A DNA stretch of 64,000 nucleotides, taken from assembly GCA_040289115.1 (NCBI GenBank), contig PSKS01000003.1, forward strand, positions 35,515 through 99,514. Reading direction: 5' to 3'. Position 1 is the first letter of the stretch, and the number at the start of each line of letters is the position of its first letter. Shown in pieces: positions 1 through 64,000 of the stretch. Source of the DNA: Chloroflexota bacterium. Lineage in GTDB: Bacteria > Chloroflexota > Dehalococcoidia > JAUQQI01. Below the pieces are notes generated by a model that searched no databases, was not told where the DNA came from, and was given only the letters and a program-made list of their open reading frames with translations. The translations under genes and the position numbers were made by a program.

Positions 1-475
1 CGAGCTCCTCCCTCAGGTCGGCCCAGTCCTCCCGGTCGATGGCGTCGACCGCCTCGTAGACCTCTTCTAAAAGAAAGGGCTTGGTGGACTGGTGGGTCTG
101 CTGCCGGTCCCAGGGGCATCCGTCGGGAGCCCGGAGCCGGGCCACGATGTGTTCCAGGGCCCGAAAGGTTCGGGGTAGCTCCTCGAGGGGGCGGACCTCC
201 ACGAAGATGGCGGCCGGCCGGGCCCCGGCCGGGTTGAGGCTGGCGAGGGTCGTCGTCAGGGGCTCGCGGTCGGAGTCGTAGACAAGTTTAAGCCGGGTAT
301 CGGGCGGGTAAATCTCCAGAAGCCCGGCCTTGACCTTTGCAAGGTCAGCCTCCGGGCCGACCAGCAAGAGGGCCGGCAGTTCCGGCGAAAGGCCGGCCGA
401 CCTTTCGGCCGGGACCAGCTGAAGCCCCTGGCGGGCGGGATCTACGCCCAGGATTTTGAGCCACTCGGCCAGCAT
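1..475 (-). CDS. mazG: MazG-type NTP pyrophosphohydrolase with short YabN-like N-terminal region (partial, continues past window start)
   Basis: Not in ORF track because it is open at the window edge. Minus-strand translation from ATG 475..473 gives MLAEWLKILG...RAPDGCPWDRQQTHQSTKPFLLEEVYEAVDAIDREDWADLREEL, the MazG CPWD..QTH...LLEE.YE signature. A TATAAT lies on the minus strand about 17 nt upstream of the ATG. Confidence 0.8.
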   Translation of the reverse strand, partial: MLAEWLKILGVDPARQGLQLVPAERSAGLSPELPALLLVGPEADLAKVKAGLLEIYPPDTRLKLVYDSDREPLTTTLASLNPAGARPAAIFVEVRPLEELPRTFRALEHIVARLRAPDGCPWDRQQTHQSTKPFLLEEVYEAVDAIDREDWADLREEL

Positions 476-510
476 CGCTTTTACCTAGGGCATTATAGTA
501 AAAGTCCGGG

Positions 511-1407
511 CTATGTGCCCCGAAGGCGGGGGTCTAGGGCGTCCCGGAGGCCATCGCCGACGAAGTTGAAGGCCAATACGGTTACAAAGATGGCCAGGGT
601 GGGGAAAAGCATAAGGTGCGGGGCAACCCGCAGGTAGCTACGACTGGCGCTTACCATCGCGCCCCATTCTGAGGTCGGCGGCTGGGGACCAAGCCCCAGG
701 AAGGACAAGGTGGAGGCAGTCAGAATGGCGGTTGACAGGTTGAGACTGCCGAAGACGATAATGGGGGCGATTACGTTGGGCAGGATATGGTGGACCACTA
801 TCCGGAAGTTGCCGGCACCAAGCGCCCGGGCAGCTTCGACGAATTCCCGCTCCTTTAAGGACAACACTGATGCCCGGGTCAGGCGGACGTAGGCCGGGAT
901 CGACTCAATTCCGACGGCAATCATGGCGTTGCGTTCGTTCGGGCCCAGGGCGGCCACGACCGCAATGGCCAGCAAGATTCCAGGAAACGCCAGCAAAATA
1001 TCCATGGCCCGGCTGATAGGCCCGTCCAACGGCCGGAAGTAGCCGGCGAGTAGGCCAAGGATAACTCCCCCCACCAGCGCGATGGCTACCGCCACGACAC
1101 CCATCGCGAGGGAAATGCGGGACCCGTAAATTATCCGGCTCAGAATATCCCGACCCAGTTCGTCTAGGCCGAAGGGGTGCTCTAAAGAGGGCCCTTCAAA
1201 GCGACGGACAAGTTTTTGCTCCCGTTCGGAGTAAGGGGCGACCCAAGGGGCCAGTGCCGCAATCAGCAGTAGCATAATAACCACCACGCTCCCGGCAACC
1301 GCGGGGCGGTGACGCCGGAACCGGTACCAGAACTGCTGAAGTTCTGACCGAGCTCGGGCCGGGATGGCTAACGTTTGAGCCGAGACCGCTCCGTCACGCG
1401 AAACCAC
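511..1407 (-). CDS. ABC transporter permease, peptide/nickel (DppC/OppC) family
   Basis: 298-aa multi-TM ORF. The C-terminal ...AFNFVGDGLRDALDPRLRG is typical of DppC/OppC-type permeases. It lies directly downstream of the DppB-like gene. Confidence 0.9.
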   Translation of the reverse strand: MVSRDGAVSAQTLAIPARARSELQQFWYRFRRHRPAVAGSVVVIMLLLIAALAPWVAPYSEREQKLVRRFEGPSLEHPFGLDELGRDILSRIIYGSRISLAMGVVAVAIALVGGVILGLLAGYFRPLDGPISRAMDILLAFPGILLAIAVVAALGPNERNAMIAVGIESIPAYVRLTRASVLSLKEREFVEAARALGAGNFRIVVHHILPNVIAPIIVFGSLNLSTAILTASTLSFLGLGPQPPTSEWGAMVSASRSYLRVAPHLMLFPTLAIFVTVLAFNFVGDGLRDALDPRLRGT

Positions 1408-1412
1408 GGCGC

Positions 1413-2354
1413 CTAGTCGTAACGAATCCTCGGATCGAGGTAGGCGTAAAGGACATCAACAATCAGGTTGACGAAAACGAAAGTCAACGACGTAACTAAG
1501 ACTGCCCCCTGAACGACCGGAAAGTCGCGGGTGCGGATGGCATCCACGGCCAGCCGCCCAACCCCCGGCCAGGAGAAGATGGTCTCGGTAACCACGGCAC
1601 CGCCAAGCAGTCCGGCCAGTTGGAGGCCCAGCACCGTAACCACTGGCAACATTGCGTTTTTCAGGGCGTGGCGGAAGATCACTACCCGTTCGGCCAGGCC
1701 TTTGGCGCGGGCAGTTCGGATGTAATCCTGATTTAAGACCTCAAGCATCGCCGACCTGGTGAGCCGGGCGAGGACCGCGATAAGGCCAATAGCCAGGGTG
1801 ACCGCAGGCAAGAAGACGTGCCGGAGGCCGTCCGGGGTCCAGAAGGGTCCGCCCCGGCCGGAAATTGGGAAAAGGCCGAGGCTGAAAGCCAAAAGCCACA
1901 TCAAGATGAGGCCGCGGGCAAAAACCGGCATCGAAATACCGAGCAGCGCCCCAAACATGGCAGATGCGTCGACCCAGCTAGCCCGGCGGGCCGCCGATAG
2001 TACGCCGATGGGGATGGCAATGGTGGGGGCGATGAGCATTGCCGCCACCGCCAGCTCGATCGTGTTGGGCAGGGCGGCGAGGACCTCCTCGGCCACAGGC
2101 TTCTTGGTGCGGATGGAGCGGCCAAGGTCACCCCGCAGGGCTCCGGACAAGTAGTTCCAGTACTGGACGTAGATGGGCTTGTCGAGGCCGAGCTCCCGTT
2201 CGATTTGGGCCACAACCTCCTGGGGGGCATCGGGTCCGGCGATGATTTGGGCCGGATTGCCGGGGGCGAGGTGGAGCATCGAAAAGGTTAAAAAAGATAC
2301 CCCCAGCAAGACTACCGGCATAACCAGCAACCGGCGCAAGATGTAACGGTACAT
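1413..2354 (-). CDS. ABC transporter permease, peptide/nickel (DppB/OppB) family
   Basis: 313 aa. The N-terminus MYRYILRRLL...LAPGNPAQ and C-terminus YAYLDPRIRY are characteristic of DppB/OppB permeases. Confidence 0.9.
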   Translation of the reverse strand: MYRYILRRLLVMPVVLLGVSFLTFSMLHLAPGNPAQIIAGPDAPQEVVAQIERELGLDKPIYVQYWNYLSGALRGDLGRSIRTKKPVAEEVLAALPNTIELAVAAMLIAPTIAIPIGVLSAARRASWVDASAMFGALLGISMPVFARGLILMWLLAFSLGLFPISGRGGPFWTPDGLRHVFLPAVTLAIGLIAVLARLTRSAMLEVLNQDYIRTARAKGLAERVVIFRHALKNAMLPVVTVLGLQLAGLLGGAVVTETIFSWPGVGRLAVDAIRTRDFPVVQGAVLVTSLTFVFVNLIVDVLYAYLDPRIRYD

Positions 2355-2368
2355 CAGGTCGCTGAACC

Positions 2369-4054
2369 CTAACGCTGGCCCGTTTTCACGTAGATGTCCA
2401 GGAACTTATACAGCCAGTTGGAGGGGTGAACTTTGACTCCCCCGGTTCGACGGCTGACCCCAACCACGCCCACGTCATGGGTAAGGGGCACCCAGAGGGC
2501 GTTCTCATGAACAATCCGCTGGAGCTCCTCATAGATTTGCAACCGCTGGGTCTCATCGAGGGTGGAGCGGGATCTTTCAAGCAGACCGTCGGTTTTGGGG
2601 TCGGCCCAATCGAACCGATTGGGGGCTGGCCGCTGCCGGCTGTGGAAGTAGAAATAAAGAACGTCCGCATTGCTGTAGAAGACACTGATGGCGAAGGTTT
2701 GATGTTCCCCTGCCCGCAGGGCGGCGAAGAAAGCGGCGCTCTCCATCGAGCGGATTTCCAGTTCCACCCCAACCCGACGCCACTGCTCCTGGACGACCTG
2801 GGCCTGAAGCTTTGCGGCTTGGGTGTCGGTGGTTATGTGGTTGAGCTTGAGCCGCTGGCCATCCTTCTGGCGGATGCCGTCCGGCCCAGGCCGCCAGCCG
2901 GCTTCTTCCAAGAGTTGTTTGGCCCGTTCCGGGTCAAACTTGTAGGCGGCCTGCTCAATTCCCTTCCAATAGCCCCATGTCTTCGGGTGGAGGACCCCCA
3001 AGGCCGGTATCGCAAGCCCATAGCGTACTGAGGAAATGATTTCTTCTTTGTTGGTGGCGTGGTTAAGGGCCCGGCGTACCCGGACGTCCCTAAGGATGGG
3101 GTCCGAGGTCTTCAGGCCTATGTATGCCGTCTGGAGCTGGTCATATTTGACGACGGATACGTTAGCGGATTTCTCGAGCCTGGAAACCTCGACTCCCGGA
3201 ACGTCGCTAAGTATGTCGATATTTCCGGCTTCGAACTCGGCTACGCGGGTCCCTTCCTCGGGAATGATCCTGAATTCCACCCGGTCCACGTAGGCCGGTC
3301 CCTGGTTTGAGAAAATCTTGGGTCCCCACGTGTAGTCCGGGTTGCGTTCGAGGATGAGGCGCTGATTGCGCGTCCATTCCACGAACTTGAATGGACCTGT
3401 CCCGTCGGCGCCGGTTGCGCCGTAATTTTGACCGAGCCGCTCGACCGCTTCCCGATTTAGGATCGAGGCCCAGCCAATGCTCAGGTTGTCGAGAAGCAGC
3501 ACAAAAGGCTGCGAAAGCCGAATCACGACGGTATAGTCGTCGGGGGTTTCGACCGCCGTTACCTGGTCGATATTGTAGGCGGTCGGGGACCGCGGCGTGG
3601 TTTTCCAGCGCTCAAAGCTGTATTTTACGTCGGCCGCGGTGAAGGACTTGCCCGAATGAAAGCGGACGCCCCGCCGCAATCGGAAGGTGTAGACGAGGCC
3701 GTCCGGGCTTATCTCCCACGATTCGGCCAGGCCCGGTTTGATGGTCCCGTCGAAGTCCAGAACCACCAGGGTATCGTGGATCATTTGAAGGGTGCGGGAA
3801 GCCCATAGGTGCGTGGTCACGTGGGGATCAAGGCTCTCCGGGTCGGCCGTTAGCTGAACTGTTAGGTTTCCCCCCCGCTGGGGGGTCTCCGTTTCAGGGG
3901 TAACCGCAGGCTGGGAGGTACCTGGACTGCAGGCTTCCACGATTGGGCCCAAGCCGATCAGCGCCCCAGCCCCGAGAGCCCGAAGGAAATCCCGTCGGCT
4001 GAGCCTGAACGAAGGCAGCCCTTGAATCCAGAACCGGTTATCACGGGTCCTCAC
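2369..4054 (-). CDS. ABC transporter substrate-binding protein, family 5 (peptide/nickel type), Tat/lipoprotein-like leader
   Basis: 561 aa. The leader SRRDFLRALGAGALIGLGPIVEAC has a twin-arginine motif plus a Cys. The body resembles family-5 solute-binding proteins. It is the first gene of the SBP-permease-permease operon. Confidence 0.9.
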   Translation of the reverse strand: MRTRDNRFWIQGLPSFRLSRRDFLRALGAGALIGLGPIVEACSPGTSQPAVTPETETPQRGGNLTVQLTADPESLDPHVTTHLWASRTLQMIHDTLVVLDFDGTIKPGLAESWEISPDGLVYTFRLRRGVRFHSGKSFTAADVKYSFERWKTTPRSPTAYNIDQVTAVETPDDYTVVIRLSQPFVLLLDNLSIGWASILNREAVERLGQNYGATGADGTGPFKFVEWTRNQRLILERNPDYTWGPKIFSNQGPAYVDRVEFRIIPEEGTRVAEFEAGNIDILSDVPGVEVSRLEKSANVSVVKYDQLQTAYIGLKTSDPILRDVRVRRALNHATNKEEIISSVRYGLAIPALGVLHPKTWGYWKGIEQAAYKFDPERAKQLLEEAGWRPGPDGIRQKDGQRLKLNHITTDTQAAKLQAQVVQEQWRRVGVELEIRSMESAAFFAALRAGEHQTFAISVFYSNADVLYFYFHSRQRPAPNRFDWADPKTDGLLERSRSTLDETQRLQIYEELQRIVHENALWVPLTHDVGVVGVSRRTGGVKVHPSNWLYKFLDIYVKTGQR

Positions 4055-4065
4055 GGCAATGCCCT

Positions 4066-4085
4066 CCGTAATCTCAAGATTACGG
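4066..4085 (-). promoter_or_regulatory. 5'-UTR hairpin partly overlapping the SD of the SBP gene
   Basis: Minus strand reads CCGTAATC-TTGA-GATTACGG (8-bp perfect stem), immediately followed by AGGGCATTGCC-GTG. The GGAGGG Shine-Dalgarno starts with the last two G of the stem. Confidence 0.4.
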
Positions 4086-4095
4086 GTATCGTCTT

Positions 4096-4124
4096 ACTAT
4101 AAGTTATTACTAGTCCCGCGTCAA
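4096..4124 (-). promoter_or_regulatory. Sigma-70-type promoter of the peptide ABC operon
   Basis: Minus strand TTGACG (4124..4119), 17-nt spacer, TATAGT (4101..4096). It lies about 40 nt upstream of the GTG at 4054. Confidence 0.6.
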
Positions 4125-4140
4125 CGCCCCAGGCTGGGTG

Positions 4141-4391
4141 GGTTACCTCAGACCTTGGTCACCGACTGGGGTGGAGAATTGGGCGGACGGTGTTGAAAAA
4201 GCTGGGGATAATGGGGTCTGGGAAGCGACCGGGTCTGGATTAAGATGGGGCCGAGGCAGGAGGAGCGAAGCCGAGCGCTCCCCTCCCCAAAATTCCGACG
4301 AAAGGGGGGATTGACAACCGACCGCTCGGAGCCACCTGGGTGGCTACCAGAAGGGAATTTCAAGAAAGGAGGTGAGGGGTCTCAGCTCGCG
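4141..4391 (+). other. ORF-less, G-tract/C-tract-rich structured region preceding an intrinsic terminator (candidate cis-leader or small RNA)
   Basis: The track ORFs here (4245..4481, 4148..4363) are low-complexity and run through the terminator. Several local hairpins are visible, e.g. GGAGGAGCG-AAGCCGA-GCGCTCCCCTCC around 4258-4286. An AGGAGGTG at 4366-4373 has no start codon at SD distance. Confidence 0.3.
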
Positions 4392-4432
4392 CCGGCGGAC
4401 TCTAGAGGGGGGACTAGAGCCCGCCGGTTTTT
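4392..4432 (+). terminator. Rho-independent terminator (plus strand)
   Basis: CCGGCGGACTCTAG (4392-4405) pairs with CTAGAGCCCGCCGG (4414-4427): 13 bp plus one A/C mismatch. The loop is the 8-nt AGGGGGGA, followed by TTTTT (4428-4432). Confidence 0.7.
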
Positions 4433-4477
4433 GCTTGTCAAATCCAATTGGAGGTTTCGAAGGCACCGGAGAATGGG

Positions 4478-4642
4478 ATGACGGAACTTGTCTGCCCCAA
4501 GTGCGGCCGGCCTAACCTTAAAAATATCGGCGGCGGCTTTTACCTGTGCTCGGCCGCCAGCTCAGGTTGCGGCAGTATCTGGCATGAACGCCACCTGTTC
4601 CAGGCCCTTAGTCAGCGCCGCGAAGGGTCGGAACAGGACTAG
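4478..4642 (+). CDS. Small zinc-ribbon protein (54 aa)
   Basis: ATG at 4478 is preceded by GGAGA with 5-nt spacing. The track start TTG 4448 has no SD. The product is MTELVCPKCGRPNLKNIGGGFYLCSAASSGCGSIW..., with CxxC plus C..C zinc-ribbon spacing. No homolog recognised. Confidence 0.45.
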   Translation: MTELVCPKCGRPNLKNIGGGFYLCSAASSGCGSIWHERHLFQALSQRREGSEQD

Positions 4643-4645
4643 CCT

Positions 4646-4942
4646 GGTGATGCCGTGTGTAAGTTTAGAAACATTTGAGATCAGTGGCCGGCAGCCGAGA
4701 CCTTGACTTAAAAAACAACAGGGACATCTTTCCGGGCGAAACTTCAACCTTAACGTAAACGTTTAGCGTTTACGTTAAGGTTGTCAAGAACGTCAAGTTT
4801 GCGGGCCTGGGAGGTCACCCAGGGCGCTGTTTGGCCCCACCGGGCCGCCTTTGGCGGCCGTCCCCTTGGCTATCTTAAAGCCGAGCACCCGGAAAGGATG
4901 CCCCCTGTCCCGGATGTGTTGAACCTATACACGGATTTGACC
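4646..4942 (+). repeat. Intergenic cassette copy A (MITE-like: TIR-like ends, AT-rich palindrome, GC-rich core, terminal -35 box)
   Basis: Aligns end to end with rc(33285-33592). The core 4791-4942 is 138/152 identical with no gaps (hand count). See findings. Confidence 0.6.
4745..4783. repeat. Perfect 17-bp AT-rich inverted repeat (palindrome family, copy A)
   Basis: CAACCTTAACGTAAACG (4745-4761), loop TTTAG, CGTTTACGTTAAGGTTG (4767-4783). TGTCAA follows at 4782-4787. Confidence 0.9.
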
Positions 4943-4965
4943 AGGGCCGGTTGGGGGCCTAAAAT
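4937..4965 (+). promoter_or_regulatory. Hybrid promoter: -35 from cassette end, local -10
   Basis: TTGACC (4937-4942), 17-nt spacer, TAAAAT (4960-4965). The GT4 ORF start at 4978 is only ~12 nt downstream of the -10. Confidence 0.55.
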
Positions 4966-4977
4966 CGATCCGACGCG

Positions 4978-6258
4978 GTGAGCATCCTGGGAGGCGTACC
5001 GACCGGTGTCGTTCGGCCGGTGGAGGCCGCCTGGCCGGACCTTTCAGCGGGCCGGAAGCGGGCGGCCCGGTCGTACCGGGTCCTGAAAATCGCCCCGACG
5101 GCCTTTTTCTCCGACTACGGCTGCCACGTCCGGATCCTGGAAGAGACTCGGGCCCTGCAGCGGCTCGGCAACCGGGTTGTCATCTGCACCTACAATACTG
5201 GCGCCGACCCGGTCGGCGTCTGCGTCCGGCGGGCCCTTAACACCCCCTGGTGGCGGACGGTCCGGGTTGGGTCGAGCCGGCGCAAGTTTTTCTACGACTT
5301 CTGGCTCCTCCTTAAGGCTTTTGAGACCGCCCTGCTCTTCCGGCCCGATATCATCCACGCCCACTTGCACGAGGGCGCCCTGATCGGCACGCTAATCGGG
5401 CGCATCCTAGGCGTCCCCGTCATCTTCGACTTCCAGGGGAGCCTTACTTCGGAGATGGTCGACCACCGCTTTCTGGACCCTGACAGCCTTTGGTATAGCC
5501 CCCTGCGGCTGCTAGAGTGGGTTATCGACCACTGGGCAGCCGTCATCGTAACCAGCAGCCGCAACGCCGCCGACATCCTGGTCCGGGATTTCGGCTACCC
5601 CCGGGCCAAGGTCAGAACCATCCCCGACTGCGTGGACGCAACGACCTTCAGGCCGCGGTGGCTCCGGGACGACTTGGGGGGAATCGAGCGGCTCCGAAGC
5701 CGGCTGGGCATCCCGCCCGACCGCAAGGTGGTCGTCTACCTCGGGCTCCTGGCCGAGTACCAGGGGATCGGCCTTTTGCTGGAGGCCGCCCGCCGTCTCA
5801 TCGACCGGGGCTTGCCGGTTCACTTTCTCATCATGGGGTTTCCGGGCGAGGAGTTTTACCGGCAGCGGGCCGAGCAGTTGGGCGTCGGTCCGTTCGTAAC
5901 CTTTACCGGCCGGATAAGCTACGCCCTTGCTCCCGACTACCTGCTCCTTGGGGATGTGGCCGTCTCGCCGAAGCTGAGTGAGACTGAGGGCAACGGCAAA
6001 CTGCTTAACTATATGGCTTGCGGCCTGCCTACAGTCGCCTTTGATACGCCGGTGGCCACCGAAATTCTCGGGGACGCCGGGCTCTATGCCCGGGCGGGCG
6101 ATCCCGATTCGCTGGCCGGCCGCATCGCCGAACTGCTCACCGACCCGGTGCGGGCCGAGGCCCTGGGGCGGCGGCTCCGACGGCGGGCGGAGGCCTATTT
6201 CTCCTGGGACTGGGCCGCCCTCCAGTTCGTGGAGCTTTACAAGGAGCTGGTCGGCTGA
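4978..6258 (+). CDS. Glycosyltransferase family 4 (GT-B fold)
   Basis: 426 aa. It has the N-terminal ...YRVLKIAPTAFFSDYGCHV and the C-terminal GT1/GT4 E-x7-E region (SETEGNGKLLNYMACGLPTVAFD). The start codon is uncertain (GTG 4978 or GTG 5020). Confidence 0.85.
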   Translation: MSILGGVPTGVVRPVEAAWPDLSAGRKRAARSYRVLKIAPTAFFSDYGCHVRILEETRALQRLGNRVVICTYNTGADPVGVCVRRALNTPWWRTVRVGSSRRKFFYDFWLLLKAFETALLFRPDIIHAHLHEGALIGTLIGRILGVPVIFDFQGSLTSEMVDHRFLDPDSLWYSPLRLLEWVIDHWAAVIVTSSRNAADILVRDFGYPRAKVRTIPDCVDATTFRPRWLRDDLGGIERLRSRLGIPPDRKVVVYLGLLAEYQGIGLLLEAARRLIDRGLPVHFLIMGFPGEEFYRQRAEQLGVGPFVTFTGRISYALAPDYLLLGDVAVSPKLSETEGNGKLLNYMACGLPTVAFDTPVATEILGDAGLYARAGDPDSLAGRIAELLTDPVRAEALGRRLRRRAEAYFSWDWAALQFVELYKELVG

Positions 6259-8561
6259 CCCCGTCCGGCCAGAGCCAGCAGGCGCTCCAGAATAAGGACT
6301 GCCGCCCGCTTGTCCAGGGGCTGGTTATTGTTTCCGCATTTGGGGCTCTGGATGCAGGCCGGGCAGCCGTCCTGGCATTCGCACTCCCGGATGAGCTTGA
6401 GGGTTGCGGCCCAGAGCTCTTCGAGGATTTCGTAGCCCTTCTCAGCGATGCCGACACCCCCGGCGTGGCCGTCGTAAATAAACACGGCCGGCCGGTGGCC
6501 GACGTCCGGGTGGGCCGGGGTGGAGAGGCCGCCGATGTCCCGCCGGTCGCAGAGGGCGAAGAGGGGCAGCAAGCCGATGCCGGCGTGCTCGGCGGCATGG
6601 AGGCCGCCGGCAAAGTCGAGGCCGAGCCGGAGGCACTCCCGCTCCAGCTCCTCAGGTACCGTCCACCAAACTGCCATCGTTCGGATGGTCTGGGGCGGCA
6701 GGTCGAGGGGTTCCTCCCCGATGACCTCCTCGGTGAACTGCCGCTTTTTGCGGTAGCCGACCACCAGGGTGGTGACCTCAACCTCGCCCAGGCCCACCTC
6801 CACCGCCCCAAGGGTTTGGCTCCGGAGAGGCCGGACTAGGCGGATGGTGGTGAGGTCTTTGACCTGGGTGTAGTAGTTGACCTCAACGGGCCGGGCGTAG
6901 GCCCGGCGGCCCACCAGGTCCAGGTCCTCAATCAGGTAGGTTTCGCCTTGGTGGAGGTAGACGGCCCCGGGGTGGATTTGAAAGAAGGCCACGGTGCCGT
7001 CCACGGTCTCAAGCAGGGCGCCGCCCCGGCTCAGGTCGACCACCTCGTAGTCGGCCTCGGAGGTAGACCGGATATCCACGTGCTCGGCGGGATAGCCGAC
7101 GTCGGCGCTGGGGTAAAAGTGGCCGTTCCGCCAGCGCAGCAGGCCCCGCTCGGTAAGCTCGGCCAGAAGGGGCCGGGCGGCCGGTCCGAAGCAGTCTTCG
7201 TCGTCCCGGATGGGGAGCTCGTAGGCGGCGCAGAGGAGGTGGGGCCTCAGGATGTGCGGATTGTCGGGGTTTATGAGGGCGCTTTCGTGGGGCCGTCCGA
7301 AGAGGGCCTGGGGCTCCCGCATGAAATACTGGTCCAGGGGATCGTCGTAGGCGACCAGCACGCTGAGGGAGGGCTCGGTGCCCCGGCCGGACCGACCGGC
7401 CTGCTGCCAGGTGCTGGCGATACTACCCGGATACCCGGTGAGCACGGTGGCCCCCAGGTCGCCGATATCTACCCCCAGCTCCAGGGCTGTGGTGGCCGCA
7501 ACCCCAAGGAGCTCCCCCGTAAAGAGGGCCCGCTCGAGACGGCGGCGCTCCTCGGGGAGGTATCCGGCCCGATAGGTGGCAATCCGGCCGGCCAGGTCGG
7601 AGGCGTGGCGACTCAAGTAGTCCCGGGCGTAGATGCTGATAAGCTCAGCCAGCCGTCGGGTGCGGGCGAACACGATAGTTCGGACGCCGCTCCGAACCAG
7701 CTCGGCAAAGAGCCAGGCGGCCTCGACGTTGGCGCTTCGGCGGGTGCCCAAGTAGCGGTCGATGACGGGCGGATTCCAGAGGACGAAGTCCTTCGGGCCG
7801 TGGGGCGAGCCGTCGGCGTCCACCACCTGGACTTCTTCCCCCACCAGCCGCCGCAAGTGTTCCCCCGGGTTGGCGATGGTGGCCGAGGCAGCGATTACCT
7901 GGGGCCGGCTGCCGTAGCGGGCGCAGAGGCGCCGCAGGCGGCGGAAGACGTTGGCGACGTGGGACCCGAAAACGCCCCGGTAAACGTGGGCCTCGTCGAT
8001 GACCAGAAAACGGAGATTGCGCAGCAGGGGCGCCCAGCCGCCGTGGTTGGGAAGGATGCCCAGGTGGAGCATGTCGGGGTTAGTGAGCACCAGCCGGGCC
8101 GACCGCTTGATCCTGGACCGCTCGGCCGGGGGCGTGTCCCCATCGAAAGTGGCGACCCCAAGCCGGTCGAAGTCCGGCCCCAGCATCTCCCGCAGGGACC
8201 GGAGCTGGTCCTGGGCCAGGGCCTTGGTGGGAAAAAGATAAAGGGCCCGGGCCAGGCGGTCCCGAAAGAGGGCCTCCAGGACGGGAACATGGTAGCAGAG
8301 GCTCTTACCGCTGGCCGTGGAGGTGGCGACGATGACCGATTCGCCCCGCCGGGCGTAGTTTATGGCCTGGGCCTGATGGGAATAAAGCGCCCGGACTCCG
8401 GCCCGGGCCAGGGCCCGGGCCACCGGCTCCGGAAGGGGAGCTTCCAGCTCCCCGTAAACGGGCGGCCGAGCCGAGAGCCGTTCGACGTGAACCACCTGGC
8501 CCCGGTAATCGGGGCTCGCCTGAAGGCGCTCGATAACCCGGGTCGGGTCGGCCGGTGTCAT
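6237..8561 (-). CDS. DEAD/DEAH-box helicase with C-terminal DUF1998 zinc finger (MrfA/YprA-like)
   Basis: 774 aa. It has motif I TASGKS, a DEAH box (LVIDEAH), SAT (AASAT) and a C-terminal four-Cys CECQDGCPACIQSPKCGNNN. Confidence 0.9.
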   Translation of the reverse strand: MTPADPTRVIERLQASPDYRGQVVHVERLSARPPVYGELEAPLPEPVARALARAGVRALYSHQAQAINYARRGESVIVATSTASGKSLCYHVPVLEALFRDRLARALYLFPTKALAQDQLRSLREMLGPDFDRLGVATFDGDTPPAERSRIKRSARLVLTNPDMLHLGILPNHGGWAPLLRNLRFLVIDEAHVYRGVFGSHVANVFRRLRRLCARYGSRPQVIAASATIANPGEHLRRLVGEEVQVVDADGSPHGPKDFVLWNPPVIDRYLGTRRSANVEAAWLFAELVRSGVRTIVFARTRRLAELISIYARDYLSRHASDLAGRIATYRAGYLPEERRRLERALFTGELLGVAATTALELGVDIGDLGATVLTGYPGSIASTWQQAGRSGRGTEPSLSVLVAYDDPLDQYFMREPQALFGRPHESALINPDNPHILRPHLLCAAYELPIRDDEDCFGPAARPLLAELTERGLLRWRNGHFYPSADVGYPAEHVDIRSTSEADYEVVDLSRGGALLETVDGTVAFFQIHPGAVYLHQGETYLIEDLDLVGRRAYARPVEVNYYTQVKDLTTIRLVRPLRSQTLGAVEVGLGEVEVTTLVVGYRKKRQFTEEVIGEEPLDLPPQTIRTMAVWWTVPEELERECLRLGLDFAGGLHAAEHAGIGLLPLFALCDRRDIGGLSTPAHPDVGHRPAVFIYDGHAGGVGIAEKGYEILEELWAATLKLIRECECQDGCPACIQSPKCGNNNQPLDKRAAVLILERLLALAGRGQPTSSL

Positions 8562-8585
8562 CCGTCCACTGACCGTCGGCGAGGC

Positions 8586-8876
8586 TCAGGCGTGGATGAA
8601 CTCCAGCTCGTAGTCGAGCAGTTCGGCCTCGGCCCGGGCCAGCCGGATGGTCTCGATGACCCGGCTGAGGACCTCGTTGGCGTGGCCCTCCTCGGAGCTT
8701 ACGCAGCTTATACCAAGGATCGCCGACTGCCAGAGGTCCTGGTCTTCCACCTCGGCGATGGCCACGTTGTAGCGGCCCCTTACCCGGTCAATGATGGACT
8801 TAATGGCCTGGCGCTTGCCTTTAAGGCTGTGGTTATCCGGCAAGTAGAGCCGGACGCGGCAATACCCGATCACCAT
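8586..8876 (-). CDS. DUF503 (YlxP-like) protein
   Basis: 96 aa. MVIGYCRVRLYLPDNHSLKGKRQAIKSIIDRV... matches the DUF503 family pattern. Confidence 0.85.
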   Translation of the reverse strand: MVIGYCRVRLYLPDNHSLKGKRQAIKSIIDRVRGRYNVAIAEVEDQDLWQSAILGISCVSSEEGHANEVLSRVIETIRLARAEAELLDYELEFIHA

Positions 8877-8878
8877 CT

Positions 8879-9496
8879 TTAGCCGAGATTCGGGACGATT
8901 AGCCCTAGGGTGCCGTCCTTGCGCCGGTAAAGGACGTTAATGCTGTCCGTTTCAACGTTGTAAAAAACGAAGAATTGATAATCGGTCAGGGCCATCTCCT
9001 CGATGGCCTCATCCACCGTCACTGGCTTAAGCTCCAGCTCCTTAACAGCCGTAATTTTACGGTCAGGTGCCTCAAGAGGGGATTCCCCTTCCGGGGGCGT
9101 CTCGGCTACCGGCATGGTGCGCACCGAAGCTTGGGCCAGCTCATCCTTTAGCCGGGGCCGGTGCTCCTGAAGCCGGTCCCGAAGGCGTTCGATTTCGTCC
9201 TTAAGAAGGTCGGTGGCCTGGTCGATGGCAGCCCGGGGGTCAGCCGCAGCCTCCTCAACTCGGACGAGCTTGTCCCCAACCCAAAGGGTGATCTCAGAAT
9301 AGAACCGGCGGTCGGCATCCCGGACGTCGTCGTAGCCGACCTCGACCCGAACCGGGTTAATCAGACCCTGTAGGTGGCGAATGAGCCGACCAACCTTTCG
9401 GGTTATGTACTCTTCAAGGGCCGGGGAAAGTTCGAGCTGCTTGGCGTTTACGATTACCTGAGGCTCCAACAACCTCACCTCCAAGGTTTTAGGCAT
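8879..9496 (-). CDS. hpf: Ribosome hibernation-promoting factor, long form
   Basis: It has an N-terminal RaiA/S30AE region (LSPALEEYITRKVGRL) and the C-terminal dimerisation domain (YQFFVFYNVETDSINVLYRRKDGTLGLI). A GGAGGTGA SD favours an internal TTG start near 9469. Confidence 0.9.
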   Translation of the reverse strand: MPKTLEVRLLEPQVIVNAKQLELSPALEEYITRKVGRLIRHLQGLINPVRVEVGYDDVRDADRRFYSEITLWVGDKLVRVEEAAADPRAAIDQATDLLKDEIERLRDRLQEHRPRLKDELAQASVRTMPVAETPPEGESPLEAPDRKITAVKELELKPVTVDEAIEEMALTDYQFFVFYNVETDSINVLYRRKDGTLGLIVPNLG

Positions 9497-9614
9497 ATCT
9501 TTTGACGGGCTACTTCCAGTTTACCAGAATTGGGTCCCTTTCATGGGGTGAATTTGCCTGTCCCCCTTCGGGTGCCGGGCAGCCGCCGGTCGGCCCCAAT
9601 AGGGTGGGGGTTAC

Positions 9615-9821
9615 TCACTCGATGTAGGTCGAGGTGGGCTCCGCGGCGGTCAGGCTCTGTTCGGCGCAACCTCCGTAGGTGCAGCAGCAAGGACCACCCT
9701 GCGCACAACCCTCGCAGCAGAACCTGAGGCCATTCTGAGCGTAAGGTTCACCCGGAATCTCGAGCAAGCAGTTTGCGCAGACCAGCCGCTGCCGCCCGCG
9801 GTGCTGGAAAGGCCTGCCCAT
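9615..9821 (-). CDS. Cysteine-rich small metal-binding protein (TRASH/YHS-like motif plus CCC tail)
   Basis: ATG 9821 is preceded by GGAAAGGA. The 68-aa product has 9 Cys: CANC-x16-CCEGC (like TRASH C-x2-C...FC-x3-C), then GGPCCCTYGGC. Confidence 0.6.
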   Translation of the reverse strand: MGRPFQHRGRQRLVCANCLLEIPGEPYAQNGLRFCCEGCAQGGPCCCTYGGCAEQSLTAAEPTSTYIE

Positions 9822-9873
9822 AGCCCGTCCTTTCCAAAAGGTCTTGCTCGACCCGCCGTTAACAACCCCGAAC

Positions 9874-9914
9874 GGAAAAGACAAGCCCGCCCCCGACGAA
9901 AACGAGGGCGGGCT
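9874..9914 (-). terminator. Intrinsic terminator/attenuator inside the leader of the Cys-rich gene
   Basis: Minus strand: AGCCCGCCC, 13-nt loop, GGGCGGGCT, followed by TGTCTTTTCC. It lies between the predicted promoter (9949-9977) and the ATG at 9821. Confidence 0.55.
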
Positions 9915-9948
9915 CTAAGGTACGTTCAGGGTTCCCATTACCAACTGT

Positions 9949-9977
9949 AAGTTAACAAATCCTTAAAGCCCTGTCAA
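9949..9977 (-). promoter_or_regulatory. Sigma-70-type promoter for the Cys-rich gene leader
   Basis: Minus strand TTGACA (9977..9972), 17 nt, TAACTT (9954..9949). Confidence 0.55.
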
Positions 9978-10141
9978 CAAGGGTTCGTAAACGCCGGACC
10001 CTGGGTTCTCGCCCAGGGTCTCGCCGGAAGCCTCCCCCAGGACCTTCCAGTTATTTGCACAATCGCTTGCCTTTTCGAGGAACGCACGGCTGTGCGCCGC
10101 GACGACATCTGGGTTGTTTGCAATTACCTGGGCGGCAGCTC

Positions 10142-10170
10142 TTGAAAGCACGGTGGGGGCGGGGTAGAAT
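10142..10170 (+). promoter_or_regulatory. Promoter of tRNA-Leu
   Basis: TTGAAA (10142-10147), 17 nt, TAGAAT (10165-10170). It lies ~55 nt upstream of the tRNA. Confidence 0.6.
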
Positions 10171-10227
10171 GAATCTGGGTGGCCCCCAGGTTACTTCAGG
10201 GTCCCGTTTGGGCTTGGGTTTCACCGG

Positions 10228-10316
10228 GCCGAGGTGGCGGAACTGGCAGACGCAGGGGACTTAAAATCCCCCGCCCCGGACGGGGCATGCGGGTTCGAGT
10301 CCCGCCCTCGGCACCA
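10228..10316 (+). tRNA. tRNA-Leu (anticodon UAA), CCA encoded
   Basis: GCCGAGG acceptor, anticodon arm GGGGA-CTTAAAA-TCCCC, long variable arm, T-arm GCGGG-TTCGAGT-CCCGC, 3' CCTCGGC-A-CCA. Confidence 0.95.
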
Positions 10317-10360
10317 TTGCGGCGGAGCCCTAGGGGATACCTGCGCGGCTATAAAGAGCG

Positions 10361-11482
10361 TCAACCCGGCCCCAGGGAGCCCCACTCGACGACGGCCTTA
10401 ATCTCCCCAGGCTGGTGGGCCTGAAGGGCCTCTATGGCCCGGTCCACCGGGTAGCGGTGGGTGATTAGGCTCCCCACCCGCGCCATTCCCCAGCGCCGGG
10501 TCGCGGCGACCAGGTCGTCCACGGCGAGCTGGTAGTGGTCCCGGGCCGCATTCACGCTGCCCACCAGAAGCAGATTCGCTAATACAAGGCGGCGAACCAG
10601 GTCTGCCGCCGGAATCTTCAGGGGTCGTTCCTCGCCGGGAAGCCCGGTCAGCACCAGGACTCCCCCTGGGGCTACCAGCTCGGCCAGGTTAAAGCTCAGC
10701 TGGGCGACCCCGGCTGCCTCAAGGACCAGGTCGAAGCGGCCGAGGCCGGCCGCGGCCCGCTCCGGGCTCAGTCCGCGGCCGTCGATGTAGTGGCCGCCGA
10801 TGGCTTCAAGCCAAGCCGGGCGGGCCGTCTCCCGGCCCACAATATCGAGGCCCCACACCTCGGCGTTGCGCAGCCGCAGGGCCATGGCTCCCAGCAGGCC
10901 CACCGGCCCCAGGCCAACCACTAGGCAGCGCCGGCCGTAAAGCCAGTAAGGCGTAGCCTGGGCATCGGGCAGCCTGGCAAACTGAATGTGAATGGCCTCG
11001 TCGATGGCCTTCTCCACCACGGAGAGGGGCTCCACCAGGACGCCGGCTTCCCCGAGCTCCGGCGGCACCCGGACGATATAGGCCTCCCGGTCGACCACGT
11101 ACTCGGCTTGGAACCCGTCCAGGCCCCAGATGCCGCGCTCGCGGAAGCGGCCGGTGCGGCACATGTCCGACCGGCCCATCAGGCACGGAAGGTCTTGACC
11201 GCAGCCGCGCCTGACGGTAAATACGGCCAGGTCCCCAGGTTTGACCCGGCTGACAGTCCGCCCGACTTCGACGACACGCCCCAGCAGCTCGTGGCCAAGC
11301 ACGAGGTCGGCTAGGCCCTCCGGGGCCTTAGCCCGGCCGCCGGCGACTTCCTCCCGGTCGGTGCCGCAAATGCCGACCCGCAAGACCTGGAGTTTGACCT
11401 CGTCGTCTTCCGTCAGCGCCGGTTCCGGGCGCTCAACGGGGAAGATCCCCGGCTGACCGGGCTTTACGGCCAGGGCCAGCAT
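10361..11482 (-). CDS. Zn-dependent medium-chain dehydrogenase (glucose/alcohol dehydrogenase-like)
   Basis: 373 aa. It has GICGTDRE and GHELLGRVVEVG zinc-binding signatures and a Rossmann VVGLGPVG. Confidence 0.8.
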   Translation of the reverse strand: MLALAVKPGQPGIFPVERPEPALTEDDEVKLQVLRVGICGTDREEVAGGRAKAPEGLADLVLGHELLGRVVEVGRTVSRVKPGDLAVFTVRRGCGQDLPCLMGRSDMCRTGRFRERGIWGLDGFQAEYVVDREAYIVRVPPELGEAGVLVEPLSVVEKAIDEAIHIQFARLPDAQATPYWLYGRRCLVVGLGPVGLLGAMALRLRNAEVWGLDIVGRETARPAWLEAIGGHYIDGRGLSPERAAAGLGRFDLVLEAAGVAQLSFNLAELVAPGGVLVLTGLPGEERPLKIPAADLVRRLVLANLLLVGSVNAARDHYQLAVDDLVAATRRWGMARVGSLITHRYPVDRAIEALQAHQPGEIKAVVEWGSLGPG

Positions 11483-11489
11483 CCACCCA

Positions 11490-12413
11490 TCACCCGCTTG
11501 CCCCGGCCCGCCGGTGGACGGGGTGGCCCCCGTACTGGTTGCGCAAGAGGGCGACAGCCTTGGCCGCCGGCGAATCTACATCCCGGTACTGCATGAGGGC
11601 GGTCTGGGCCGTGCCCGTGACCGGGACAGGTATATCCCGCTCCAGGGCCCAGGCCAGCACCCACTTGACCTCGCCTGTGTCCTCAACGTAGGTGGACAGG
11701 GGGCTGAGGTCGGAGTTTTGGGCCAGGGCCCGTCCCATGAGGTCCACCAGCCAGCTGCGGATCACCGAGCCGTGGACCCAGTTGTTGAAAAGGCCGGGCA
11801 AGTCGAGCCGGTAATCCGAGGCCAGCAGGAGCTCCACGCCCTCGGCGATGGCCTGGACCATTCCGAACTCTATTGCGTTGTGGACCAGCTTCACGAAGTG
11901 GCCGGCACCCGGCGGGCCGGCGTAAAAGACGGCTTCGTCGTCGGCAGCCAGCGCCCGTAGAACCGGTCGAATGGCCGCAAACGCTTCCTGGTCACCCCCC
12001 ACCATAAAGCAGGCCCCGGACCTGGCACCGGGAATGCCCCCGCTGGTGCCGACGTCCAGAAACTTAATGCCCCGCTGGGCGAAGAGGTTGTAACGCCGCC
12101 GGGAGTCTTCCCAGTGGGAGTTCCCCCCGTCGGCCACGATATCCCCCGGCTGAAACACGGTCAGAAGCTGACGGCAGACCCCATCGGTGGGCTCCCCGTG
12201 GGGCACATAAATTAGGGCGGTGCGCGGGGGGCGGAGGTGGGCAGCTAGCTCGGCCAGGGAAGCGGCCGGCTCGAGGCCGAGTCCGGCCAGCTCCTCCCGT
12301 ACCCTGATGTCTGGGTCATAGCCCACCACCCGACATCCCTTCGCCAGGGCCTGACGGGCAAGGTTTCCGCCCATGCGCCCCAAGCCGATGATGCCAAACT
12401 CCATATCAGCCAC
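11490..12413 (-). CDS. 6-phosphogluconate dehydrogenase, short (YqeC/Gnd-like) form
   Basis: 307 aa. It has the N-terminal IGLGRMGGNLA dinucleotide fold and central HNAIEFGMVQAIAEG. Confidence 0.85.
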   Translation of the reverse strand: MADMEFGIIGLGRMGGNLARQALAKGCRVVGYDPDIRVREELAGLGLEPAASLAELAAHLRPPRTALIYVPHGEPTDGVCRQLLTVFQPGDIVADGGNSHWEDSRRRYNLFAQRGIKFLDVGTSGGIPGARSGACFMVGGDQEAFAAIRPVLRALAADDEAVFYAGPPGAGHFVKLVHNAIEFGMVQAIAEGVELLLASDYRLDLPGLFNNWVHGSVIRSWLVDLMGRALAQNSDLSPLSTYVEDTGEVKWVLAWALERDIPVPVTGTAQTALMQYRDVDSPAAKAVALLRNQYGGHPVHRRAGASG

Positions 12414-12419
12414 CTTCCT

Positions 12420-14495
12420 TCACGCGGGTTCGACCCGCCGGACGACCTTCCCGGCGGCCGTACGGACCACTTCGGCGGCAACGGGCCGGCCGTTCAGCCA
12501 AAGGCCGGCCAGCCGAACCCGGTTAATCCCGGCCGGGAGGAAGGGCTCCGGCTCCTGCCCCGGAGCAAGCCAAGGGTCGGCCGTCAGGCCCAGCATCGCG
12601 GTAATGATCAGGAACACGCTTCCGGTGGCCCAGGCCTGGGGTCGGCAGGCCGTCGGATAATCGACAGGAAAGGGCGCCTCGTCCCGGCCGTAGCCGGCAA
12701 AAAGTTCCGGAAAGCGCCAGTCCGGTTGGTAGCTTAGGGCCCGGAGGAGGCCGTCGGCAACGGTGGCGGCCTCTTTAGTAAAGCGGTAGCTGGCCAGACC
12801 GGTCACGATTAGGCTGTTGTCGTGGGGCCAGACCGAGCCGTTATGGTACGAGATGGGGTTATAGGCCGCCTCGCTTGCCGCCATGGTCCGCACGCCCCAG
12901 CCGGAGAAGAACTCCGCGGATACGAGCCGGGCCGCCACGGCCGAGGCCAATTCCCGGTCAGCAATGCCGGTCCAGAGGGCATGGCCGGCGTTGGAAGTCA
13001 GGGCGTCAACCCGCGCCTTGTTCCGGTCCAGGGCCTCGGCCAGAAAGCCGCGGTCGTTCAGCCAGAAGTCCCGGTTGAAGCGGGCCTTCAGCTCCGCGGC
13101 CCGGGTTCGAAATCGGCGGGCGTCCTCGGGGTGCCCCAGGCCATCGAGGACCCCGGCCAGACTCAGCCGGGCGGCGTAAGCGTAACCCTGGACCTCGCAG
13201 AGGGCAATGGGCGGCTCCGCCAACCGCCCATCGCGGAAGCGCACCGAATCCCATGAGTCCTTCCAGCCCTGGTTCACCAGGCCGGCTCGGGCCTGCCGGA
13301 GGTACTCGACGTAGCCGTCGCCATCGCGGTCCCCGAACCGTTCCAGCCAATCCATGGCCCGGTTGGCCGCCTCTAACAGTGAGCTGGCGAATTCATGGTC
13401 CGATGTGACCTTGAACACGGCGCCGTAAAGCATTAAAAAGAGGGGGGTTGCGTCCACCGTGCCGTAATATGGGTAGGGCGGGCAGCCGTACCGGTTGCAG
13501 CTGACCACACCGTAGCGGTACTCGTGGAGGATCTTGCCGGGCTCCTCATCCCGGCGCCGATCCAGTCGCCTCCCCTGATAGCGGGCCAGCGTCCGCAGAA
13601 CCCCTTTGGCCACCTCGGGGTAAAGGCGGAGGGCCTGGTAGGCAGTTATCAGGGAGTCGCGACCGAACAGGGCCAGGAACCAGGGGATGCCGGCCGCAAT
13701 CCAGACCTCGCCGGCCGACACCTCCTCGGCCCGGACACAGAGGGCCGAGAAATCTTCCACCGCCCGGGCGTAGGCCTCCCTCAGAACGTAACTGTCGGTT
13801 TCGAGGCGGGGCGCCTGTTCGACCAGTTCCTGGTGGCGCCGGGCCCGGCGTTCGGCGGCGTCCCCGTGCCGGGGTGGGATCACCTGCGGCTCATCGCCCG
13901 CCGGTACGAACTGGATGGTCAGCTGCCAGCTTTTTCGTGGGGCGATCCGAACATGGAACCGGCAGGTGGGGCCCAGGGCATCGGGCCGGACGGAGAAGCG
14001 GACGTCCAGGTAGCGGGGGGGACGCTCCCGCCGAAGTCCAAACCGCAGATTCCGACCGTCCCCACCGATGACGACCAGCGTTCCTCGGCGCCTGGTGGGG
14101 GCCTGCCGCGGGGCTTCGGTGTGGTGCTTCACCTCGAATATGTGGGCGAAATCGGCGTCAAAATGGAGGCTGACCTCGAAAGCCGCGTCGGCCTGGCCGT
14201 AGTTCACCACCTCTAGGTCCTCCCGAAGGCCGCGGCTCACTAGCCGCCGTCGGATCAGGGCCACCTGGGCCGGGGCGGCCGAAGGCAGGGGCGGGTTGGT
14301 CAGGAAGTGGACAGCGGTCTTCGGGGTGGGAGCGTGGGCACTGAGATAGACTGGCGGCTGGCCGTCGATCCTAATCTCGTACCGGCTCAAAAAGCGGGTG
14401 TCCTCATAGTAAAGACCGTAGTCAGCCCGACCCGGAATGTCGCCGGTCTCGGCGGCAATGAGGAAGGTTGTGTCCTCGTTCACTACCAGCCGCAT
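12420..14495 (-). CDS. Amylo-alpha-1,6-glucosidase / glycogen-debranching family protein
   Basis: 691 aa. The N-terminal debranching-enzyme N domain is followed by the six-hairpin GDE_C region (GIPWFLALFGRDSLITA, YHNGSVWPHDN). Confidence 0.85.
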   Translation of the reverse strand: MRLVVNEDTTFLIAAETGDIPGRADYGLYYEDTRFLSRYEIRIDGQPPVYLSAHAPTPKTAVHFLTNPPLPSAAPAQVALIRRRLVSRGLREDLEVVNYGQADAAFEVSLHFDADFAHIFEVKHHTEAPRQAPTRRRGTLVVIGGDGRNLRFGLRRERPPRYLDVRFSVRPDALGPTCRFHVRIAPRKSWQLTIQFVPAGDEPQVIPPRHGDAAERRARRHQELVEQAPRLETDSYVLREAYARAVEDFSALCVRAEEVSAGEVWIAAGIPWFLALFGRDSLITAYQALRLYPEVAKGVLRTLARYQGRRLDRRRDEEPGKILHEYRYGVVSCNRYGCPPYPYYGTVDATPLFLMLYGAVFKVTSDHEFASSLLEAANRAMDWLERFGDRDGDGYVEYLRQARAGLVNQGWKDSWDSVRFRDGRLAEPPIALCEVQGYAYAARLSLAGVLDGLGHPEDARRFRTRAAELKARFNRDFWLNDRGFLAEALDRNKARVDALTSNAGHALWTGIADRELASAVAARLVSAEFFSGWGVRTMAASEAAYNPISYHNGSVWPHDNSLIVTGLASYRFTKEAATVADGLLRALSYQPDWRFPELFAGYGRDEAPFPVDYPTACRPQAWATGSVFLIITAMLGLTADPWLAPGQEPEPFLPAGINRVRLAGLWLNGRPVAAEVVRTAAGKVVRRVEPA

Positions 14496-14690
14496 CTGAG
14501 CCCCTTTGACAAACGGTATATTATCGCGCCCTTACAGCGGCTGGGGCAACGGGCAGGTCGGGCCGTCGGCGGGATTTCTAAGTGATAACAGGCCTTTTTG
14601 TGTGGTCCGTAACCGTGCGCTTCCGCGGCATAACGGTTGCTTCGGTTTTGGAAAGAACTGAGTGCATCGGTCCCTTGTGGTGTCGTTTAA

Positions 14691-15449
14691 TCAAAGGCCG
14701 CCCCGTAGGCCCCCGTCGATGCGGAGGGCCGCGCCGTTGACATAGGCGGCTGCATCGCTCAGCAGAAACAGCACCGGCCCGAGCACGTCGTCCGGCGTCC
14801 CAATCCGGCCCAGCGGGACCCGCTCCGCTACCCGCCGGGCAAACTCCGGGTCTTTAGCAAATCGGGAAGCCGCCGTCATGATGGCCCCCGGCACCACGCA
14901 GTTTACCCGGATCCCGTACCGCCCCCACTCGATGGCAAGAATCTGGGTGAGCTGAATCACCCCGGCCTTGGCCGCGCTGTAGTGGACGCTGGAGCCCGGC
15001 TCAAAGGCTGCTACCGAAGAGACGTTGATGATCACCCCGTAGCCGTTCTTCCGCATCTCCGGGAAGACGGCCCGGGACGCCAGGAAGGCCGAGGTGAGGT
15101 TGCTCTCAACGACAGCCCGCCAGCCGTTGGGGGAGATCTGCTCGGCCGGTGCCCAGAAGGTGCCCCCGGCGTTGTTGATCAAAAAGTGGACGGTGCCGAA
15201 TCTGGCCAAGGTCTGCTCCACCAGGGCCGCCACCTGGTCGGGGTCCCGAACGTCGGCCTGAACCGGCAGAACTTCACCCCCCAGGCTTTCGACTTCTCGG
15301 CAGACCCCCTCAAGGCGTTCCAGCTTCCGGCTGTTGACCACCACCTTGACTCCCTGCTCGGCCAGCCCTACGGCCAGCCGGTAGCCAATGCCGCTGGAGC
15401 TGCCGGTCACGATGGCCACTTTACCCGCAAGCTCCGGCACCTTAAGCAT
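14691..15449 (-). CDS. SDR-family oxidoreductase
   Basis: 252 aa, with TGSSSGIG cofactor motif and YSAAK catalytic motif. Confidence 0.9.
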   Translation of the reverse strand: MLKVPELAGKVAIVTGSSSGIGYRLAVGLAEQGVKVVVNSRKLERLEGVCREVESLGGEVLPVQADVRDPDQVAALVEQTLARFGTVHFLINNAGGTFWAPAEQISPNGWRAVVESNLTSAFLASRAVFPEMRKNGYGVIINVSSVAAFEPGSSVHYSAAKAGVIQLTQILAIEWGRYGIRVNCVVPGAIMTAASRFAKDPEFARRVAERVPLGRIGTPDDVLGPVLFLLSDAAAYVNGAALRIDGGLRGGL

Positions 15450-15458
15450 TGCCCCCTC

Positions 15459-16658
15459 CTAGAACACCACCCGTTCCCGCTTAAGGCGGTCGACCTCGGC
15501 GTCGCTGAGGCCGGCGTACTGCCGGAGCACCAGCTCGGTGTCGGCCCCGAGGGGAGCCGGGGGCCGGAGCTCCCCTAAGGGCGAGTCGGCAAGCCGGATG
15601 GGGTTGCCCATTAGCCGGATGGTTCCGTGCTCCGGGTGCGCCACGTCCCGCAGCATCCCCCGGGCCTTAAGGTGGGGGTCGTCGGCCACCTCCCGGACCG
15701 AAAGGACTGGGGCGCACGGAACCCCAACCTCCATCAGGCCCCAGACCACCTCCCAGCGGGTCCGTTGGGAGGTCCAGGCGGCCACGATTTCATCCAGCTC
15801 GTCCATATGCAGGGCCCGGGCCGAGTTGGTCTTAAACCGCTCGTCCGCCAGCAGTTCCGGCCGGCCGATATACCGGGCGAAGGCTTCCCAGTGGCGCTCC
15901 GATACGCAAAAGATGGCCACGTAGCCGTCGGCCGCTGGGTAGACGTTGTACGGGGCCAGGCGCAGGCCGCTGTGGCGGTTGCCGGTCCGTTCCGGGACTT
16001 CCCGAACCGCGTTGTAGAGGGCGCCCAGGGGGGATGCCAGGGCCGGGTAGATGGCGTCGTGCATGGAGACCTCCACCAACTGGCCCCGGCCGGTGAAAAC
16101 TCGCTGGAAGAGGGCCACCATCACCCCGGCAAAGAGGTGGATGCCCCCCATGAAGTCGCAGACGGCCGGCCCGGCCTTCACCGGCGGGCCGTCGGGGAAG
16201 CCGGTAGTGGCCATCACACCGCCCATCGCCTGGACGGTAAGGTCCATGGCCGGGAAGTCGGCATAAGGGCCTGAAAGCCCGAACCCCTTCCCCGAGGCGT
16301 AAATGAGCCTCGGGTTAATCCGGCTTAGGACGTCGTACCCGAGGCCGAGCCGCTCCATCGTCCCCCGTTTGAAGTTCTCGACCAAGACGTCGGCCTTCTC
16401 CGCGAGCTTTAAAAAGACTTGCTTGCCGGCCTCGGCCTTCAGGTCGATGCACAGGCTTAGCTTGTTCGGGTTCAGCATTAAGAACTCGTAGGGCTCCCGG
16501 TCGGCGTCGAAGCCCAGGAGCCGCCGGCGAAGGGGCTCCCCCTCCGGGGGCTCGATTTTAATGACAGTGGCTCCGAAGTAAGCCAGAAGCAGGGAACAGT
16601 AAGCGCCGTTGTAAATCTGACCCAGGTCCAAAACGAGCACATCCTTGAGCGCCTGCAT
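15459..16658 (-). CDS. Family III CoA-transferase (CaiB/BaiF)
   Basis: 399 aa. The N-terminal LDLGQIYNGAYCSLLLAYFGATVIKIEPP is typical of the family. Confidence 0.9.
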   Translation of the reverse strand: MQALKDVLVLDLGQIYNGAYCSLLLAYFGATVIKIEPPEGEPLRRRLLGFDADREPYEFLMLNPNKLSLCIDLKAEAGKQVFLKLAEKADVLVENFKRGTMERLGLGYDVLSRINPRLIYASGKGFGLSGPYADFPAMDLTVQAMGGVMATTGFPDGPPVKAGPAVCDFMGGIHLFAGVMVALFQRVFTGRGQLVEVSMHDAIYPALASPLGALYNAVREVPERTGNRHSGLRLAPYNVYPAADGYVAIFCVSERHWEAFARYIGRPELLADERFKTNSARALHMDELDEIVAAWTSQRTRWEVVWGLMEVGVPCAPVLSVREVADDPHLKARGMLRDVAHPEHGTIRLMGNPIRLADSPLGELRPPAPLGADTELVLRQYAGLSDAEVDRLKRERVVF

Positions 16659-16660
16659 CG

Positions 16661-18283
16661 CTACGCCTCGGCAAGCCAGGTTTCCTCGTGCTTTTCGGTC
16701 AAATAGCGGTTGGACTGAAGCTTAAAGTTTCTCACCGTCCGCCAGTAAAGGGCCCACTCGACGGGGTGGCGAGCGACGATCATTTTAACGCCGGCCGTGA
16801 GCACCCGCTTTTCCAGCTCCCAGACCAGCCGCTTGCGCTCGGTGGGGTCGGTGGTCTGGGACTGGCGCTCGAAGAGGGCATCGATTTCGGGGTCGCAAAC
16901 GCCGGAGTAGTTCCGGGGCGAATTGCAGAGATAGCTCTGACCGAACACGGCGTCGGGGTCGTCCAGGGAAACCCCGTAGCTTCCCAGAGCTACCTCGAAG
17001 TCCCGCCGGTTAAGCCGGTCGTACATCACCCCGAGCTCTTGGATATCCAGGGTCGCCCGGATGCCGACCTTTTCCCACTGGTCCTTGACGAAGACCACAA
17101 TGGGCTCCCAGCCCGCGCCTTTGCGGCCAGTGATGCGGGTTTCGAAGCCGTTGGGGTAACCCGCTTCGGCCAGGAGGCGGCGGGCCTCGGCCCGCTCTTG
17201 CTCCTTGTTACGGCCGAAGCCCGGAATCTTGCGAAGCTCCGCCTCGGGCAGGGCCCACGGGCCGTCGGGGTGCATAATGCCCCCGACTTTGCTGTAGCCC
17301 TGGGTGATCACTTTAACGGCCTCGTCCCGGTCGATGGCCATAAAGGCCGCCAGCCGTACCCTCGGGTCGTCCCAGGGCTTGCGGCGGGCGTTGACGTCGA
17401 CCGTTTGGGTGAGGGTGCCGATAACGTGCTGGATGACCGCTTTATCCCCCAGCTGACGCTTGATGTCGTCCACCGGCGGGTTATAAAACGGCCGGAATAG
17501 GAGGACTTGGCCGGTTATAAAGGCCGAAATTGCCGTGTTTTCGTCGGGAATAATATAGAACTTTATGCCATCCAGGTAGGGGCGGCCGGGGACGTGGTAT
17601 TCGGGGTTTTTGACCAGCTCGATGCTTACGCCCCGGATGTACTCTTTGAACTTAAAGGGACCGGTTCCCACCACATCCCGGCGCATGTTGCCTTTGGCGT
17701 CCAGAATATCCTTGGGGAAAATGACGTTCCAGCCCTGAGCAATATTGGCCAGGAGGGACGGGCTTGGGCGCTTGAGGATGAATTTCACTGTGTAGTCATC
17801 GGGGGTTTCGATGCCGTCCACGGCCGAGAAGACGTCCCGCCGCAGGCTGATGACGCCCTGGGGCGGCCAGATGATGCGCTCAAAGCTGGCCTTGACATCC
17901 TCGGCCTTAAAGGCCTTGCCGTGGTGGAATTTAACGCCGCGCCTTAAGTGAAAGGTGTACACCTTACCGTCGGGGCTTACCTCCCAGCGTTCGGCCAGGT
18001 CGGGGATTATCTTGGTGTGGTCATACGGGTCGAACTGGACCAGCTGGTTGTAGCAGGGGGCCAGGGGGTGCAGGACGGCATAGCTGGACTCCTGGTGGAG
18101 GTCAAAGCTGGGCGGGTCCCCCTCCAGGTGGCCGGTGAGTACGCCCCCGTATCTTGGCTTTTCCTCAGCGGGTGCCGGCTGGGTCGGGGCGGCCGGCTGG
18201 GGGGCGCACCCGAAGACCGCGGCTCCCGTTAGCCCTACCCCGGCCGCCAGAAATTGCCGTCGGGTCAGCCTCCAGTGAAACAT
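16661..18283 (-). CDS. ABC substrate-binding protein, family 5, Tat-lipoprotein leader (orphan)
   Basis: 540 aa. The leader is RLTRRQFLAAGVGLTGAAVFGC. No permease or ATPase is adjacent. Confidence 0.85.
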   Translation of the reverse strand: MFHWRLTRRQFLAAGVGLTGAAVFGCAPQPAAPTQPAPAEEKPRYGGVLTGHLEGDPPSFDLHQESSYAVLHPLAPCYNQLVQFDPYDHTKIIPDLAERWEVSPDGKVYTFHLRRGVKFHHGKAFKAEDVKASFERIIWPPQGVISLRRDVFSAVDGIETPDDYTVKFILKRPSPSLLANIAQGWNVIFPKDILDAKGNMRRDVVGTGPFKFKEYIRGVSIELVKNPEYHVPGRPYLDGIKFYIIPDENTAISAFITGQVLLFRPFYNPPVDDIKRQLGDKAVIQHVIGTLTQTVDVNARRKPWDDPRVRLAAFMAIDRDEAVKVITQGYSKVGGIMHPDGPWALPEAELRKIPGFGRNKEQERAEARRLLAEAGYPNGFETRITGRKGAGWEPIVVFVKDQWEKVGIRATLDIQELGVMYDRLNRRDFEVALGSYGVSLDDPDAVFGQSYLCNSPRNYSGVCDPEIDALFERQSQTTDPTERKRLVWELEKRVLTAGVKMIVARHPVEWALYWRTVRNFKLQSNRYLTEKHEETWLAEA

Positions 18284-18310
18284 GCTTGCCTCCCCCTTCT
18301 GGGTCTGAAC

Positions 18311-19084
18311 CTAAGCTCCGGTGAAGCGGGGCGGCCGCTTCTCGGCAAAGGCGCGCACCGCCTCCTTGGCGTCCGCTGAAGCCCGCAAAATGCGGCTGAT
18401 AGCCGCCTCAAGCCTCAGCCCGTCGTTTATGTGCATATATTGGCTCCGCACCGCCAGCTCCTTCACCGCCCGGACGGCCAGGGGCGGGTTGGCCATGATG
18501 CGCCGGGCGTACTCCTCGGCGGCGGGCATCAGGTCCTTGAGGGGCACCACCTTGTTCACCAGGCCCACCCGGTACGCCTCTTCGGCGGTGATCATGTCAC
18601 CCGTAAGCAGAAGTTCCATGGCTATGCAGTAGGGCAGCTGCCTAAGGGCCCGCTGGGTTCCGCCATTGCCCGGCGGGAAACCCCGCTTTACTTCCGGCAG
18701 GCCGAACTTGGCGTGGTCGGCGGCCACCCGGATGTCGGTGGCAAAGAGGAGGGTAAGCCCGCCCCCGAGGCAATAGCCGTTTACGGCCGCAATCACGGGC
18801 TTCCAGACTTCCAGTCCCCGGTTCAGAATGGGTTCAGCTTGGGTCTGCCAGAACTCCCAGAGCTCCGGCTCCCGGGGGATAGTCTTTTTTAGGTCGGCCC
18901 CGGCGCAGAAGGCCTTATCCCCGGCCCCGGTGATGATGGCTACCCAAATATCCGGGTTGTCCCGGACCTCAATCCAGGCCTCCGAAAGCTCCCGGTAAGT
19001 CTCCGGGTCGAGGGCATTCATTGCTTCTGGCCGGTTGATGGTGATGTAGGCGATGCGGTCCGTAACCTCAAACAAGAGAGCCAT
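18311..19084 (-). CDS. Enoyl-CoA hydratase/isomerase (crotonase) family
   Basis: 257 aa, with AFCAGADLK oxyanion-hole motif. Confidence 0.9.
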   Translation of the reverse strand: MALLFEVTDRIAYITINRPEAMNALDPETYRELSEAWIEVRDNPDIWVAIITGAGDKAFCAGADLKKTIPREPELWEFWQTQAEPILNRGLEVWKPVIAAVNGYCLGGGLTLLFATDIRVAADHAKFGLPEVKRGFPPGNGGTQRALRQLPYCIAMELLLTGDMITAEEAYRVGLVNKVVPLKDLMPAAEEYARRIMANPPLAVRAVKELAVRSQYMHINDGLRLEAAISRILRASADAKEAVRAFAEKRPPRFTGA

Positions 19085-20255
19085 GGTAGCCTCCTGAGAA
19101 GAGCTCCCGAGCGATGATGAGCCGTTGGACCTCCGTCGGCCCCTCGCCGATGCGCCGGATCCGCAGTTCCCGGAACCAGCGCTCCAGGGGCAGGTCCTTG
19201 CTTACCCCATAGCCCCCGTGGATCTGAATGGCCCGGTCCACGACCCGGAAGGCGGCCTCCGTGGCGAAGGCCTTGGCGATGGCCGTCTCAAACCGGTAGG
19301 CCCGGGCGTCCTTTACCCGGTCGGCCTTGTCGGCCGCCTGGAGGATGAGCCAGCGGGCCGACCGAATTTCGATCTCGCTGTCGATAAGCATCCACTGGAT
19401 CGCCTGCCGGGTGGAAAGGGGCGCCCCGAAGGTTTCCCGCTGCCGGGCATAATCGATGGCCATCCGCTGGGCCGCCACCGCTACCCCAAGGCTGGCCGCC
19501 GAGTAGGTTATCCGGTTGCGGGTAAGCACCTCGTTGGCGATGTCCAGCCCCTGCCCCTCTTCCCCAAGGATGTTGCCCGCGGGCACCCTCACCCCGTCCA
19601 GGGTTATCTCGGTGGCGTATTCGGCTGACCGTAGGGTGTGGACGATGCGGCGGATGCTGAAGCCGGGCATATGGGTCTCCACGATAAAGCAGGTGATCCC
19701 CTGCCGGCCCTTCGTCGGGTCGGTCCGGGCGTAGACCAGGCCGAAGTCGGCCCGGTCAGCCCCGGAAATGAAGACCTTGCTCCCGGTAATCACCCAGTAG
19801 TCCCCGTCTCGGACGGCCTTGGTCTGGATGGCCCGGGCTGGGTCGGAGCCACCCGAAGGTTCCGTCAGGGCAAAGAAGCCTCGCTTCTCGCCCCGGAGCA
19901 TCGGGTAGAGATATTTCTGGCGCTGCTCCTCGGTCCCCCGGTAGAGCTGGGCCAGGCCCACGGTCCCAAAGACCCCGTAGGCCGGGGCGTAGAGGCCGGC
20001 CCGGTGCTGGGAGAGCTCCTCGAATACCAGGGCCAGTGTCACCGTGTCCAGCCCGGGCCCCCCGAACTCGGCCGGCACGTCCAGCCCGTAAAGGCCCATC
20101 TCTCGGACCTTTTTGGTCAGTCGTTCCTCATCCTCCGGCGGAAGCTCAAAGGCGTCGGGGTCCAGGTCCCGCTCCAAGGGTATGATCTCCTCCTGGATGA
20201 ACCGGCGCACCGTCTGGACGACCATACGCTGTTCTTCGCTGGGTTGCAGGTCCAC
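19068..20255 (-). CDS. Acyl-CoA dehydrogenase
   Basis: 395 aa. Conserved ACAD N/M/C domains, with C-terminal RIGEGPTEVQRLIIAREL. Confidence 0.9.
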   Translation of the reverse strand: MDLQPSEEQRMVVQTVRRFIQEEIIPLERDLDPDAFELPPEDEERLTKKVREMGLYGLDVPAEFGGPGLDTVTLALVFEELSQHRAGLYAPAYGVFGTVGLAQLYRGTEEQRQKYLYPMLRGEKRGFFALTEPSGGSDPARAIQTKAVRDGDYWVITGSKVFISGADRADFGLVYARTDPTKGRQGITCFIVETHMPGFSIRRIVHTLRSAEYATEITLDGVRVPAGNILGEEGQGLDIANEVLTRNRITYSAASLGVAVAAQRMAIDYARQRETFGAPLSTRQAIQWMLIDSEIEIRSARWLILQAADKADRVKDARAYRFETAIAKAFATEAAFRVVDRAIQIHGGYGVSKDLPLERWFRELRIRRIGEGPTEVQRLIIARELFSGGYHGSLV

Positions 20256-20276
20256 GGCATAACCTCCGACGCAAGG

Positions 20277-20654
20277 TTAAGGCTGCCACCGGCCGGTGAC
20301 GGGCGAAAGGTGGAAGCGGCCCAGCTTCGGGGGCCGGTCGCCCGTCGCCCGGTTTCCCGGGGGCAAATCGTAGTGGGCTTCATAGTAAAGGGTTAAAAGC
20401 TCGTACCAGCGGCTCAAATAGGCGGAGGTAACCTCATAGCGGTAAAGGGCCGCTTCGGCCCGGGTTACCGGGTTGGGATTTTCCGGACCGAAGTGGCGCG
20501 CAATCTCACCCCGCAGGCCGAAAAGGGACCGGCCACCGGCATAGCCGATATAGAGGGTGCGGCCCTGAGGGTCGGCCACCTCGTAGACCCCCAAGGTGGC
20601 CGGGATCGCCTTAAGGTTGGCCGGGTCGAAAGGTTGCCACGGCTTACGCAGCAT
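20277..20654 (-). CDS. Small stand-alone GIY-YIG-like domain protein
   Basis: 125 aa. GVYEVADPQGRTLYIGYAGGRSLFGLRGEIARHF matches the GIY...YIG...R pattern, and the later YELLTLYYEAHYDLPPGN matches the E...N pattern. Confidence 0.55.
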   Translation of the reverse strand: MLRKPWQPFDPANLKAIPATLGVYEVADPQGRTLYIGYAGGRSLFGLRGEIARHFGPENPNPVTRAEAALYRYEVTSAYLSRWYELLTLYYEAHYDLPPGNRATGDRPPKLGRFHLSPVTGRWQP

Positions 20655-20664
20655 CGGCGGCTCC

Positions 20665-21102
20665 TCAATCCACCACGGCGTCGGCCCGTTCCCAGACCTC
20701 CACCGGGCGGAATTTGACCAGGGTGACCTCCTCGGTTAGGGGCTCGTAGACCGCCTCCACCGGCATCCCCACGTAGATCTCGTCGTTGCGGCAGCCGACG
20801 ATGTTCGTCACCAGCCGCGGGCCCTCCACCAACTCTACCACCGCCACGTTGTAGGGCAGCCGGTCTTTGAACGCGGGGTGAAAAGCCTGGTGGAACACCA
20901 CAAAGCTGTAGACCGTTCCCCGCCCGGAGACCGGCTCCCAGTCCGCCTCCTCCGAAAGACACCAGTAGCAGTGGTGGGCTGGGGGGTACCGCCAGCGGCC
21001 GCAGTCCCTGCACCTTTGAAGCTTCAGCCGTCCGGCCCGGGCCGACTCCCAGAAGGACCGGTTCTGGTCGGTGATTTCGGGTAATGGCCGTTCGATATTC
21101 AC
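20665..21102 (-). CDS. DUF35 Zn-ribbon/OB-fold protein (thiolase partner)
   Basis: 145 aa. CRDCGRWRYPPAHHCYWC zinc ribbon followed by an OB-fold. It overlaps the thiolase stop by 4 nt. Confidence 0.85.
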   Translation of the reverse strand: MNIERPLPEITDQNRSFWESARAGRLKLQRCRDCGRWRYPPAHHCYWCLSEEADWEPVSGRGTVYSFVVFHQAFHPAFKDRLPYNVAVVELVEGPRLVTNIVGCRNDEIYVGMPVEAVYEPLTEEVTLVKFRPVEVWERADAVVD

Positions 21103-22253
21103 CGCTCCCGCCCCAAAACTAAGGTTGCGTGGGTGGTCATGATGCCACCCTGGTTACTCACCACCGCAATTTTGGCGTCGGGCACCTGCCGGGGTCCGGC
21201 CTCGCCCCGGAGCTGGCGGACCGCCTCGACGATAAGCTGCATGCCCGGCATACCGGTCTCGGCCAGGAGGCCCCCGCTGGTGTTCATGGGGAGCTCGCCC
21301 CCAAGCTCGATGCGGCCGCCCTCGACGAAGGCCCCGCCCTCCCCCTTCTGGCAGAACCCGTAGTCCTCAAGGGTGATGATAGGCACAATGGTGAAGCAGT
21401 CGTAAAGCTGAACAACATCCACATCCTTTGGGGTAATTCCGGCCATCTCGAAGGCGATGCGGCCCGATTCTCTGGCACCGCTGGTGGTCCAGTCTTCACG
21501 CAGGACCAGGTCCTTGGCGGGATGTGACTGCCCGACCCCGAGGATGTAAACGGGGGGCTTTTTCAGATCCCGGGCCCGCTCCTCGGAGGTAACCACCACC
21601 GCCGCCCCGCCGTCGGTTATGGGACAGCAATCGTAAAGGCGCAGGGGCTCCACGACAAACCGGCTCTTAAAGTAGTCTTCTATAGTTATTGGCTCCCGGA
21701 ACTGGGCGTTGGGGTTAAGGGCGGCATGCTTGCGGCAGGCGATGGCCACGGCCGCCAGTTGCTCGGGCTTTAGTCCGAACTCGGCCATGTAGCGGCGGGT
21801 GATCAGGGCGTAGCCGGCGGGGGCGCCCATCAGGCCGTAGGCGGCCTCGTCCCCGCTGATCCGCCGATAGGCGGCCCGGGAACCGGTGAGGGGATTGTCC
21901 CCGTAGCTGCAGACCACCACCTCGGCCATCCCGGCCTCGATGACGCTCATCGCATACCAGATTAGGCCAATGTTGGAGGCGCCGGCCTGGTCTATGGTCG
22001 CCGTAACCTTTGGGGATAGTCCGAGGGCCTGGGAGACCCTGGCGCTGTAAAGCATCTGGAAGTCCGAGGTGGGTGCCTTGGTGAGTACCCCGTCCACCTG
22101 GTTTTTGGTGAGACCGGCGTCGTCTAAGGCCCGGCGGATGGCCTCAACGTTAAGGGCGACGTGGGACCAGCCGGGAAGCTTGCCATAGGGGGTGTTACCG
22201 ACCCCGACGATGCAGTAGCGGCGGCGAAAGGGCCATTTGGCGGTTGTTGGCAT
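21099..22253 (-). CDS. Thiolase-like (SCP-x / lipid-transfer type) protein
   Basis: 384 aa with a thiolase fold. The pairing with DUF35 is typical. Confidence 0.85.
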   Translation of the reverse strand: MPTTAKWPFRRRYCIVGVGNTPYGKLPGWSHVALNVEAIRRALDDAGLTKNQVDGVLTKAPTSDFQMLYSARVSQALGLSPKVTATIDQAGASNIGLIWYAMSVIEAGMAEVVVCSYGDNPLTGSRAAYRRISGDEAAYGLMGAPAGYALITRRYMAEFGLKPEQLAAVAIACRKHAALNPNAQFREPITIEDYFKSRFVVEPLRLYDCCPITDGGAAVVVTSEERARDLKKPPVYILGVGQSHPAKDLVLREDWTTSGARESGRIAFEMAGITPKDVDVVQLYDCFTIVPIITLEDYGFCQKGEGGAFVEGGRIELGGELPMNTSGGLLAETGMPGMQLIVEAVRQLRGEAGPRQVPDAKIAVVSNQGGIMTTHATLVLGRER

Positions 22254-22296
22254 CGCTTGAGCCCCGAAATTGAGCGGTAGACTCCGGGTCCTTTAG

Positions 22297-22325
22297 ACTG
22301 TACGCCAGGGCCCCAGGTATGTCAA
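22297..22325 (-). promoter_or_regulatory. Promoter of the acyl-CoA catabolic operon
   Basis: Minus strand TTGACA (22325..22320), 17 nt, TACAGT (22302..22297). Confidence 0.6.
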
Positions 22326-22567
22326 CCGGTGCACCCGCAAAGTCAGCCCACCGGACCAACTAACGGGCCGACTCCGGCCCCGGTGCTGGCCACCGGGCTA
22401 ACAAGTCGACCAGCAGGTCGGGGCCGATGGTCCGGTCAGCCCCAGCCCGAAGAGGCAAGCCACCTCCAACACGACCGTGCCAAGGGCCCCAGAGATGCTG
22501 GAGCCAAGCCTCCACCCTCAACAGGACCGGCCCGGAGCATCCCTGGGTGCATCGGCCGGAGGCTGGA

Positions 22568-22807
22568 CTACTTCAAGGCTGCGTAGCCGACGGCTGCGGT
22601 CCCCAGGCCGGGCCCGGCGGCGGCCTTGGTCGCTGCGCCGAGTTCAGCCCACCAAACGGGGTACCGGGCGATGGTGCCGGCGGCGGGGGTCGTCTCGGTG
22701 GCCGGCGCGTTAGAAGCGCCCGGCCCGGCCTGCCCCGGGGCCGTGCGACCAGGCCCGCAGGATGGCGGCCGCAGTAAGCTGACCCCCAAAGGAGCCGACC
22801 CCATCAT
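22568..22807 (-). CDS. Hypothetical small Ala/Gly/Pro-rich protein (79 aa)
   Basis: ATG 22807 is preceded by GGGGAGGA with 6-nt spacing. No recognisable domain. The composition is also what a GC-rich non-coding frame would give. Confidence 0.3.
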   Translation of the reverse strand: MMGSAPLGVSLLRPPSCGPGRTAPGQAGPGASNAPATETTPAAGTIARYPVWWAELGAATKAAAGPGLGTAAVGYAALK

Positions 22808-22864
22808 GGGAGGTCCTCCCCGAGGGATGGGCCAACTACGGCCTCCGCGGGCCCCTTAGCCGCC

Positions 22865-22893
22865 TTGACGGTAGGCCATTGTTGGAGATAATT
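22865..22893 (+). promoter_or_regulatory. mntH promoter
   Basis: TTGACG (22865-22870), 17 nt, ATAATT (22888-22893), within an AT-rich island. Confidence 0.6.
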
Positions 22894-22898
22894 TTAAA

Positions 22899-22930
22899 TG
22901 TGAATTTAATGCCAATTAAAGATATTCACA
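22899..22930. promoter_or_regulatory. Candidate metalloregulator operator
   Basis: TGTGAAT (22899-22905) and ATTCACA (22924-22930) form an inverted repeat with a nested TTAAT..ATTAA. It lies between the -10 box and the mntH start. Confidence 0.4.
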
Positions 22931-22936
22931 GGTAAG

Positions 22937-24268
22937 GTGCCGAGTATGGGGCCTAAAACGGGTGTCCGGGGCCTCTTCCGGCAGCTCCTTGATGACGCCG
23001 CCACGCGCCGACTGGCCCAGGGGGTCCTTACGGGGCAAGTCGCCCTCCCCTTCTGGCGGCGGCTCCTCGCCTTCCTGGGGCCGGCCTTTGTGGCCTCGGT
23101 CGCCTACATGGACCCGGGGAACTTTGCCACCAACATATCCGCTGGGGCCCGCTACGGCAACATGCTCCTGTGGGTAGTGGTTATGAGCAACCTGATGGCG
23201 ATGCTCATTCAGGCCCTGTCGGCCAAGCTGGGCATCGCCACCGGCCGCAGCCTGCCGGAGCTCATCCGGGACCACTTCCCCCGGCCCCTGGTAATCTTCC
23301 TGTGGGTGGTTGCCGAGCTGGTGGCCATGGCTACGGACCTAGCCGAGTTCCTCGGGGCGGCCCTGGGCCTCAACCTCCTATTTGGGATCCCGATGTTCCC
23401 GGCCGCCCTCCTGACCGGGGTCCTCGCTTTTGTTATCCTGAGTCTGGAGCACTACGGCTTTCGCCCCCTCGAGGCCACCATTACCCTGTTCGTCGGGGTC
23501 ATCGCCCTCTGCTACTTCATCGAGGTCGGCTTCTTCACCCACCCCGACTGGGCTGAGGTGGGCTTGGCCGTTCTGCACCCGACCCTTACCGACAGCGAAA
23601 GCCTGCTTCTGGCGGTGGGAATTCTGGGGGCGACGGTCATGCCCCACGTGATTTACCTACATTCGGCCCTAACCCAGGGCCGGGTCGTCGTCCGGACTGA
23701 GGCCGCCAAACGGTTACTGTTTCGCTACGAGCTTATCGATGTGGTCCTGGCCATGGGCGTAGCTGGCCTTATAAACGGGGCGATGCTCATAATGGCCGCC
23801 GCCACCTTCCACCAGGGCGGCTTTCACGAGCTGACCGAGCTTACGGATGCTTACCTTACCCTCCGGCCGCTGCTGGGACCCCTGGCCGCCACCGTGTTCG
23901 CCGTGGCCCTCCTGGCCTCGGGCCTTTCTTCCTCGACGGTGGGGACCATGGCCGGACAGGTAATTATGCAGGGGTTTCTGCGGCGCAAGATCCCCGTCTG
24001 GTTGCGGCGGCTGGTCACCATGCTCCCGGCCATTGGGGTTGTCGGGGCCGGCTTTGACCCAACCCGGGCCCTGGTCTTGAGCCAGGTAGTCCTCTCCTTC
24101 GGCATTCCCTTCGCGCTAATCCCCCTCATCATTTTCACCTGTCGCCGGGAGCTCATGGGTTCTTTGGTCAACTCCCGCCGCACCACCGCCGCCGTCGCCG
24201 TCGTTGCCGTCGTCATCGTCGGTCTTAACCTTTTCCTCCTATACCGCACCCTTATCGAGGGCCCATGA
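22937..24268 (+). CDS. mntH: Nramp-family divalent metal (Mn/Fe) transporter
   Basis: 443 aa with the DPGNFATN Nramp signature and 11-12 TM segments. ATG 22946 has the better SD spacing (AGGTAAGG). Confidence 0.9.
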   Translation: MPSMGPKTGVRGLFRQLLDDAATRRLAQGVLTGQVALPFWRRLLAFLGPAFVASVAYMDPGNFATNISAGARYGNMLLWVVVMSNLMAMLIQALSAKLGIATGRSLPELIRDHFPRPLVIFLWVVAELVAMATDLAEFLGAALGLNLLFGIPMFPAALLTGVLAFVILSLEHYGFRPLEATITLFVGVIALCYFIEVGFFTHPDWAEVGLAVLHPTLTDSESLLLAVGILGATVMPHVIYLHSALTQGRVVVRTEAAKRLLFRYELIDVVLAMGVAGLINGAMLIMAAATFHQGGFHELTELTDAYLTLRPLLGPLAATVFAVALLASGLSSSTVGTMAGQVIMQGFLRRKIPVWLRRLVTMLPAIGVVGAGFDPTRALVLSQVVLSFGIPFALIPLIIFTCRRELMGSLVNSRRTTAAVAVVAVVIVGLNLFLLYRTLIEGP

Positions 24269-25161
24269 GCCGGCTCAGGCGCCTGCTCCTGCCCCTCGAC
24301 GGCTCCCGGCCGGCGGAGGCCGCCCTGGGCCTCGGGGCCTTTCTGGCCCGCCGCCTAGGGGCCGAGCTGGTCCTGCTCCACGTCCTGGAGCGCCGGCCCC
24401 CGGAGCGGGTCCACGGCCAGCCCCACCTCCGTTCGGCACCAGAGGCCCAGGCTTACCTGGACCGGGTAGCCGCCCGACTTCGGGAGCAGGACCTTAAGGT
24501 CGAAACCCACCTCCACGCCGAACCGGAAGCCGACGTTGCTGCCGCCATTGCTGCCCATATCCGGGAGCAGGCCGGGGACCTGGTGGTGATGAGTACCCAC
24601 GGCCAGGGTGGGGTGCGGGGCTGGGCCCTGGGCAGCATCGCCCAGCAGGTGGTCCGGCGGGGCTGTCCGGTGCTACTGGTTCGGCCGGAAGCCCCGGCCG
24701 GTCCCCCCGAGGCTGTGGAACGGGTGGTGGTGCCCCTCGACGGAACCTCAACGGGGGAGGCTGCCCTGCCCATGGCCGCCGCCGTCGCCGCCGGCTGCGG
24801 CCTGCCGGTCACCCTCATCACCGTGGTGCCTTCGGTCCGAACCCTCCAGCCCGAGCGCCGGCCGGTTGCGGCCTTCCTGCCCGGGACTACGGCGGCCTTC
24901 CTCGACCTGGAAGCCGAAGCGGCCGACCAGTATCTAAAGGAGGTTAGCCGTCGCCTGGAGGCGGAGTTCGGCCTCCGGGCGGCCACCGAAGTCCGCCGCG
25001 GCCACCCGGCGGCCGAACTAGCCCGGGTCACCGGACGGGAGACCCTCCTGGTGATGGCTACCAGGGGCAGGTACGGCCTGGGCGGCCTCTGGGCGGGGAG
25101 TGTGTCGGCCCGGGTGGTAGCCGCTACTCGGGGGCCGGTTCTGTTGGTGCCGGCGCCTTAG
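24265..25161 (+). CDS. Universal stress protein, tandem UspA domains
   Basis: 298 aa. Two repeats of ...LLPLDGS...VMSTHG/VMATRG...GSV...VLLV. Confidence 0.85.
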   Translation: MSRLRRLLLPLDGSRPAEAALGLGAFLARRLGAELVLLHVLERRPPERVHGQPHLRSAPEAQAYLDRVAARLREQDLKVETHLHAEPEADVAAAIAAHIREQAGDLVVMSTHGQGGVRGWALGSIAQQVVRRGCPVLLVRPEAPAGPPEAVERVVVPLDGTSTGEAALPMAAAVAAGCGLPVTLITVVPSVRTLQPERRPVAAFLPGTTAAFLDLEAEAADQYLKEVSRRLEAEFGLRAATEVRRGHPAAELARVTGRETLLVMATRGRYGLGGLWAGSVSARVVAATRGPVLLVPAP

Positions 25162-26159
25162 GTCCCGTCGGTCCGGTAACGGTCAACGACCACCTTGATG
25201 GCCGCGGCCGCAGGGACCGCCAGTACCACCCCTAAAAGCCCGGCCAAGACCCCGCCGCATAGAACCGCAAAGAGGGTCAAGACCGGGTGAAGTCCAGTCG
25301 CCCGCCCTAGCACTATGGGAATCACTAACTGGTCTTCCATTTGTCGTAGAACGAGGTAGCTGAGAAGAATAGCGGCGGCTGCCTCCGGTCCGTGCTGGGC
25401 TAGGCCAAGTCCGGCCGCCAGGACAGCCGCGGCCGCCGGCCCGACAAAGGGGACTACCTCCAGCAGGCCAGTGAGCAGGGCCACGGCCAGGGCGTAGCGC
25501 AGGTTAAATCCGAACTTTAAGACCATATAAGTGACGGCGGCCATAAAAAGCACCAGGAAGAGCTGACCCCGCAGGTAACGGCCAAAAACCCGGTGAACGG
25601 GCCTAGCCAGGGCCGAAACCTCAGTCCTTACCTCCCCGGGCAGAAGCGCCAGCGCCCCGGCGGCCAGGCGCCGGCCGTCCAGCAACAAGTAGAAAGCCAC
25701 CACTAGGGTCAAAAAACTGCCCAATATAGTCTCCAGTAGGGCGGCGGCCACCTGGAGAGCTTCCCGGGGCTCACCCGCGAAGGCCTCGGCCGTTCGGACC
25801 AAGTAAAGGCCCAGGGCCCGGGCGGTAAGGGGCCGGCCGAAGAGGTCCAGCTCCGGGCTGCCGAAAAGCCGCAGGAAGACCGCCTCCAAAATCTCCGGCC
25901 CGTGCCGAGTCAGCTCCTGGGCCTCAATCCCCAGTAGGGGGATCAGCACCGCCGCCAGGCCCGCGAGGACGCCCAGGAACACGAGGTAGACCGCCACAAC
26001 CGCCGCGGCACGGGGCACCCTGAGCCACCGGCCCAGCGCCCCGACCGCCGGGTCAAGCAGGTACGCCAGCACCGTTCCCAAGATGAAAGGCGGCAGAATC
26101 GGCCTCACCAGGTAAAGAAAGGCCGCCGCAGCCCCGATCAGCCACCAGTGGCGGCTCAA
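25158..26159 (-). CDS. AI-2E family transporter (PerM/UPF0118)
   Basis: 333 aa, multi-TM, with C-terminal LGLVLAVPAAAAIKVV typical of the family. Confidence 0.85.
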   Translation of the reverse strand: MSRHWWLIGAAAAFLYLVRPILPPFILGTVLAYLLDPAVGALGRWLRVPRAAAVVAVYLVFLGVLAGLAAVLIPLLGIEAQELTRHGPEILEAVFLRLFGSPELDLFGRPLTARALGLYLVRTAEAFAGEPREALQVAAALLETILGSFLTLVVAFYLLLDGRRLAAGALALLPGEVRTEVSALARPVHRVFGRYLRGQLFLVLFMAAVTYMVLKFGFNLRYALAVALLTGLLEVVPFVGPAAAAVLAAGLGLAQHGPEAAAAILLSYLVLRQMEDQLVIPIVLGRATGLHPVLTLFAVLCGGVLAGLLGVVLAVPAAAAIKVVVDRYRTDGT

Positions 26160-27508
26160 TCTCCCCCGGCCTGCCCCCAGCCCGGCAAGAAAACCACGTC
26201 TAGCCTCGGGTCGTGGCCCAGCAGGCCGACGTATCGGGCCCAGGCGATGGCCGTCTCCAGCTGCCGGCCCGCCTCGGCCCGACTAAAGACCTGCTCCAGC
26301 CGAGACCGAAAGACCTGGGCGAGAATCCGGTGCCGGGGACTCGCCTGGAGGGCCTCCATCAGGTCCCGGATCAGCTCCACCCGGTCTAGGAGCTGGCGGC
26401 GCAGGATGCTCCGGCGACCTTCCGGGTCGGCCACGGCCAATTTCCGACCGGCCTCGGTCAGCAGCACATCCCCCTCCACCACCTCCACCAAGTCCAGCAG
26501 GTCGGCGGCTTCCACCACCGGCAAGAGGTCACCGGCCTCGAGGCCCAGATCCTCTGCCAGCCGGTAAAGGTCTTCCCGGCCGCCCCGGGCCCGGACTTGC
26601 TCCACTAATCCGGCCACCTGCCCCAAAGAGACATGGGGAAGCATCTGGTAAACGGGGGGCGCCTCGGCCGGTACTTCCGGTTGCCCCACAGCGGACACCA
26701 GGGTCTCAGCCGCCGGGCTGGTCATGACCCGGTAGACCACGTCCACCAGGGCCGCCCGCTCCGGGCCCCGGACCTGCCGCAAGTCAGGGGGCAGTCCCGG
26801 AAGCTCCAGCCGAACCCGGGCCGGGTTTGCCCCTAGGATCACGATTCGGTCCGCCAGGGCCGCGGCCTCATCGATGTTGTGGGTCACCATCAGGACGGCC
26901 CGGGTCGGCAGCCGCCGCCCAACCCATAACTCGAAAAACTCCCGCCTCAGGTTCTCGGCCGTAAGCACATCCAAGGCTGAGAAGGGCTCGTCCATGAGCA
27001 GCACTTCCGGACCCACCGCTAGGGCCCGGGCAAAACCCACCCGCTGGCGCATTCCGCCTGAAAGCTCCCGGGGGTAGGCCGTTTCAAAACCCTTAAGGCC
27101 CACCAGCTCCACCATCTCCCGAGCCCGCTGCTCCCGGCTCCAGCGGGGAATACCCCGGGCCAGCAGGCCGAGTTCCACGTTTCCCAGCACGGTAAGCCAG
27201 GGGAAGAGGGCAAAGGTTTGAAAGACCATAGCCACCGCCGGGTTAACCCCCCGCAGGGGCTCACCCCGGACCAGCACCTGCCCTCTGGACGGTGGGACCA
27301 GACCCGCCAGGATGCGCAGCAGGGTCGATTTGCCGCAGCCCGAAGGCCCCAGCAGGGCCACAAATTCGCCCTCGGAAAGCTCCAGGCTAACCCGGTCCAG
27401 AATGAGGACGGGCTGACCGTCGCCGTAGATTTTAGTGACCTGGTCGGCTTTGAGCAAGGGCACCGGCATGGTTCTAGTCGAGCCGGAATCGGGCCTCAGC
27501 CCAACCAT
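26156..27508 (-). CDS. ABC transporter ATP-binding protein (nitrate/sulfonate/bicarbonate type) with C-terminal extension
   Basis: 450 aa with Walker A GPSGCGKST, signature LSGGMRQR and Walker B LLMDEP. A ~190-aa C-terminal domain follows. An alternative start is ATG 27469. Confidence 0.85.
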   Translation of the reverse strand: MVGLRPDSGSTRTMPVPLLKADQVTKIYGDGQPVLILDRVSLELSEGEFVALLGPSGCGKSTLLRILAGLVPPSRGQVLVRGEPLRGVNPAVAMVFQTFALFPWLTVLGNVELGLLARGIPRWSREQRAREMVELVGLKGFETAYPRELSGGMRQRVGFARALAVGPEVLLMDEPFSALDVLTAENLRREFFELWVGRRLPTRAVLMVTHNIDEAAALADRIVILGANPARVRLELPGLPPDLRQVRGPERAALVDVVYRVMTSPAAETLVSAVGQPEVPAEAPPVYQMLPHVSLGQVAGLVEQVRARGGREDLYRLAEDLGLEAGDLLPVVEAADLLDLVEVVEGDVLLTEAGRKLAVADPEGRRSILRRQLLDRVELIRDLMEALQASPRHRILAQVFRSRLEQVFSRAEAGRQLETAIAWARYVGLLGHDPRLDVVFLPGWGQAGGD

Positions 27509-29198
27509 ATAGGCGGCGCCAGAAAAGCCGGTTAAGACTTACCACTATAAAGGCCATCAGGATAGTCCCGGCCAGGAGGCCGGCCGTATCTCCGGTTTCC
27601 GCCCGGCTAACAATAAAGGAGCCCAGGCCCACCGTCCGGTAAGTCTCCCCGCCGAAGCTGACGTATTCCCCCACCACCGTGGCGTTCCAGGCGGCCCCGG
27701 CCGCGGTGATGAGACCGGTCACCAGGTGGGGAAAGATCCCGGGCAACAGCAACCGGCGCCACCGGACCCACCCGCCGAGCCGGAAAATCTCGGCCGCATC
27801 CAGGAGGTCCCCCGGTATCGTCAAGGCGCCGGCTACCACGTTAAAAAGTACGTACCACTGGCTTCCCAGCAACATCAAGAACACGGCGGCCAACTCTATC
27901 CCGGCCGGGAGGCGGATAACCAGCAGGACCACTGCCGGGAAGAGGGCCGTGGCCGGGACGGAGGCCGCCAGCTGAACCAAAGGAAGAACTCGGGCGCCAA
28001 GCTCCCGCCGGAGCCCCACCCCGACCCCCACCGGGACCGCCCAGGCCGCGGCAACGGCCAAAACTAACAAGACCCGGGCGAAGCTGGCCCCAGCTCCGGC
28101 CGCCAGTTCGACCCAGTCGGCCGGGCCCAGTCCCAGGAGCAGCTGGGCCGCCTCCGCCAAACCCCAGCCGACTCCGGCCGCAGCCCCTAGCCCCGCTCCC
28201 ACCCAAAACCACCGGCGCCGGCCCGGCTTTTCGGCCTTGCTCGGTCTGGGCATTCGGGTTTCCAGCCACTGAAAAAGCTGGTTGCAGGCCTCATCCAGAA
28301 GGCCCACTGCCGGTCGCAAAATCGCGCGCAAAACCCAGCCGACCAGGGCCGACCGCCGGAGCAGACCGAGCACCGGCGCCCCCGGTGGCCGAAGGCCCCC
28401 CGTTTGCTCGTACCGGAAGCGGTCGGCCCATTGAAGGAGGGGCCGCCAGAGCAGCTGGTCAACGGCCACCACCAGCCCGATTAAAGTTAAAAGGCCCAGC
28501 CCAAGCGCCCCCACCTCCCCCCGGTCGGCCGCCGTTCGCAGATATGCTCCTAGCCCCGGAAGCTTAAAAGATTGGGACCCAACGCCGAACTGCTCGGCGG
28601 CCATCAGGAAAAACCAACCGTTGGCCCAGCTCATGACCGAGTTTAGGATCAGGGGAATGAGGCCGAAGGGAAGCTCCAGGCGGGTGAACCGCAACCAGCC
28701 GTTCAGCCGGAAGCTGGTGGCCGCTTCCCTGAGCTCCTGCGGTATGCCAATGAGGGAGCCGTAAAAGCTGAATGCCAGGTTCCAGGCCTGCGAGGTAAAA
28801 ATTAAAAGGATGGCGGCCAGCTCCGGTCCCAGAAGGCTGCCGGGAAAGAGGGCGGTGGCCGCCAGGACGGCCGCCGGGAAAAAGGCCATGATGGGCACGC
28901 TCTGCAGAATGTCCAGGGCCGGTAACATCAGCCGCTCGGCCTGACGGTTCCCGGCGGCCACCCGGGCGTAGGATAGGCTGAAAGCCAGGGAGAGGCCGTA
29001 GGCAGCCAGCATTCGGCCTGCCGAAAGCAGGGCATATAGGGGCAGGGCCGCCGGCGAGAGGTCTATCTCGGCTGCTGGGGCCGCCACCCGGGAATACCGG
29101 GTAGCGGCCACCACCAGCCCATATGTGCCTGCCAATAGCCCACCTAAGATTACCAGGTCCGGCCACCTGTTGAGCAGCGGACGACCAAGACGAAGCAC
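27474..29198 (-). CDS. ABC transporter permease, duplicated (fused) permease domains
   Basis: 574 aa with two binding-protein-dependent permease modules. It lies upstream of the matching ATPase. Confidence 0.85.
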   Translation of the reverse strand: MLRLGRPLLNRWPDLVILGGLLAGTYGLVVAATRYSRVAAPAAEIDLSPAALPLYALLSAGRMLAAYGLSLAFSLSYARVAAGNRQAERLMLPALDILQSVPIMAFFPAAVLAATALFPGSLLGPELAAILLIFTSQAWNLAFSFYGSLIGIPQELREAATSFRLNGWLRFTRLELPFGLIPLILNSVMSWANGWFFLMAAEQFGVGSQSFKLPGLGAYLRTAADRGEVGALGLGLLTLIGLVVAVDQLLWRPLLQWADRFRYEQTGGLRPPGAPVLGLLRRSALVGWVLRAILRPAVGLLDEACNQLFQWLETRMPRPSKAEKPGRRRWFWVGAGLGAAAGVGWGLAEAAQLLLGLGPADWVELAAGAGASFARVLLVLAVAAAWAVPVGVGVGLRRELGARVLPLVQLAASVPATALFPAVVLLVIRLPAGIELAAVFLMLLGSQWYVLFNVVAGALTIPGDLLDAAEIFRLGGWVRWRRLLLPGIFPHLVTGLITAAGAAWNATVVGEYVSFGGETYRTVGLGSFIVSRAETGDTAGLLAGTILMAFIVVSLNRLFWRRLYGWAEARFRLD

Positions 29199-29245
29199 CA
29201 GTTCATTTCTCCCCTGGGAGGCTGGGATGCCGGGCCATTTTTGAC

Positions 29246-29284
29246 AACCTTAACATAAACACGAAACGTTTATGTTAAGGTTGG
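29246..29284. repeat. Perfect 16-bp AT-rich inverted repeat (palindrome family, solo copy B)
   Basis: CAACCTTAACATAAAC (29246-29261), loop ACGAAAC, GTTTATGTTAAGGTTG (29269-29284). It is flanked by TTGACA (29242-29247) and TGTCAA (29292-29297). Confidence 0.9.
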
Positions 29285-29304
29285 TATTTATGTCAAGAAT
29301 GTGG

Positions 29305-29496
29305 TCAGGAGGGTCGCTTCTCTTCCTCGGCCGTTCGCTCGGGTTCGCCGGAGGCCTCCCGCATCGAGCGGCGAAACTCCCGGACCGTATCCCCGAGGGC
29401 CCGGCCAATGTCGGGAAGCTTGCCTGGCCCGAAAAGGATGAGCACGATAAGCAAGATTACGAGCAGATGGGCAGGTTGAAAGAGACCTTCGATCAT
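29305..29496 (-). CDS. tatA: Twin-arginine translocase subunit TatA/E
   Basis: 63 aa. [35 protein letters not shown] is a canonical TatA N-terminus. Confidence 0.9.
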
Positions 29497-29652
29497 TTTC
29501 CCTACCCAGGATTTTCCGACGCGCCTCGCCTGGGGTCAAGCTTAAAATGGTTCTCCTGGGCTAAAAATTTTCTAAAAATTCGGCGCTTACCCGGGTATGA
29601 CTGCTGGGCTCGGCTTTAAATCTTAGTTAGAACCTTTAGTGGAGGGTCGGCT

Positions 29653-30231
29653 GTGGACCTGAATGAGCTTTTAACCAACCTTTTCGCGCCGGGTGTAAGC
29701 GTTATCGAAAAGATTCTCAGGCCCATTATCGTCTACGGTTTCCTGGTCCTGGCCCTGCGGGCCGGCGGCCGGCGGGAGCTGGCCCAGCTTAACTCCTTCG
29801 ACCTGGTGGTTCTGCTCACCATCTCCAACACGGTTCAGAACGCCATCATCGGCAACGACACTTCCCTCCTGGGCGGCCTCATCGGGGCCGCAACCCTCGT
29901 TTTGGTCAATGCCACCGTGGTTCGTTACCTCTACCGGCACCCGGACCTAGAGCGCAGGCTGGAAGGAGGTCCCGTCTGGCTGGTCCGGCATGGTCGGGTT
30001 ATTCCCGAGAATTTGCGCCGGGAGCTGATAACCGAGGAGGAGCTGCTAGCCGCGATCCGCCGCCAGGGAATCTCTTCGGTGGAGGAGTGCGACCAGGTGA
30101 TCCTGGAGGCAAGTGGGACCATCACCGTGATCCCCCACCGCCCTACCCCCGTGGAGGAGGTCCTGGCCCGACTGGACCGCCTGGAGGCCATGCTCAGCCG
30201 GCAGACCCGGGACCCGGCCAGCGGGGCTTAG
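29653..30231 (+). CDS. DUF421 (YetF-like) membrane protein
   Basis: 192 aa. GGRRELAQLNSFDLVVLLTISN matches the DUF421 pattern. Confidence 0.8.
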   Translation: MDLNELLTNLFAPGVSVIEKILRPIIVYGFLVLALRAGGRRELAQLNSFDLVVLLTISNTVQNAIIGNDTSLLGGLIGAATLVLVNATVVRYLYRHPDLERRLEGGPVWLVRHGRVIPENLRRELITEEELLAAIRRQGISSVEECDQVILEASGTITVIPHRPTPVEEVLARLDRLEAMLSRQTRDPASGA

Positions 30232-31234
30232 GCCTTTGCCAGAAGTGGGCCGCCGCCGTGATGGCCCACCCAAGAACGCCGCCCAGCAGATGTAGCGCCA
30301 CCGCGGCCACCAAGCTGGAAAGCTCCAGTTCCACCCGGTTCAGCCGCAAGGCTGGGGCAAACTCGGCAAAGGGGGCCACCAGCGGTTCGGTGAAAGCAAA
30401 TAAGAGGTTAATCAGGTATTGCCCCAGGCCACGGGTCTGCGGGGCCAGCATCACCAGGAAGAACCTGACCAGAAGCAGGGATGCAACCATGTCAGCCAGG
30501 GCGGATGCCAGGCGGGCGGCCCAGGGAACGGGCTGGTGGAGGGCATGGTAACGCCCTGGCCCGGGTATGGTTGATTTCAGGGCCAGGGCACCGGCCGCTC
30601 CCAGGAGAAAGCCGCCGGCGTGGGCCCAGAAAGCGGTACCGCCAGTAGCCGGAACCCTGGTTATGGCCGCCAGGCCGCTCAAAAGCTGGGTGACGAACCA
30701 GAAGGGTAAAAAGATTACCGCCGGAATCTCCACGGGGAGCAGGAAAAGAAAGGCCGGGACCAGGGCCACCACGGTGGCGGCCGGGTAGAAAACCAGGTAA
30801 GCCCCAAGCACCCCGGCGATGGCCCCGCTGGCCCCCACCATGGGGACTGTGGAGGTGGGGGTAATGGCCGCCTGAACCAGGGCGGCTCCTGCCCCGCAGG
30901 CCAGGTAAAAGCCCAAGTAAGGCAGGTGGCCCAGCCGGTCCTCGACGTTGTCGCCGAAAATCCACAGAAAAAGCATGTTCCCCAGCAGGTGGGCCCAGCC
31001 GGCGTGAAGGAACTGGTGGGTAAAAAGGGTAAGCCAAACCTCCCCGGGAACCCGGGGGTCGCCGGCCAGGGCCAGGAAGAGGAGCCGGGGTACCACGCCA
31101 TAGCGGCGGACCGCCCCGTCCAGGTGGGGCCCTAGGCTCAGCTCCCAGAGAAAGGCCAGGAGGCAGGCCCCAATGAGACCCAAGGTAACGTAGGAAGGCC
31201 GGCGGACCGGGACGGTGTCGGTCACCGGGATCAT
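30194..31234 (-). CDS. Rhomboid serine protease fused to a C-terminal YGGT-like domain
   Basis: The rhomboid motifs are HAGWAHLLGNMLFLWIFG and GASGAIAGVLGAY. The last ~100 aa (LLLVRFFLVML...FTEPLVAPF...VELELSSLVAAVAL) resemble YggT-family repeats. Confidence 0.8.
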   Translation of the reverse strand: MIPVTDTVPVRRPSYVTLGLIGACLLAFLWELSLGPHLDGAVRRYGVVPRLLFLALAGDPRVPGEVWLTLFTHQFLHAGWAHLLGNMLFLWIFGDNVEDRLGHLPYLGFYLACGAGAALVQAAITPTSTVPMVGASGAIAGVLGAYLVFYPAATVVALVPAFLFLLPVEIPAVIFLPFWFVTQLLSGLAAITRVPATGGTAFWAHAGGFLLGAAGALALKSTIPGPGRYHALHQPVPWAARLASALADMVASLLLVRFFLVMLAPQTRGLGQYLINLLFAFTEPLVAPFAEFAPALRLNRVELELSSLVAAVALHLLGGVLGWAITAAAHFWQRPKPRWPGPGSAG

Positions 31235-31396
31235 CTTGCCCTTCGACTTACGCTTTTCCAGGAGGGCCCGGCGGTAAGAACGCGCACAGGTAAGGCCGCA
31301 ACTTTTCCCATCACCGAAGCAGGGGGCGGCTCAGCCCCCACGGGGCTGATCCCAGACTGACCGCGGCCGGCGGGGCCGACAGGGGTGCCGCTCCGG

Positions 31397-32644
31397 TCAG
31401 GCTTCGGCCACCTCTAGCTTGAGGACCCGGCGCCGCACCCGCTTAAGGACCAGCATGGCAAGCAGAGCGGCCGTGAAGTCGAAGATGATGGCCAGCATAA
31501 AGATAGGCTCCCAGCTGCCGGTGAGCTCCCGCACCAAGCTGCCAATGGGCACCAGCAGCGAGGCCGTCCCCTTGGCCGTGTAAAGCAGGCCGTAGTTGGT
31601 GGTGGCGTACTTCCAGCCGAAGAGGTCCCCAACCGTAGCGGGAAAGAGGCTGTAGATTTCGCCCCAGGCAAAGAAGGTTAAACCCGTAAGGAGCACGAAG
31701 AGGACGGGGTTGTGGGCAAAGGCCAGCAGCAGGCTGATGGCTATCCCCTCCAAGGTGAAGGCGATGAACATGGTGTTCTCCCGGCCCAGGTGGTCAGAGA
31801 CCCAGCCGAAGAAGACCCGGGTTACGCCATTCATGACCCGGTCCAGGGATAGGGCCCACTGCAGGGCGGTTAAGGTTACCCCCAGGACGGGGAGGGGAAT
31901 ATCCGCCACCCGGTAATCCCGGGCCAGGGGTGCAATCTGGGCGGTCGCTAAAAGTCCCCCGGTGGCCATCATGGTCATCATCCCGTAAAGGAGCCAGAAG
32001 CGGCCGGTCCTAAGCATCTCGAAAGGGGTGTAATTGCGGCGGGTCTGCCAGACCTGAGGAGATGGCGGAATGGTCGAAAGCTCCTCGGGCCGGGGCGACC
32101 GGAGGAAAAGGGCCGTAAGGACGACGATAAGCCCCTGAAAGAGGCCAAAGTAAATAAAAGCCGCCTCATAACCGTAGCGCTCGATCACCAACGAGATGGG
32201 AATCACGGTAAGGGCTGAGCCGGCCCCGAACCCGGCAGCCGTAAGCCCGGCCGCCAGGCCCCGGCGGTCGGGGAACCACTTGAGGGCCGTCCCCATGGCC
32301 GTGCCGTAAACGATGCCGGCGCCGATCCCCGAAAGGATGCCCCCCAGGTAAAGCAGCTTAAGGTCCTGCGCGAAGGCATTGACGACCCAGGCAAGGCCCA
32401 CCAGGATGCCCCCGGCGGCGACGATAAGCCGGGGGCCAAACCTGTCCACCAGGTAAGCTTCAAAGGGGACCAGCCAGGTCTCCGTCAGCACGAAGAGGCT
32501 GAAGGTGACCTGGATAGCCGCCTGGCCCCAGCGGTACTTTTCGTTGATGGGGTTGACAAAGAGGGTCCAGCCGTACTGGTAGTTGGCGACCATTACCATT
32601 CCCAGCACCCCCAAGGCCAGCTGGAACCACCGCCGGTTCTGCAT
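31397..32644 (-). CDS. MFS transporter (oxalate/formate antiporter-like)
   Basis: 415 aa with 12 predicted TM segments. The N-terminus is MQNRRWFQLALGVLGMVMVANYQYGW. Confidence 0.85.
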   Translation of the reverse strand: MQNRRWFQLALGVLGMVMVANYQYGWTLFVNPINEKYRWGQAAIQVTFSLFVLTETWLVPFEAYLVDRFGPRLIVAAGGILVGLAWVVNAFAQDLKLLYLGGILSGIGAGIVYGTAMGTALKWFPDRRGLAAGLTAAGFGAGSALTVIPISLVIERYGYEAAFIYFGLFQGLIVVLTALFLRSPRPEELSTIPPSPQVWQTRRNYTPFEMLRTGRFWLLYGMMTMMATGGLLATAQIAPLARDYRVADIPLPVLGVTLTALQWALSLDRVMNGVTRVFFGWVSDHLGRENTMFIAFTLEGIAISLLLAFAHNPVLFVLLTGLTFFAWGEIYSLFPATVGDLFGWKYATTNYGLLYTAKGTASLLVPIGSLVRELTGSWEPIFMLAIIFDFTAALLAMLVLKRVRRRVLKLEVAEA

Positions 32645-32881
32645 CAGACACCTCCAGCTCAGAAGTCAGGCTTGGTCAGACTGCGCCGTCGGGCGGCAAA
32701 GGCCTTTCCCGGGTCCGGACTGGCCTGATGTTAATATTCCCTGGCTAAAAATGTTCTTAAAAAGCCAACCGGAAGCCTTAAATCCGGCTCAAAAATCCAC
32801 GGAGCAATTTCCTGGTAAGGGAGAAGGTTCGGGAGGTGCCGTCAACTACCGAGACCCAGCGGCTTTCCGTGCGGCCGACGG

Positions 32882-33130
32882 ATGAATAAAATCTTCGTGG
32901 GCTGGTGGGGAATAGATCCCCACGTGTTTCGCCGGACCTTTGCCACCAGGCTTTTGGGGGAGGCCGGGGCGGATCCCGTGGTGGCCCTTTAAGGGCACGA
33001 AACTCTTTCGACCGCGGCCCGCTACACGAAACCCTCGGCGCTAAAGCGGCAGGCCGCAAAAGTCATGGAAAGGCGCTTTGGCGAAGATTGCAACCGGATT
33101 CCAGCTGCGAAGCCGCCGGGGTCCGAATGA
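32882..33130 (+). pseudogene. Tyrosine recombinase/integrase C-terminal relic with in-frame stop
   Basis: Translation is ...GIDPHVFRRTFATRLLGEAGADPVVAL*GHETLSTAARYTKPS..., i.e. the box II HxxR...LGH...Y catalytic region. A TAA at 32990 interrupts it. About 250 N-terminal residues are missing. Confidence 0.7.
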
Positions 33131-33176
33131 CCACAATATATCGGGGTCAGATAAGCTTTAGAAGCCAAGATATCGG

Positions 33177-33249
33177 CTGGGGAGCCAGGATTCGAACCTG
33201 GGATCTCCTGATCCAGAGTCAGGCGTGTTACCAGCTACACCACTCCCCA
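33177..33249 (-). tRNA. tRNA-Gln (anticodon CUG)
   Basis: Minus strand: TGGGGAG acceptor, D-arm GTGT..ACAC, anticodon arm CCTGA-CTCTGGA-TCAGG, T-arm CCAGG-TTCGAAT-CCTGG, CTCCCCA-G. No CCA is encoded. Confidence 0.95.
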
Positions 33250-33260
33250 ATGCCAGCCAT

Positions 33261-33290
33261 ATTATATACACGGTCGACGGCGGCGGTCAA
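33261..33290 (-). promoter_or_regulatory. tRNA-Gln promoter: -35 from cassette end, local -10
   Basis: Minus strand TTGACC (33290..33285), 18 nt, TATAAT (33266..33261). The tRNA 5' end is 12 nt after the -10. Confidence 0.65.
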
Positions 33291-33592
33291 ACGCGTGTAT
33301 GGGTTCAACACATCTGGGACAAGGGGCATCCTTTCCGGGTGATCGGCTTTAAGATAACCAAGGGGACGGCCGCCAAAGGCGGCCCGGTGGGGCCGAACGG
33401 TACTCTGGGTTACCGCCCAGGCCCGCAAACTTGACGACTTTGACACAATCGCTTTAATTTTATGTCAAGTTTAGTTTCATCCGGAGGGATGCCCCTCGGG
33501 GTTTTTAAGTCAAGGTTTCGGCTGCCGGCCCGGCCGGTGTAATCGGCTGGGCCGGCCGGGCCGCTGTCTCAATTGTTTCTGAATTTACACAG
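33285..33592 (-). repeat. Intergenic cassette copy D (palindrome degenerated to TTGACA-N17-TGTCAA)
   Basis: Aligns with 4646-4942 (core 138/152). Its left ~90 nt overlap the 3' end and stop codon of CDS 33505..34011. Confidence 0.6.
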
Positions 33593-34011
33593 GTGCGCCC
33601 CAGAAGGATGGGGGCCAGGGTCTCGATGACCTCGGCCATGCGGCCCGCCACCCGTTCCGCCAGCTCCTCGGTCAGGGGCTCCAGCGGCCAGGTCTCGTGG
33701 AGGCGGGTCCAGCTGGAGGTCCACAGCTCCGGCTCAAAGCTTGGCCCAAGCCGGGCGCAGATGTCGAAAAAGTGGGCGTCGAACTCGGCCAGCCAGCGCC
33801 GGTTAGCCTCGGGGTCGGGTAGTTCGAAGTGGAGGCCCAGCTCGATCCGTTTGGCCCCGCCCAGGATCCAGACCTCGAAGTGGACCCTGGGGTCGTCGTA
33901 GTAGAATTTGACGAGGCTGGCCCCGTGCCGGACCTTGAAGCCGGCGAGCTCTGGGGGTAGCCGCCGGCGGATGGCCTCGGGTAGCGCGGCCAGAAACTGC
34001 CAGACCTTCAC
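33505..34011 (-). CDS. Hypothetical protein co-transcribed with glmS
   Basis: 168 aa. Its start overlaps the glmS stop by 4 nt. No domain recognised. The last ~28 codons lie inside cassette copy D. Confidence 0.7.
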   Translation of the reverse strand: MKVWQFLAALPEAIRRRLPPELAGFKVRHGASLVKFYYDDPRVHFEVWILGGAKRIELGLHFELPDPEANRRWLAEFDAHFFDICARLGPSFEPELWTSSWTRLHETWPLEPLTEELAERVAGRMAEVIETLAPILLGRTCVNSETIETAARPAQPITPAGPAAETLT

Positions 34012-35852
34012 TCGACGGTCACAGTCTTGGCCAGGTTCCGGGGCTGGTCGATGTCGCAGCCCCGGCGCAGGGCGATGTGATAGGCCAGCATTTGCAGAGG
34101 TATGACGCTCAGTGCCGGGCTCAGCAGTTCGTCGGTCTCGGGCAAAGGTATGAAGTAGTCGGCTTTGGCCGCAAGGCTTTCGTCGCCCTGGGTCCCCAGG
34201 GCGATGACCACCCCGTCCCGGCTCTTGACCTCGGAAACGTTACCCAGTATCTTGTCATAGACCCGGTCCTTCGGGGCCAGCACGACCACCGGCATCCTCG
34301 AGTCGATAAGGGCGATGGGACCGTGCTTCATCTCGCCGCCGGGATAACCCTCGGCGTGGATGTAGGAGACCTCCTTGAGCTTGAGGGCCCCCTCCAGGGC
34401 GATGGGGTAACTCACCCAGCGGCCCAGGTAAAGAAAATCGCTCATCTCGAAGAAGTTACGGGCGATGGCCCGGACCTGGGCCTCCTGGCCCAACACTTCC
34501 CCCACCAGGGCCGGTAGCCGGATAACCGCCCCCAGCCGCTCCTTAACCGCCTTGGGGCCCAGGGCCCCGTTGGCTTGGCCCAGCCGGACGGCCAGCAGGT
34601 AGAGGCTGACGACGCTGGAAAGGAAGGTTTTGGTGCTGGCGACGGCCATTTCCGGCCCGGCCCGCAGGTCGATAACCCCGTCGGCCAACCTTGTGGCCTG
34701 GCTGCCCATCACGTTGCAGAGGACCACCTGCTTTACCCCCTGCTGGCGGGCCCGGTTCATGGCCTCGAGGGTATCCACCGTTTCCCCCGACTGGGTGATG
34801 GCCACCAGCAGGGTATCCGCTCCTAAAACCAGCTCCCGGGCCCGGAACTCTGACCCGACCTCGGCCTCGGCCGGGACCCTGGCCAGGGATTCGATATAGA
34901 GCTTGCCCAGGAGGGCCGCATGCCAGGAGGTGCCGCAGGCCACGAGAACCACCCGGCGGAAAGCGGCCAGTTCGGTGTCGGTAAAGGGCAGCCCCTCGAA
35001 GGCGACGGTGCCGCCCTCCAGGTCCACCCGGCCCCGCAGGACGTTTAAGACCACCTCGGGCTGTTCGTGAATCTCCTTGAGCATGAAGTGGCTATAACCG
35101 GCCTTGGCCACCGACACCGGGTCGTACGGGCTCAGTTGGGGGGCCTTCTCCACTTCTCGCCCCTCCAGGTCCAGGTAGGTTACCCCGTTTGACCGGAGGA
35201 CGGCCAGCTCGCCACTTTCCAGGTACGCAACCTTCCGGGTGTATGGGAGGATGGCCGGTAGGTCGCTGGCGATATACATTTCGCCGACGCCGTAGCCCAC
35301 CACCAGCCCTCCGGCGTGGCCCAACCTGGCGCCGATTAGCTTGTCCGGTTCGTCTCGGCAGACCGCCAAGAATGCCTGGGCCCCCCGGAGCTCCCGGAGG
35401 GCCAACCGGACGGCGGTCACGAAGTCGGCGCCCGCTTTAAGCTTTGCCTCCACCAGGTGGGCGAAAACCTCGGTGTCGGTCTCCGACCTGAAGACGTGGC
35501 CCTCGGCTTGAAGCATCTGCTTAAGGCTAAGATAGTTTTCGATGATGCCGTTGTGGATTACCACCACGTTGCCGGTGCAGTCGGTGTGGGGGTGGGCGTT
35601 GACGTCGGAGGGTTTGCCGTGGGTGGCCCAGCGGGTGTGGCCGATGGCCACCGGACCGTGAGGGATCTCGCCGTTGAGCTGACTGAGAAGCCGCTCGAGC
35701 TTGCCGGCTTTTTTGGTGATGGCTACCCGACCGCCCGTCTCCAGCACCGCGAGGCCGCAGCTGTCGTAGCCTCGATACTCGAGCCGCTTCAGACCCTCTA
35801 AAACGACCGGTCCGCCCGACCGCTTACCGATGTAGCCCACGATCCCGCACAT
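34008..35852 (-). CDS. glmS: Glutamine--fructose-6-phosphate aminotransferase
   Basis: 614 aa with the MCGIVGY N-terminal nucleophile, two SIS domains and C-terminal NLAKTVTVE. Confidence 0.95.
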   Translation of the reverse strand: MCGIVGYIGKRSGGPVVLEGLKRLEYRGYDSCGLAVLETGGRVAITKKAGKLERLLSQLNGEIPHGPVAIGHTRWATHGKPSDVNAHPHTDCTGNVVVIHNGIIENYLSLKQMLQAEGHVFRSETDTEVFAHLVEAKLKAGADFVTAVRLALRELRGAQAFLAVCRDEPDKLIGARLGHAGGLVVGYGVGEMYIASDLPAILPYTRKVAYLESGELAVLRSNGVTYLDLEGREVEKAPQLSPYDPVSVAKAGYSHFMLKEIHEQPEVVLNVLRGRVDLEGGTVAFEGLPFTDTELAAFRRVVLVACGTSWHAALLGKLYIESLARVPAEAEVGSEFRARELVLGADTLLVAITQSGETVDTLEAMNRARQQGVKQVVLCNVMGSQATRLADGVIDLRAGPEMAVASTKTFLSSVVSLYLLAVRLGQANGALGPKAVKERLGAVIRLPALVGEVLGQEAQVRAIARNFFEMSDFLYLGRWVSYPIALEGALKLKEVSYIHAEGYPGGEMKHGPIALIDSRMPVVVLAPKDRVYDKILGNVSEVKSRDGVVIALGTQGDESLAAKADYFIPLPETDELLSPALSVIPLQMLAYHIALRRGCDIDQPRNLAKTVTVE

Positions 35853-35860
35853 GCCGTCCG

Positions 35861-35886
35861 GTAGCCTCCTTTAGTAGCCTCCTTTA
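35861..35886. repeat. 13-nt perfect tandem duplication carrying the glmS Shine-Dalgarno
   Basis: Plus strand GTAGCCTCCTTTA x2 (35861-35873, 35874-35886). On the minus strand this is TAAAGGAGGCTAC x2, ending 8 nt before the glmS ATG. Confidence 0.8.
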
Positions 35887-36182
35887 GGGGTACTGCCTAA
35901 TTATAACCCGGTTCCCCCTCTGGCGATAGCTCCGCCTAGCCAGTCCCCGGCACGGCTTTCGAACTATCTTCTCACGGCTAATGTCGTATATTGCGGGCAT
36001 TTTCGTAAATGCCCATGGCCGCGCCCCCACAGTTAAGCTGATTACCGCCTTCCGGTTTTTAAAATCACCTCAGCAACAAAATTGGTAAACCTAGGCTCGT
36101 CAGGACGCTCCTTTTGGGGTGGTAGCTGGGGAGTATAATAAGGGGGCGGATTCGGCCCGAGGCTGGGGTCCAGTTTTAGCCG

Positions 36183-36734
36183 GTGACCGACGTCGGCTTT
36201 AGCGACGAGGAGTTGCTTCGCCGGATCGCCAGGCGCGACCCGGCCGCTCTGGCGTCCCTCTATGACCGCTACGCCCCCCTGGTTTACGGCCTGGCCCGGC
36301 GCATCGTCCGGGACGAGGGGCAGGCCGAGGACCTTGTGCAGGAGGTCTTTCTGCGGGTGTGGAACCGGCCCCAAGTTTACGACCAGGGCCGGGGAAGCTT
36401 TCGGGCTTGGCTGCTGAGCGTAGCCCATCACCTGGCCATCGACCTGGTCCGGCGACGTCGGCGGGAAATAACCTACCAGGAAAAGCTCACCGACTCTTCC
36501 GATCCCCCGGACCCCTTCGAAAAGGTCATCAGCCAGGTGGACGGGGCGAAGGTACGGTCCCTGCTGGACCGGCTGCCCCCTGAGCAGCGGCAGGTGGTGG
36601 TGCTGGCCTACTTCGAAGGGCTTACCCAGCGGGAGATTGCCGAAAGGCTGGGGGAGCCCCTTGGCACCGTAAAGACCCGACTCCGGCTCGGCATAATGAA
36701 ACTGCGCGCCCTTTACGAGGATGGAGCCCAATGA
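36183..36734 (+). CDS. ECF-type RNA polymerase sigma factor
   Basis: 183 aa with sigma-70 region 2 (DLVQEVFLRVW) and region 4 (LTQREIAERLGEPLGTVKTRLRLG). Confidence 0.9.
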   Translation: MTDVGFSDEELLRRIARRDPAALASLYDRYAPLVYGLARRIVRDEGQAEDLVQEVFLRVWNRPQVYDQGRGSFRAWLLSVAHHLAIDLVRRRRREITYQEKLTDSSDPPDPFEKVISQVDGAKVRSLLDRLPPEQRQVVVLAYFEGLTQREIAERLGEPLGTVKTRLRLGIMKLRALYEDGAQ

Positions 36735-37477
36735 CGACCGCACCCGGTGGCTGTGAAGTGATCCGGCCCGAACTGGCGGCCCTGGCGGCCAACGCCCTGG
36801 AGCCCGCCGAGGCCGCACCCCTCCGGGCCCACCTTGAGGTTTGCGCCGCCTGCCGGGCCGAGTACACAGCCTACCTGGAGTCCCTGGCGACCCTGGCGGA
36901 GGAGGTGGCCGCGGAACCTCCCCCTTCGGTGCGCCGCCTGGTGGTGGCCGCGGCCCGGGCCGATGCGGCCGCATCGGCCCGGTGGCGGGAGCGGCTGCTG
37001 ACCCTGGGCCTGGTGGCGGCCCTGGTCCTGGCCGCCTTCAGCCTTGCTCAGCAGTTTGCCATACGCCAGCAGGTGGACCGGCTCCAGCGTTGGGCCACCG
37101 ACGAGTATGAGCTTTGGGATTTTGTCCTGAGCCCGCGCCTGGTTATCCGGCCCCTCCGGGGCACGGAGGCGGCGCCGGAGGCCTACGGCCGCCTGCTCCT
37201 CATCCCCGGCCGGCCGCGCGCGGCCCTGGTGGTGAATCACCTGCCGCCGCTGGACGGGGGTCGGGTTTACCAGGTTTGGCTCCGCCGGGACGGGGAGAGA
37301 ATCAGTCTGGACACCTTTCAGACGGACGAATCGGGGCGGGCCAGACTTTTCTTCCGGCTGCCCCCCGACTTCGAAACCTACCAGGAAATGGGAGTTACGA
37401 TTGAGCCAGCGGGCGGGGGCGCAGCCCCGAGTGGGGTAAGGGTTCTGGTGGGGTCCCTTAAAGAAAGCTCGGACTAG
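36731..37477 (+). CDS. Anti-sigma factor (zf-HC2 N-terminus, RskA-like C-terminus)
   Basis: 248 aa with H-x3-C-x2-C (AHLEVCAACRAEY), one TM segment and a C-terminal YQVWL...GVTIEPAGG RskA pattern. It overlaps the sigma gene stop. Confidence 0.85.
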   Translation: MTTAPGGCEVIRPELAALAANALEPAEAAPLRAHLEVCAACRAEYTAYLESLATLAEEVAAEPPPSVRRLVVAAARADAAASARWRERLLTLGLVAALVLAAFSLAQQFAIRQQVDRLQRWATDEYELWDFVLSPRLVIRPLRGTEAAPEAYGRLLLIPGRPRAALVVNHLPPLDGGRVYQVWLRRDGERISLDTFQTDESGRARLFFRLPPDFETYQEMGVTIEPAGGGAAPSGVRVLVGSLKESSD

Positions 37478-38364
37478 CCGCCTTCGGCGGCGACCTGTTC
37501 GGCGATCTCCTCGAGCCGGCGAACCACCGCCTCGATAATCCAGTCCGGGGTGGAGGCCCCGGCGGTTACCCCCACCCTGGACCGGCCCCGCAGCCAGGCC
37601 GGGTCCACCTCCTCCGGTACCTCGATGTGGTGGGTCTCCACCCCCTGGGCCGCGCACATTTCGGCCAGGTGGCGAGTGTTGGCGCTGTGCCGGCCGCCAA
37701 TGACCACCATCAGGTCGACCTGCCGGGCGAGCTCAACGGCGTCCTGCTGGCGCTTGATGGTGGGGTCGCAAATGGTGTTGACCACCCGGATCTCCACCGG
37801 CCTGGGGAAGGCCCAGTCCATAATTGCCTTGACGAACTGGCTGAAGAGGCTTACCGGCTGGGTGGTCTGGGAGACGATGCCGATTTTGTGGGGCAGAGGT
37901 TTAATGTTTTTGATATCTTCCCAGTTGAGGGTGGCCAGGGTCTTGGCGTTGCCGGCCCAGCCCAGGGCCCCCCTTACCTCGGGATGGTTCGGCTCGCCGA
38001 AAATGATAATGAAAAAGCCGTCGTCGGCCAGCTTTTTGACCGCCTGGTGGACCTTGGTAACCAGGGGGCAGGTGGTATCGATCACCTCGTAGCCCCGGGC
38101 CCGGGCCTCGGCCGGCACGTTCGGGCCGACGCCGTGGGCAGTGATGGCCACCACCTGGGCGTCCACCTCGTCGAGGCTCTTGACCACGGTAACCCCAACC
38201 TCTTCAAGGCGCTTGACGACCTGGAGGTTGTGAACGATGCCCCCGAGGCTCTGAACCCGGCCGTACTTGCGACCGGCGGCCTCGATGATCTCGAGGGCCC
38301 GGCGGACTCCGAAACAGAATCCCCGTTCCTCCGCCAGAATGATCTCCGGTCGCCGGTTCGCCAC
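37474..38364 (-). CDS. ispH: 4-hydroxy-3-methylbut-2-enyl diphosphate reductase
   Basis: 296 aa. GFCFGVRRALEI and the conserved Cys ligands give a full-length IspH/LytB pattern. Confidence 0.95.
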   Translation of the reverse strand: MANRRPEIILAEERGFCFGVRRALEIIEAAGRKYGRVQSLGGIVHNLQVVKRLEEVGVTVVKSLDEVDAQVVAITAHGVGPNVPAEARARGYEVIDTTCPLVTKVHQAVKKLADDGFFIIIFGEPNHPEVRGALGWAGNAKTLATLNWEDIKNIKPLPHKIGIVSQTTQPVSLFSQFVKAIMDWAFPRPVEIRVVNTICDPTIKRQQDAVELARQVDLMVVIGGRHSANTRHLAEMCAAQGVETHHIEVPEEVDPAWLRGRSRVGVTAGASTPDWIIEAVVRRLEEIAEQVAAEGG

Positions 38365-38409
38365 GCTTCACCCTCCAGGTAAGCCTACCCCCTAATAATA
38401 GCACACATC

Positions 38410-39561
38410 CTAAAGGGCGAAGAGCCGCCGGACCCGCTTCCGCTCAACCCCGATCTCCCGGAACCTGGCCGGCGAGAAGGGAGCCGGGTCGACCTCGGGC
38501 GTCCGGCCCAGGATCAGGTCGGCGACGAGTCGGCCGGAGTAGGGCCCCATCAGGATGCCGTTTCGGCCGTGGCCGGTGGCCAGCAGAATCCTTTCCCGCC
38601 CGGGGACCGGCCCGAGGATGGGGCGGTCGTCGAGGGCCAGGGGACGCAGACAGGCGGTGTGATTCACGAGCCGGGCATCGGCCAGGCCCGGAACCAGCCG
38701 AAGCACCCCCTCCAGGATGAAGTCCCGAGCCTCCGGGGTGGTGCTGGGGTCGAACCCGACCGACTCTTCGGTGGTCCCGGCGGTGATCAGCCCGTCCAGC
38801 TTCGACAGGACGTAGTGGTCGCCGTGCATGACGCAGTAGGCCAGGGGCGGCCCATCCAGTTTGAGGCGGAGGAGCTGGCCCCGGAGGGGCTCGACGGGGA
38901 CCGGCATCCCGAGCCATTCGCCGGCCAAGGCCGTCCAGGGACCCATCGCCAGGACAACGAATTCGGCGGCCACTGGTCCCGACCCGGCGGCAATCCTGAC
39001 GGGGCCATTGGGGGCCCATTCCAGGCCCCTTACGGGGGTGTATCTAAGCCGGGCACCGGCCCCTTCGGCCGCTCGGGCCAGGGCCAAAGTCAACCGGTAG
39101 GCGTCCACCTGCCCCTCCCCTTCGGCCAGGAGGCCACCCTGGATTTCGGGGCTAAGCCTGGGCTCGGCGGCCCGGAGTTCGGACACTTCGGCCCAGCGGA
39201 CCCTGGGGTCAAATCCGGCCAGGCGCTCGGCCACCGTCCGGAGGCGCATCGCCTCCTCTGGGCCGAGGGCCGGGATGAGTACGGTGAGGGGGCCGAAAAG
39301 GGGGTCGATGCCGGTCAGCTCCTTGAGCCGGGGGGCCAGGGTGCGGTGAAACTCCAGGGAGCGACGCATAAGCTCCCCCAGGGGGCCTGGGTGGCTGCTT
39401 TCCCCGACCGGGGTGAGGATACCGGCGGCCGCCCCGGAGGCCTGGCTGGCCACCGATTCCCGCTCCAGGACCAGGACCCTAAGGCCGGCGGCGGCGCAGA
39501 AATAGGCGGCGGAGAGCCCGATGACTCCGGCCCCGACGATAACCACGTCGTAACTTTCCAT
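38410..39561 (-). CDS. FAD-dependent oxidoreductase (DAO family, glycine oxidase/ThiO-like)
   Basis: 383 aa with N-terminal YDVVIVGAGVIGLSAAYF. Confidence 0.85.
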   Translation of the reverse strand: MESYDVVIVGAGVIGLSAAYFCAAAGLRVLVLERESVASQASGAAAGILTPVGESSHPGPLGELMRRSLEFHRTLAPRLKELTGIDPLFGPLTVLIPALGPEEAMRLRTVAERLAGFDPRVRWAEVSELRAAEPRLSPEIQGGLLAEGEGQVDAYRLTLALARAAEGAGARLRYTPVRGLEWAPNGPVRIAAGSGPVAAEFVVLAMGPWTALAGEWLGMPVPVEPLRGQLLRLKLDGPPLAYCVMHGDHYVLSKLDGLITAGTTEESVGFDPSTTPEARDFILEGVLRLVPGLADARLVNHTACLRPLALDDRPILGPVPGRERILLATGHGRNGILMGPYSGRLVADLILGRTPEVDPAPFSPARFREIGVERKRVRRLFAL

Positions 39562-39598
39562 GGGTACGCCTCCCTTGTAAGTTTAACGCCCCTGGGGT

Positions 39599-39607
39599 TG
39601 GTATAAT
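39599..39607 (+). promoter_or_regulatory. Extended -10 promoter giving a leaderless mRNA
   Basis: TGGTATAAT (39599-39607). The ATG of CDS 39614 starts 7 nt after the -10, with no SD. Confidence 0.5.
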
Positions 39608-39613
39608 TGGGAA

Positions 39614-40285
39614 ATGATGGCTGCGGATGTCAACGAGCTGCCGCCGGAGCGGCTGGTGGAGGTGGCCGCCTCGCCCGGGGCAAGCCTTAAGGAGCGGCTA
39701 GCGGCCCTGGAGGCCCTTAAGGGCCGGGTTCAGTCGGGGCTGGCCCCGGCCGAGCGGGCCGTTAAGGAGCTTTTTGAGCTCTTTCAGCGGGAGCGCCACC
39801 CCCTCATCCGGACCTCCATCCTGGTGATCCTTGGTGGGCTGGCGGCCGCTGGGGTGGTGGCCGCGGCCGTCTACCTGGTGAAGATTGCCAGCCGGCCTGA
39901 GTCCGGGGCCTTCTGGCGGGAGGCTAACCGGCGGATGCTGGGTTTCCGGTGGTGGCGCAAGCGGGGCTTTTTAGACCGGCTTCACGAGCAGCTCAAGGAT
40001 CCTGGTATTTCGGTGACAGAGAAGGTGAGGCTCCTGGAGGGTTTAAGTCCCCACTGCGACCTCGGGCGGCTTTTTTGGGAGCGGGCCCGGTGGGCGGACG
40101 TGCGGCGGCTGGCCCAGTGGGCGACGGACCCCGAGTTGCCGGGGGAAGTGCGGGCTGGGCTGAGCCGGGTCCTGCGGGAGGCCCAGCGGCTCAAGGTCGA
40201 GAACCCGGCCCGAACCCTGCAAGAGGCCCTCAACCGCTACATCCGCCGTCTCGACGCCTTCGACCCCACATCCCCCGAGCAGTAG
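39614..40285 (+). CDS. Hypothetical membrane-associated protein
   Basis: 223 aa with one central TM segment (ILVILGGLAAAGVVAAAVYLV). No domain recognised. Confidence 0.6.
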   Translation: MMAADVNELPPERLVEVAASPGASLKERLAALEALKGRVQSGLAPAERAVKELFELFQRERHPLIRTSILVILGGLAAAGVVAAAVYLVKIASRPESGAFWREANRRMLGFRWWRKRGFLDRLHEQLKDPGISVTEKVRLLEGLSPHCDLGRLFWERARWADVRRLAQWATDPELPGEVRAGLSRVLREAQRLKVENPARTLQEALNRYIRRLDAFDPTSPEQ

Positions 40286-40338
40286 CTTAATTCCGCCGCA
40301 GGACGTGGTTCCGTCCCAGGGCTGGTGGGCTGAAGTTG

Positions 40339-40538
40339 TTAACATAAACGCTAAAGATTTTATGTTAAGGTTCGTGCTTATGTCAATAAAGTGCTAAGTT
40401 CGGCGTTTGCGAGGCCAAAGTCTTGCAAATGTCAGTCCTTTTAGCGGGGGACCTAAGGCTTTAAATTCCTCCCACCACCTCTGGGACAGAGTCAACCTAT
40501 ACAGCGCCTTGACATCGGACCGATTATCTGTCAATACT
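40339..40538 (+). repeat. Diverged cassette copy C (10-bp palindrome, TGTCAA, shortened core, -35/-10)
   Basis: TTAACATAAA (40339-40348) and TTTATGTTAA (40359-40368), then TGTCAA at 40381. GTTTGCGAGGCC resembles GTTTGCGGGCC of copy A, and GTCAACCTATACAGCGCCTTGACA resembles GTTGAACCTATACACGGATTTGACC. TTGACA (40509-40514), 18 nt, AATACT. Confidence 0.45.
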
Positions 40539-40634
40539 TATGCGCCGGGCTCGGTGGCGCCCACCCCTCGGCGGTCGGCGTCTAAGCAACCGGGCAAGGC
40601 AAACAATGGTATCGCTCAGGAGGCTCATTAAGCC

Positions 40635-40952
40635 ATGACGGCCTATGTGGATAAGATGCTGACCTGCCGGGACTGTGGGGCCACGTTCGTGTTCTCGGCC
40701 GGCGAACAGTCCTTCTACGCCGCCAAAGGCCTGCAGCACGAACCTCAGCGCTGCCCGACATGCCGGGCCAACCGGCGCCGAGAACGGGCGGGGGTGGAGG
40801 AGCAGCCGGCACGGGAGGCGGGCCGGGGCGTTAGCACCCGGGTCACCTGCGCCAACTGCGGGGCCGAGACCACCGTCCCCTTTGTCCCCCGAAACTCGCG
40901 GCCGGTCTACTGCAGCAGCTGCTACAGCAAGGCCAAAGCCGGGCTCCTTTAG
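40635..40952 (+). CDS. Zinc-ribbon protein (two CxxC...CxxC modules)
   Basis: 105 aa. The modules are CRDCGATFVFSAGEQSFYAAKGLQHEPQRCPTC and CANCGAETTVPFVPRNSRPVYCSSC. They fit the widespread zinc-ribbon / CxxC-x17-CxxC family pattern. Confidence 0.8.
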   Translation: MTAYVDKMLTCRDCGATFVFSAGEQSFYAAKGLQHEPQRCPTCRANRRRERAGVEEQPAREAGRGVSTRVTCANCGAETTVPFVPRNSRPVYCSSCYSKAKAGLL

Positions 40953-40961
40953 GGTTTCGGC

Positions 40962-41660
40962 TCAGGCAGCATCCGAGCTGAAGGGCGAGCGGCGGGGCGG
41001 GGTTATGTGGGGCGGCCGAACGTAAAGGGGCTCCAGGGTTAAGGGGTCATCGGTCCGGCCGGCTACAAGCCGACCCCAGGCCAGCTCGGCCAGAACCCCA
41101 GGCCGCCGCCGAACCACCGGCCCGAATACGCTAACCCAGCCTCCCCGGGCATACCGGCGAAGCTCTTCCACCCGCCCGGGCGGCAGGGTGCCGCACACCA
41201 CCGCTCGCTCCGGGAGGACCTTCGCTAGCTCGGCCAGGCTACCAACCCGCTCAGCAACCAGCCGAACCGTTTCCCCACCCTTGAACTCAAACACCCCGAA
41301 GACCACCTCTCGCCCAGCCGGCTGAAGGCAGGCCACCGGCAGGCCAAAGGCCGCAAACTGCCAGGCCTGAACCTCCAGCGTCGGCACCCCGATGACGGGG
41401 ACATCCAATCCGTAGGCGAGGGCCTTGGCCGTGCTCACCCCCACCCGGATGCCGTTGAAACTGCCCGGCCCGAGGCTTACCCCCACCGCCCGCACGGCCT
41501 TGAGGTCGGCCCGGAGTCTAGCTAGCAACCCCGCCAGGCTTGGCAGGAGCTCCGCTGAGTGGTTCTGGCCCACCAGCCGGGTCTCCTCGGCCAGCAGCTG
41601 ACCGTCGGCGTAGGCGGCCAGTCCCAGGTACTCGTCGGCGGTGTCCAGGGCGATCAGCAC
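40962..41660 (-). CDS. tsaB: tRNA t6A biosynthesis protein TsaB
   Basis: From GTG 41660 the product reads VLIALDTADEYLGLA...GVSLGPGSFNGIRVGVSTAKALA. The longer track ORF (to 41801) would overlap tsaE. Confidence 0.85.
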   Translation of the reverse strand: MLIALDTADEYLGLAAYADGQLLAEETRLVGQNHSAELLPSLAGLLARLRADLKAVRAVGVSLGPGSFNGIRVGVSTAKALAYGLDVPVIGVPTLEVQAWQFAAFGLPVACLQPAGREVVFGVFEFKGGETVRLVAERVGSLAELAKVLPERAVVCGTLPPGRVEELRRYARGGWVSVFGPVVRRRPGVLAELAWGRLVAGRTDDPLTLEPLYVRPPHITPPRRSPFSSDAA

Positions 41661-42139
41661 CTCTCGGCAAACCTGCGCAGAATCTCGGCTGAGTGGGGCC
41701 CCCCGGCCCGGAAGGTAAGCCGGCGGCCCTCGTCGTTTAGAAACTCCAGCTCCACGGTGATGCAGTCGTTGGGCATCAACCCAGCGGCCCGCTCCGGCCA
41801 CTCCACTAGGCAGACCCCATCCCCGTAAAAGTAATCCGTAAGGCCCAGGGCCCAGGCCTCGGCCTCGGTCTCCACCCGGTAAAGGTCAATATGGTAAATG
41901 GGGAGCCGGCCGCCCCGGTACTCCTGGATGAGCACAAAGGTCGGGCTGGTCGCAACGGCCCCAAGCCCCTCGGCGACCCCCTGGGCCAGGGTGGTTTTCC
42001 CAGACCCGAGGGGCCCCTTGAGAAGCACCACATCCCCCGGTCCCAGCAGACCCGCCAGGCACCGGCCGATCTCCAGGGTCGTCCGGGTATCCGGGGCCAG
42101 GCGGACCACCTCGAATTCGGCGGCAGTCCGGCCGTTCAC
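41654..42139 (-). CDS. tsaE: tRNA t6A biosynthesis ATPase TsaE
   Basis: GTG 42139 overlaps the thiL stop (GTGA). The P-loop LKGPLGSGKTTLAQG and HIDLYR motif are present. Confidence 0.85.
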   Translation of the reverse strand: MNGRTAAEFEVVRLAPDTRTTLEIGRCLAGLLGPGDVVLLKGPLGSGKTTLAQGVAEGLGAVATSPTFVLIQEYRGGRLPIYHIDLYRVETEAEAWALGLTDYFYGDGVCLVEWPERAAGLMPNDCITVELEFLNDEGRRLTFRAGGPHSAEILRRFAERC

Positions 42140-43146
42140 GCCCCCTCCGTCGCCAAATGGTCCCAGCCCCCCCGGGGCAGGGTAAGCTCCTTTCCGTCCG
42201 GGCCCACCACTCGGACCCGCCCGGGCGGGCCGTCGCTGGTCCGGCCGATAACCGTTACCGGGATGGGGGATTGGACCGCTACCCTGGCGATGACTGCCTC
42301 CGGGCCGGTGAATACCAGCTCGTAGTCCTCCCCGCCCGTCAGGGCCAGGATGAGACCCTCGGGCCCGAAGTGTCGGGCGGCCTCCGGGTGGACCGGAACC
42401 CGCCCGGCCTCGATCTCGGCCCCAATCCCACTCTCCTCGCAAACGTGCCCCAGGTCGGCCACCAGGCCGTCGCTGACGTCAATGGCAGCCCGAACCCCAG
42501 CCCCGACCAAAATGGGGGCCACGTCCAGGCGGGGCCGGGGCCGGCGGTAAGCCCGGACCAGACCCGGGGCCCGGGTCTCGGCCCCCTGTGGGTCGGACAG
42601 CAGGAGCCGGAGGCCTGCGGCCGCCCCGCCCAGGACACCGGTCACGGCCACGACCTCCCCGGGCCGGGCCGATGACCGGAGCAGGACCCGGGAGCGCCAG
42701 TCAGCCCCCGCCGGTACTTCCACCTCCCCAAACAGCCCCACGGTTATCGTGAGCACCGGTGACCTGACGATGTCACCGCCGGCAAGCACCGTGCCGCTGG
42801 TCCGGGCCAGCTCCAGCAGGCCCTGGTAGATGAGCTCGACCGGGTCGGACCCGACGCTGGGGGGCAGGCCCAGGGTGATGAGGGCGAAGCGGGGGATAGC
42901 CCCCACCGCCGCCAGGTCGCTTAAGTTCACGGCCAGGGCCTTCCAGCCGAGGTCAGCCCACCCGGTAATATCCGGCCTGAAATGGACCCCATCCACCAGG
43001 GTGTCGGTAGTGGCGGCGACAATGCGGTCCCCCAGTCGCCAGAGGGCCGCGTCGTCCCCGATCCCCACCAGAAGGTCGGGGCTTTCCGACCCTGCCGAGC
43101 CGACCAGGCGGCGAAGGCGTGCGATCAGGCCGAATTCGCTGGTCAC
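42136..43146 (-). CDS. thiL: Thiamine-monophosphate kinase
   Basis: From GTG 43146 the product starts (M)TSEFGLIARL...GIGDDAA...ATTDTLVDGVHF. The upstream part of the track ORF looks non-coding. Confidence 0.85.
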   Translation of the reverse strand: MTSEFGLIARLRRLVGSAGSESPDLLVGIGDDAALWRLGDRIVAATTDTLVDGVHFRPDITGWADLGWKALAVNLSDLAAVGAIPRFALITLGLPPSVGSDPVELIYQGLLELARTSGTVLAGGDIVRSPVLTITVGLFGEVEVPAGADWRSRVLLRSSARPGEVVAVTGVLGGAAAGLRLLLSDPQGAETRAPGLVRAYRRPRPRLDVAPILVGAGVRAAIDVSDGLVADLGHVCEESGIGAEIEAGRVPVHPEAARHFGPEGLILALTGGEDYELVFTGPEAVIARVAVQSPIPVTVIGRTSDGPPGRVRVVGPDGKELTLPRGGWDHLATEGA

Positions 43147-43214
43147 CCCCGGTAATAGTACCAGAACCAACAGTCCACACCGAAACCGGGCACTCCCACC
43201 GCCCCGGGTCAAAT

Positions 43215-43244
43215 TTGCCCGACGGTTTTCCGGTTGGTTATACT
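43215..43244 (+). promoter_or_regulatory. Promoter of the sigma-factor/fabH unit
   Basis: TTGCCC (43215-43220), 18 nt, TATACT (43239-43244). Confidence 0.55.
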
Positions 43245-43341
43245 CAAGTAAAACGGCCAGGGGTAAAAGCTGAGCGGTCAGACGGCGCTCCACTTTTCCG
43301 GCGAATCCGACGAGGCCCTCATCCTGCGGGCAAGGCAGGAC

Positions 43342-43839
43342 TTGAGTGCCTTCGCCGAGCTTTACCGCCGGTACTTCGACCGGATCTATGCCTACGTGTA
43401 CCGGCGGGTGGGCAATGCGGCCGAGGCCGAGGACTTAACCTCCCGGGTTTTCTTCCAGGCCCTCGGGGCCCTCTCCCGTTACACCGACCGGGGCGCGGAA
43501 GTTTCCACCTGGCTCTTCCGGATCGCCCACAACCTGGTGGCCAACTGGCACCGCGACCTGGCCCGCCGGAACCGCTCCCTCCCCAAGCTGGGGGTACCCG
43601 ACCCGGACGACCCGGTGGATGACCTGATCGCCCGGGAGCTTCGGGAGAAGCTCCGCCGGGCGGTGGCGAAGCTTTCGGCCGAGAAGCAGCGGCTGCTGGC
43701 CCTTAAGTTTTCCGAGGGGCTTTCTAATGCCGAGATCGGGGCGGTCCTGGGCAAGAGCGAGGGGGCCGTAAAGCTCCTCCTGCACCGGACCATCAAGCGC
43801 CTGCGGCAGGAACTTCTACCCGAGGTGGAAGAGCCGTGA
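43342..43839 (+). CDS. Sigma-70 family (ECF-like) sigma factor; true start probably upstream (CTG 43270)
   Basis: 165 aa from TTG 43342. The same frame upstream encodes SDEALILRARQD, typical of the region preceding sigma region 2, but contains no ATG/GTG/TTG. Region 4 is LSNAEIGAVLGKSEGAVKLLLHR. Confidence 0.85.
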   Translation: MSAFAELYRRYFDRIYAYVYRRVGNAAEAEDLTSRVFFQALGALSRYTDRGAEVSTWLFRIAHNLVANWHRDLARRNRSLPKLGVPDPDDPVDDLIARELREKLRRAVAKLSAEKQRLLALKFSEGLSNAEIGAVLGKSEGAVKLLLHRTIKRLRQELLPEVEEP

Positions 43840-44834
43840 AATATGCGGCCATCACCGGCTGCGGTCGAGCCTTACCGCGGCGGGTCATCACCAACTTCGA
43901 TTTAGAAAAGCTGGTGGACACCAGCGACGAATGGATCCGCACCCGTACCGGCATCTCCGAACGGCGGGTGGTTTCGGACGACGAGGCCACCTCCGACCTG
44001 GCGGTGGCCGCAGCCCGTCAGGCCGTTGCGGCCGCCCAGCTCGACCCCGCCGACCTGGACCTTATTATCGTCGCCACCTGCACCCCCGACTGGATGTTCC
44101 CCAGCGTCGGGGCGCGGGTCCAGCACGCCCTGGGCGCCAAGCGGGCGGCCGCCTTTGACCTGAACGCCGCCTGTTCCGGCTTCATCTTCGCCCTGGCGAC
44201 CGCAACCCAGTTCATTCGGAACGGGGCGTACCGGCGGGCCCTGGTGGTGGGCAGCGAGGTGCTCTCCCGGGTGGTGGACTGGACCGACCGCAGAACCTGC
44301 GTTCTCTTCGGCGACGGGGCCGGGGCAGTGGTGCTGGAAGCCACCGAGAAGCCCCTGGGCCTTTTGAGCCACGTGCTGGGAACCGACGGTTCCGGCGGGG
44401 AAATCCTTTACCTGCTCGGCCCCACGGCAAGCCCCCGGCAGCGGCAGCAGGCAACCACACCTTATCTATACATGAACGGACCCGAGGTCTTTAAGTTTGC
44501 GGTCAGTGTCACAGTAGCCGCCAGCCGCCAGGTCCTCAACGATGCCGGCTACAGCCTCGAGGACGTTGCCCTCTTCGTGCCCCATCAGGCCAACGAACGG
44601 ATCATCCGGGCCGCGGCCAAGGCGCTGCACTTGCCCCCGGAAAAGGTCTACGTTAACCTGGACCGGTTCGGCAACACCTCGGCTGCGTCGATTCCCATCG
44701 CCCTGGCCGAAGCGGCAGAGACCGGCCGACTCCGGCCCGGTGACCTGGTGCTGCTAGTGGGCTTCGGGGCCGGCCTCACCTGGGCCGCCGGGCTGGTCCG
44801 GTGGGGGAGCCCGAACGGCCTGGCCGCCGGATAA
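43836..44834 (+). CDS. fabH: 3-oxoacyl-ACP synthase III
   Basis: 332 aa with catalytic AACSGF, HQAN and GNTSAASIP motifs. Confidence 0.95.
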   Translation: MKYAAITGCGRALPRRVITNFDLEKLVDTSDEWIRTRTGISERRVVSDDEATSDLAVAAARQAVAAAQLDPADLDLIIVATCTPDWMFPSVGARVQHALGAKRAAAFDLNAACSGFIFALATATQFIRNGAYRRALVVGSEVLSRVVDWTDRRTCVLFGDGAGAVVLEATEKPLGLLSHVLGTDGSGGEILYLLGPTASPRQRQQATTPYLYMNGPEVFKFAVSVTVAASRQVLNDAGYSLEDVALFVPHQANERIIRAAAKALHLPPEKVYVNLDRFGNTSAASIPIALAEAAETGRLRPGDLVLLVGFGAGLTWAAGLVRWGSPNGLAAG

Positions 44835-44847
44835 GTGGCTTATCCGG
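44827..44847 (+). terminator. Hairpin overlapping the fabH stop (weak terminator candidate)
   Basis: CCGGATAAG-TGG-CTTATCCGG (9-bp stem) followed by ATTTGC. The U-tract is poor. Confidence 0.35.
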
Positions 44848-44964
44848 ATTTGCTACCCTCCCCACCCAGCTAACAACTTAGGCAGGGTCCACTACCGGCT
44901 TGTTTTTCACGGGACAAGGTCTTGCGCCTACACTGGGCAGCGGCCACCCCACCGAAGCAGCCGC

Positions 44965-44994
44965 TTGACCACCAGGCAGTAAGGGTGGTATAGT
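44965..44994 (+). promoter_or_regulatory. Promoter of the fibre gene
   Basis: TTGACC (44965-44970), 18 nt, TATAGT (44989-44994). Confidence 0.6.
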
Positions 44995-45063
44995 TGCCTA
45001 ACACGCGGCCTAGGGGCAGAGCCGTCGCATGCTTTGCCTGGGGCCCTTTGTGGAGGTGCTACC

Positions 45064-47649
45064 TTGAGGCTTTACTTGGTCCTTGGTCTCCTCGGCTTTC
45101 TGGTCCTTGCCGCCGCCATCGGCCGGGCCGAAGGCCCCCTGCGCCTTAACCCATTGCAGACGCCCCTGGGTGCTGCCTTCAGTTACCAAGGGCAGCTGAC
45201 GTCTGGGGGCACCCCCGTTAACGGCCGCTGCGACTTTCAGTTCCGGCTTTTTGACGGGCCAGACGGAAGCGGACAGGTGGGCCCCACCCTGGAGCGGACC
45301 GGGGTGGAGGTGACCAATGGCTTCTTCGTGGTCCAGCTCGACTTCGGGGCCTCGGCGTTCGACGGCAACGCCCGCTACCTGGAGGTCGGGGTGAGGTGTC
45401 CCTCGGGCTCCGGCACAGCCTACGCCCAGCTTTCCCCCCGCCAGCCCATCACCCCGGCCCCTTACGCCATTTACGCCGCGGCCAGCGGCTCGGCCCGGTC
45501 CCTCCAGGGCTTTCCCCTGGGAAGCCAGGCCCCGACAACGGGTCAGGTGCTCAAGTTCAACGGAACCCAGTGGGTTCCCGCCGAAGATGCCGGTGGGGTC
45601 ACCGTGGCCACAGGCACCGGCCTTACGGCTACCACCTCCGGCATGACGGTCACCCTTGCCATCGCCCCGGCCTTCCGGCTGCCACAGGGGTGTTCGGCAG
45701 CCCAGGTCCCAAGGTGGGACGGCACCGGCTGGACCTGCACCGACGTTTCGGGCTACACCATCGGACCCGGCCTGGTGCTATCGGGCACCGAGCTTCGGGT
45801 TAACTTTGCGGGCACCGGCTCCAGCAACTCGGCCGCCCGCAGCGACCACACCCACGGGGCCACCGATATAGTCACGGGAACCTTGAGTTTGGCCCGGATT
45901 CCCCAGGGTCCGGGAAGCGGCCTCAACGCGGACCTGTTAGACGGCCTCAGCTCGGCGGATTTTGCCCCGGCAACCCACAACCACGACGCCCGCTACTACA
46001 CCAAAACCGAGTCCGACGGGCGCTACCTGGCGGTCACCGGGACGGCCACGAACTCGGCCAGGCTGGGCGGCTTCGACCCGAGCTACTACGCCCCTGCCGA
46101 CCACAACCACGACACCCGGTATCTTTTGATAACTGGGAAGGCTGCAGATGCCGATAAGTTGGACGGCCTCGATTCGACAGCCTTTGCCCGGTCCACCCAC
46201 AACCACGACGACCGCTACCTGGGGTTAACGGCTAAGGCCGCCGACGCCGACAGGCTCGACGGCCTCGATTCGGCCGCATTTGCCCTCGCCAACCACGACC
46301 ACGACAGCCGCTACTACACCAAGGCTGAACTCCAGACTGCCGGCTCAGCCCAGGTAAGCTGGTCCAACCTCACCGGGATTCCGGCCGGCTTCGCCGATAA
46401 CATCGACCACGATACCCTGGGAGCCCTAAACTGCACCGACGGCCAGGGGCCGGTCTGGAGCGCGGCCGCCGGCTGGGGCTGCGGGGGCGGGACAGCTTAC
46501 ACGGCCGGACCCGGTCTGATCCTTAACGGCACCCAGTTCAGCGTTAATTTTGGGGGGAGCGGTGCGGCCACGACGGCGGCCCGGAGCGACCACACCCACG
46601 ACCAGGCCTACTGGCGAACTGGTGGGAACGCCGGCCTGAGCTCGGGAAATAACTTTCTGGGAACCGCCGACAACCTGGGCATAAGCCTCGGGGTGAGCGG
46701 CACCCCAGCCCTGCGAATCCTGCCCGCCAGGGACACCCTCTACGGCTACAGTCCCAACCTGATAGGTGGCCATATCAGCAACACCGTATCGGCTGGGGTC
46801 ATTGGGGCGGTGATCGGCGGGGGCGGAGCGGGGCCAGCCGGGAGCTCCGCCCAGCACAACGCCGTCACCGACCGGTTTGGGACGGTGGGCGGGGGAATGA
46901 TGAACCGGGCCGGAAACGGCGACACCGCCCCCGAAAACGCCGCCTTTGCCACCGTGGCCGGGGGCCTCGACAACGTCGCCAGCGGGATGGCCGCCATGGT
47001 CCCGGGCGGGACCGAAAACCGAGCCGCCGGCAACTTCAGCTTTGCGGCCGGCTACGGGGCCAACGCCGACCACCGTGGGGCCTTCGTCTGGGCCGACTCC
47101 AACGGCTCGGCCTTTCATTCGGAGACCGATAACCAGTTCATTGTCCGGTCCACCGGGGGCGTAAAGTTTGTAACCGGCCTGAGTCCCGTAACTGGAGTCA
47201 AGGTTGACCCCGGGAGCGGAACCTGGGACACCGCCAGCAGTCAGGCCCTCAAGGCCAATTTCGTTGATGTGGACCCCAAGCAGGTCCTCGCCGCCCTGAG
47301 GACCCTGCCGGTCCGCACCTGGAACTACCGGGCCCAGGACCCATCGGTGCGGCACTTGGGTCCCACCGCCGAGGATTTCCGGGCGGCCTTCGGCCTGGGC
47401 GACAGCCCCGCTCACATCTCTACCGTCGACGCCGATGGGGTGGCCTTTGCGGCTATCCAGGGCCTGGGGCAGACGGTCGATGAGCTTCGGGCCGAAAACC
47501 ATGAACTTAAGGAGCGGCTCGGCCGGCTCGAAGCCCGCCTTGACGCTTTGGAGAGCTCCGGGCGAGGCGGCCCAGGAACCTTGGCCGTCGCCGCGGCCGG
47601 AGTTGCCGGCTTGGGGTTAGGGCTGCTTCTCGGCAGGCGCCGGCTCTGA
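45064..47649 (+). CDS. Phage-tail-fibre-like surface protein with HxH repeats, beta-helix region, C-terminal peptidase-S74-type intramolecular chaperone domain and C-terminal TM anchor
   Basis: TTG 45064 is preceded by GGAGGT with 6-nt spacing. The signal-like N-terminus is (M)RLYLVLGLLGFLVLAAAIGRA. There are six HxH motifs (SDHTHG, THNHD x2, DHNHD, NHDHD, SDHTHD). The S74-like segment is ASSQALKANFVDVDPKQVL...HLGPTAEDF...AIQGL plus a coiled coil. The tail is GLGLGLLLGRRRL. Confidence 0.85.
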   Translation: MRLYLVLGLLGFLVLAAAIGRAEGPLRLNPLQTPLGAAFSYQGQLTSGGTPVNGRCDFQFRLFDGPDGSGQVGPTLERTGVEVTNGFFVVQLDFGASAFDGNARYLEVGVRCPSGSGTAYAQLSPRQPITPAPYAIYAAASGSARSLQGFPLGSQAPTTGQVLKFNGTQWVPAEDAGGVTVATGTGLTATTSGMTVTLAIAPAFRLPQGCSAAQVPRWDGTGWTCTDVSGYTIGPGLVLSGTELRVNFAGTGSSNSAARSDHTHGATDIVTGTLSLARIPQGPGSGLNADLLDGLSSADFAPATHNHDARYYTKTESDGRYLAVTGTATNSARLGGFDPSYYAPADHNHDTRYLLITGKAADADKLDGLDSTAFARSTHNHDDRYLGLTAKAADADRLDGLDSAAFALANHDHDSRYYTKAELQTAGSAQVSWSNLTGIPAGFADNIDHDTLGALNCTDGQGPVWSAAAGWGCGGGTAYTAGPGLILNGTQFSVNFGGSGAATTAARSDHTHDQAYWRTGGNAGLSSGNNFLGTADNLGISLGVSGTPALRILPARDTLYGYSPNLIGGHISNTVSAGVIGAVIGGGGAGPAGSSAQHNAVTDRFGTVGGGMMNRAGNGDTAPENAAFATVAGGLDNVASGMAAMVPGGTENRAAGNFSFAAGYGANADHRGAFVWADSNGSAFHSETDNQFIVRSTGGVKFVTGLSPVTGVKVDPGSGTWDTASSQALKANFVDVDPKQVLAALRTLPVRTWNYRAQDPSVRHLGPTAEDFRAAFGLGDSPAHISTVDADGVAFAAIQGLGQTVDELRAENHELKERLGRLEARLDALESSGRGGPGTLAVAAAGVAGLGLGLLLGRRRL

Positions 47650-47713
47650 GGACCAGGCCCATCCCCTGCCGGCCGGTTGGGTTATCGGGCGGCGACGGTT
47701 AGGCTTAACAAAG

Positions 47714-48090
47714 GTGGAGGTTGAGGAGTTACTTGCCCGGGTGGCTTCCTTGCAGGGAAATGCCCGCCTGCGGACGGTGTTCGGCGAGCCCATTCGCCAC
47801 GGCGACCGAATGGTCGTAGCGGTTACGCAGGTTCGGGGCGACTTCGGGCTCGGCTTCGGCCGGGGGAAGGAGTCACCCTGGGGTGGGGCCGCCGGCAAGG
47901 CGGAATGTTCCGGGCAAGGCCCGTTGCCCTCATCCAAATAACCCCGGGTGAGGTGCAGGTCCGGCCCATTATCGACATTAACCCATATCGTGTTGGCGGC
48001 CATGCTGTTGGGGGCCTAGGTCACCTTCTGGGGAAGCCTTACCGGCCGAACCCTGGCCAGGCGGGCCAAACCTTTAGCGGCGTTCAATGA
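47714..48090 (+). pseudogene. GerW/YtfJ-family sporulation protein, disrupted by a 1-nt frameshift
   Basis: Frame A (47714..47941) reads RTVFGEPIRHGDRMVVAVTQVRGDFGLGFGRG. Frame B (47905..48090) reads RPVALIQITPGEVQVRPIIDI. Together they match the YtfJ pattern. The frames join if one base is added near GGCCCGTTGCC (47918-47928). Confidence 0.65.
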
Positions 48091-48754
48091 ACTCCCGGAT
48101 ATCTTCGATCCGGACGAATTCGTCGGCGGCGTCGATGAGCAGGTCAGAGGCCCGGTAGCCCCGGCGGGCCGCCTCCTCGTGTTGGGTGCTCACCACCACA
48201 ACCCGCACACCCCGACTGGCGACTGCCTTGACCAGGGGCGCGAAATCGCCGTCGCCCGAAAGTAAAATCTGCCTGTCGCACCGGTCAGCCAGGCTGAGCA
48301 TGTCGATGGCCAGCTCAATATCCAGGTTGGCCTTGACGTGAATCTCGCCCTGGGCGTCCCGGTAGACCCGAACCGGCTTGGTGACCACGTGGTAGCCGTT
48401 GCGGTTCAGAAACCGCAGGAAGCGGCGGTCGTCGTCCCGCTGGGCCAACAGTTCCTGGCGTTTCAGCTCGCGCGCCTCCTCTGGCAAACCGAGGAGGCGG
48501 ACGTACGCCTCGATGCCTTCGTCGTCCCACTCGCCGGTGTAGTAGTAGGCCCGGATGAGAAAGCAGCCGTTGGTGAGCCAGTGAAGCAGCTTGACGAAAT
48601 CCACCCGTAGGTTGAGGCCGTAGTAGGTGGCATACCTGAAGTTGTGGCCGTCCACGAAGACGGCCACCCGCTCCACAAACCACGCCGGGCGGGGCACAGT
48701 GCCCGAGTTGGCGGCTAGATACGGCTCGAGGGCGGGGTCATTTCGATTCTTCAT
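48074..48754 (-). CDS. NYN-domain (LabA/DUF88-like) protein
   Basis: ATG 48754 lies 10 nt after the secA stop. VAVFVDGHNFRY...ANLDIELAIDM...LLSGDGDFAPLV are NYN/LabA acidic-residue motifs. Confidence 0.8.
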   Translation of the reverse strand: MKNRNDPALEPYLAANSGTVPRPAWFVERVAVFVDGHNFRYATYYGLNLRVDFVKLLHWLTNGCFLIRAYYYTGEWDDEGIEAYVRLLGLPEEARELKRQELLAQRDDDRRFLRFLNRNGYHVVTKPVRVYRDAQGEIHVKANLDIELAIDMLSLADRCDRQILLSGDGDFAPLVKAVASRGVRVVVVSTQHEEAARRGYRASDLLIDAADEFVRIEDIREFIERR

Positions 48755-48764
48755 GGGCACCCGG

Positions 48765-51473
48765 TCAAGCGCCGCGGCCGTGGCACTTTTTGTACTTCTT
48801 GCCGCTCCCGCAGGGGCAGGGGTCGTTTCGGCCGACCTTCTGCCGGCCGCCAACCCGCATCGGCTCTCGGGCCGGGGCAGCTGCCGAACCGCCGGCGTAG
48901 ACCAAGTTGCGGGGCCGGGGCGGCTCTGGCTGGGCCTGCTGGATGGCCACGTGGTAGATGGTGTGGACCACCTGGCTCTGAATGGCGGCCAGCAGGTTCT
49001 GGAACATCTCGTGGGCCTCTCGTTTGTACGCCACCAGCGGGTCCGTCTGGGCGTAGGCCCGCAGGCCGATCCCCTCCCGCATCTCCTCCATTGCCGTCAA
49101 GTGCTGGACCCACAGGCTGTCGATGGCCCGCAGCATGACCAGCCGCTCCAGCAGCCGCATGTTCTCCGGCCCGAACTGGGCCTCCCGCTCGGCGTAAAGC
49201 TTCTCGGCCCACTCGTGGAGCCGCCGGCCAGTTTCGTCCCGACTCTGGCGGGCAAAGACATTGGGGGTCACCTCGGGTGGAAGCGGGAAGATGCGCCGGA
49301 CCTCCCGGTAGAGGCCAGCCGTGTCCCACTCCTCCGGCTCGTGTCCCGGCAGGTAGGTGTCCACCAGCCGGTCGATGGCTTGGTGGACCATATTCAGGAT
49401 ATTGGCCCGCAAGTCGGCACCGGAAAGGATTTTGCGCCGCTCCCCGTAAATCACCTCCCGGTGCTTGTTAATGACATCGTCGTACTCGACCAAGTGCTTG
49501 CGGATATCGAAGTGGTACGCCTCGACCTTCTGCTGGATCTGCCCGATGAGCTTGGTCACGGTGGCCGACTCAATGGGCTCGTCGTCGGAGACACCGGCCC
49601 ACTCCATCAGGCCCTTGATCCGGTCGCCCCCAAAGCGGCGGATTATGTCATCCTCGAAGGAGACGTAAAACCGGGAGCTGCCCGGGTCCCCCTGACGGCC
49701 GGCCCGGCCCCGGAGCTGGTTGTCGATCCGGCGGGACTCGTGGCGCTCGGTGCCGATGATGTGGAGACCGCCCAGCTCGAGCACCTTCTGGCGGTCGGCC
49801 TCCCACCGCGCTTTCGCCTCGGCGTACGCCTCCTGCCACTGCTCCGGGGTGGCCTTGTGGAACTCGATCCCCTTGCGCTTGAGGACTTCCCGGGCTAGGA
49901 GCTCGGGATTCCCCCCGAGGATGATGTCGGTGCCCCGGCCGGCCATGTTGGTGGCGATGGTCACCATGCCAGGCCGACCAGCCTGGGCCACGATGTAAGC
50001 CTCCTGCTCGTGGTACTTGGCATTGAGCACCTGGTGGGGAATGCCCCGGGCCTTAAGCATGGCCGAAAGGCGCTCCGACTTCTCGATGGAGACGGTCCCC
50101 ACCAGGACCGGGCGGCCCTGCCGGTAGAGCTCCTCCACCTCCCGGACCACCGCCCGGAACTTGGCCTCCTCGGTCTTGTAGATTACATCCGGGTAGTCGA
50201 CCCGGATCATCGGCCGGTTGGTCGGGATGACGACCACCTCCAGGCCGTAAATCTTGTAAAACTCCTCGGCCTCGGTGGCCGCCGTACCCGTCATACCAGC
50301 CAGCTTCTCGTACATCCGGAAGTAGTTTTGGAAGGTGATGGTGGCCAGGGTAACGCTCTCCCGCTGGATCCGGACCCCCTCCTTGGCCTCGATGGCCTGG
50401 TGGAGGCCCTCAGAGTAGCGGCGGCCGAACATGAGCCGGCCGGTAAACTCGTCGACGATAATCACCTGGCCGTCTTTGACCACGTAGTCCCGGTCCCGGC
50501 GGAAAAGGGCGTGGGCCTTGAGGGCATTTTCCAGGTACCGGGTGAGCTCGTAGTTTTCAGGGTCGTAGAGGTTTTCCACCCCGAGCATCCGCTCGACCCG
50601 GGCGATTCCCGCCTCGGTGAGGCTCACCGTCCGGTGCTTTTCGTCGACCACGTAGTCCTCGTTGGGGCGGAGCCGGGCCACCAGCCGGGCGAAGAGGTAA
50701 TACTTGTCGGTGGACTGCTCGGCCGGACCGCTGATAATGAGGGGCGTCCGGGCCTCGTCGATGAGGATGTTGTCCACCTCGTCGACGATGGCATAATGCA
50801 GTTCCCGCTGGACGCACTGGGAGAGGTCCCAGGCCATATTGTCCCGCAGGTAGTCAAACCCAAACTCGTTGTTGGTCCCGTAGGTGACGTCGGCCAGGTA
50901 GGCTTCCCGCCGGCTGATGGGCCGCAGGTGGTTGAACCTGGGGTCGTCGGGAACGTATGTCGGGTCGAAAAGGTAGCTGGCCTCGTGCTGGATGCTGGCC
51001 ACCGAAACCCCCAGGGCATGGTAGATGGGGCCCATCCACTGGGCATCCCGCTTGGCCAGGTAGTCGTTTACGGTGACGATGTGAACGCCCCGGCCAGTGA
51101 GGGAGTTAAGATAGGCTGCCAGGACGGCGACCATGGTCTTGCCCTCGCCCGTCTTCATCTCGGCGATCTTGCCCTGGTGCAGCACGATGCCGCCCATCAG
51201 CTGGACATCGAAGTGGCGCATGCCGAGGGTCCGCTTCATCGCCTCCCGAACGGCCGCAAAGGCCTCGGGCAAAAGGTCGTCGAGGGTTTCCCCGGCCGCC
51301 AGGCGGGCCTTGAACTTGTCGGTCAGGGCCCGGAGCTCGGCGTCGGTGAGCCGTTCGAAGTCGGGCTCGAGGGCGTTGATGCGCTGGACGATGGGCTGGA
51401 GCTTGCGAAGCTCCCGCTCGTTGCTATTGGTCACTCGGTTTACCAGGTCTTTAAGGACCGAACCTAACACCAT
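48765..51473 (-). CDS. secA: Preprotein translocase ATPase SecA
   Basis: From ATG 51473 the product starts [29 protein letters not shown]-motor motifs are present, and the C-terminal zinc finger is [14 protein letters not shown]. The track start 51506 falls inside the -10 box. Confidence 0.97.
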
Positions 51474-51504
51474 AGGCCAATCTTTTGCTTCCTTCCCAAG
51501 GACC

Positions 51505-51512
51505 ATTATACA
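51505..51512 (-). promoter_or_regulatory. Extended -10 element upstream of secA
   Basis: Minus strand TGTATAAT. No good -35 is present. Confidence 0.45.
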
Positions 51513-51691
51513 TCCAGACGGTACACTGCCCAGACCCCCGCCCCCGGGGGCTTTTTAGCTTTGTTGCCGGCCTCATTGGGAGGAACGTTCAGGCGGTAAT
51601 CGGACCATGTGGGGGCACACGGCTGTACGCCACGCAAAAAGACCAGCGATTGCATGGTAGTAACGGTGGTCGGTTTGGAGTAAGGGGCCGG

Positions 51692-51727
51692 CGCAAAAAT
51701 TAAGGGGCAACCGGAACCGGTTGCCCC
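51692..51727 (-). terminator. Rho-independent terminator after the ICL/PEP-mutase-family gene
   Basis: GGGGCAACCGG / CCGGTTGCCCC form an 11-nt-arm palindrome at 51704-51727. On the minus strand it is followed by TTAATTTTTGC. Confidence 0.75.
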
Positions 51728-51757
51728 CGGGAGCGGTGGGAGTGTTGCGCGGAGCTT

Positions 51758-52750
51758 TCAGAGGAGGACACCCTTAGGCTTGAAGTCTTTCGCCCCAAAC
51801 CCTTCGGACTGGGTGTAGCGAGTCTCCACCAGCTCGGCCGGCAGATATTTTTCCTCCAGCTCTTTAAAGTACTCAAACCGGCCCAGCTTGTGGTGGTTTT
51901 CGGTGGGGTGGCCCAGCTTCATCCGCTGGAGGCGGAACTGGGCCTGCTCCTGATTATCCCGAAGGTCGGCCATAAAATTCCAGACCGCATACATGGCTGC
52001 GTGGATACTGCCCAGCGTTATGAAAATATACTTATAACCCATTTCCCCAAGCTCGCGGAAGGTGAGGGGGTTTTCGACGTCGACCCAGCGGAAGGACGAC
52101 GAATAGTTGAAGGCCAGCGGCAGGTTGGGGAAAGCCTTGCGCACCTCGACGGCGAACTTTTCGGCCTCGGCCCGATCGGGGGTCGGAAACTCACACCAGA
52201 CCATATCTACCCCCACGTCGGCGTAGGCTTTGGCCCGCTCGATGGCCTCCTCCAGGCTCCCCCCGACGGCATTGCGGGCGTCGGTTCGGGCAATGATAAA
52301 GAAGTCCGGGTCGGAGCGGGCGTCAACAATGGCCTTAAATTTCTTTACGGCTTCTTCCCGGGGTAAGACGATCTTGCCGGCCAGGTGGCCGCACCGCTTG
52401 GGGAACCGCTGGTCCTCCACGTGGATGCCGGCGACGCCTGTCTTTTCGAACTCCTCCACCGTCCGCATCGCGATAATGGCGTTTCCGTAGGCGTCGTCGG
52501 CGTCAGCGATTACGGGTATGTCCACCACGCTGGCGATGTAGCGAGCCCAGGTAGTCATCTCGGTCATGGTAGGGAAGCCCAGGTCGGCACGGGCCAGGTA
52601 ACCCAGGGCGCAGGAGTAGCCGCTCATGTAAACGCACTTAAGGCCCACCAGCTCGGCAAGCCTAGCCTCGATGGGGGTAAAGACGCCGGTGGTGAAAACG
52701 TAAGGCTCGGTCGCCAGCAGCTCCCGGAACTTTCGGCCAGCTTTGCCCAT
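51758..52750 (-). CDS. Isocitrate lyase / PEP mutase family enzyme
   Basis: ATG 52750 is preceded by GGAGGT with 5-nt spacing. The motifs YMSGY, IADADDAYGN, EDQRFPKRCGHL and ARTDA fit the ICL/PEPM superfamily. Confidence 0.85.
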   Translation of the reverse strand: MGKAGRKFRELLATEPYVFTTGVFTPIEARLAELVGLKCVYMSGYSCALGYLARADLGFPTMTEMTTWARYIASVVDIPVIADADDAYGNAIIAMRTVEEFEKTGVAGIHVEDQRFPKRCGHLAGKIVLPREEAVKKFKAIVDARSDPDFFIIARTDARNAVGGSLEEAIERAKAYADVGVDMVWCEFPTPDRAEAEKFAVEVRKAFPNLPLAFNYSSSFRWVDVENPLTFRELGEMGYKYIFITLGSIHAAMYAVWNFMADLRDNQEQAQFRLQRMKLGHPTENHHKLGRFEYFKELEEKYLPAELVETRYTQSEGFGAKDFKPKGVLL

Positions 52751-52847
52751 CAACAACCTCCATCGCTGGTGAGGATTTTCACACATATAATAGCAGCTAG
52801 TCCTCACAAATTGCCGCATAATAACTTTGCACTTTTCTATTGCTGGT

Positions 52848-52862
52848 ATAGGTTTTGGCTAT
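52848..52862. promoter_or_regulatory. LysR-type T-N11-A box in the divergent intergenic region
   Basis: ATAG-GTTTTGG-CTAT lies between the ICL-family gene and the LysR gene. Confidence 0.45.
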
Positions 52863-52933
52863 CGGACGGTTGGTAGTGGGGTGGTATCGGCTGATGGTAA
52901 AATATTCTAAAGTTGCTGCTCGGCAGCGGACCG

Positions 52934-53842
52934 ATGGAGCTCGGTCAGCTTGAGGCCTTCGTCGAGGCGGCACGGCGGGGTAATTTCCGGCAGGCCGCCG
53001 AGGTGCTCTTCATAAGTCAGCCGTCCCTGAGCGCCCGCATCAGCCTCCTGGAGCGGGAACTCGGGGAGCGTCTCTTTGAGCGGCTGGGTCGTGGTGTTCG
53101 GCTCACCCCTGCCGGCAAGCTCTTTTTGCCCTATGCCGAGCGGGCCTTGGAAACCCTCCGGCAGGGGCGGGAGGCCCTGGCGGCCTCCCGCCGGGCGGCC
53201 ATGGGAACCCTTCAGGTGGGGTGCGCCCGGGTCATCGGTACGTACGCAATGCCGGAAATCTTGACGGCTTTCCGCCGCCGCTACCCCCAGGTGGAGGTCC
53301 ACATCCGGACCGGCCGTTCGTCGGAGATCCTGCAGCTGGTGGTCGACCAGACCATCAATATCGGCCTCGCCCGGGCCCTGAACCACCCGCTGGTTTGGAC
53401 CCGGCGGCTCTACGACGAGGAGATCGTGCTGGTAACCCACCCAGCCCACCCCTTTGCTCGGGCCGGGAGGGCCACTATTCAGCAGGTGGCCGAGGAGCCC
53501 CTCATCCTCTATGACCGGGGCTCCTCGTACTTCGTCCTAATTGAGCAAGTCTGCCACGAAGCCGGTATAATCCCCCGGGTTGAGATGGTCCTGGATAGCG
53601 TTGAGGCCACCAAGCGGATGGTGGAGCGTGGCCTTGGCATCTCGTTCCTGCCCCGAAGTAGCATCCGGGACGAGGTCAGGACCGGACGCTTGCGGGTCAT
53701 CGAGCTGGCCGACGGCCACCGGGTCTTTCTGCCGACGGCGGTGATGGTCCGCCGGGCTAGCAGCTACCCGGCGGCCGTTCTGGCCTTCTTGCAGGTACTG
53801 GCCGAGCTTTACGGGGTCGAGTCGGGCCTCCGGCCGGAGTAG
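52934..53842 (+). CDS. LysR-family transcriptional regulator
   Basis: From ATG 52934 the product starts MELGQLEAFVEAARRGNFRQAAEVLFISQPSLSARISLLERELG (wHTH), followed by a LysR substrate domain. Confidence 0.9.
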   Translation: MELGQLEAFVEAARRGNFRQAAEVLFISQPSLSARISLLERELGERLFERLGRGVRLTPAGKLFLPYAERALETLRQGREALAASRRAAMGTLQVGCARVIGTYAMPEILTAFRRRYPQVEVHIRTGRSSEILQLVVDQTINIGLARALNHPLVWTRRLYDEEIVLVTHPAHPFARAGRATIQQVAEEPLILYDRGSSYFVLIEQVCHEAGIIPRVEMVLDSVEATKRMVERGLGISFLPRSSIRDEVRTGRLRVIELADGHRVFLPTAVMVRRASSYPAAVLAFLQVLAELYGVESGLRPE

Positions 53843-53917
53843 TGACCGCCCGTCGGAGCCGGCTGGGGTCCTCCCGGCAGCCCACTCTCAAAAAGTCCCG
53901 GACTTAGCCGACCAAAA

Positions 53918-53947
53918 TTGACAAGCCTTCCGGGGCTGTGCTAAAAA
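53918..53947 (+). promoter_or_regulatory. Candidate promoter of tRNA-Asp
   Basis: TTGACA (53918-53923), 18 nt, TAAAAA (53942-53947). The tRNA starts 11 nt later. Confidence 0.45.
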
Positions 53948-53957
53948 GAAGATGGCT

Positions 53958-54033
53958 GGCCCCGTGGTGTAGCCAGGTCTAACACGCCACCCTGTCAAGG
54001 TGGAGATCGGGGGTTCAAATCCCCTCGGGGTCG
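53958..54033 (+). tRNA. tRNA-Asp (anticodon GUC)
   Basis: GGCCCCG acceptor, anticodon arm CCACC-CTGTCAA-GGTGG, T-arm GGGGG-TTCAAAT-CCCCT, 3' CGGGGTC-G. Confidence 0.95.
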
Positions 54034-54384
54034 CCCAAGCCTTACCGGCCGGGGGTCGTCCTTCGCCCCAACCCGTTGACCTTACCTTGGTACCAAGCCG
54101 ATGGGGCATACCCGGCCGCCGTCAAGTGGGTTGCCTGGCTTCCGGCTTGGTAAGCTCGAGGCCGGACGCACCAACACATCCGTCGGCACACCGCATGGGA
54201 AGGCAGGCCATCAGTCAAATCCGGCCGCGAGGGACCGGTCACAGCCGACCGGTTCGGGGGCCCGATGCTTTAGCTAGTCGCAGGGGCCCACGGCCGTACG
54301 CCCCACAAAAAGGCTGGCGACCAACCGGAAACCCCTGACACCGTCCCCCAATAGACGCGGGCGGATGTTAAAATCCCTCAGGTA

Positions 54385-55350
54385 GTGGCCCCGATGGAAG
54401 GTACCCTTACTTCGGCCGACCTTATCACCGAGATCCGGCGGCTGCGCCGGGAACGCAACGCCGTTATCCTAGCCCACAATTATCAGGTCCCGGAAATCCA
54501 GGACCTGGCCGATTTCGTCGGCGATTCCCTTGGCCTTTCCCAGGCCGCCGCCCGGACCGACGCCGACGTCATCGTCTTCTGCGGCGTCCACTTCATGGCC
54601 GAGACCGCAGCCATCCTCTGCCCCGACAAAAAGGTCCTTATCCCCGACCCGGAGGCCGGCTGCTCCCTGGCCGCAACCATCGACGCCGCGCAGCTCCGGT
54701 CCTGGAAGGCCCAACATCCAGGGGCCGTGGTGGTTGCTTATGTTAACACCACGGCCGAGGTCAAGGCCGAGGCCGACTACTGCTGCACCTCCAGCAACGC
54801 CACCAAGGTAATCAACAGCATCCCGCCGGATAGAGAGATTCTCTTTCTGCCGGACCTCTTTCTCGGCAGTTACCTCCAGCGGGTAACCGGGCGCAAGCTG
54901 CACGTTTGGCTAGGCGAATGCCATGTCCACGCCGGGATCCGGCCGGCCGACATTCTGGGCAAGCTGGAGGCCCACCCCGACGCCGAGTTTCTCATCCACC
55001 CGGAGTGCGGCTGCGTCACCTCATGCATGTACTATCTGGCCGACGGGACCATACCCGCCAATAACGCCCACATCCTCTCCACCGAGGGGATGATCCGGCG
55101 GGCCCAGCAGTCCCCGGCCCGAAAATTCATCGTCGCCACCGAAGTCGGCGTCCTCCACCGGATGCGCAAGGACAACCCCGATAAGGTATTCATCCCGGCC
55201 AGCGAGGACGCCGTCTGCCAGTACATGAAGAAGATCACCCTTGGGAAGCTTTACCGGTCTCTTCGGGACCTGGTTTACGAGGTCCGGGTCGACCCCGAAA
55301 TCGCGGCCCGGGCCCGCATTGCCATCGAGCGAATGCTCAGTCTCGCCTGA
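54385..55350 (+). CDS. nadA: Quinolinate synthase
   Basis: 321 aa with NAVILAHNYQ and conserved Cys ligands. An alternative start is ATG 54394. Confidence 0.95.
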   Translation: MAPMEGTLTSADLITEIRRLRRERNAVILAHNYQVPEIQDLADFVGDSLGLSQAAARTDADVIVFCGVHFMAETAAILCPDKKVLIPDPEAGCSLAATIDAAQLRSWKAQHPGAVVVAYVNTTAEVKAEADYCCTSSNATKVINSIPPDREILFLPDLFLGSYLQRVTGRKLHVWLGECHVHAGIRPADILGKLEAHPDAEFLIHPECGCVTSCMYYLADGTIPANNAHILSTEGMIRRAQQSPARKFIVATEVGVLHRMRKDNPDKVFIPASEDAVCQYMKKITLGKLYRSLRDLVYEVRVDPEIAARARIAIERMLSLA

Positions 55351-56201
55351 TGGAGCTGCCCGCCTTTGCCGTCGACCGGGTGGTGGAGGCCGCCCTGGCC
55401 GAGGACCTCCCCTGGGGCGACCTCACTACGGACAACCTCATCCCGGCCGGGCTCACCGCCGCCGGGGAGGTCCGGGCCAAGGCCGAGGGGGTCATCGCCG
55501 GCCTGCCCGTCTTTGAGCGGGTCTTCCACCGGCTCGACCCCCGGGTCCGGGTGGAGTTACGCTGCCACGACGGGGCGGCCGTTAAGCCCGGCGATATTGT
55601 GGCCGTGGTGACGGGGCCGGCGCGGAGCATCCTGCGGGGTGAACGGGTTGCCCTCAACTTCCTGCAGCGGCTGAGCGGCATTGCCACCCTCACCAGCAAC
55701 TACGTGGCCGCCGTCTCCGGCCTGCCGTGCCGGGTCATCGACACCCGGAAGACGACCCCGGGCTTGCGGCTACTAGAAAAATACGCCGTCCGGATGGGGG
55801 GTGGGGCTAACCACCGCTTCGGCCTCAGCGACGGCATCCTGATCAAGGACAACCACCTGGCCCTTCTCCGTCGGGAGGGGATCTCCCTCGTCGCGGCCTT
55901 GGCCGAACTACGCCGCCGAATACCCCATGGCGTCCGGATTCAGGTGGAGGTCGAATCGCTGGCCGAGGCCGAGGAGGCCCTGGCGGCGGGGGCGGATGCC
56001 CTACTCTTCGACAACATGCCCCTGGACCTGCTCCGGCAGGGGGTGGCCCTGGCCCGGGGCCGGGCCATCACCGAGGCTTCGGGGGGCATAACCTTAGAAA
56101 ATGTCCGGGCCGTGGCCGAGACCGGGGTGGACCTCATCTCGGTGGGGGCCCTGACCCACTCGGTCCGAGCCCTGGATATAAGCCTGGATTTTCGGGTCTG
56201 A
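55350..56201 (+). CDS. nadC: Nicotinate-nucleotide pyrophosphorylase (carboxylating)
   Basis: 283 aa. DTRKTTPGLRLLEKYAVRMGGGANHR and the full QPRTase pattern are present. The start overlaps the nadA stop (TGATG). Confidence 0.95.
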   Translation: MELPAFAVDRVVEAALAEDLPWGDLTTDNLIPAGLTAAGEVRAKAEGVIAGLPVFERVFHRLDPRVRVELRCHDGAAVKPGDIVAVVTGPARSILRGERVALNFLQRLSGIATLTSNYVAAVSGLPCRVIDTRKTTPGLRLLEKYAVRMGGGANHRFGLSDGILIKDNHLALLRREGISLVAALAELRRRIPHGVRIQVEVESLAEAEEALAAGADALLFDNMPLDLLRQGVALARGRAITEASGGITLENVRAVAETGVDLISVGALTHSVRALDISLDFRV

Positions 56202-56214
56202 GGGTCGCCCCCTT

Positions 56215-57456
56215 ATGGTGCAGGCAAAATATCTCATCGTCGGCGGGGGAGTGGCCGGGGGCGCCGCTGCCCGGGCCATCCGCCAGGCCAACCCAGAAGG
56301 CCGCTTAGTTTTAATAACCGACGAGCCCTACCCCCCCTACGACCGGGTTCCCCTCTCCAAGGCCTACCTGTTGGGCAAACTTAAGCGGGAAAGGCTGTTT
56401 CTCCTCCGGCCCGAACAGCTGGACGCTGGTGGCACCGAGATCCGGACCGGGACCCGGGCGGTGGCCCTTGACCCGGCCGGCCGCACCCTCACCCTGGACT
56501 CGGGGGAGATGGTCCGGTTTGAGCGACTCCTGCTGGCCACCGGCGGCCGACCCCGCCGGCTACCCATCCCTGGGTCCCACCTAGCCGGGGTCCACTACCT
56601 GCGCACCATCGACGACTCCGACCGGATCCGCTCCGAAGCCCGGCCGGGCCGCCGGGCCGTCATTGTGGGGGGCAGCTTCATCGGGTGCGAGGTAGCGGTG
56701 GCCCTCCACCAGCTGGGGGTCCAGGTGACCATCTTCGAGGTCGAGCCCCTCCTTTTCGGCCGGGTTTTCGACCCGGCGGTAGCCGGGGCCCTCACCCAAT
56801 TCATCCGTAGCAAGGGCATCGGGGTAGAGACCGGCGCAAGCATCGTCCGCTTCCTGGGCCGGAACGGCCGGGTGGCCGGGGTGGAGCTGGCTGACGGCCG
56901 GACCTTCGAGGCCGATTTCGCCGTGGTCGGGGTGGGCATCGCCCTCAACACCGAGCTGGCAGAGGGGGCCGGCCTGGAGGTCCAGAACGGGGTCCTCGTC
57001 GACGAAAGGCTCCAGACCCCGGTTGAGGGCATCTTCGCCGCCGGGGATATCGCCCGCTACTACAGCCCCCTCTACGGCCGATACCTCCGGGTGGAACACT
57101 ACGACACGGCGGTTAAGCACGGCCGACGGGCCGGCCTCAACCTGATCGGCCGGATGGAACCCTATGACGGCCTGCCTTACTTTTTCTCTTACCTGCTTGA
57201 AGTCAACCTCCACGTGGTGGGCGACTTCAGCCGCTGGGACGGCATCCTTGAAACCGGCCCGCCTAGTTTTCCCGAACCCTACGTCCGGTACTACTTTGAG
57301 GGGGACCGGCTGGCAGCCGTCCTGATGGTGAATACCCCACCCCCAAGCCTCCCCGCGGCCGAGGCCTACGTCCGGGAGCGGCCTACCCCCGAGGGGTTAA
57401 GGACCATGGCCCGGCCCGAACTGCCCGTCCCAGCCGGGGACCTAAAGCCCCGTTGA
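56215..57456 (+). CDS. FAD/NAD(P)-dependent pyridine nucleotide-disulfide oxidoreductase (ferredoxin-reductase/AIF-like)
   Basis: 413 aa with YLIVGGGVAGGAAA and a second Rossmann VIVGGSFIGCEVA. Confidence 0.85.
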   Translation: MVQAKYLIVGGGVAGGAAARAIRQANPEGRLVLITDEPYPPYDRVPLSKAYLLGKLKRERLFLLRPEQLDAGGTEIRTGTRAVALDPAGRTLTLDSGEMVRFERLLLATGGRPRRLPIPGSHLAGVHYLRTIDDSDRIRSEARPGRRAVIVGGSFIGCEVAVALHQLGVQVTIFEVEPLLFGRVFDPAVAGALTQFIRSKGIGVETGASIVRFLGRNGRVAGVELADGRTFEADFAVVGVGIALNTELAEGAGLEVQNGVLVDERLQTPVEGIFAAGDIARYYSPLYGRYLRVEHYDTAVKHGRRAGLNLIGRMEPYDGLPYFFSYLLEVNLHVVGDFSRWDGILETGPPSFPEPYVRYYFEGDRLAAVLMVNTPPPSLPAAEAYVRERPTPEGLRTMARPELPVPAGDLKPR

Positions 57457-59381
57457 AGGCCCGGGAGCTCATCGCCCCCGCGTTCGTGGTAGGGTTGGCC
57501 GCCGGCCTGCGGTTCTACCGGCTGGATTGGGCCGAATTTAAGCTAGATGAGGCCCGACTGGCTACCCTCGCCCTCGGACTGGCCCGGGACGGCCAATTAC
57601 CCCCCTGGGGCATCGACGCCTCCATCGGGGTGCCCAACTTTCCCCTGGCCGCCTGGCTTGCGGCCGTGCCCTTTGCTTTCTCGGCCGACCCGGTGGCGGC
57701 CACCGGTTTTGTGGCCCTCCTCAATACGCTAGCCGCCCTTGGGGTCTACCTGGTGGGCCGGGCCTGGTACGGGCCGGTCGGCGGCCTTGTGGCCGGCCTT
57801 CTTTACGCCGCCAGCCCCTGGGCCGTACTCTTCAGCCGGAAGCTCTGGCCGCCAGAGTTTCTGGCCCCCTTCGCCGTGGCCCTTATCTACACTGCCGACC
57901 GAGCCTTCGGCGCCGGCTCCGGCCGGATTCAGGCTGCCTGGCTCTTTCTGACTGGCCTGCTTTTGGCGGCCATGGTCCAGATCCAGTACGCCGCCCTGAG
58001 CCTGCTGGTTTCGGCGGCGGTGTGGTTCGCGGCCCTGCACCGTCGGCTCCGGCCGGCGGGGCTGGTCGGATTTGCCGCCGGCCTGGGCGGGCCTTTTTTG
58101 GCTTTCCTGGCCGCCTACCCAGCCCAGACCTTGGCCGTCGGTCGGGGTATTTTGGGCCTCACGGGGCGGCCGGCCGAGACCGACCTTAAGGTCTTAGCGA
58201 ACCTCTGGGTCCTGGTCACGGGCCAGGCCATCCATTCCCTGGCCGGACCTGAGCGCTTTAAAGAACTCATGGGGCAGGTGGGCGACGCTGGCCCGGCCCA
58301 GACGCTTACGGGGCTCTGGGTCCTGGCCGGGATAGCGGGACAGACGGCCGCCTTGGGTCGGTCCCAAACCGCCGGGGCCAACGGGTGGCGGACAGTTATC
58401 TTGCTAGGTTGTCTTTTGGGGCCTGTCCTTGTTCAGCTCCGTCACCCCCTGGATGTTCGCCTGGAATACCTCCTCTGCGCCCTGCCTACCCTTTACCTTC
58501 TGGCCGGAAGCACGGCCGCCCTTGCGGCGCGCTTGCCGGGCTCCCGGCCCATCGGCCCAGCCCTGGTGATTCTGGCAATGGGGTTGGCCGGCCTTCAAGC
58601 TGTGCGCGTCTGGCAGGCGGTCGAGTTCGTGGGTGTCGAGGCCACCCCTGGGGCCTACGGTGTTCCCCTTAAGGCCCACTTGGCTGTGGCCGAGGCGGCC
58701 CGTAGGCTCTATGCCCGGCTTCCTGCGGCCGAGGTTTGGCTGCTGGGCCGCGGTTCGAATCCGGCCTACGACGAGTACCCTGCCGTTTACGCCGTTCTGC
58801 TCGGCCGGGACCTCCCCCTCAGGTTTTACGACGCCGGGCGGCCCATCCGCTGGCCCAACCATTCGGGCCTCATCGTTGCCCTGCCGGGGACCGTCCCCCC
58901 AGCCGGAGCTCAGGGGGTGGGCAGTCCGATTCCTTGGCGGCGAGGAGAGGGGGCCGTCGGCTTCTGGTTGTGGACGGGGGGTGGGCCCAGCCGACCGGCC
59001 GCGGCCTTCGACCCGCCCCCGGTTTGGGCCGACGGGGTGCGCCTCCTCGGGGCCGCTACTCCGGTCTGCCTGGAGGCCGGAAGGCCTGCCCGCCTCTATC
59101 TTTACTGGGATACCGGGAGGCTAACCACACCCTTTCAGGTCTTCAACCACCTGCTCGGCCCGGACAGTGTCCGGGTGGCCCAGGCCGACGGGCCGGGCCC
59201 GCCCCCAGTTCCCGGCCGGACGGTAGTCAACTGGTTCGACCTGGAGGTGCCCTCCGATTCGCCCTCGATCCTCCGGCTAGTGAGCGGCCGCTACCTGCTT
59301 CCGGACGTCGAGAACATTCCCCGGGCCGATACCGGGCAGCCCGACGTTACAGTTACGGAGGTCCGGGTGGGTTGCGGCTGA
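57453..59381 (+). CDS. GT39/ArnT-like membrane glycosyltransferase
   Basis: 642 aa. A multi-TM N-terminal half with RFYRLDWAEFKLDEARL is followed by a soluble C-terminal domain. Confidence 0.8.
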   Translation: MKARELIAPAFVVGLAAGLRFYRLDWAEFKLDEARLATLALGLARDGQLPPWGIDASIGVPNFPLAAWLAAVPFAFSADPVAATGFVALLNTLAALGVYLVGRAWYGPVGGLVAGLLYAASPWAVLFSRKLWPPEFLAPFAVALIYTADRAFGAGSGRIQAAWLFLTGLLLAAMVQIQYAALSLLVSAAVWFAALHRRLRPAGLVGFAAGLGGPFLAFLAAYPAQTLAVGRGILGLTGRPAETDLKVLANLWVLVTGQAIHSLAGPERFKELMGQVGDAGPAQTLTGLWVLAGIAGQTAALGRSQTAGANGWRTVILLGCLLGPVLVQLRHPLDVRLEYLLCALPTLYLLAGSTAALAARLPGSRPIGPALVILAMGLAGLQAVRVWQAVEFVGVEATPGAYGVPLKAHLAVAEAARRLYARLPAAEVWLLGRGSNPAYDEYPAVYAVLLGRDLPLRFYDAGRPIRWPNHSGLIVALPGTVPPAGAQGVGSPIPWRRGEGAVGFWLWTGGGPSRPAAAFDPPPVWADGVRLLGAATPVCLEAGRPARLYLYWDTGRLTTPFQVFNHLLGPDSVRVAQADGPGPPPVPGRTVVNWFDLEVPSDSPSILRLVSGRYLLPDVENIPRADTGQPDVTVTEVRVGCG

Positions 59382-59407
59382 ACTTTCGGTTAAAATAGGG
59401 CGGGGGA

Positions 59408-59941
59408 ATGGATCTCGTCCAGGCCTACTGTCCCATCTGTCAGGCCGAGGTCCAGCGGCCGGCGGACCTCTGGGCGGCGGCCGCCCGCACGCCCCGTCGG
59501 CTTTACCGGGCGGTTCGGGGCCTCACCGAAGCCGACCTGGCCTACCGCCCCCGGTCCGATGCCTGGTCCATCCGGCAGGTGATCCTGCACCTGACCGATA
59601 CCGAGCTGGTCCACGGCTACCGATTCCGGAAAATCCTGGCCGAAGACGCCCCCGACCTGCCCGGCTACGACCCCAGCGCCTGGGCCGCCAGGGCGGCCTA
59701 CGACCGGCGGGACCTTCGGGCAGCCATCTCCGCCTTCAGGGCCCTGCGCCTGGCCAACCTGGACCTGCTCCGGTCGGCGGGTGAAGCGGCCTTCGGGCGA
59801 GCCGGCCGGCACCCCCGGTTCGGGCCCGTCACGGTGGGCCAGCTCTTCGGCCATCTGGTGGACCACGACCTAGACCACCTGCGCCAGCTCGAATGGACCC
59901 GGGCGGTGGTGGAGGGCAAGCTTGAACCGGGTTCTGCTTAG
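59408..59941 (+). CDS. DinB-family protein
   Basis: 177 aa. The His triad context (ILHLTDTELVHGYRF...HLVDHDLDHLRQL) is typical of DinB_2. Confidence 0.85.
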   Translation: MDLVQAYCPICQAEVQRPADLWAAAARTPRRLYRAVRGLTEADLAYRPRSDAWSIRQVILHLTDTELVHGYRFRKILAEDAPDLPGYDPSAWAARAAYDRRDLRAAISAFRALRLANLDLLRSAGEAAFGRAGRHPRFGPVTVGQLFGHLVDHDLDHLRQLEWTRAVVEGKLEPGSA

Positions 59942-60227
59942 GACCCTCAAGGCCACCTTCTGGGCCGCCTTCGCCCTGGACGGACTTTTGAGCGCCCTCC
60001 TTACCTACCGATGGATTCGGCTACTGCTGCGGCTGCCCGGACCCGAGGTTTACCGCCTGACGGTGGCCCTCTTCCTTATACCGTCGGAAAGGGTTCTGCG
60101 GGTCGGGGGCACCTTGCAGTTCGCCTTCGGCCTGGCCAACCTGCTCCGGACCCTGGGGCTCATTCGGGGCCTGCCGGCCCTTCCCCGCCGGCCCGGCCGG
60201 CAACCCGTCGGAAGAAGCCCAGCATAA
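59922..60227 (+). CDS. Hypothetical small membrane protein
   Basis: 101 aa with two hydrophobic segments. It overlaps the DinB 3' end by 20 nt and the convergent hydrolase by 68 nt. No homolog recognised. Confidence 0.35.
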   Translation: MNRVLLRTLKATFWAAFALDGLLSALLTYRWIRLLLRLPGPEVYRLTVALFLIPSERVLRVGGTLQFAFGLANLLRTLGLIRGLPALPRRPGRQPVGRSPA

Positions 60228-60957
60228 GCCGGTTGAATTCTTCCGGCCGCTCCCGGTGCAGGTTGTGGCCGCAGTCGGGGAAGATGACCAGCTCCGAGCC
60301 GGGGATGAGGCGGTGGAGGGCTTCGGCATGCTTCGGGTTGATGAGCCGGTCCCGGCCGCCGTGGACGACAAGCACCGGACAGCGGACCAGGTGGAGCCGG
60401 TCGCAGTGATAGTTGCCGCCGCGGTCAAATATGCGCCGGTTGGCGGCCACAAACTCGGCCAACAGATGGCGCCAGTAGGGCTCCCCGTGGGCCTTGGCCA
60501 ACTCCCGGGCCCACCGACCCCATCGCTCGGGCCAGTTTTCGATGGGCAGCCAGCCCTCCAATACCGCCATGTTCTGGGCGTCCAGCTCACAGCTGGCGCT
60601 CACGGCCACCAGGCCCCGGACCAGGTCGGGCCGCTCGATGGCCAGGTACAGGCCGACGATGGCCCCGTCGCTGAAGCCCAAAATCAGGCCCGATTTTACC
60701 CCCAGGGTATCCAGCCAGGCGATGGTGTCGTCCGCCTGCTGCCGGAGGTAATCATCCGGGAACCGGTCGATATGCTCGGAGCGGCCGTAGCCCCGCTGGT
60801 CAACGGCGTAGACCCTAAATTCCCGGGCCAGGAGGTCGATCTGGGGTCCGAAATCCAGGCGGGCGGTGCCCATGCCCCCGTGAAGGACGACCACCGGGTC
60901 GCCCTCCCCGGCAACCTCGTAATAAAGCCGGACCCCGTTTACGGTCAGGTCAGGCAA
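60160..60957 (-). CDS. Alpha/beta hydrolase
   Basis: 265 aa with HGGMG, the nucleophile elbow GFSDGA and a C-terminal HNLHRE. Confidence 0.9.
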   Translation of the reverse strand: MPDLTVNGVRLYYEVAGEGDPVVVLHGGMGTARLDFGPQIDLLAREFRVYAVDQRGYGRSEHIDRFPDDYLRQQADDTIAWLDTLGVKSGLILGFSDGAIVGLYLAIERPDLVRGLVAVSASCELDAQNMAVLEGWLPIENWPERWGRWARELAKAHGEPYWRHLLAEFVAANRRIFDRGGNYHCDRLHLVRCPVLVVHGGRDRLINPKHAEALHRLIPGSELVIFPDCGHNLHRERPEEFNRLMLGFFRRVAGRAGGEGPAGPE

Positions 60958-60964
60958 TGGGCCG

Positions 60965-61288
60965 TCAGCGCAACCTGAGCAGCCTCAAAGATAGCTTGAG
61001 CCGGCGCTTGGGTCGGCTCTGCCCCACCCCTACGGCGAGGGCTGGCGGCTTCACCAGCTCCCAGCCCTGACCCTCGCAGAGGCGGCGCATGATGTGGGCC
61101 AGCTCCCAGACGACAGCCCGCAGCTCTTCGGTGGTGGCGGAGCGGCTGGCGGCCGTTTCCAGGTTTTCGAGCCAGCGCTGGAGGTAAAGCCGCTGCCAGA
61201 GTTGGAAGGCCTGCTCATCGTCGGCCAGGTAAGGGGTCGACTCGTCCGGGTAGCCCAGGTCGACCTCTGGGGCATATTTAAATCCCAC
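60965..61288 (-). CDS. Hypothetical protein
   Basis: GTG 61288 is preceded by GAGGAGGTG with 8-nt spacing. The maximal ORF extends to 61369. No domain recognised. Confidence 0.5.
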   Translation of the reverse strand: MGFKYAPEVDLGYPDESTPYLADDEQAFQLWQRLYLQRWLENLETAASRSATTEELRAVVWELAHIMRRLCEGQGWELVKPPALAVGVGQSRPKRRLKLSLRLLRLR

Positions 61289-61404
61289 GGCCAAAGCACC
61301 TCCTCGATTTGCGGTGGCCAGTCGCAGCACCTCTGTCAGCAGTTTACAGACTGCAACCGACACCGTCAACTCGCGGCAAGGCCGGCCGTAGAACCGGTCG
61401 GACG

Positions 61405-61716
61405 CTAGCGTACGATAAAGGGCAAGTGGAGCCGGCTGGCCGGGAACGCCGGCGGGGTGGGACTCGGCCGGGGTGAAAGCCCCGCGGCGGCCCCTCCACC
61501 GAATCCGCCCGCCACCGTATAGCCGCCCCCGGCCAGCAGGCCTGCATCTGCCTGGCCGATGAAGGCGCTGAGGCCGTAGCTCCCGCCGGAAGTCCCGCCG
61601 CCCCCGACCCGGTACCGGGTGATTTCATACCCGGCCCATTGGGCCAGGACGCCCCCCGCCAACCCCACCACCCCGACCAGGAGACCGACCCTGACCGCAA
61701 CCTTAAACGGTTTCAC
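61405..61716 (-). CDS. Secreted glycine-rich protein
   Basis: GTG 61716 is preceded by GGAGGAGG with 7-nt spacing. The signal peptide is (M)KPFKVAVRVGLLVGVVGLAGGVLAQ. The mature part is YEITRYRVGGGGTSGGSYGLSAFIGQADAGLLAGGGYTVAGGFGGG. Confidence 0.55.
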   Translation of the reverse strand: MKPFKVAVRVGLLVGVVGLAGGVLAQWAGYEITRYRVGGGGTSGGSYGLSAFIGQADAGLLAGGGYTVAGGFGGGAAAGLSPRPSPTPPAFPASRLHLPFIVR

Positions 61717-61901
61717 CCGAAAGCCTCCTCCCGGACCGCCGCCAGCGGTCGGCATAATTTACGCCCAATTTTACCCACCTTTTAGATAATCCTGCCAGTC
61801 AGCCGACGGGTTTTTGAAAATTCTTTGGAAACCGGCCTTGGCATGAGGCCAGGGGTTGTGGCATCATACTTGGTGCTGGATTTCACAAAGGGAGGGATTT
61901 T

Positions 61902-62990
61902 ATGAACCTGCGGATTCCCGGCCCAACCCCGTGCCCGCCGGAGGTGCTGCAGGCCGTCGGTCGCCAGATGGTGAACCACCGGGGCCCCACCTTCCGGGAG
62001 CTGATCCAGCGGGTGACGGCCAACTTGAAGCGGGTCTTCCGGACCGAAAACGACGTGCTTACCCTTACGGCCTCCGGAACCGGCGGCCTGGAGGCGGCTG
62101 TCGCCAACTTCTTCTCCCCGGGCGACCCCATCCTGGTGGTGGTCACCGGGGTTTTCGGCCGGCGCTGGGCCGACATTGCCACCGCCTACGGCCTTAAGGT
62201 TTTCCGCCTCGATATGCCCGTCGGGGAGGTTCCCACCCCCGAACGGCTCCGGACGGCCCTTTCGGAACACCCAGAGGTGCGGGCCGTCTGCATTACCCAC
62301 AACGAGACCTCCACCGGGGTGGCCGTCGACCTGGCCGCGCTGGCGCCGGTGGTTAAGGGTGCCGGAAAGCTACTCCTAGTGGATGCTGTCTCGAGCCTCG
62401 GCTGCATGCCCCTGGAGACCGACGGCTGGGGCTGCGACGTAGTGGTCACTGCCTCCCAGAAGGGCCTGATGAGCCCGCCAGGCCTGGCCCACTTGTCTGT
62501 GAGCCCGGCCGCCTGGGAGTTTTACCGCCAGGCCCGCCTGCCCCGCTTTTACTTCGACCTGGGCCGCCACCGAGACCTCCTGGCCAAGGGCGAGACCCCC
62601 TGGACGCCGGCAGTTTCGGCCCTCTTCGGCCTAGACGTGGCCCTGGGGCGCATCCTCGAGGAGGGTCTGGAAAACGTCTTTGCGCGCCATCGGCGGCTGG
62701 CGGAGCTCACCCGCCGGGAGCTCAAAAGCTTGGGTTTCAAGCTGGTGGCCCAGGACGAGGCTTACGCCTCCAACTCGGTCACGGCCGCCTATGTCCCAGA
62801 AAATGTGGACGCCGGGGCGCTGATTAGGACCGTCCGGTCGGAGTTTAACGTTGAGATTCAGGGCGGCCAGGCCGAACTTGCGGGTAAAATTATACGGGTA
62901 GCCCACATGGGCTACGTCTCGGAACGGGACATGGCCGAAGCCCTCGAGGCCATCCGGGCGGCCCTGACCCGGGTGGGCGTCGGGGCGTAG
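61902..62990 (+). CDS. Class V aminotransferase (serine-glyoxylate / phosphoserine aminotransferase type)
   Basis: 362 aa. MNLRIPGPTPCPPEVLQA... and the PLP Lys context SQKGL are present. It lies upstream of serA. Confidence 0.9.
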   Translation: MNLRIPGPTPCPPEVLQAVGRQMVNHRGPTFRELIQRVTANLKRVFRTENDVLTLTASGTGGLEAAVANFFSPGDPILVVVTGVFGRRWADIATAYGLKVFRLDMPVGEVPTPERLRTALSEHPEVRAVCITHNETSTGVAVDLAALAPVVKGAGKLLLVDAVSSLGCMPLETDGWGCDVVVTASQKGLMSPPGLAHLSVSPAAWEFYRQARLPRFYFDLGRHRDLLAKGETPWTPAVSALFGLDVALGRILEEGLENVFARHRRLAELTRRELKSLGFKLVAQDEAYASNSVTAAYVPENVDAGALIRTVRSEFNVEIQGGQAELAGKIIRVAHMGYVSERDMAEALEAIRAALTRVGVGA

Positions 62991-63007
62991 GCCGGCGGGC
63001 GGCAAAG

Positions 63008-64000
63008 ATGGGATTCCGGATCGTCGTAAGCGACCCCATCCATCCCACCGGCCTAGAGCTTTTGCAGGCCCAGCCCGACGTGGAGGCGGTCCTCAGGCCC
63101 GACGGAACGTCCCTGCCCGAGCTTCTGGCCGAGGCCGACGCCCTGATCGTGCGGAGCGAGACCAAGGTAAGCGCCAAGCTTTTGGAGAACGCCCGCCGGC
63201 TCGTGGTCATCGGCCGGGCCGGAGTTGGGGTCGACAACATCGACCTAAATGAGGCCACCCGCCGGGGCATCGCGGTGGTTAACGCCCCAACGGGCAATAT
63301 CATCGCCGCCGCCGAGCACACCATCGCCCTGATCTTTGCGGTTGCCCGCCGCATTCCCCAGGCCTTCGAGTCCCTGAGGCGGGGAGAGTGGCGGCGGGGC
63401 GAGTTCACCGGCATCGAGCTCCGGGGCAAGACCCTTGGCCTCATCGGCCTCGGCCGGGTCGGGACCGAGGTTGCCCGGCGGGCCATCGGCCTCCAGATGC
63501 GGGTTATCGCCTACGACCCCTTCGTTTCCCACGAGTACGCCGGCCGCCTGGGGGTAAGCCTTAGCGACCTGGAGGCCCTTCTGGGGGAGGCCGACATCGT
63601 CAGCCTCCACGTGCCCCTCAACGAGCAGACCCGCAACTTGCTCAACCGTCAGCGCCTGGAGCTGCTAAAGCCCGGGTCCATCTTGGTGAACACCGCCCGG
63701 GGCGGGGTCGTCGACGAAGCCGCCCTCCTGGAGCTGCTCAACGCCGGCCGGATCGGCGGGGTTGCCCTGGACGTTTTCGCCACCGAGCCCCCACCCGCCG
63801 ATCACCCCCTGCTCCATCATCCCCGGGTCGTGGCTACCCCCCACCTGGGGGCCTCCACCGTGGAGGCCCAGGCCGAGGTGGCCCGGGAAGTGGTGGAGGA
63901 GGTGCTGGCCGTTCTGCGGGGCCGGCCGGCCCGGAACGCGGTCAACCTCCCGACCATCCCGACTGAGGTGGACCGGGTCATCCGGCCCTACTTCGAGGTG
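63008..64000 (+). CDS. serA: D-3-phosphoglycerate dehydrogenase (partial, runs off window end)
   Basis: Not in the track because it is open at the edge. From ATG 63008 the product starts MGFRIVVSDPIHPTGLELL. GLIGLGRVG, NTARGGVVDE and TPHLGAST motifs are present. Confidence 0.9.
   Translation, partial: MGFRIVVSDPIHPTGLELLQAQPDVEAVLRPDGTSLPELLAEADALIVRSETKVSAKLLENARRLVVIGRAGVGVDNIDLNEATRRGIAVVNAPTGNIIAAAEHTIALIFAVARRIPQAFESLRRGEWRRGEFTGIELRGKTLGLIGLGRVGTEVARRAIGLQMRVIAYDPFVSHEYAGRLGVSLSDLEALLGEADIVSLHVPLNEQTRNLLNRQRLELLKPGSILVNTARGGVVDEAALLELLNAGRIGGVALDVFATEPPPADHPLLHHPRVVATPHLGASTVEAQAEVAREVVEEVLAVLRGRPARNAVNLPTIPTEVDRVIRPYFEV

Follow-up and report, generated by a model that had tools for sequence, protein, structure and literature searches.

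The short mobile elements of bacteria include MITEs such as Correia/NEMIS of Neisseria, RUP of Streptococcus pneumoniae and the small non-coding repeats of Deinococcus. Two further sets of systems are useful for comparison: TnsD/TniQ-directed elements have a single insertion orientation and a set distance to the sequence that they recognise, and IS1, IS2 and IS10 give hybrid promoters by means of an outward -35 box that they carry. Here we describe a repeated, gene-less element of about 276-296 bp from a 65% GC genome of a thermophilic, as yet uncultured Chloroflexota lineage living in the hot soil of an Antarctic fumarole, found in a 64-kb window, by which we mean the whole stretch of DNA that was analysed and to which all coordinates refer. 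The element is probably a miniature, non-autonomous, MITE-like DNA transposon that inserts beside TTGAC and whose ends serve as rearrangement breakpoints. Like the bacterial MITEs it is short (125-296 bp) and non-coding, is bounded by terminal inverted repeats and folds back on itself on both strands. It also shares with them several intergenic copies by promoters, internal-deletion size variants and a place at rearrangement breakpoints, and its unrelated loci show the same exact ends, two of them with empty counterparts in relatives. Unlike them, it has no sequence match in the collections searched and no Correia-type TA duplication, and its orientation is fixed, as is its distance of 5 nt to a TTGAC hexamer.

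Three copies lie in the window:

4656-4931, plus strand: copy 1, complete, 276 bp, delimited by left- and right-end patterns and by junctions compared with relatives; matched to copy 2 by nhmmer and blastn.
33296-33591, minus strand: copy 2, complete, 296 bp, with a 30-nt GC-rich hairpin insertion at 33529-33560; recovered by nhmmer and blastn.
40286-40503, plus strand: copy c3, diverged and 5'-truncated, without the left terminus, carrying the palindrome module and the right terminus ...GAGTCAACCTATACA.

Copy 1 is placed between a Zn-ribbon ORF and the GT4 gene, and copy 2 between an ORF180 homologue and tRNA-Gln. Our recount of the core (4791-4942 against the reverse complement of 33285-33436) gives the same 138/152 identical positions, ungapped, as the first-pass annotation of this DNA, and transitions make up 10 of the 14 differences. 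By blastn, 4686-4942 matches 33530-33285 (82% over 257 nt, E=3e-69), and 4656-4680 also pairs with 33591-33567. The ~30-nt indel noticed earlier in the left part is present, and to call the two copies near-identical was too strong, as the core stands at 91% and the left part at about 80% with indels. Nor are there two copies only. A mixed-pattern scan of metagenome contigs found two loci of one metagenome, L040, with 99.8% identity to the window, and L039, which holds a 125-bp copy with an MFS gene on one side and an S9 peptidase gene on the other. This L039 copy keeps both termini, lacks ~150 bp of the interior and has lost more than half of the core, of which only the 3' portion is left; the ends are therefore the conserved part. 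Copy c3 likewise ends in the same 10 nt as copy 1, and its core is very different from those of the other copies. In total, the window and the metagenome loci searched hold two full copies, one deletion derivative and one diverged copy. The flanks of the copies do not align to one another; together with the additional copies, this sets aside the plain segmental duplication, with two copies and aligning flanks, that had been named as the refuting case. No further copy was seen in the ~9 kb beyond the right side of the window, and the 32 loci that the pattern ACCCGGAAAGGATGCCCC returned over the genome contigs were all chance matches by nhmmer. Several independent assemblies end inside the element, which is expected because it is a repeat. 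A proposed homology of the S9 peptidase gene at L039 to the one beside the GT4 cluster of relatives was rejected at only 31% identity.

The internal architecture, given for copy 1 and for one isolated module, is as follows:

4656-4684, plus strand: left terminal inverted repeat TGTGTAAGTTTAGAAACATTTGAGATCAG, agreeing with the reverse complement of the right end at 20/29 aligned columns; kept in copy 2 and in the L039 copy.
4686-4715, plus strand: left-side module GGCCGGCAGCCGAGACCTTGACTTAAAAAA, which splits the outer from the inner left inverted repeat; in both full copies, absent from the 125-bp L039 copy.
4721-4738, plus strand: inner inverted-repeat arm GGGACATCTTTCCGGGCG, pairing with 4886-4905.
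4745-4783, no strand assigned: AT-rich perfect palindrome CAACCTTAACGTAAACG...CGTTTACGTTAAGGTTG, recurring at 29241-29283 and 40338-40370.
4784-4885, plus strand: GC-rich core with local hairpins at 4843-4859 and 4868-4882; 91% identical to copy 2.
4886-4905, plus strand: inner inverted-repeat arm CACCCGGAAAGGATGCCCCC.
4905-4931, plus strand: right terminal inverted repeat CTGTCCCGGATGTGTTGAACCTATACA, with the element end ...TACA-3' fixed by the c3 junction with coding sequence.
29241-29283, no strand assigned: lone palindrome module, without termini or core, between a tatA-like gene (minus strand; read by eye) and an ABC permease gene (minus strand).

The terminal inverted repeats are imperfect, ~29 nt long, of the form 5'-TGTG...TACA-3' with TGTRTARGTTCAAC-type ends, and reach inward for ~47 bp on the right while being split by the inserted module on the left. 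That an imperfect terminal repeat exists is borne out against shuffled sequences (copy 1 p=0.0065, copy 2 p=0.03, L039 copy p<0.0005); the match count differs from the earlier one, being 20/29 columns in copy 1. Both hairpins reported in the core are there, namely GGCCGCC-TTT-GGCGGCC (4843-4859) and GGCT-ATCTTAA-AGCC (4868-4882). The AT-rich palindrome holds as a module of the unit in copy 1, where it is perfect, and is only degenerate in copy 2; in c3 it lies at 40338-40370. Copy 2 forms the equivalent inner-arm pairing, 33478-33495 with 33322-33341.

An ORF at 4781-4981 might suggest a small protein. However, 8 of its codon changes are non-synonymous and 3 synonymous, the one ORF shared by all copies varies mostly in a non-synonymous way, and a coding signal is thus lacking; the protein-coding reading was rejected, in agreement with the earlier remark that the ORF translated in both copies shows no protein-level conservation. 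The six translated frames, concatenated, gave zero matches against 5.8 billion protein clusters, and no match to the element was found among plasmids and phages by blastn or among viral contigs with three patterns. The first-pass annotation could place the unit in no Rfam family, and none accommodates it: only tRNAs reach threshold, nothing fits the element even at E<=10, and the best non-tRNA scores are 15-21 bits against cut-offs of 42-143 bits.

Could the units be paralogous genes for a structured sRNA, lying upstream of promoters by chance and with the GC-rich core as the functional RNA? We regard this as very improbable. The folds are very stable, with z-scores of -5.9 to -7.2, several one-sided substitutions keep their pairs through G-U wobble in alifold models, and the lack of coding signal would suit an RNA gene. 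A T-run also follows the long inner stem in both full copies, in the antisense orientation only (the scan calls a terminator in copy 2 only, and that of copy 1 was read by eye). However, both strands form one closed foldback, and stability and wobble-compatible changes are equal on the two strands, which fits inverted repeats at the level of DNA better than a strand-specific RNA. The promoter scan gave no convincing internal promoter in copies 1 and 2, Rfam is silent as above, and the L039 copy has given up most of the proposed functional RNA while retaining both termini.

The sequence immediately beyond the right ends is summarized here:

4932-4965, plus strand: host sequence, 5-nt spacer CGGAT followed by the native GT4 promoter TTGACC-N17-TAAAAT, which stands without the element in three relatives (L050, L051, L053); promoter scan.
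33261-33295, minus strand: 5-nt spacer CGCGT followed by the tRNA-Gln promoter TTGACC-N18-TATAAT.
40509-40538, plus strand: promoter-like TTGACA-N18-AATACT in a host gene, 5 nt past the right end of c3 (scan 10/12).

All right ends (4/4) are followed by 5 nt and then by TTGACC, TTGACC, TTGACA or TTGCGC, that is, by TTGAC in three cases, where the frequency of TTGAC in the window is 8.4e-4 per oriented position. No shared target motif was seen in the left flanks of the copies. From the constant 5-nt gap, insertion appears to be site-specific and oriented, alongside boxes that resemble a -35. The arrangement TTGACC-N17/18 to a local -10 box, as first described, is present at both full copies; the interpretation that the unit itself carries an outward-facing -35, and with it the promoter half of a portable terminator-promoter cassette, fails at both sites checked. 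At copy 1, GGATTTGACC-N17-TAAAAT occurs upstream of the GT4 orthologues in the three element-free relatives. At c3 the TTGACA belongs to the coding part of the host gene that was interrupted, and both it and the AATACT hexamer are invariant in relatives L041, L045 and L048. A -35 box inside the repeated unit, which would define a portable promoter cassette, is thus not what we find, the boxes at copy 1 and c3 being of the host, and the box at copy 2 is presumably host sequence too, by analogy with copy 1. The similarity runs as far as TTGACC because the insertion sites share TTGAC 5 nt past the real end, not because the hexamer is cargo of the element. The real ends are accordingly 4656 and 4931 instead of the earlier bounds 4646-4942, whose last 11 nt, TTGACC included, are host DNA at copy 1. 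The likeness to IS1, IS2 and IS10, a -35 hexamer at the boundary of element and host located 17-18 nt from a host -10, is hence one of position: unlike theirs, the -35 here is host DNA and older than the insertion at copy 1 and c3. More generally, what looks like a "-35 box" where a repeat ends can be a target motif common to the insertion sites and not cargo. Against the MITE-like reading it should be said that only at copy 1 and c3 is TTGAC seen to be of host origin.

At both orthologous loci the element is missing from relatives with 77-94% protein identity. Their GT4 orthologues (94% and 86% identity) have no element, and the native promoter there adjoins other DNA; the ORF180 gene is intact and element-free in relatives L041-L049 (77-87% protein identity), where it is followed by zf_Tbcl. 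The corresponding parts of the window are:

33595-34011, minus strand: 5' part of the interrupted host gene (ORF180 homologue), running into the left end of copy 2 and matching the relatives up to ...PILLGR.
40504-40632, plus strand: 3' remnant of the same gene (ALTSDRLSVNTYAPGS...NNGIAQEAH*), with the zf_Tbcl gene next to it at 40635-40952.
33592-40285, no strand assigned: inverted segment of 6.7 kb with copy 2 (minus) and c3 (plus) at its ends, recognised from the gene order of relatives and tblastn against the window.

The cuts in the host gene fall exactly on two element ends, the left one of copy 2 and the right one of c3. The junction at copy 2 reads ...CTGGGGCGC, then ACC, then TGTGTAAA, and that at c3 reads ...CCTATACA followed directly by GCGCCTTGACA, where the uninterrupted target in a relative is CTGGGGCGCGCCTTGACA. 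Between them lie, inverted, the junction bases ACC, ORF180-5', glmS, ECF sigma, RskA, LytB, FAD oxidoreductase and geneA. The two halves of the split gene share GCACC versus GCGCC (4/5), or alternatively a 2-bp GC overlap; a similar look at other sites gave CG/CG only at copy 1 and nothing at L039. Exact look-ups of the Zn-ribbon and zf_Tbcl proteins, meant to reveal strains that have no insertion or keep the order without the inversion, found the same arrangement in all populations, and a chimeric geneA+GT4 protein query for relatives of geneA returned none among at least 120 matches listed, all of them GT4. For the sRNA explanation these loci are a further difficulty, as the unit is missing at syntenic positions in the relatives and a host gene cut exactly at the unit ends is left unexplained.

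The same junctions bear on a second alternative, in which an immobile regulatory or intergenic segment was spread by segmental duplication or gene conversion and was later acted on by homologous recombination. The known copies are few, they are intergenic and upstream of promoters, the palindrome module also occurs alone at 29241-29283, and homologous recombination between inverted repeats could give the inversion. Such a segment would not be expected, however, to end sharply at identical nucleotides in every copy, with ends that are mutually inverted, nor to cut host coding sequence at precisely these ends, leaving an overlap of 2-5 bp, nor to keep a constant 5 nt to host TTGAC at independent sites; a deletion derivative that retains both ends (L039) does not fit either. 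We consider this explanation unlikely, if slightly less so than the sRNA genes.

A third possibility is a site-specific recombinase module, either of a serine/tyrosine invertase or integrase or of an IS110-type system, with a DEDD recombinase guided by a bridge RNA that would be encoded in the core and whose loops would be complementary to target and donor, instead of a DDE-type MITE. The 2-bp GC overlap shared by the split-gene junctions corresponds to the signature of a 2-nt crossover core, the inversion between two oppositely oriented copies is precise, insertion next to TTGAC is oriented and sequence-specific, and the highly structured core has GTCAA motifs complementary to the target motif. 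That complementarity covers only 5 nt, however (TTGAC/GTCAA; by eye), the ORF180 target is unlike the abutted element ends, no recombinase gene adjoins any copy, and ~29-nt TG...CA inverted repeats are typical of DDE transposons; IS110-group elements are not known to have such terminal inverted repeats. This origin seems to us as improbable as that from sRNA genes.

Returning to the MITE-like transposon, the first-pass annotation had already named a non-autonomous mobile element as one of two readings, and the unaligned flanks, the termini of the L039 copy, the empty sites, the gene cut at the termini and the lack of an Rfam family all agree with it. Several observations weigh against this assignment: only 3-4 copies are seen in the DNA searched, there is no clean target-site duplication (GCACC/GCGCC 4/5 or GC at the split gene, CG/CG at copy 1, none at L039), and neither a transposase nor a longer element with matching termini occurs in the ~64 kb window plus about 17 kb more DNA of the same or co-occurring genomes. 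As for affiliation, the termini 5'-TGT...ACA-3' are like those of Tn7, Tn5053-Tn402 and Mu, whose transposases TnsB, TniA and MuA work with partners that select the target, and of their miniature derivatives. Set in register against the first 14 nt of the Mu left end, the right ends agree with it at 9-11 positions, which is a lead only. A 5-bp duplication as in these elements is possible, GCACC vs GCGCC, with 4/5 at one pair only, and the oriented insertion with the right end 5 nt from a TTG hexamer in 4/4 copies is a further resemblance. In contrast to them, TnsB/TniA, TnsC/TniB and TniQ genes were not seen in the window, and no array of repeated transposase-binding sites is evident in the element ends.

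IS30 offers other parallels: the ends of IS30A from E. coli K-12 start with TGTA and contain TTCAA, its 2-3 bp duplications (IS30A is flanked by AC/AC) recall the 2-bp overlap of the split gene, and neighbouring left and right ends acting jointly, as in the reactive abutted ends of (IS30)2, which cause inversions and deletions, would explain the inversion. A difference from IS30 is that a 2-bp duplication requires an asymmetric placement of the left end. Ancestry from IS30 was rejected, since anchored identity to the IS30A ends is 4-8/20 and gapped scores are no better than those of an IS911 control end. An IS200/IS605-derived PATE, a type with subterminal hairpins in place of terminal inverted repeats and with a conserved tetra- or pentanucleotide against its left end, was likewise dismissed: the element has terminal inverted repeats, its left flanks are without a motif, and TTGAC stands 5 nt past the other end.

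As a mechanism, we propose that a transposase whose gene lies at another place in the genome would move the element in trans and, through recognition of TTGAC, would integrate it in a single orientation that leaves 5 bp between its right end and a TTGAC-type hexamer downstream. In this 65% GC genome such hexamers are mostly promoter -35 boxes, and the element would therefore land directly upstream of host promoters, or in a gene that contains TTGACA-N18-AATACT. Its ends then acted as rearrangement breakpoints, the order of events being our reconstruction. The inversion could have followed insertion into the gene and recombination between inverted copies, or a transposase could have acted on the left and right ends of neighbouring copies. 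The ends at the split gene belong to dissimilar copies, c3 being without a left terminus and with another core, so extra events must be assumed on the MITE-like reading. A more ambitious version, which we put forward tentatively and think rather doubtful, is a promoter-hunting system, in which a transposase or selector would recognise TTGAC itself or the bound sigma factor/RNA polymerase and insert the element, oriented, exactly 5 bp upstream.

If the MITE-like reading holds, the element represents a previously undescribed MITE family from an uncultured thermophilic Chloroflexota lineage. The genome has been reshaped at its copies, with one gene split, 6.7 kb inverted and synteny lost upstream of the glycosyltransferase gene, and metagenome assemblies are fragmented at them. 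Targeting of promoters in a fixed register would be an unusual insertion specificity among bacterial transposons and would yield a simple sequence rule. Were promoter hunting true, the family would systematically put other DNA in place of what lies upstream of host promoters, and would prompt rearrangements between them.

The ~280-bp unit is present in the window as two full copies in opposite orientation. A blastn search of 4300-5300 against the window found two matches on the other strand, 4686-4942 to 33530-33285 (E=3e-69; 257 nt at 82%) and 4656-4680 to 33591-33567, and a repeat finder returned the same pairs as I1 (168 nt at 88%) and I2 (58 nt at 83%). The first-pass annotation had rightly flagged a real feature here as a probable mobile element; its hand count for the core, 138/152 identical with zero gaps between 4791-4942 and the reverse complement of 33285-33436, proved exact, with transitions in 10 of the 14 differences, and no alignment of the flanks was found outside the unit. 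We also scanned JGI metagenome contigs with a mixed exact/RY pattern built on the core, which yielded two loci from one metagenome: L040, which is the same organism's copy-2 locus at 99.8% identity and whose contig stops inside the element, and L039, a separate locus. Several independent assemblies likewise break inside the element, since repeats cause such breaks. The source of the DNA is fumarole soil at 65 °C from Tramway Ridge on Mount Erebus (PMC11657696), and assemblies ERZ1673964-7 and runs SRR6519253-6 contain identical genes. To judge from how the nearest homologues of the glycosyltransferase GT4 are named, the organism is a Chloroflexota MAG.

Copies of the element, with the sequence that follows ...TACA-3' when the ends are fixed
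Copy 1: 4656-4931 (+), with a small Zn-ribbon ORF (4448-4642) on its left and the family-4 glycosyltransferase gene GT4 (4978-6258) on its right; spacer CGGAT, hexamer TTGACC
Copy 2: 33296-33591 (-), between a 168-codon ORF (33505-34011), downstream of glmS, and tRNA-Gln (33175-33249); spacer CGCGT, hexamer TTGACC
L039 copy: 5885-6009 of a metagenome contig, a 125-bp version flanked by genes for an MFS protein (-) and an S9 peptidase (+); spacer CTGGG, hexamer TTGCGC
c3: 40286-40503 (+), a fourth, much diverged copy inside the window; spacer GCGCC, hexamer TTGACA

In the L039 copy, the left end TGTGCAAGTTCGAAAAATTTATGACAGTGGCCCGGCCGG is almost directly fused to the core's final ~80 nt and the right end ...GTCGAACCCATACA, and this core-plus-right-end stretch shares 96% identity with copy 1. 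The ends are thus the conserved feature, because a copy that lacks ~150 bp of interior still has both termini. The c3 copy lacks the left terminus and consists of the AT-rich palindrome module, a faint likeness to the core (GTTTGCGAGGCC; GGCTTTAAATTCC) and a right terminus, AACCTATACA, identical to that of copy 1. Searches of ~9 kb beyond the right edge of the window and of ~90 kb from relatives found no further copies. In a population 98.3% identical, the opening ~110 nt of copy 1 (L063 3165-3284, ERZ4120748) hold 6 substitutions, against 1.7% divergence for the locus overall; a GGGCG to GGATG change among them gives it the look of copy 2, and these changes could be gene conversion between copies.

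The palindrome module also stands alone. At 29241-29310 (module 29241-29283), TTGACAACCTTAACATAAAC...GTTTATGTTAAGGTTG with the extension GGTATTTATGTCAAGAATG lies, with neither the termini nor the core of the element, between a small tatA-like gene (-), read by eye, and an ABC permease gene (27474-29198, -), ahead of which the minus strand reads TTGACA-N18-TAAACG. It may be an operator/promoter module or a separately mobile piece. Within the c3 module, the minus strand at 40357-40386 holds a strong promoter-like site, TTGACA-18-TAAAAT (11/12), aimed at the 3' end of geneA, the gene to the left of c3; copies 1 and 2 have weak equivalents of this site only.

At its two ends the unit has inverted repeats that are imperfect and ~29 nt long. 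For copy 1, TGTGTAAGTTTAGAAACATTTGAGATCAG set against the reverse complement of its right end, TGTATAGGTTCAACACATCCGGGACAG, agrees in 20/29 aligned columns (p=0.0065 against shuffles), the corresponding values being p=0.03 in copy 2 and p<0.0005 in L039. The two ends change together, as L039 has GTTCGA at both and copies 1 and 2 have GTTYA there. A second inverted pair, GGGACATCTTTCCGGGCG (4721-4738) and CACCCGGAAAGGATGCCCCC (4886-4905), extends the right repeat inward and is separated from the terminus on the left side by the module GGCCGGCAGCCGAGACCTTGACTTAAAAAA; with both pairs, the whole unit therefore folds as a closed foldback. Folding z-scores over both copies range from -5.9 to -7.2, as might suit an sRNA family; however, the two strands of copy 1 fold equally well (-118.6 and -117.1 kcal/mol), and the Alifold substitutions are wobble-compatible in both orientations and hold no strand information. 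Such symmetry is expected of DNA inverted repeats and argues against a strand-specific RNA. Rfam gave only three tRNAs at gathering score and only noise over both copies at E<=10. The one frame that stays open in all copies shows 8 non-synonymous and 3 synonymous codon changes between copies 1 and 2, upholding the earlier view that conservation is not at the protein level, and all six translated frames found zero matches among 5.8 billion predicted proteins. Coding and known-RNA identities are both ruled out by these codon changes and searches. There were also no matches in plasmids and phages (blastn) or in viral contigs (three pattern scans).

Relatives also reveal exact junctions in the host gene ORF180, of which the 168-codon ORF beside copy 2 holds the 5' part. 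Its homologues, at 77-87% identity, are 178-180 residues long, and every relative has the order glmS(+), ORF180(+), zf_Tbcl(+), TsaD(-), TsaE(-), AIRS(-). The window protein tracks them only to ...PILLGR and then enters the left end of copy 2; the lost end (ALTSDRLSVNTYAPGSVAPT...NNGIAQEAH*) lies on the other strand at 40504-40632, straight after the right end of c3.

Junctions of ORF180 and the gene beyond
Closest relative: CTTTTGGGGCGCGCCTTGACATCGG
Window, copy-2 side: CTTCTGGGGCGC-ACC-TGTGTAAATTC
Window, c3 side: CAACCTATACA-GCGCCTTGACATCGG
zf_Tbcl gene: 40635-40952, same strand as the ORF180 3' end, opposite to the 5' part

From these readings, ORF180 was cut exactly at one left and one right terminus with a 2-bp overlap (GC), or a 5-bp duplication (GCACC vs GCGCC) if one substitution is allowed. 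By tblastn, the block between the junctions (ORF180-5', glmS, ECF sigma, RskA, LytB, on to 40285) runs in the opposite direction to its counterpart in the relatives, and every population sampled for this species shares the window's arrangement, one of them just 98.3% identical. The element could have entered ORF180 and then undergone homologous recombination with the inverted copy upstream of tRNA-Gln. Alternatively, a transposase would have taken the c3 right end and the copy-2 left end, then adjacent, and attacked ORF180 intramolecularly, as IS10 and IS30 do in inside-end or abutted-end transposition. This second route fits the dissimilarity of copy 2 and c3 better.

A 74-codon ORF (40407-40631, +) begins in c3 and reads in frame without a stop into the ORF180 3' remnant, which is ~86% identical to relatives, on par with the rest of the protein; to judge from this, the remnant may still be expressed or the splitting event may be recent. 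Across 35852-37700, next to glmS, the predicted ECF sigma/anti-sigma proteins are only ~50% identical to those of L045-L049, loci of relatives with ORF180 (glmS 89-90%, LytB 91-95%), a comparison based on overlapping ORFs (36042-36974 and 36713-37657) that may not be true genes; the pair may be fast-evolving or replaced. Elsewhere, amid otherwise housekeeping surroundings, 45034-47649 (+) encodes an 871-residue protein with a C-terminal Peptidase_S74 (endosialidase chaperone) domain and three internal 79-nt repeats (45926-46322, repeat D1), an architecture that resembles a tail fibre or adhesin.

Empty sites are seen at GT4, whose orthologues without the element (94% in L050, 86% in L051/L052 and L053) follow a pair of histidine-kinase and response-regulator genes. 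Upstream of GT4 the relatives read ...CCGGATTTGACCGGGGCGGGTCGGGGGCCTAAAATCGAT... and the window ...CTATACACGGATTTGACCAGGGCCGGTTGGGGGCCTAAAATCGAT..., and therefore the TTGACC-N17-TAAAAT promoter and the preceding GGAT are native host DNA; the element in copy 1 ends ...CCTATACA (4931). At c3, TTGACA represents codons of the interrupted ORF180. The first-pass annotation had the unit carry an outward -35 box as cargo, and this we reject, the box being host DNA at copy 1 and at c3. In none of the relatives is GT4 preceded by what lies to the left of copy 1 here, the Zn-ribbon ORF and a peptide ABC transporter, so copy 1 also sits on a synteny break.

Ahead of the Zn-ribbon ORF, the 9-mer GTCAAATCC (4439-4447) repeats in inverted form the GGATTTGAC (4933-4941) of the GT4 promoter, and thus an inverted 9-mer brackets this ORF and copy 1; it may merely be the common extended -35 motif of two divergent promoters. 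Within the SBP_bac_5 gene (2369-4054), at ~3126-3180, the 80-kb contig NODE_47 starts and the Logan contig L067 agrees with the window only to 3180, followed by 30 unrelated bases; strains may differ by a breakpoint here, or the solute-binding protein gene may have taken up an insertion.

The right end adjoins a TTG hexamer in the same orientation and at the same 5-nt distance in all four copies, and TAAAAT, TATAAT, AATACT and TATACT follow 17-18 nt past it in copy 1, copy 2, c3 and L039; a promoter scan calls the first three pairings promoter-like, the L039 pairing being by eye and not called. Since TTGAC has a window frequency of 8.4e-4 per oriented position, the chance of the same offset is ~7e-7 for the two verified host-derived cases and would be ~6e-10 for three. 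In ORF180 (TTGACA-N18-AATACT), both hexamers are invariant among relatives and the spacer is variable, in keeping with a genuine promoter inside the gene that serves zf_Tbcl. Most simply, the element would insert in one orientation and by sequence, 5 bp upstream of TTGAC, which in a GC-rich genome (65% in the window) is mostly a -35 box, so that insertion would mostly fall upstream of these. A fixed register would not arise from selection alone.

A non-mobile duplicated regulatory segment would account for copies lying upstream of promoters and a site-specific recombination module for an inversion, but the conserved termini, deletion derivative, empty sites and split gene weaken each of these, as they do the sRNA family. 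The unit agrees with bacterial MITEs in size, inverted repeats, copies and empty sites. No transposase was found among the window genes (Pfam on 20 large ORFs, annotation for the rest), nor was a longer element with the same ends seen. IS200/IS605-type identity is ruled out by the terminal inverted repeats, and IS30 kinship was rejected, as real E. coli K-12 IS30 ends score no closer in gapped alignment than an unrelated IS911 end. The unit starts TGT and finishes ACA, and, compared in register with the 14 nt that open the left end of phage Mu, its right ends agree at 9-11 positions. This likeness, the possible 5-bp duplication and the oriented site-directed insertion recall the Mu/Tn7/Tn5053 group, an affinity we treat as a lead only. 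Our conclusion is that the unit is most probably a non-autonomous transposon, which a transposase encoded elsewhere would move in trans. It would be a new element of an already known class (MITE), and its register beside -35-like hexamers is the reason for a whole-genome check.

Follow-up and report, generated by a model that had tools for sequence, protein, structure and literature searches.

The window analysed here is a 64-kb stretch of DNA (64,000 nucleotides) from the GC-rich genome (65% GC) of a Chloroflexota bacterium of the class Dehalococcoidia. Within it, glmS (34008–35852, minus strand) lies upstream of the tRNA-Gln (CTG) gene (33175–33249, minus) on the same strand, and downstream of glmS lies a CDS of 168 aa (33505–34011, minus) that matched no family in Pfam or NCBIfam. 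Homologues of this CDS align only to approximately residue 139, and its conserved core comprises codons 1–140 (33592–34011, minus). The nearest species-level genome in the reference set is the MAG A0_31, with approximately 89–90% nucleotide identity to the window. In an exact search with 72 nt of the tRNA-Gln gene, an identical sequence was found in just four reference genomes, all of them related.

The region on the other side of tRNA-Gln contains a remnant of a tyrosine recombinase, consisting of the C-terminal ~45 residues (32900–33125, plus; PF00589, E 2e-6; in-frame TAA replaced by Leu). The remnant ends approximately 50 nt from the 3' end of tRNA-Gln, and synteny with A0_31 stops at 33157; it is likely the leftover of an element formerly integrated at tRNA-Gln.

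Anatomy and distribution of the repeat family

Between the conserved core of the CDS and tRNA-Gln, we delimited a MITE-like, hairpin-forming repeat of 296 bp (copy D; 33296–33591, minus), with its alpha end at 33591 and its beta end at 33296. A second full copy of 276 bp (copy A; 4656–4931, plus; inverted ends at 4656–4672 and 4915–4931) aligned with D in inverted orientation over 4656–4942 on the A side with 82–88% identity (BLAST E 9e-70), and over the whole elements 226 of 265 aligned columns matched (85%). The limits of D were set by its inverted ends together with the loss of homology to repeat-free relatives at 33295 and 33591–33595. The 5' ends of A and D read TGTGTAA(G/A)TT(T/C)AGAAAC, and their other ends read TGTGTTGAACC(T/C)ATACA. 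The 17-nt alpha terminal inverted repeat of D (TGTGTAAATTCAGAAAC; 33575–33591, minus) pairs in folds with the beta terminal inverted repeat (...TGTGTTGAACCCATACA; 33296–33312, minus); these ends are imperfect inverted repeats with TG...CA termini, and the match between them is weak, with only 9–10 of 17 positions complementary.

The interior of A and D consists of nested inverted arms, an AT-rich palindrome and a highly conserved core that includes 37 identical bases. The palindrome is perfect in A and decayed in D to TTGACA-N17-TGTCAA, which we located at 33440–33468 (minus). A preliminary description of this DNA had reported this decayed form correctly, and was also right in placing the stop codon of the CDS within a conserved box: the ACCTTGACTTAAAAA box that contains the stop is the same in D (33502–33516) and A (4700–4714). 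A GC-rich hairpin of D (33527–33562, minus) that encodes part of the protein tail is missing from A and is an indel hot spot. Each whole element folds as a single long hairpin on either strand, with z scores of −5.7 to −6.9 (−6.0 to −6.9 for D); such equal folding of both strands is expected of a DNA palindrome and not of a strand-specific RNA. Rfam searches with A, D and C (a diverged relative described below) gave nothing at the gathering score and only chance-level matches at E <= 10, and a known RNA family was rejected. An integron cassette with an attC site was likewise rejected, the only recombinase nearby being the 45-residue C-terminal remnant, and the arms CCTTAAC and GTTAAGG being, by reading, a misfit to RYYYAAC and GTTRRRY.

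Neither A nor D contains a transposase gene, and the sole ORFs across them encode 66 aa (4781–4981, plus, across the core of A) and 72 aa (33228–33446, minus, across the core of D). In a protein database search these two ORFs had no homologues except one another, so that gene callers probably annotate them spuriously. A coding core of the element was rejected, given this lack of homologues and A–D differences that are mostly non-synonymous in the 66/72-aa frame. Promoter scans of A and D gave no internal promoters besides the flanking native ones. Terminator-like hairpins with T-runs were observed inside D (33484–33507, plus, antisense to the CDS) and C (40402–40443, plus).

Two further members of the family are present in the window, giving two full copies (A and D), one variant (C) and one fragment (B). 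Element C (~40286–40503, plus; left limit approximate) is a diverged relative of A and D, with a beta inverted repeat (...GAGTCAACCTATACA; ACA ending at 40503), a palindrome module (40338–40370) and paired internal arms. Its interior differs from that of D and is not alignable with it, its alpha end is not recognisable, and its left side partly resembles the native sequence of one relative. A promoter-like TTGACA-N18-TAAAAT inside C (40357–40386, minus) overlaps the palindrome and is directed back at a 223-aa ORF. Fragment B (29245–29283) is a solo copy of the AT-rich palindrome module, situated without inverted ends between tatA and a fused ABC-permease gene. It is a perfect palindrome, CAACCTTAACATAAAC-N7-GTTTATGTTAAGGTTG, with a minus-strand TTGACA 18 nt from its arm, and may serve as an operator or as a site of recombination. 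Elements A and C contain the module too. Repeats of another kind occur at 45926–46322 (plus), where three 79-nt direct repeats, 68–77% identical, lie within an 871-aa ORF, which suggests a repeated protein module.

To examine the prevalence of the family, we searched 185,579 species genomes with an exact 27-mer from the conserved core and a gapped pattern, and obtained no matches. A conserved-core search of JGI metagenomes returned a single match, the organism's own locus, and motif scans of more than 180 fetched loci were positive in conspecific contigs only. There were no copies in the ~9 kb to the right of the window, and no autonomous partner or transposase for elements with TGTGTAAGTTTAG... 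ends was found in the window or the fetched loci. In relatives, the orthologous sites at the tRNA-Gln, zf_Tbcl, glycosyltransferase and Aminotran_5 promoters are empty; A in particular is missing from its orthologous sites in four relatives on the beta side and in six related loci on the alpha side. The family shows several of the features by which a MITE is recognised, namely small size without a transposase gene, terminal inverted repeats (weak in this case), and filled as opposed to empty orthologous sites.

A repeat-derived protein tail and a 6.9-kb inversion

The preliminary description had placed the last ~28 codons of the CDS and its TAA stop within the repeat, and this holds to the base, codon 141 beginning at 33591, where the repeat itself begins. 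The element-derived C-terminal tail (33505–33591, minus) comprises codons 141–168 (CVNSETIETAARPAQPITPAGPAAETLT) and the TAA at 33505–33507. The accompanying view that the repeat had remodelled the 3' end of a protein gene was upheld when orthologues were compared: at least six related genomes carry another tail, of 40 codons. Orthologues at 76–93% identity (76–87% for P0002–P0005) share a conserved 40-residue tail, LTSxRLSVNTYAPGS...ITQEAH, and distant homologues end a few residues after the conserved core. The element-derived tail was found in no orthologue outside the species. As the orthologues share another tail and the distant homologues stop after the core, the repeat-derived tail is not ancestral and A is not a pseudogene fragment.

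The opposite reading takes the tail to be ancestral and A to be what is left of a duplicated 3' gene end after decay; it would fit the fact that the A–D alignment begins exactly at the tail. However, A–D homology extends 200 nt beyond the stop codon, the orthologues end otherwise, and the old tail persists in the window at 40506–40631 (plus) as a still open frame (ALTSDRLSVNTYAPGS...AQEAH and stop) with no gene now attached. This reading is refuted by the orthologue tails and by the colinear relatives described below, and we leave it virtually no probability. The orphaned tail overlaps the native promoter and leader of the zf_Tbcl gene.

Tail polymorphism was assessed within the 90% protein cluster of the species. 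The new-tail variants have total lengths of 157, 159, 165, 168 and 200 aa: the 159-aa form results from a 27-nt in-frame deletion (33531–33557, in the GC hairpin) in a conspecific contig (L183), the 165-aa form (P0013) is frameshifted, the 157-aa form has a shorter tail, and the 200-aa form is a stop-loss read-through; a T insertion in the stop-codon box abolishes the stop in one variant. The locus L182 (93% identity) retains the ancestral arrangement, and its old tail ends 11 codons early. Given the in-frame deletion, frameshift and stop loss within the species, the new tail looks unselected and, judged from these sequences, is probably functionally neutral. Evidently, no fixed stop closes the domain of the CDS, and the frame runs on into the sequence that happens to follow. 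For annotation, the 168-aa protein should be regarded as a 139-residue conserved core with a meaningless read-through tail.

The preliminary description, which had seen a single repeat remodel a gene end, missed that the repeat ends are also the junctions of a 6.9-kb inversion. The segment 33592–40503, which contains the CDS core, glmS, an ECF sigma/anti-sigma pair, lytB, a DAO-family gene, the 223-aa ORF and element C, is inverted relative to all relatives. We compared eleven metagenome contigs with P0002, P0004 or P0005, four reference MAGs and L182; at least 14 related loci are colinear with the window from 40267 to 33591 and then jump to 40504, continuing to 43168 or beyond. The ancestral order was seen also in L182 (93%) and A0_31 (89–90% nucleotide identity), and the inversion is common to conspecific contigs at 99% identity. 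Since all related loci examined share the other order, it is the window that carries the derived inversion, and as a consequence of the inversion the old tail now lies at 40506–40631, adjoining the beta end of C at a distance of 6.9 kb, on the strand opposite to the CDS.

Both inversion junctions lie exactly at element termini. The relatives read ...CTTCTGGGGC GCGCC TTGACATCGG... at this site (GGGGC GCGCC TTGACA). In the window, with a slash marking the element boundary, the alpha end of D reads ...CTTCTGGGGC GCACC/TGTGTAAATTC... (GGGGC GCACC/TGTGTAA) and the beta end of C reads ...CCTATACA/GCGCC TTGACATCGG... (ATACA/GCGCC TTGACA at 40504). One copy of a 5-bp target duplication is GCACC (33592–33596, minus), which differs from the ancestral GCGCC by one G-to-A change and makes codon 140 ACC, not GCC; the second copy is GCGCC (40504–40508, plus). 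We read these junction 5-mers as the mark of a single insertion that duplicated 5 bp of its target and whose two ends would later have been separated. The duplication is reconstructible at this single site, where it is split between D and C with a 4/5 match on one side. No target duplication spans the two flanks of A or those of D, as would fit a flank exchange at a later time.

How the block was inverted is less clear-cut. The interior of C is too unlike that of D, and a simple C–D crossover is therefore disfavoured. The inversion and the flank exchanges could instead have been made directly by a transposase acting on the abutting ends of neighbouring elements, in an intramolecular reaction such as tandem IS junctions are known to undergo, and not by homologous recombination. 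The junctions at the very termini rather than inside the elements, the dissimilar interiors of C and D, and the placement of the duplication, with one copy within the inverted block and the other beyond it, as a transposase reaction predicts, all speak for this route. On the other hand, it needs C and D to have stood in tandem beforehand, flanked by the 223-aa ORF and tRNA-Gln, an order seen in no relative (argF adjoins tRNA-Gln in relatives), and no transposase is known; we consider the direct route somewhat improbable.

Resident promoters at the beta ends

The promoter of tRNA-Gln (33261–33290, minus) consists of a −35 box TTGACC (33285–33290), an 18-nt spacer and a −10 box TATAAT (33261–33266), and is the sole promoter-like match in 33100–33700. 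The boxes and their spacing agree with the preliminary description, as does the position of the −10 box just before the tRNA, from whose mature 5' end 11 nt separate it. The same description credited the −35 box to the repeat, so that one repeat unit would give both the CDS tail and a hybrid promoter with a resident −10 box. This reading accounts for the alignment of TTGACC between A and D, which ends there, and for the canonical spacing between TTGACC and TATAAT. It failed when repeat-free relatives were examined: TTGACC-N18-TATAAT stands at the same place before the identical tRNA in four of them, and the preceding CGCGT is also identical in A0_31. The homology of A0_31 (locus L092) with the window, as given by BLAST, spans 33157–33295, includes CGCGT-TTGACC and stops one base before the beta end of D; upstream of tRNA-Gln, A0_31 reads GGCGCGTTTGACC...TATATAATATGGCTGGCA. 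As homology to repeat-free relatives reaches 33295, one base from the repeat end, the −35 box is native. The inverted ends and the empty-site comparisons give the element limits as 33296–33591, and TTGACC at 33285–33290 therefore lies outside the element despite aligning with A.

The −35 box appears conserved between the copies because A likewise lies 5 nt upstream of a native TTGACC. This box belongs to the promoter of a glycosyltransferase gene (TTGACC-N17-TAAAAT; 4937–4965, plus), which starts 5 nt from the beta end of A. The glycosyltransferase promoter occurs without the repeat in four relatives (L093–L096), including the five preceding bases CGGA(T/A)T, and the homology of these relatives with the window starts at 4932, one base past A. 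With the −35 box present at empty sites, an element-borne −35 box in a hybrid promoter is refuted, and we assign it a very small residual probability. In annotation, the repeat should not be named as the source of the tRNA-Gln promoter.

What the element did alter at tRNA-Gln is all sequence upstream of position −41. In the four relatives a divergent carbamoyltransferase gene, which from a reading of its translated N-terminus appears to be argF-like, lies upstream of tRNA-Gln. In the window, tRNA-Gln is now downstream of glmS and the CDS. A scan found no minus-strand terminator between these genes and tRNA-Gln, so that read-through transcription into tRNA-Gln may be possible.

The third beta end, that of C, lies 5 nt before the promoter of the zf_Tbcl gene (TTGACA at 40509–40514, then N18-AATACT), which encodes a treble-clef zinc finger protein (40635–40952, plus). 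The zf_Tbcl promoter and its ~95-nt leader (40509–40634, plus) are almost invariant, and the relatives' flanking genes differ by 12–25%. The leader gave no match in Rfam and is a candidate for a cis-regulatory leader not yet described. Its bases double, in relatives, as the tail of the upstream CDS.

The beta ends of A, D and C all fit AACCYATACA-N5-TTGAC with zero mismatches (3/3), and comparison with repeat-free relatives showed N5 and TTGAC to be native at all three. Given that TTGAC occurs in the window with a frequency of 8.4e-4 per position and strand, three matches at one fixed offset would be expected by chance with a probability of ~6e-10. On the far side of A, D and C there is a gene-order break each time. 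For A, the prediction was that the alpha flank, which carries a 64-aa zinc-ribbon ORF, had once lain upstream of another TTGAC promoter. The zinc-ribbon ORF of six related loci is followed by GGCCGGT-TTGACC-N18-TATACT and then by an Aminotran_5 gene. In an alignment with L187, the closest relative (91% identity), the window diverges at the alpha junction of A 2 nt before TTGACC and not 5, which is near the prediction and inexact.

A further candidate site at 44961–44965 was rejected. The homology of A0_31 resumes there 4 nt before TTGACC-N18-TATAGT, but the site has no repeat and represents a diverged intergenic spacer. This spacer (44830–44960), after a 332-aa ORF that ends at 44834, measures 131 nt in the window versus 58 nt in A0_31, which is ordinary turnover. 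Because conservation often begins at a −35 box, our junction calls rest on the repeat ends and not on a homology boundary alone.

The fixed offset also bears on another view of the cassette, as an intergenic module, such as a small RNA gene or a regulatory region with a repressor-binding palindrome, that was duplicated and moved by ordinary recombination. Adjacency to −35 boxes would then be no more than the usual place of a module upstream of promoters. This view draws on the very well conserved core of 37–150 nt with stable local hairpins, on the AT-rich palindrome standing alone in an ordinary intergenic region (B), on the low copy number and the failure to find a transposase, and on the partial likeness of the left side of C to native sequence in a relative. 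Against it stand the exact 5-nt offset at three junctions, the TG...CA termini, the 5-bp duplication at the one reconstructible insertion site and the absence of the module from all orthologous sites in relatives; for a duplicated RNA module, the lack of an Rfam match and the equal folding of both strands are further objections. Given that the palindrome B stands alone and that copies are few, the duplicated-module view keeps a low probability.

A probable mobile element family beside −35 boxes

Short repeats that join or extend host ORFs are known among MITEs, for example the Rickettsia palindromic elements and intragenic ERIC/BOX sequences (PMC10969869). Like these, the present family is a short palindromic non-coding repeat, a transposase-free hairpin, that has entered a host frame and altered the end of a protein. 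Unlike them, it replaced a 3' tail instead of being inserted in frame within a domain, and the resulting tail is polymorphic and looks neutral; moreover, the family is tiny and present in one species only.

Correia elements of Neisseria are repeats situated upstream of genes (PMC10969869), and IS elements with an outward −35 box create hybrid promoters (PMC9330008). The present family resembles both in that a small repeat lies directly upstream of genes with a −35-like hexamer at the junction, and differs from the IS hybrid promoters in that −35 and −10 boxes are both resident in repeat-free relatives. Correia elements have a TA duplication and 26-bp inverted repeats, whereas the elements described here have TG...CA ends and, at the one reconstructible site, a 5-bp duplication.

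Tn7 has TGT...ACA ends, generates a 5-bp duplication and inserts at a fixed distance and orientation to a recognised sequence. Its target site is attTn7 (PMC10969869). The present elements resemble Tn7 in their TGT...ACA termini, a probable 5-bp duplication (seen once, with a 4/5 match), the single orientation and the fixed motif offset, and one copy lies downstream of glmS. By contrast with Tn7, there are no Tns genes or transposase-binding repeat arrays in view, and the element is too short for tnsABC and tnsD/tniQ genes or for repeated TnsB-binding sites. Furthermore, the site lies ~500 nt past glmS and is set by a −35 hexamer and not by the glmS coding end, and there are several targets.

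Rearrangements mediated by IS elements or MITEs arise by recombination between copies or through reactive abutted IS ends, as in IS30, IS21 and IS911. The gene-order breaks at the copies, the inversion between inverted copies and the duplication split over both junctions are in keeping with such events. The difference is that each breakpoint here lies just upstream of a core promoter and leaves the promoter–gene unit intact. We know of no prior description of breakpoints lying always just upstream of core promoters, and a literature search for elements targeted to −35 boxes found no relevant description. The remodelling of a gene tail by a repeat is ordinary; the interesting part is that every copy stands in a fixed position to a resident promoter.

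Taking as firm the limits of the element, the derived nature of the tail, the inversion and the native state of the promoters, we propose that D is probably a ~296-bp non-autonomous, hairpin-forming element of the MITE type, belonging to a small species-restricted family that inserts by −35 boxes and mediates rearrangements. From sequence comparison we infer transposition itself, the choice of −35 targets, and the order and mechanism of the rearrangements. The first step would have been the insertion of an element into the 3' tail of the CDS, at a point 5 bp before the zf_Tbcl −35 box, which severed the tail. Element copies would later have reacted with one another, by either homologous recombination or a transposase-mediated intramolecular reaction on abutting ends, and so have inverted the block and brought the CDS beside tRNA-Gln. 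The CDS tail is then the only casualty, since the ORF of the CDS ran across the zf_Tbcl promoter.

In this proposal, the family would select its target by the −35 hexamer, with a fixed 5-bp offset and the beta end toward the promoter. Core promoters and their genes would stay intact and their upstream context would be exchanged: A would link the Aminotran_5 site to the glycosyltransferase site, D would link the zf_Tbcl site to the tRNA-Gln site, and C would hold the remaining zf_Tbcl half-site. Each break falls in the gap from the end of an upstream gene to a core promoter and so leaves transcription units whole, and all three copies may for that reason mark gene-order breaks that became fixed. 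Tentatively, and with rather less confidence than we place in the classification of D, we suggest a transposable family with an unseen transposase that targets either TTGAC itself or the sigma-bound promoter at a fixed 5-bp offset and in one orientation, and the copies of which recombine and so shuffle promoter–gene units.

A hexamer common to the copies of a repeat is normally read as part of the repeat, and here it appears to reflect the choice of insertion site. If the −35 offset holds genome-wide, the family would be a clear bacterial case of a mobile element directed at the stretch immediately before core promoters, and this would explain how frequent rearrangements can be fixed without broken transcription units.
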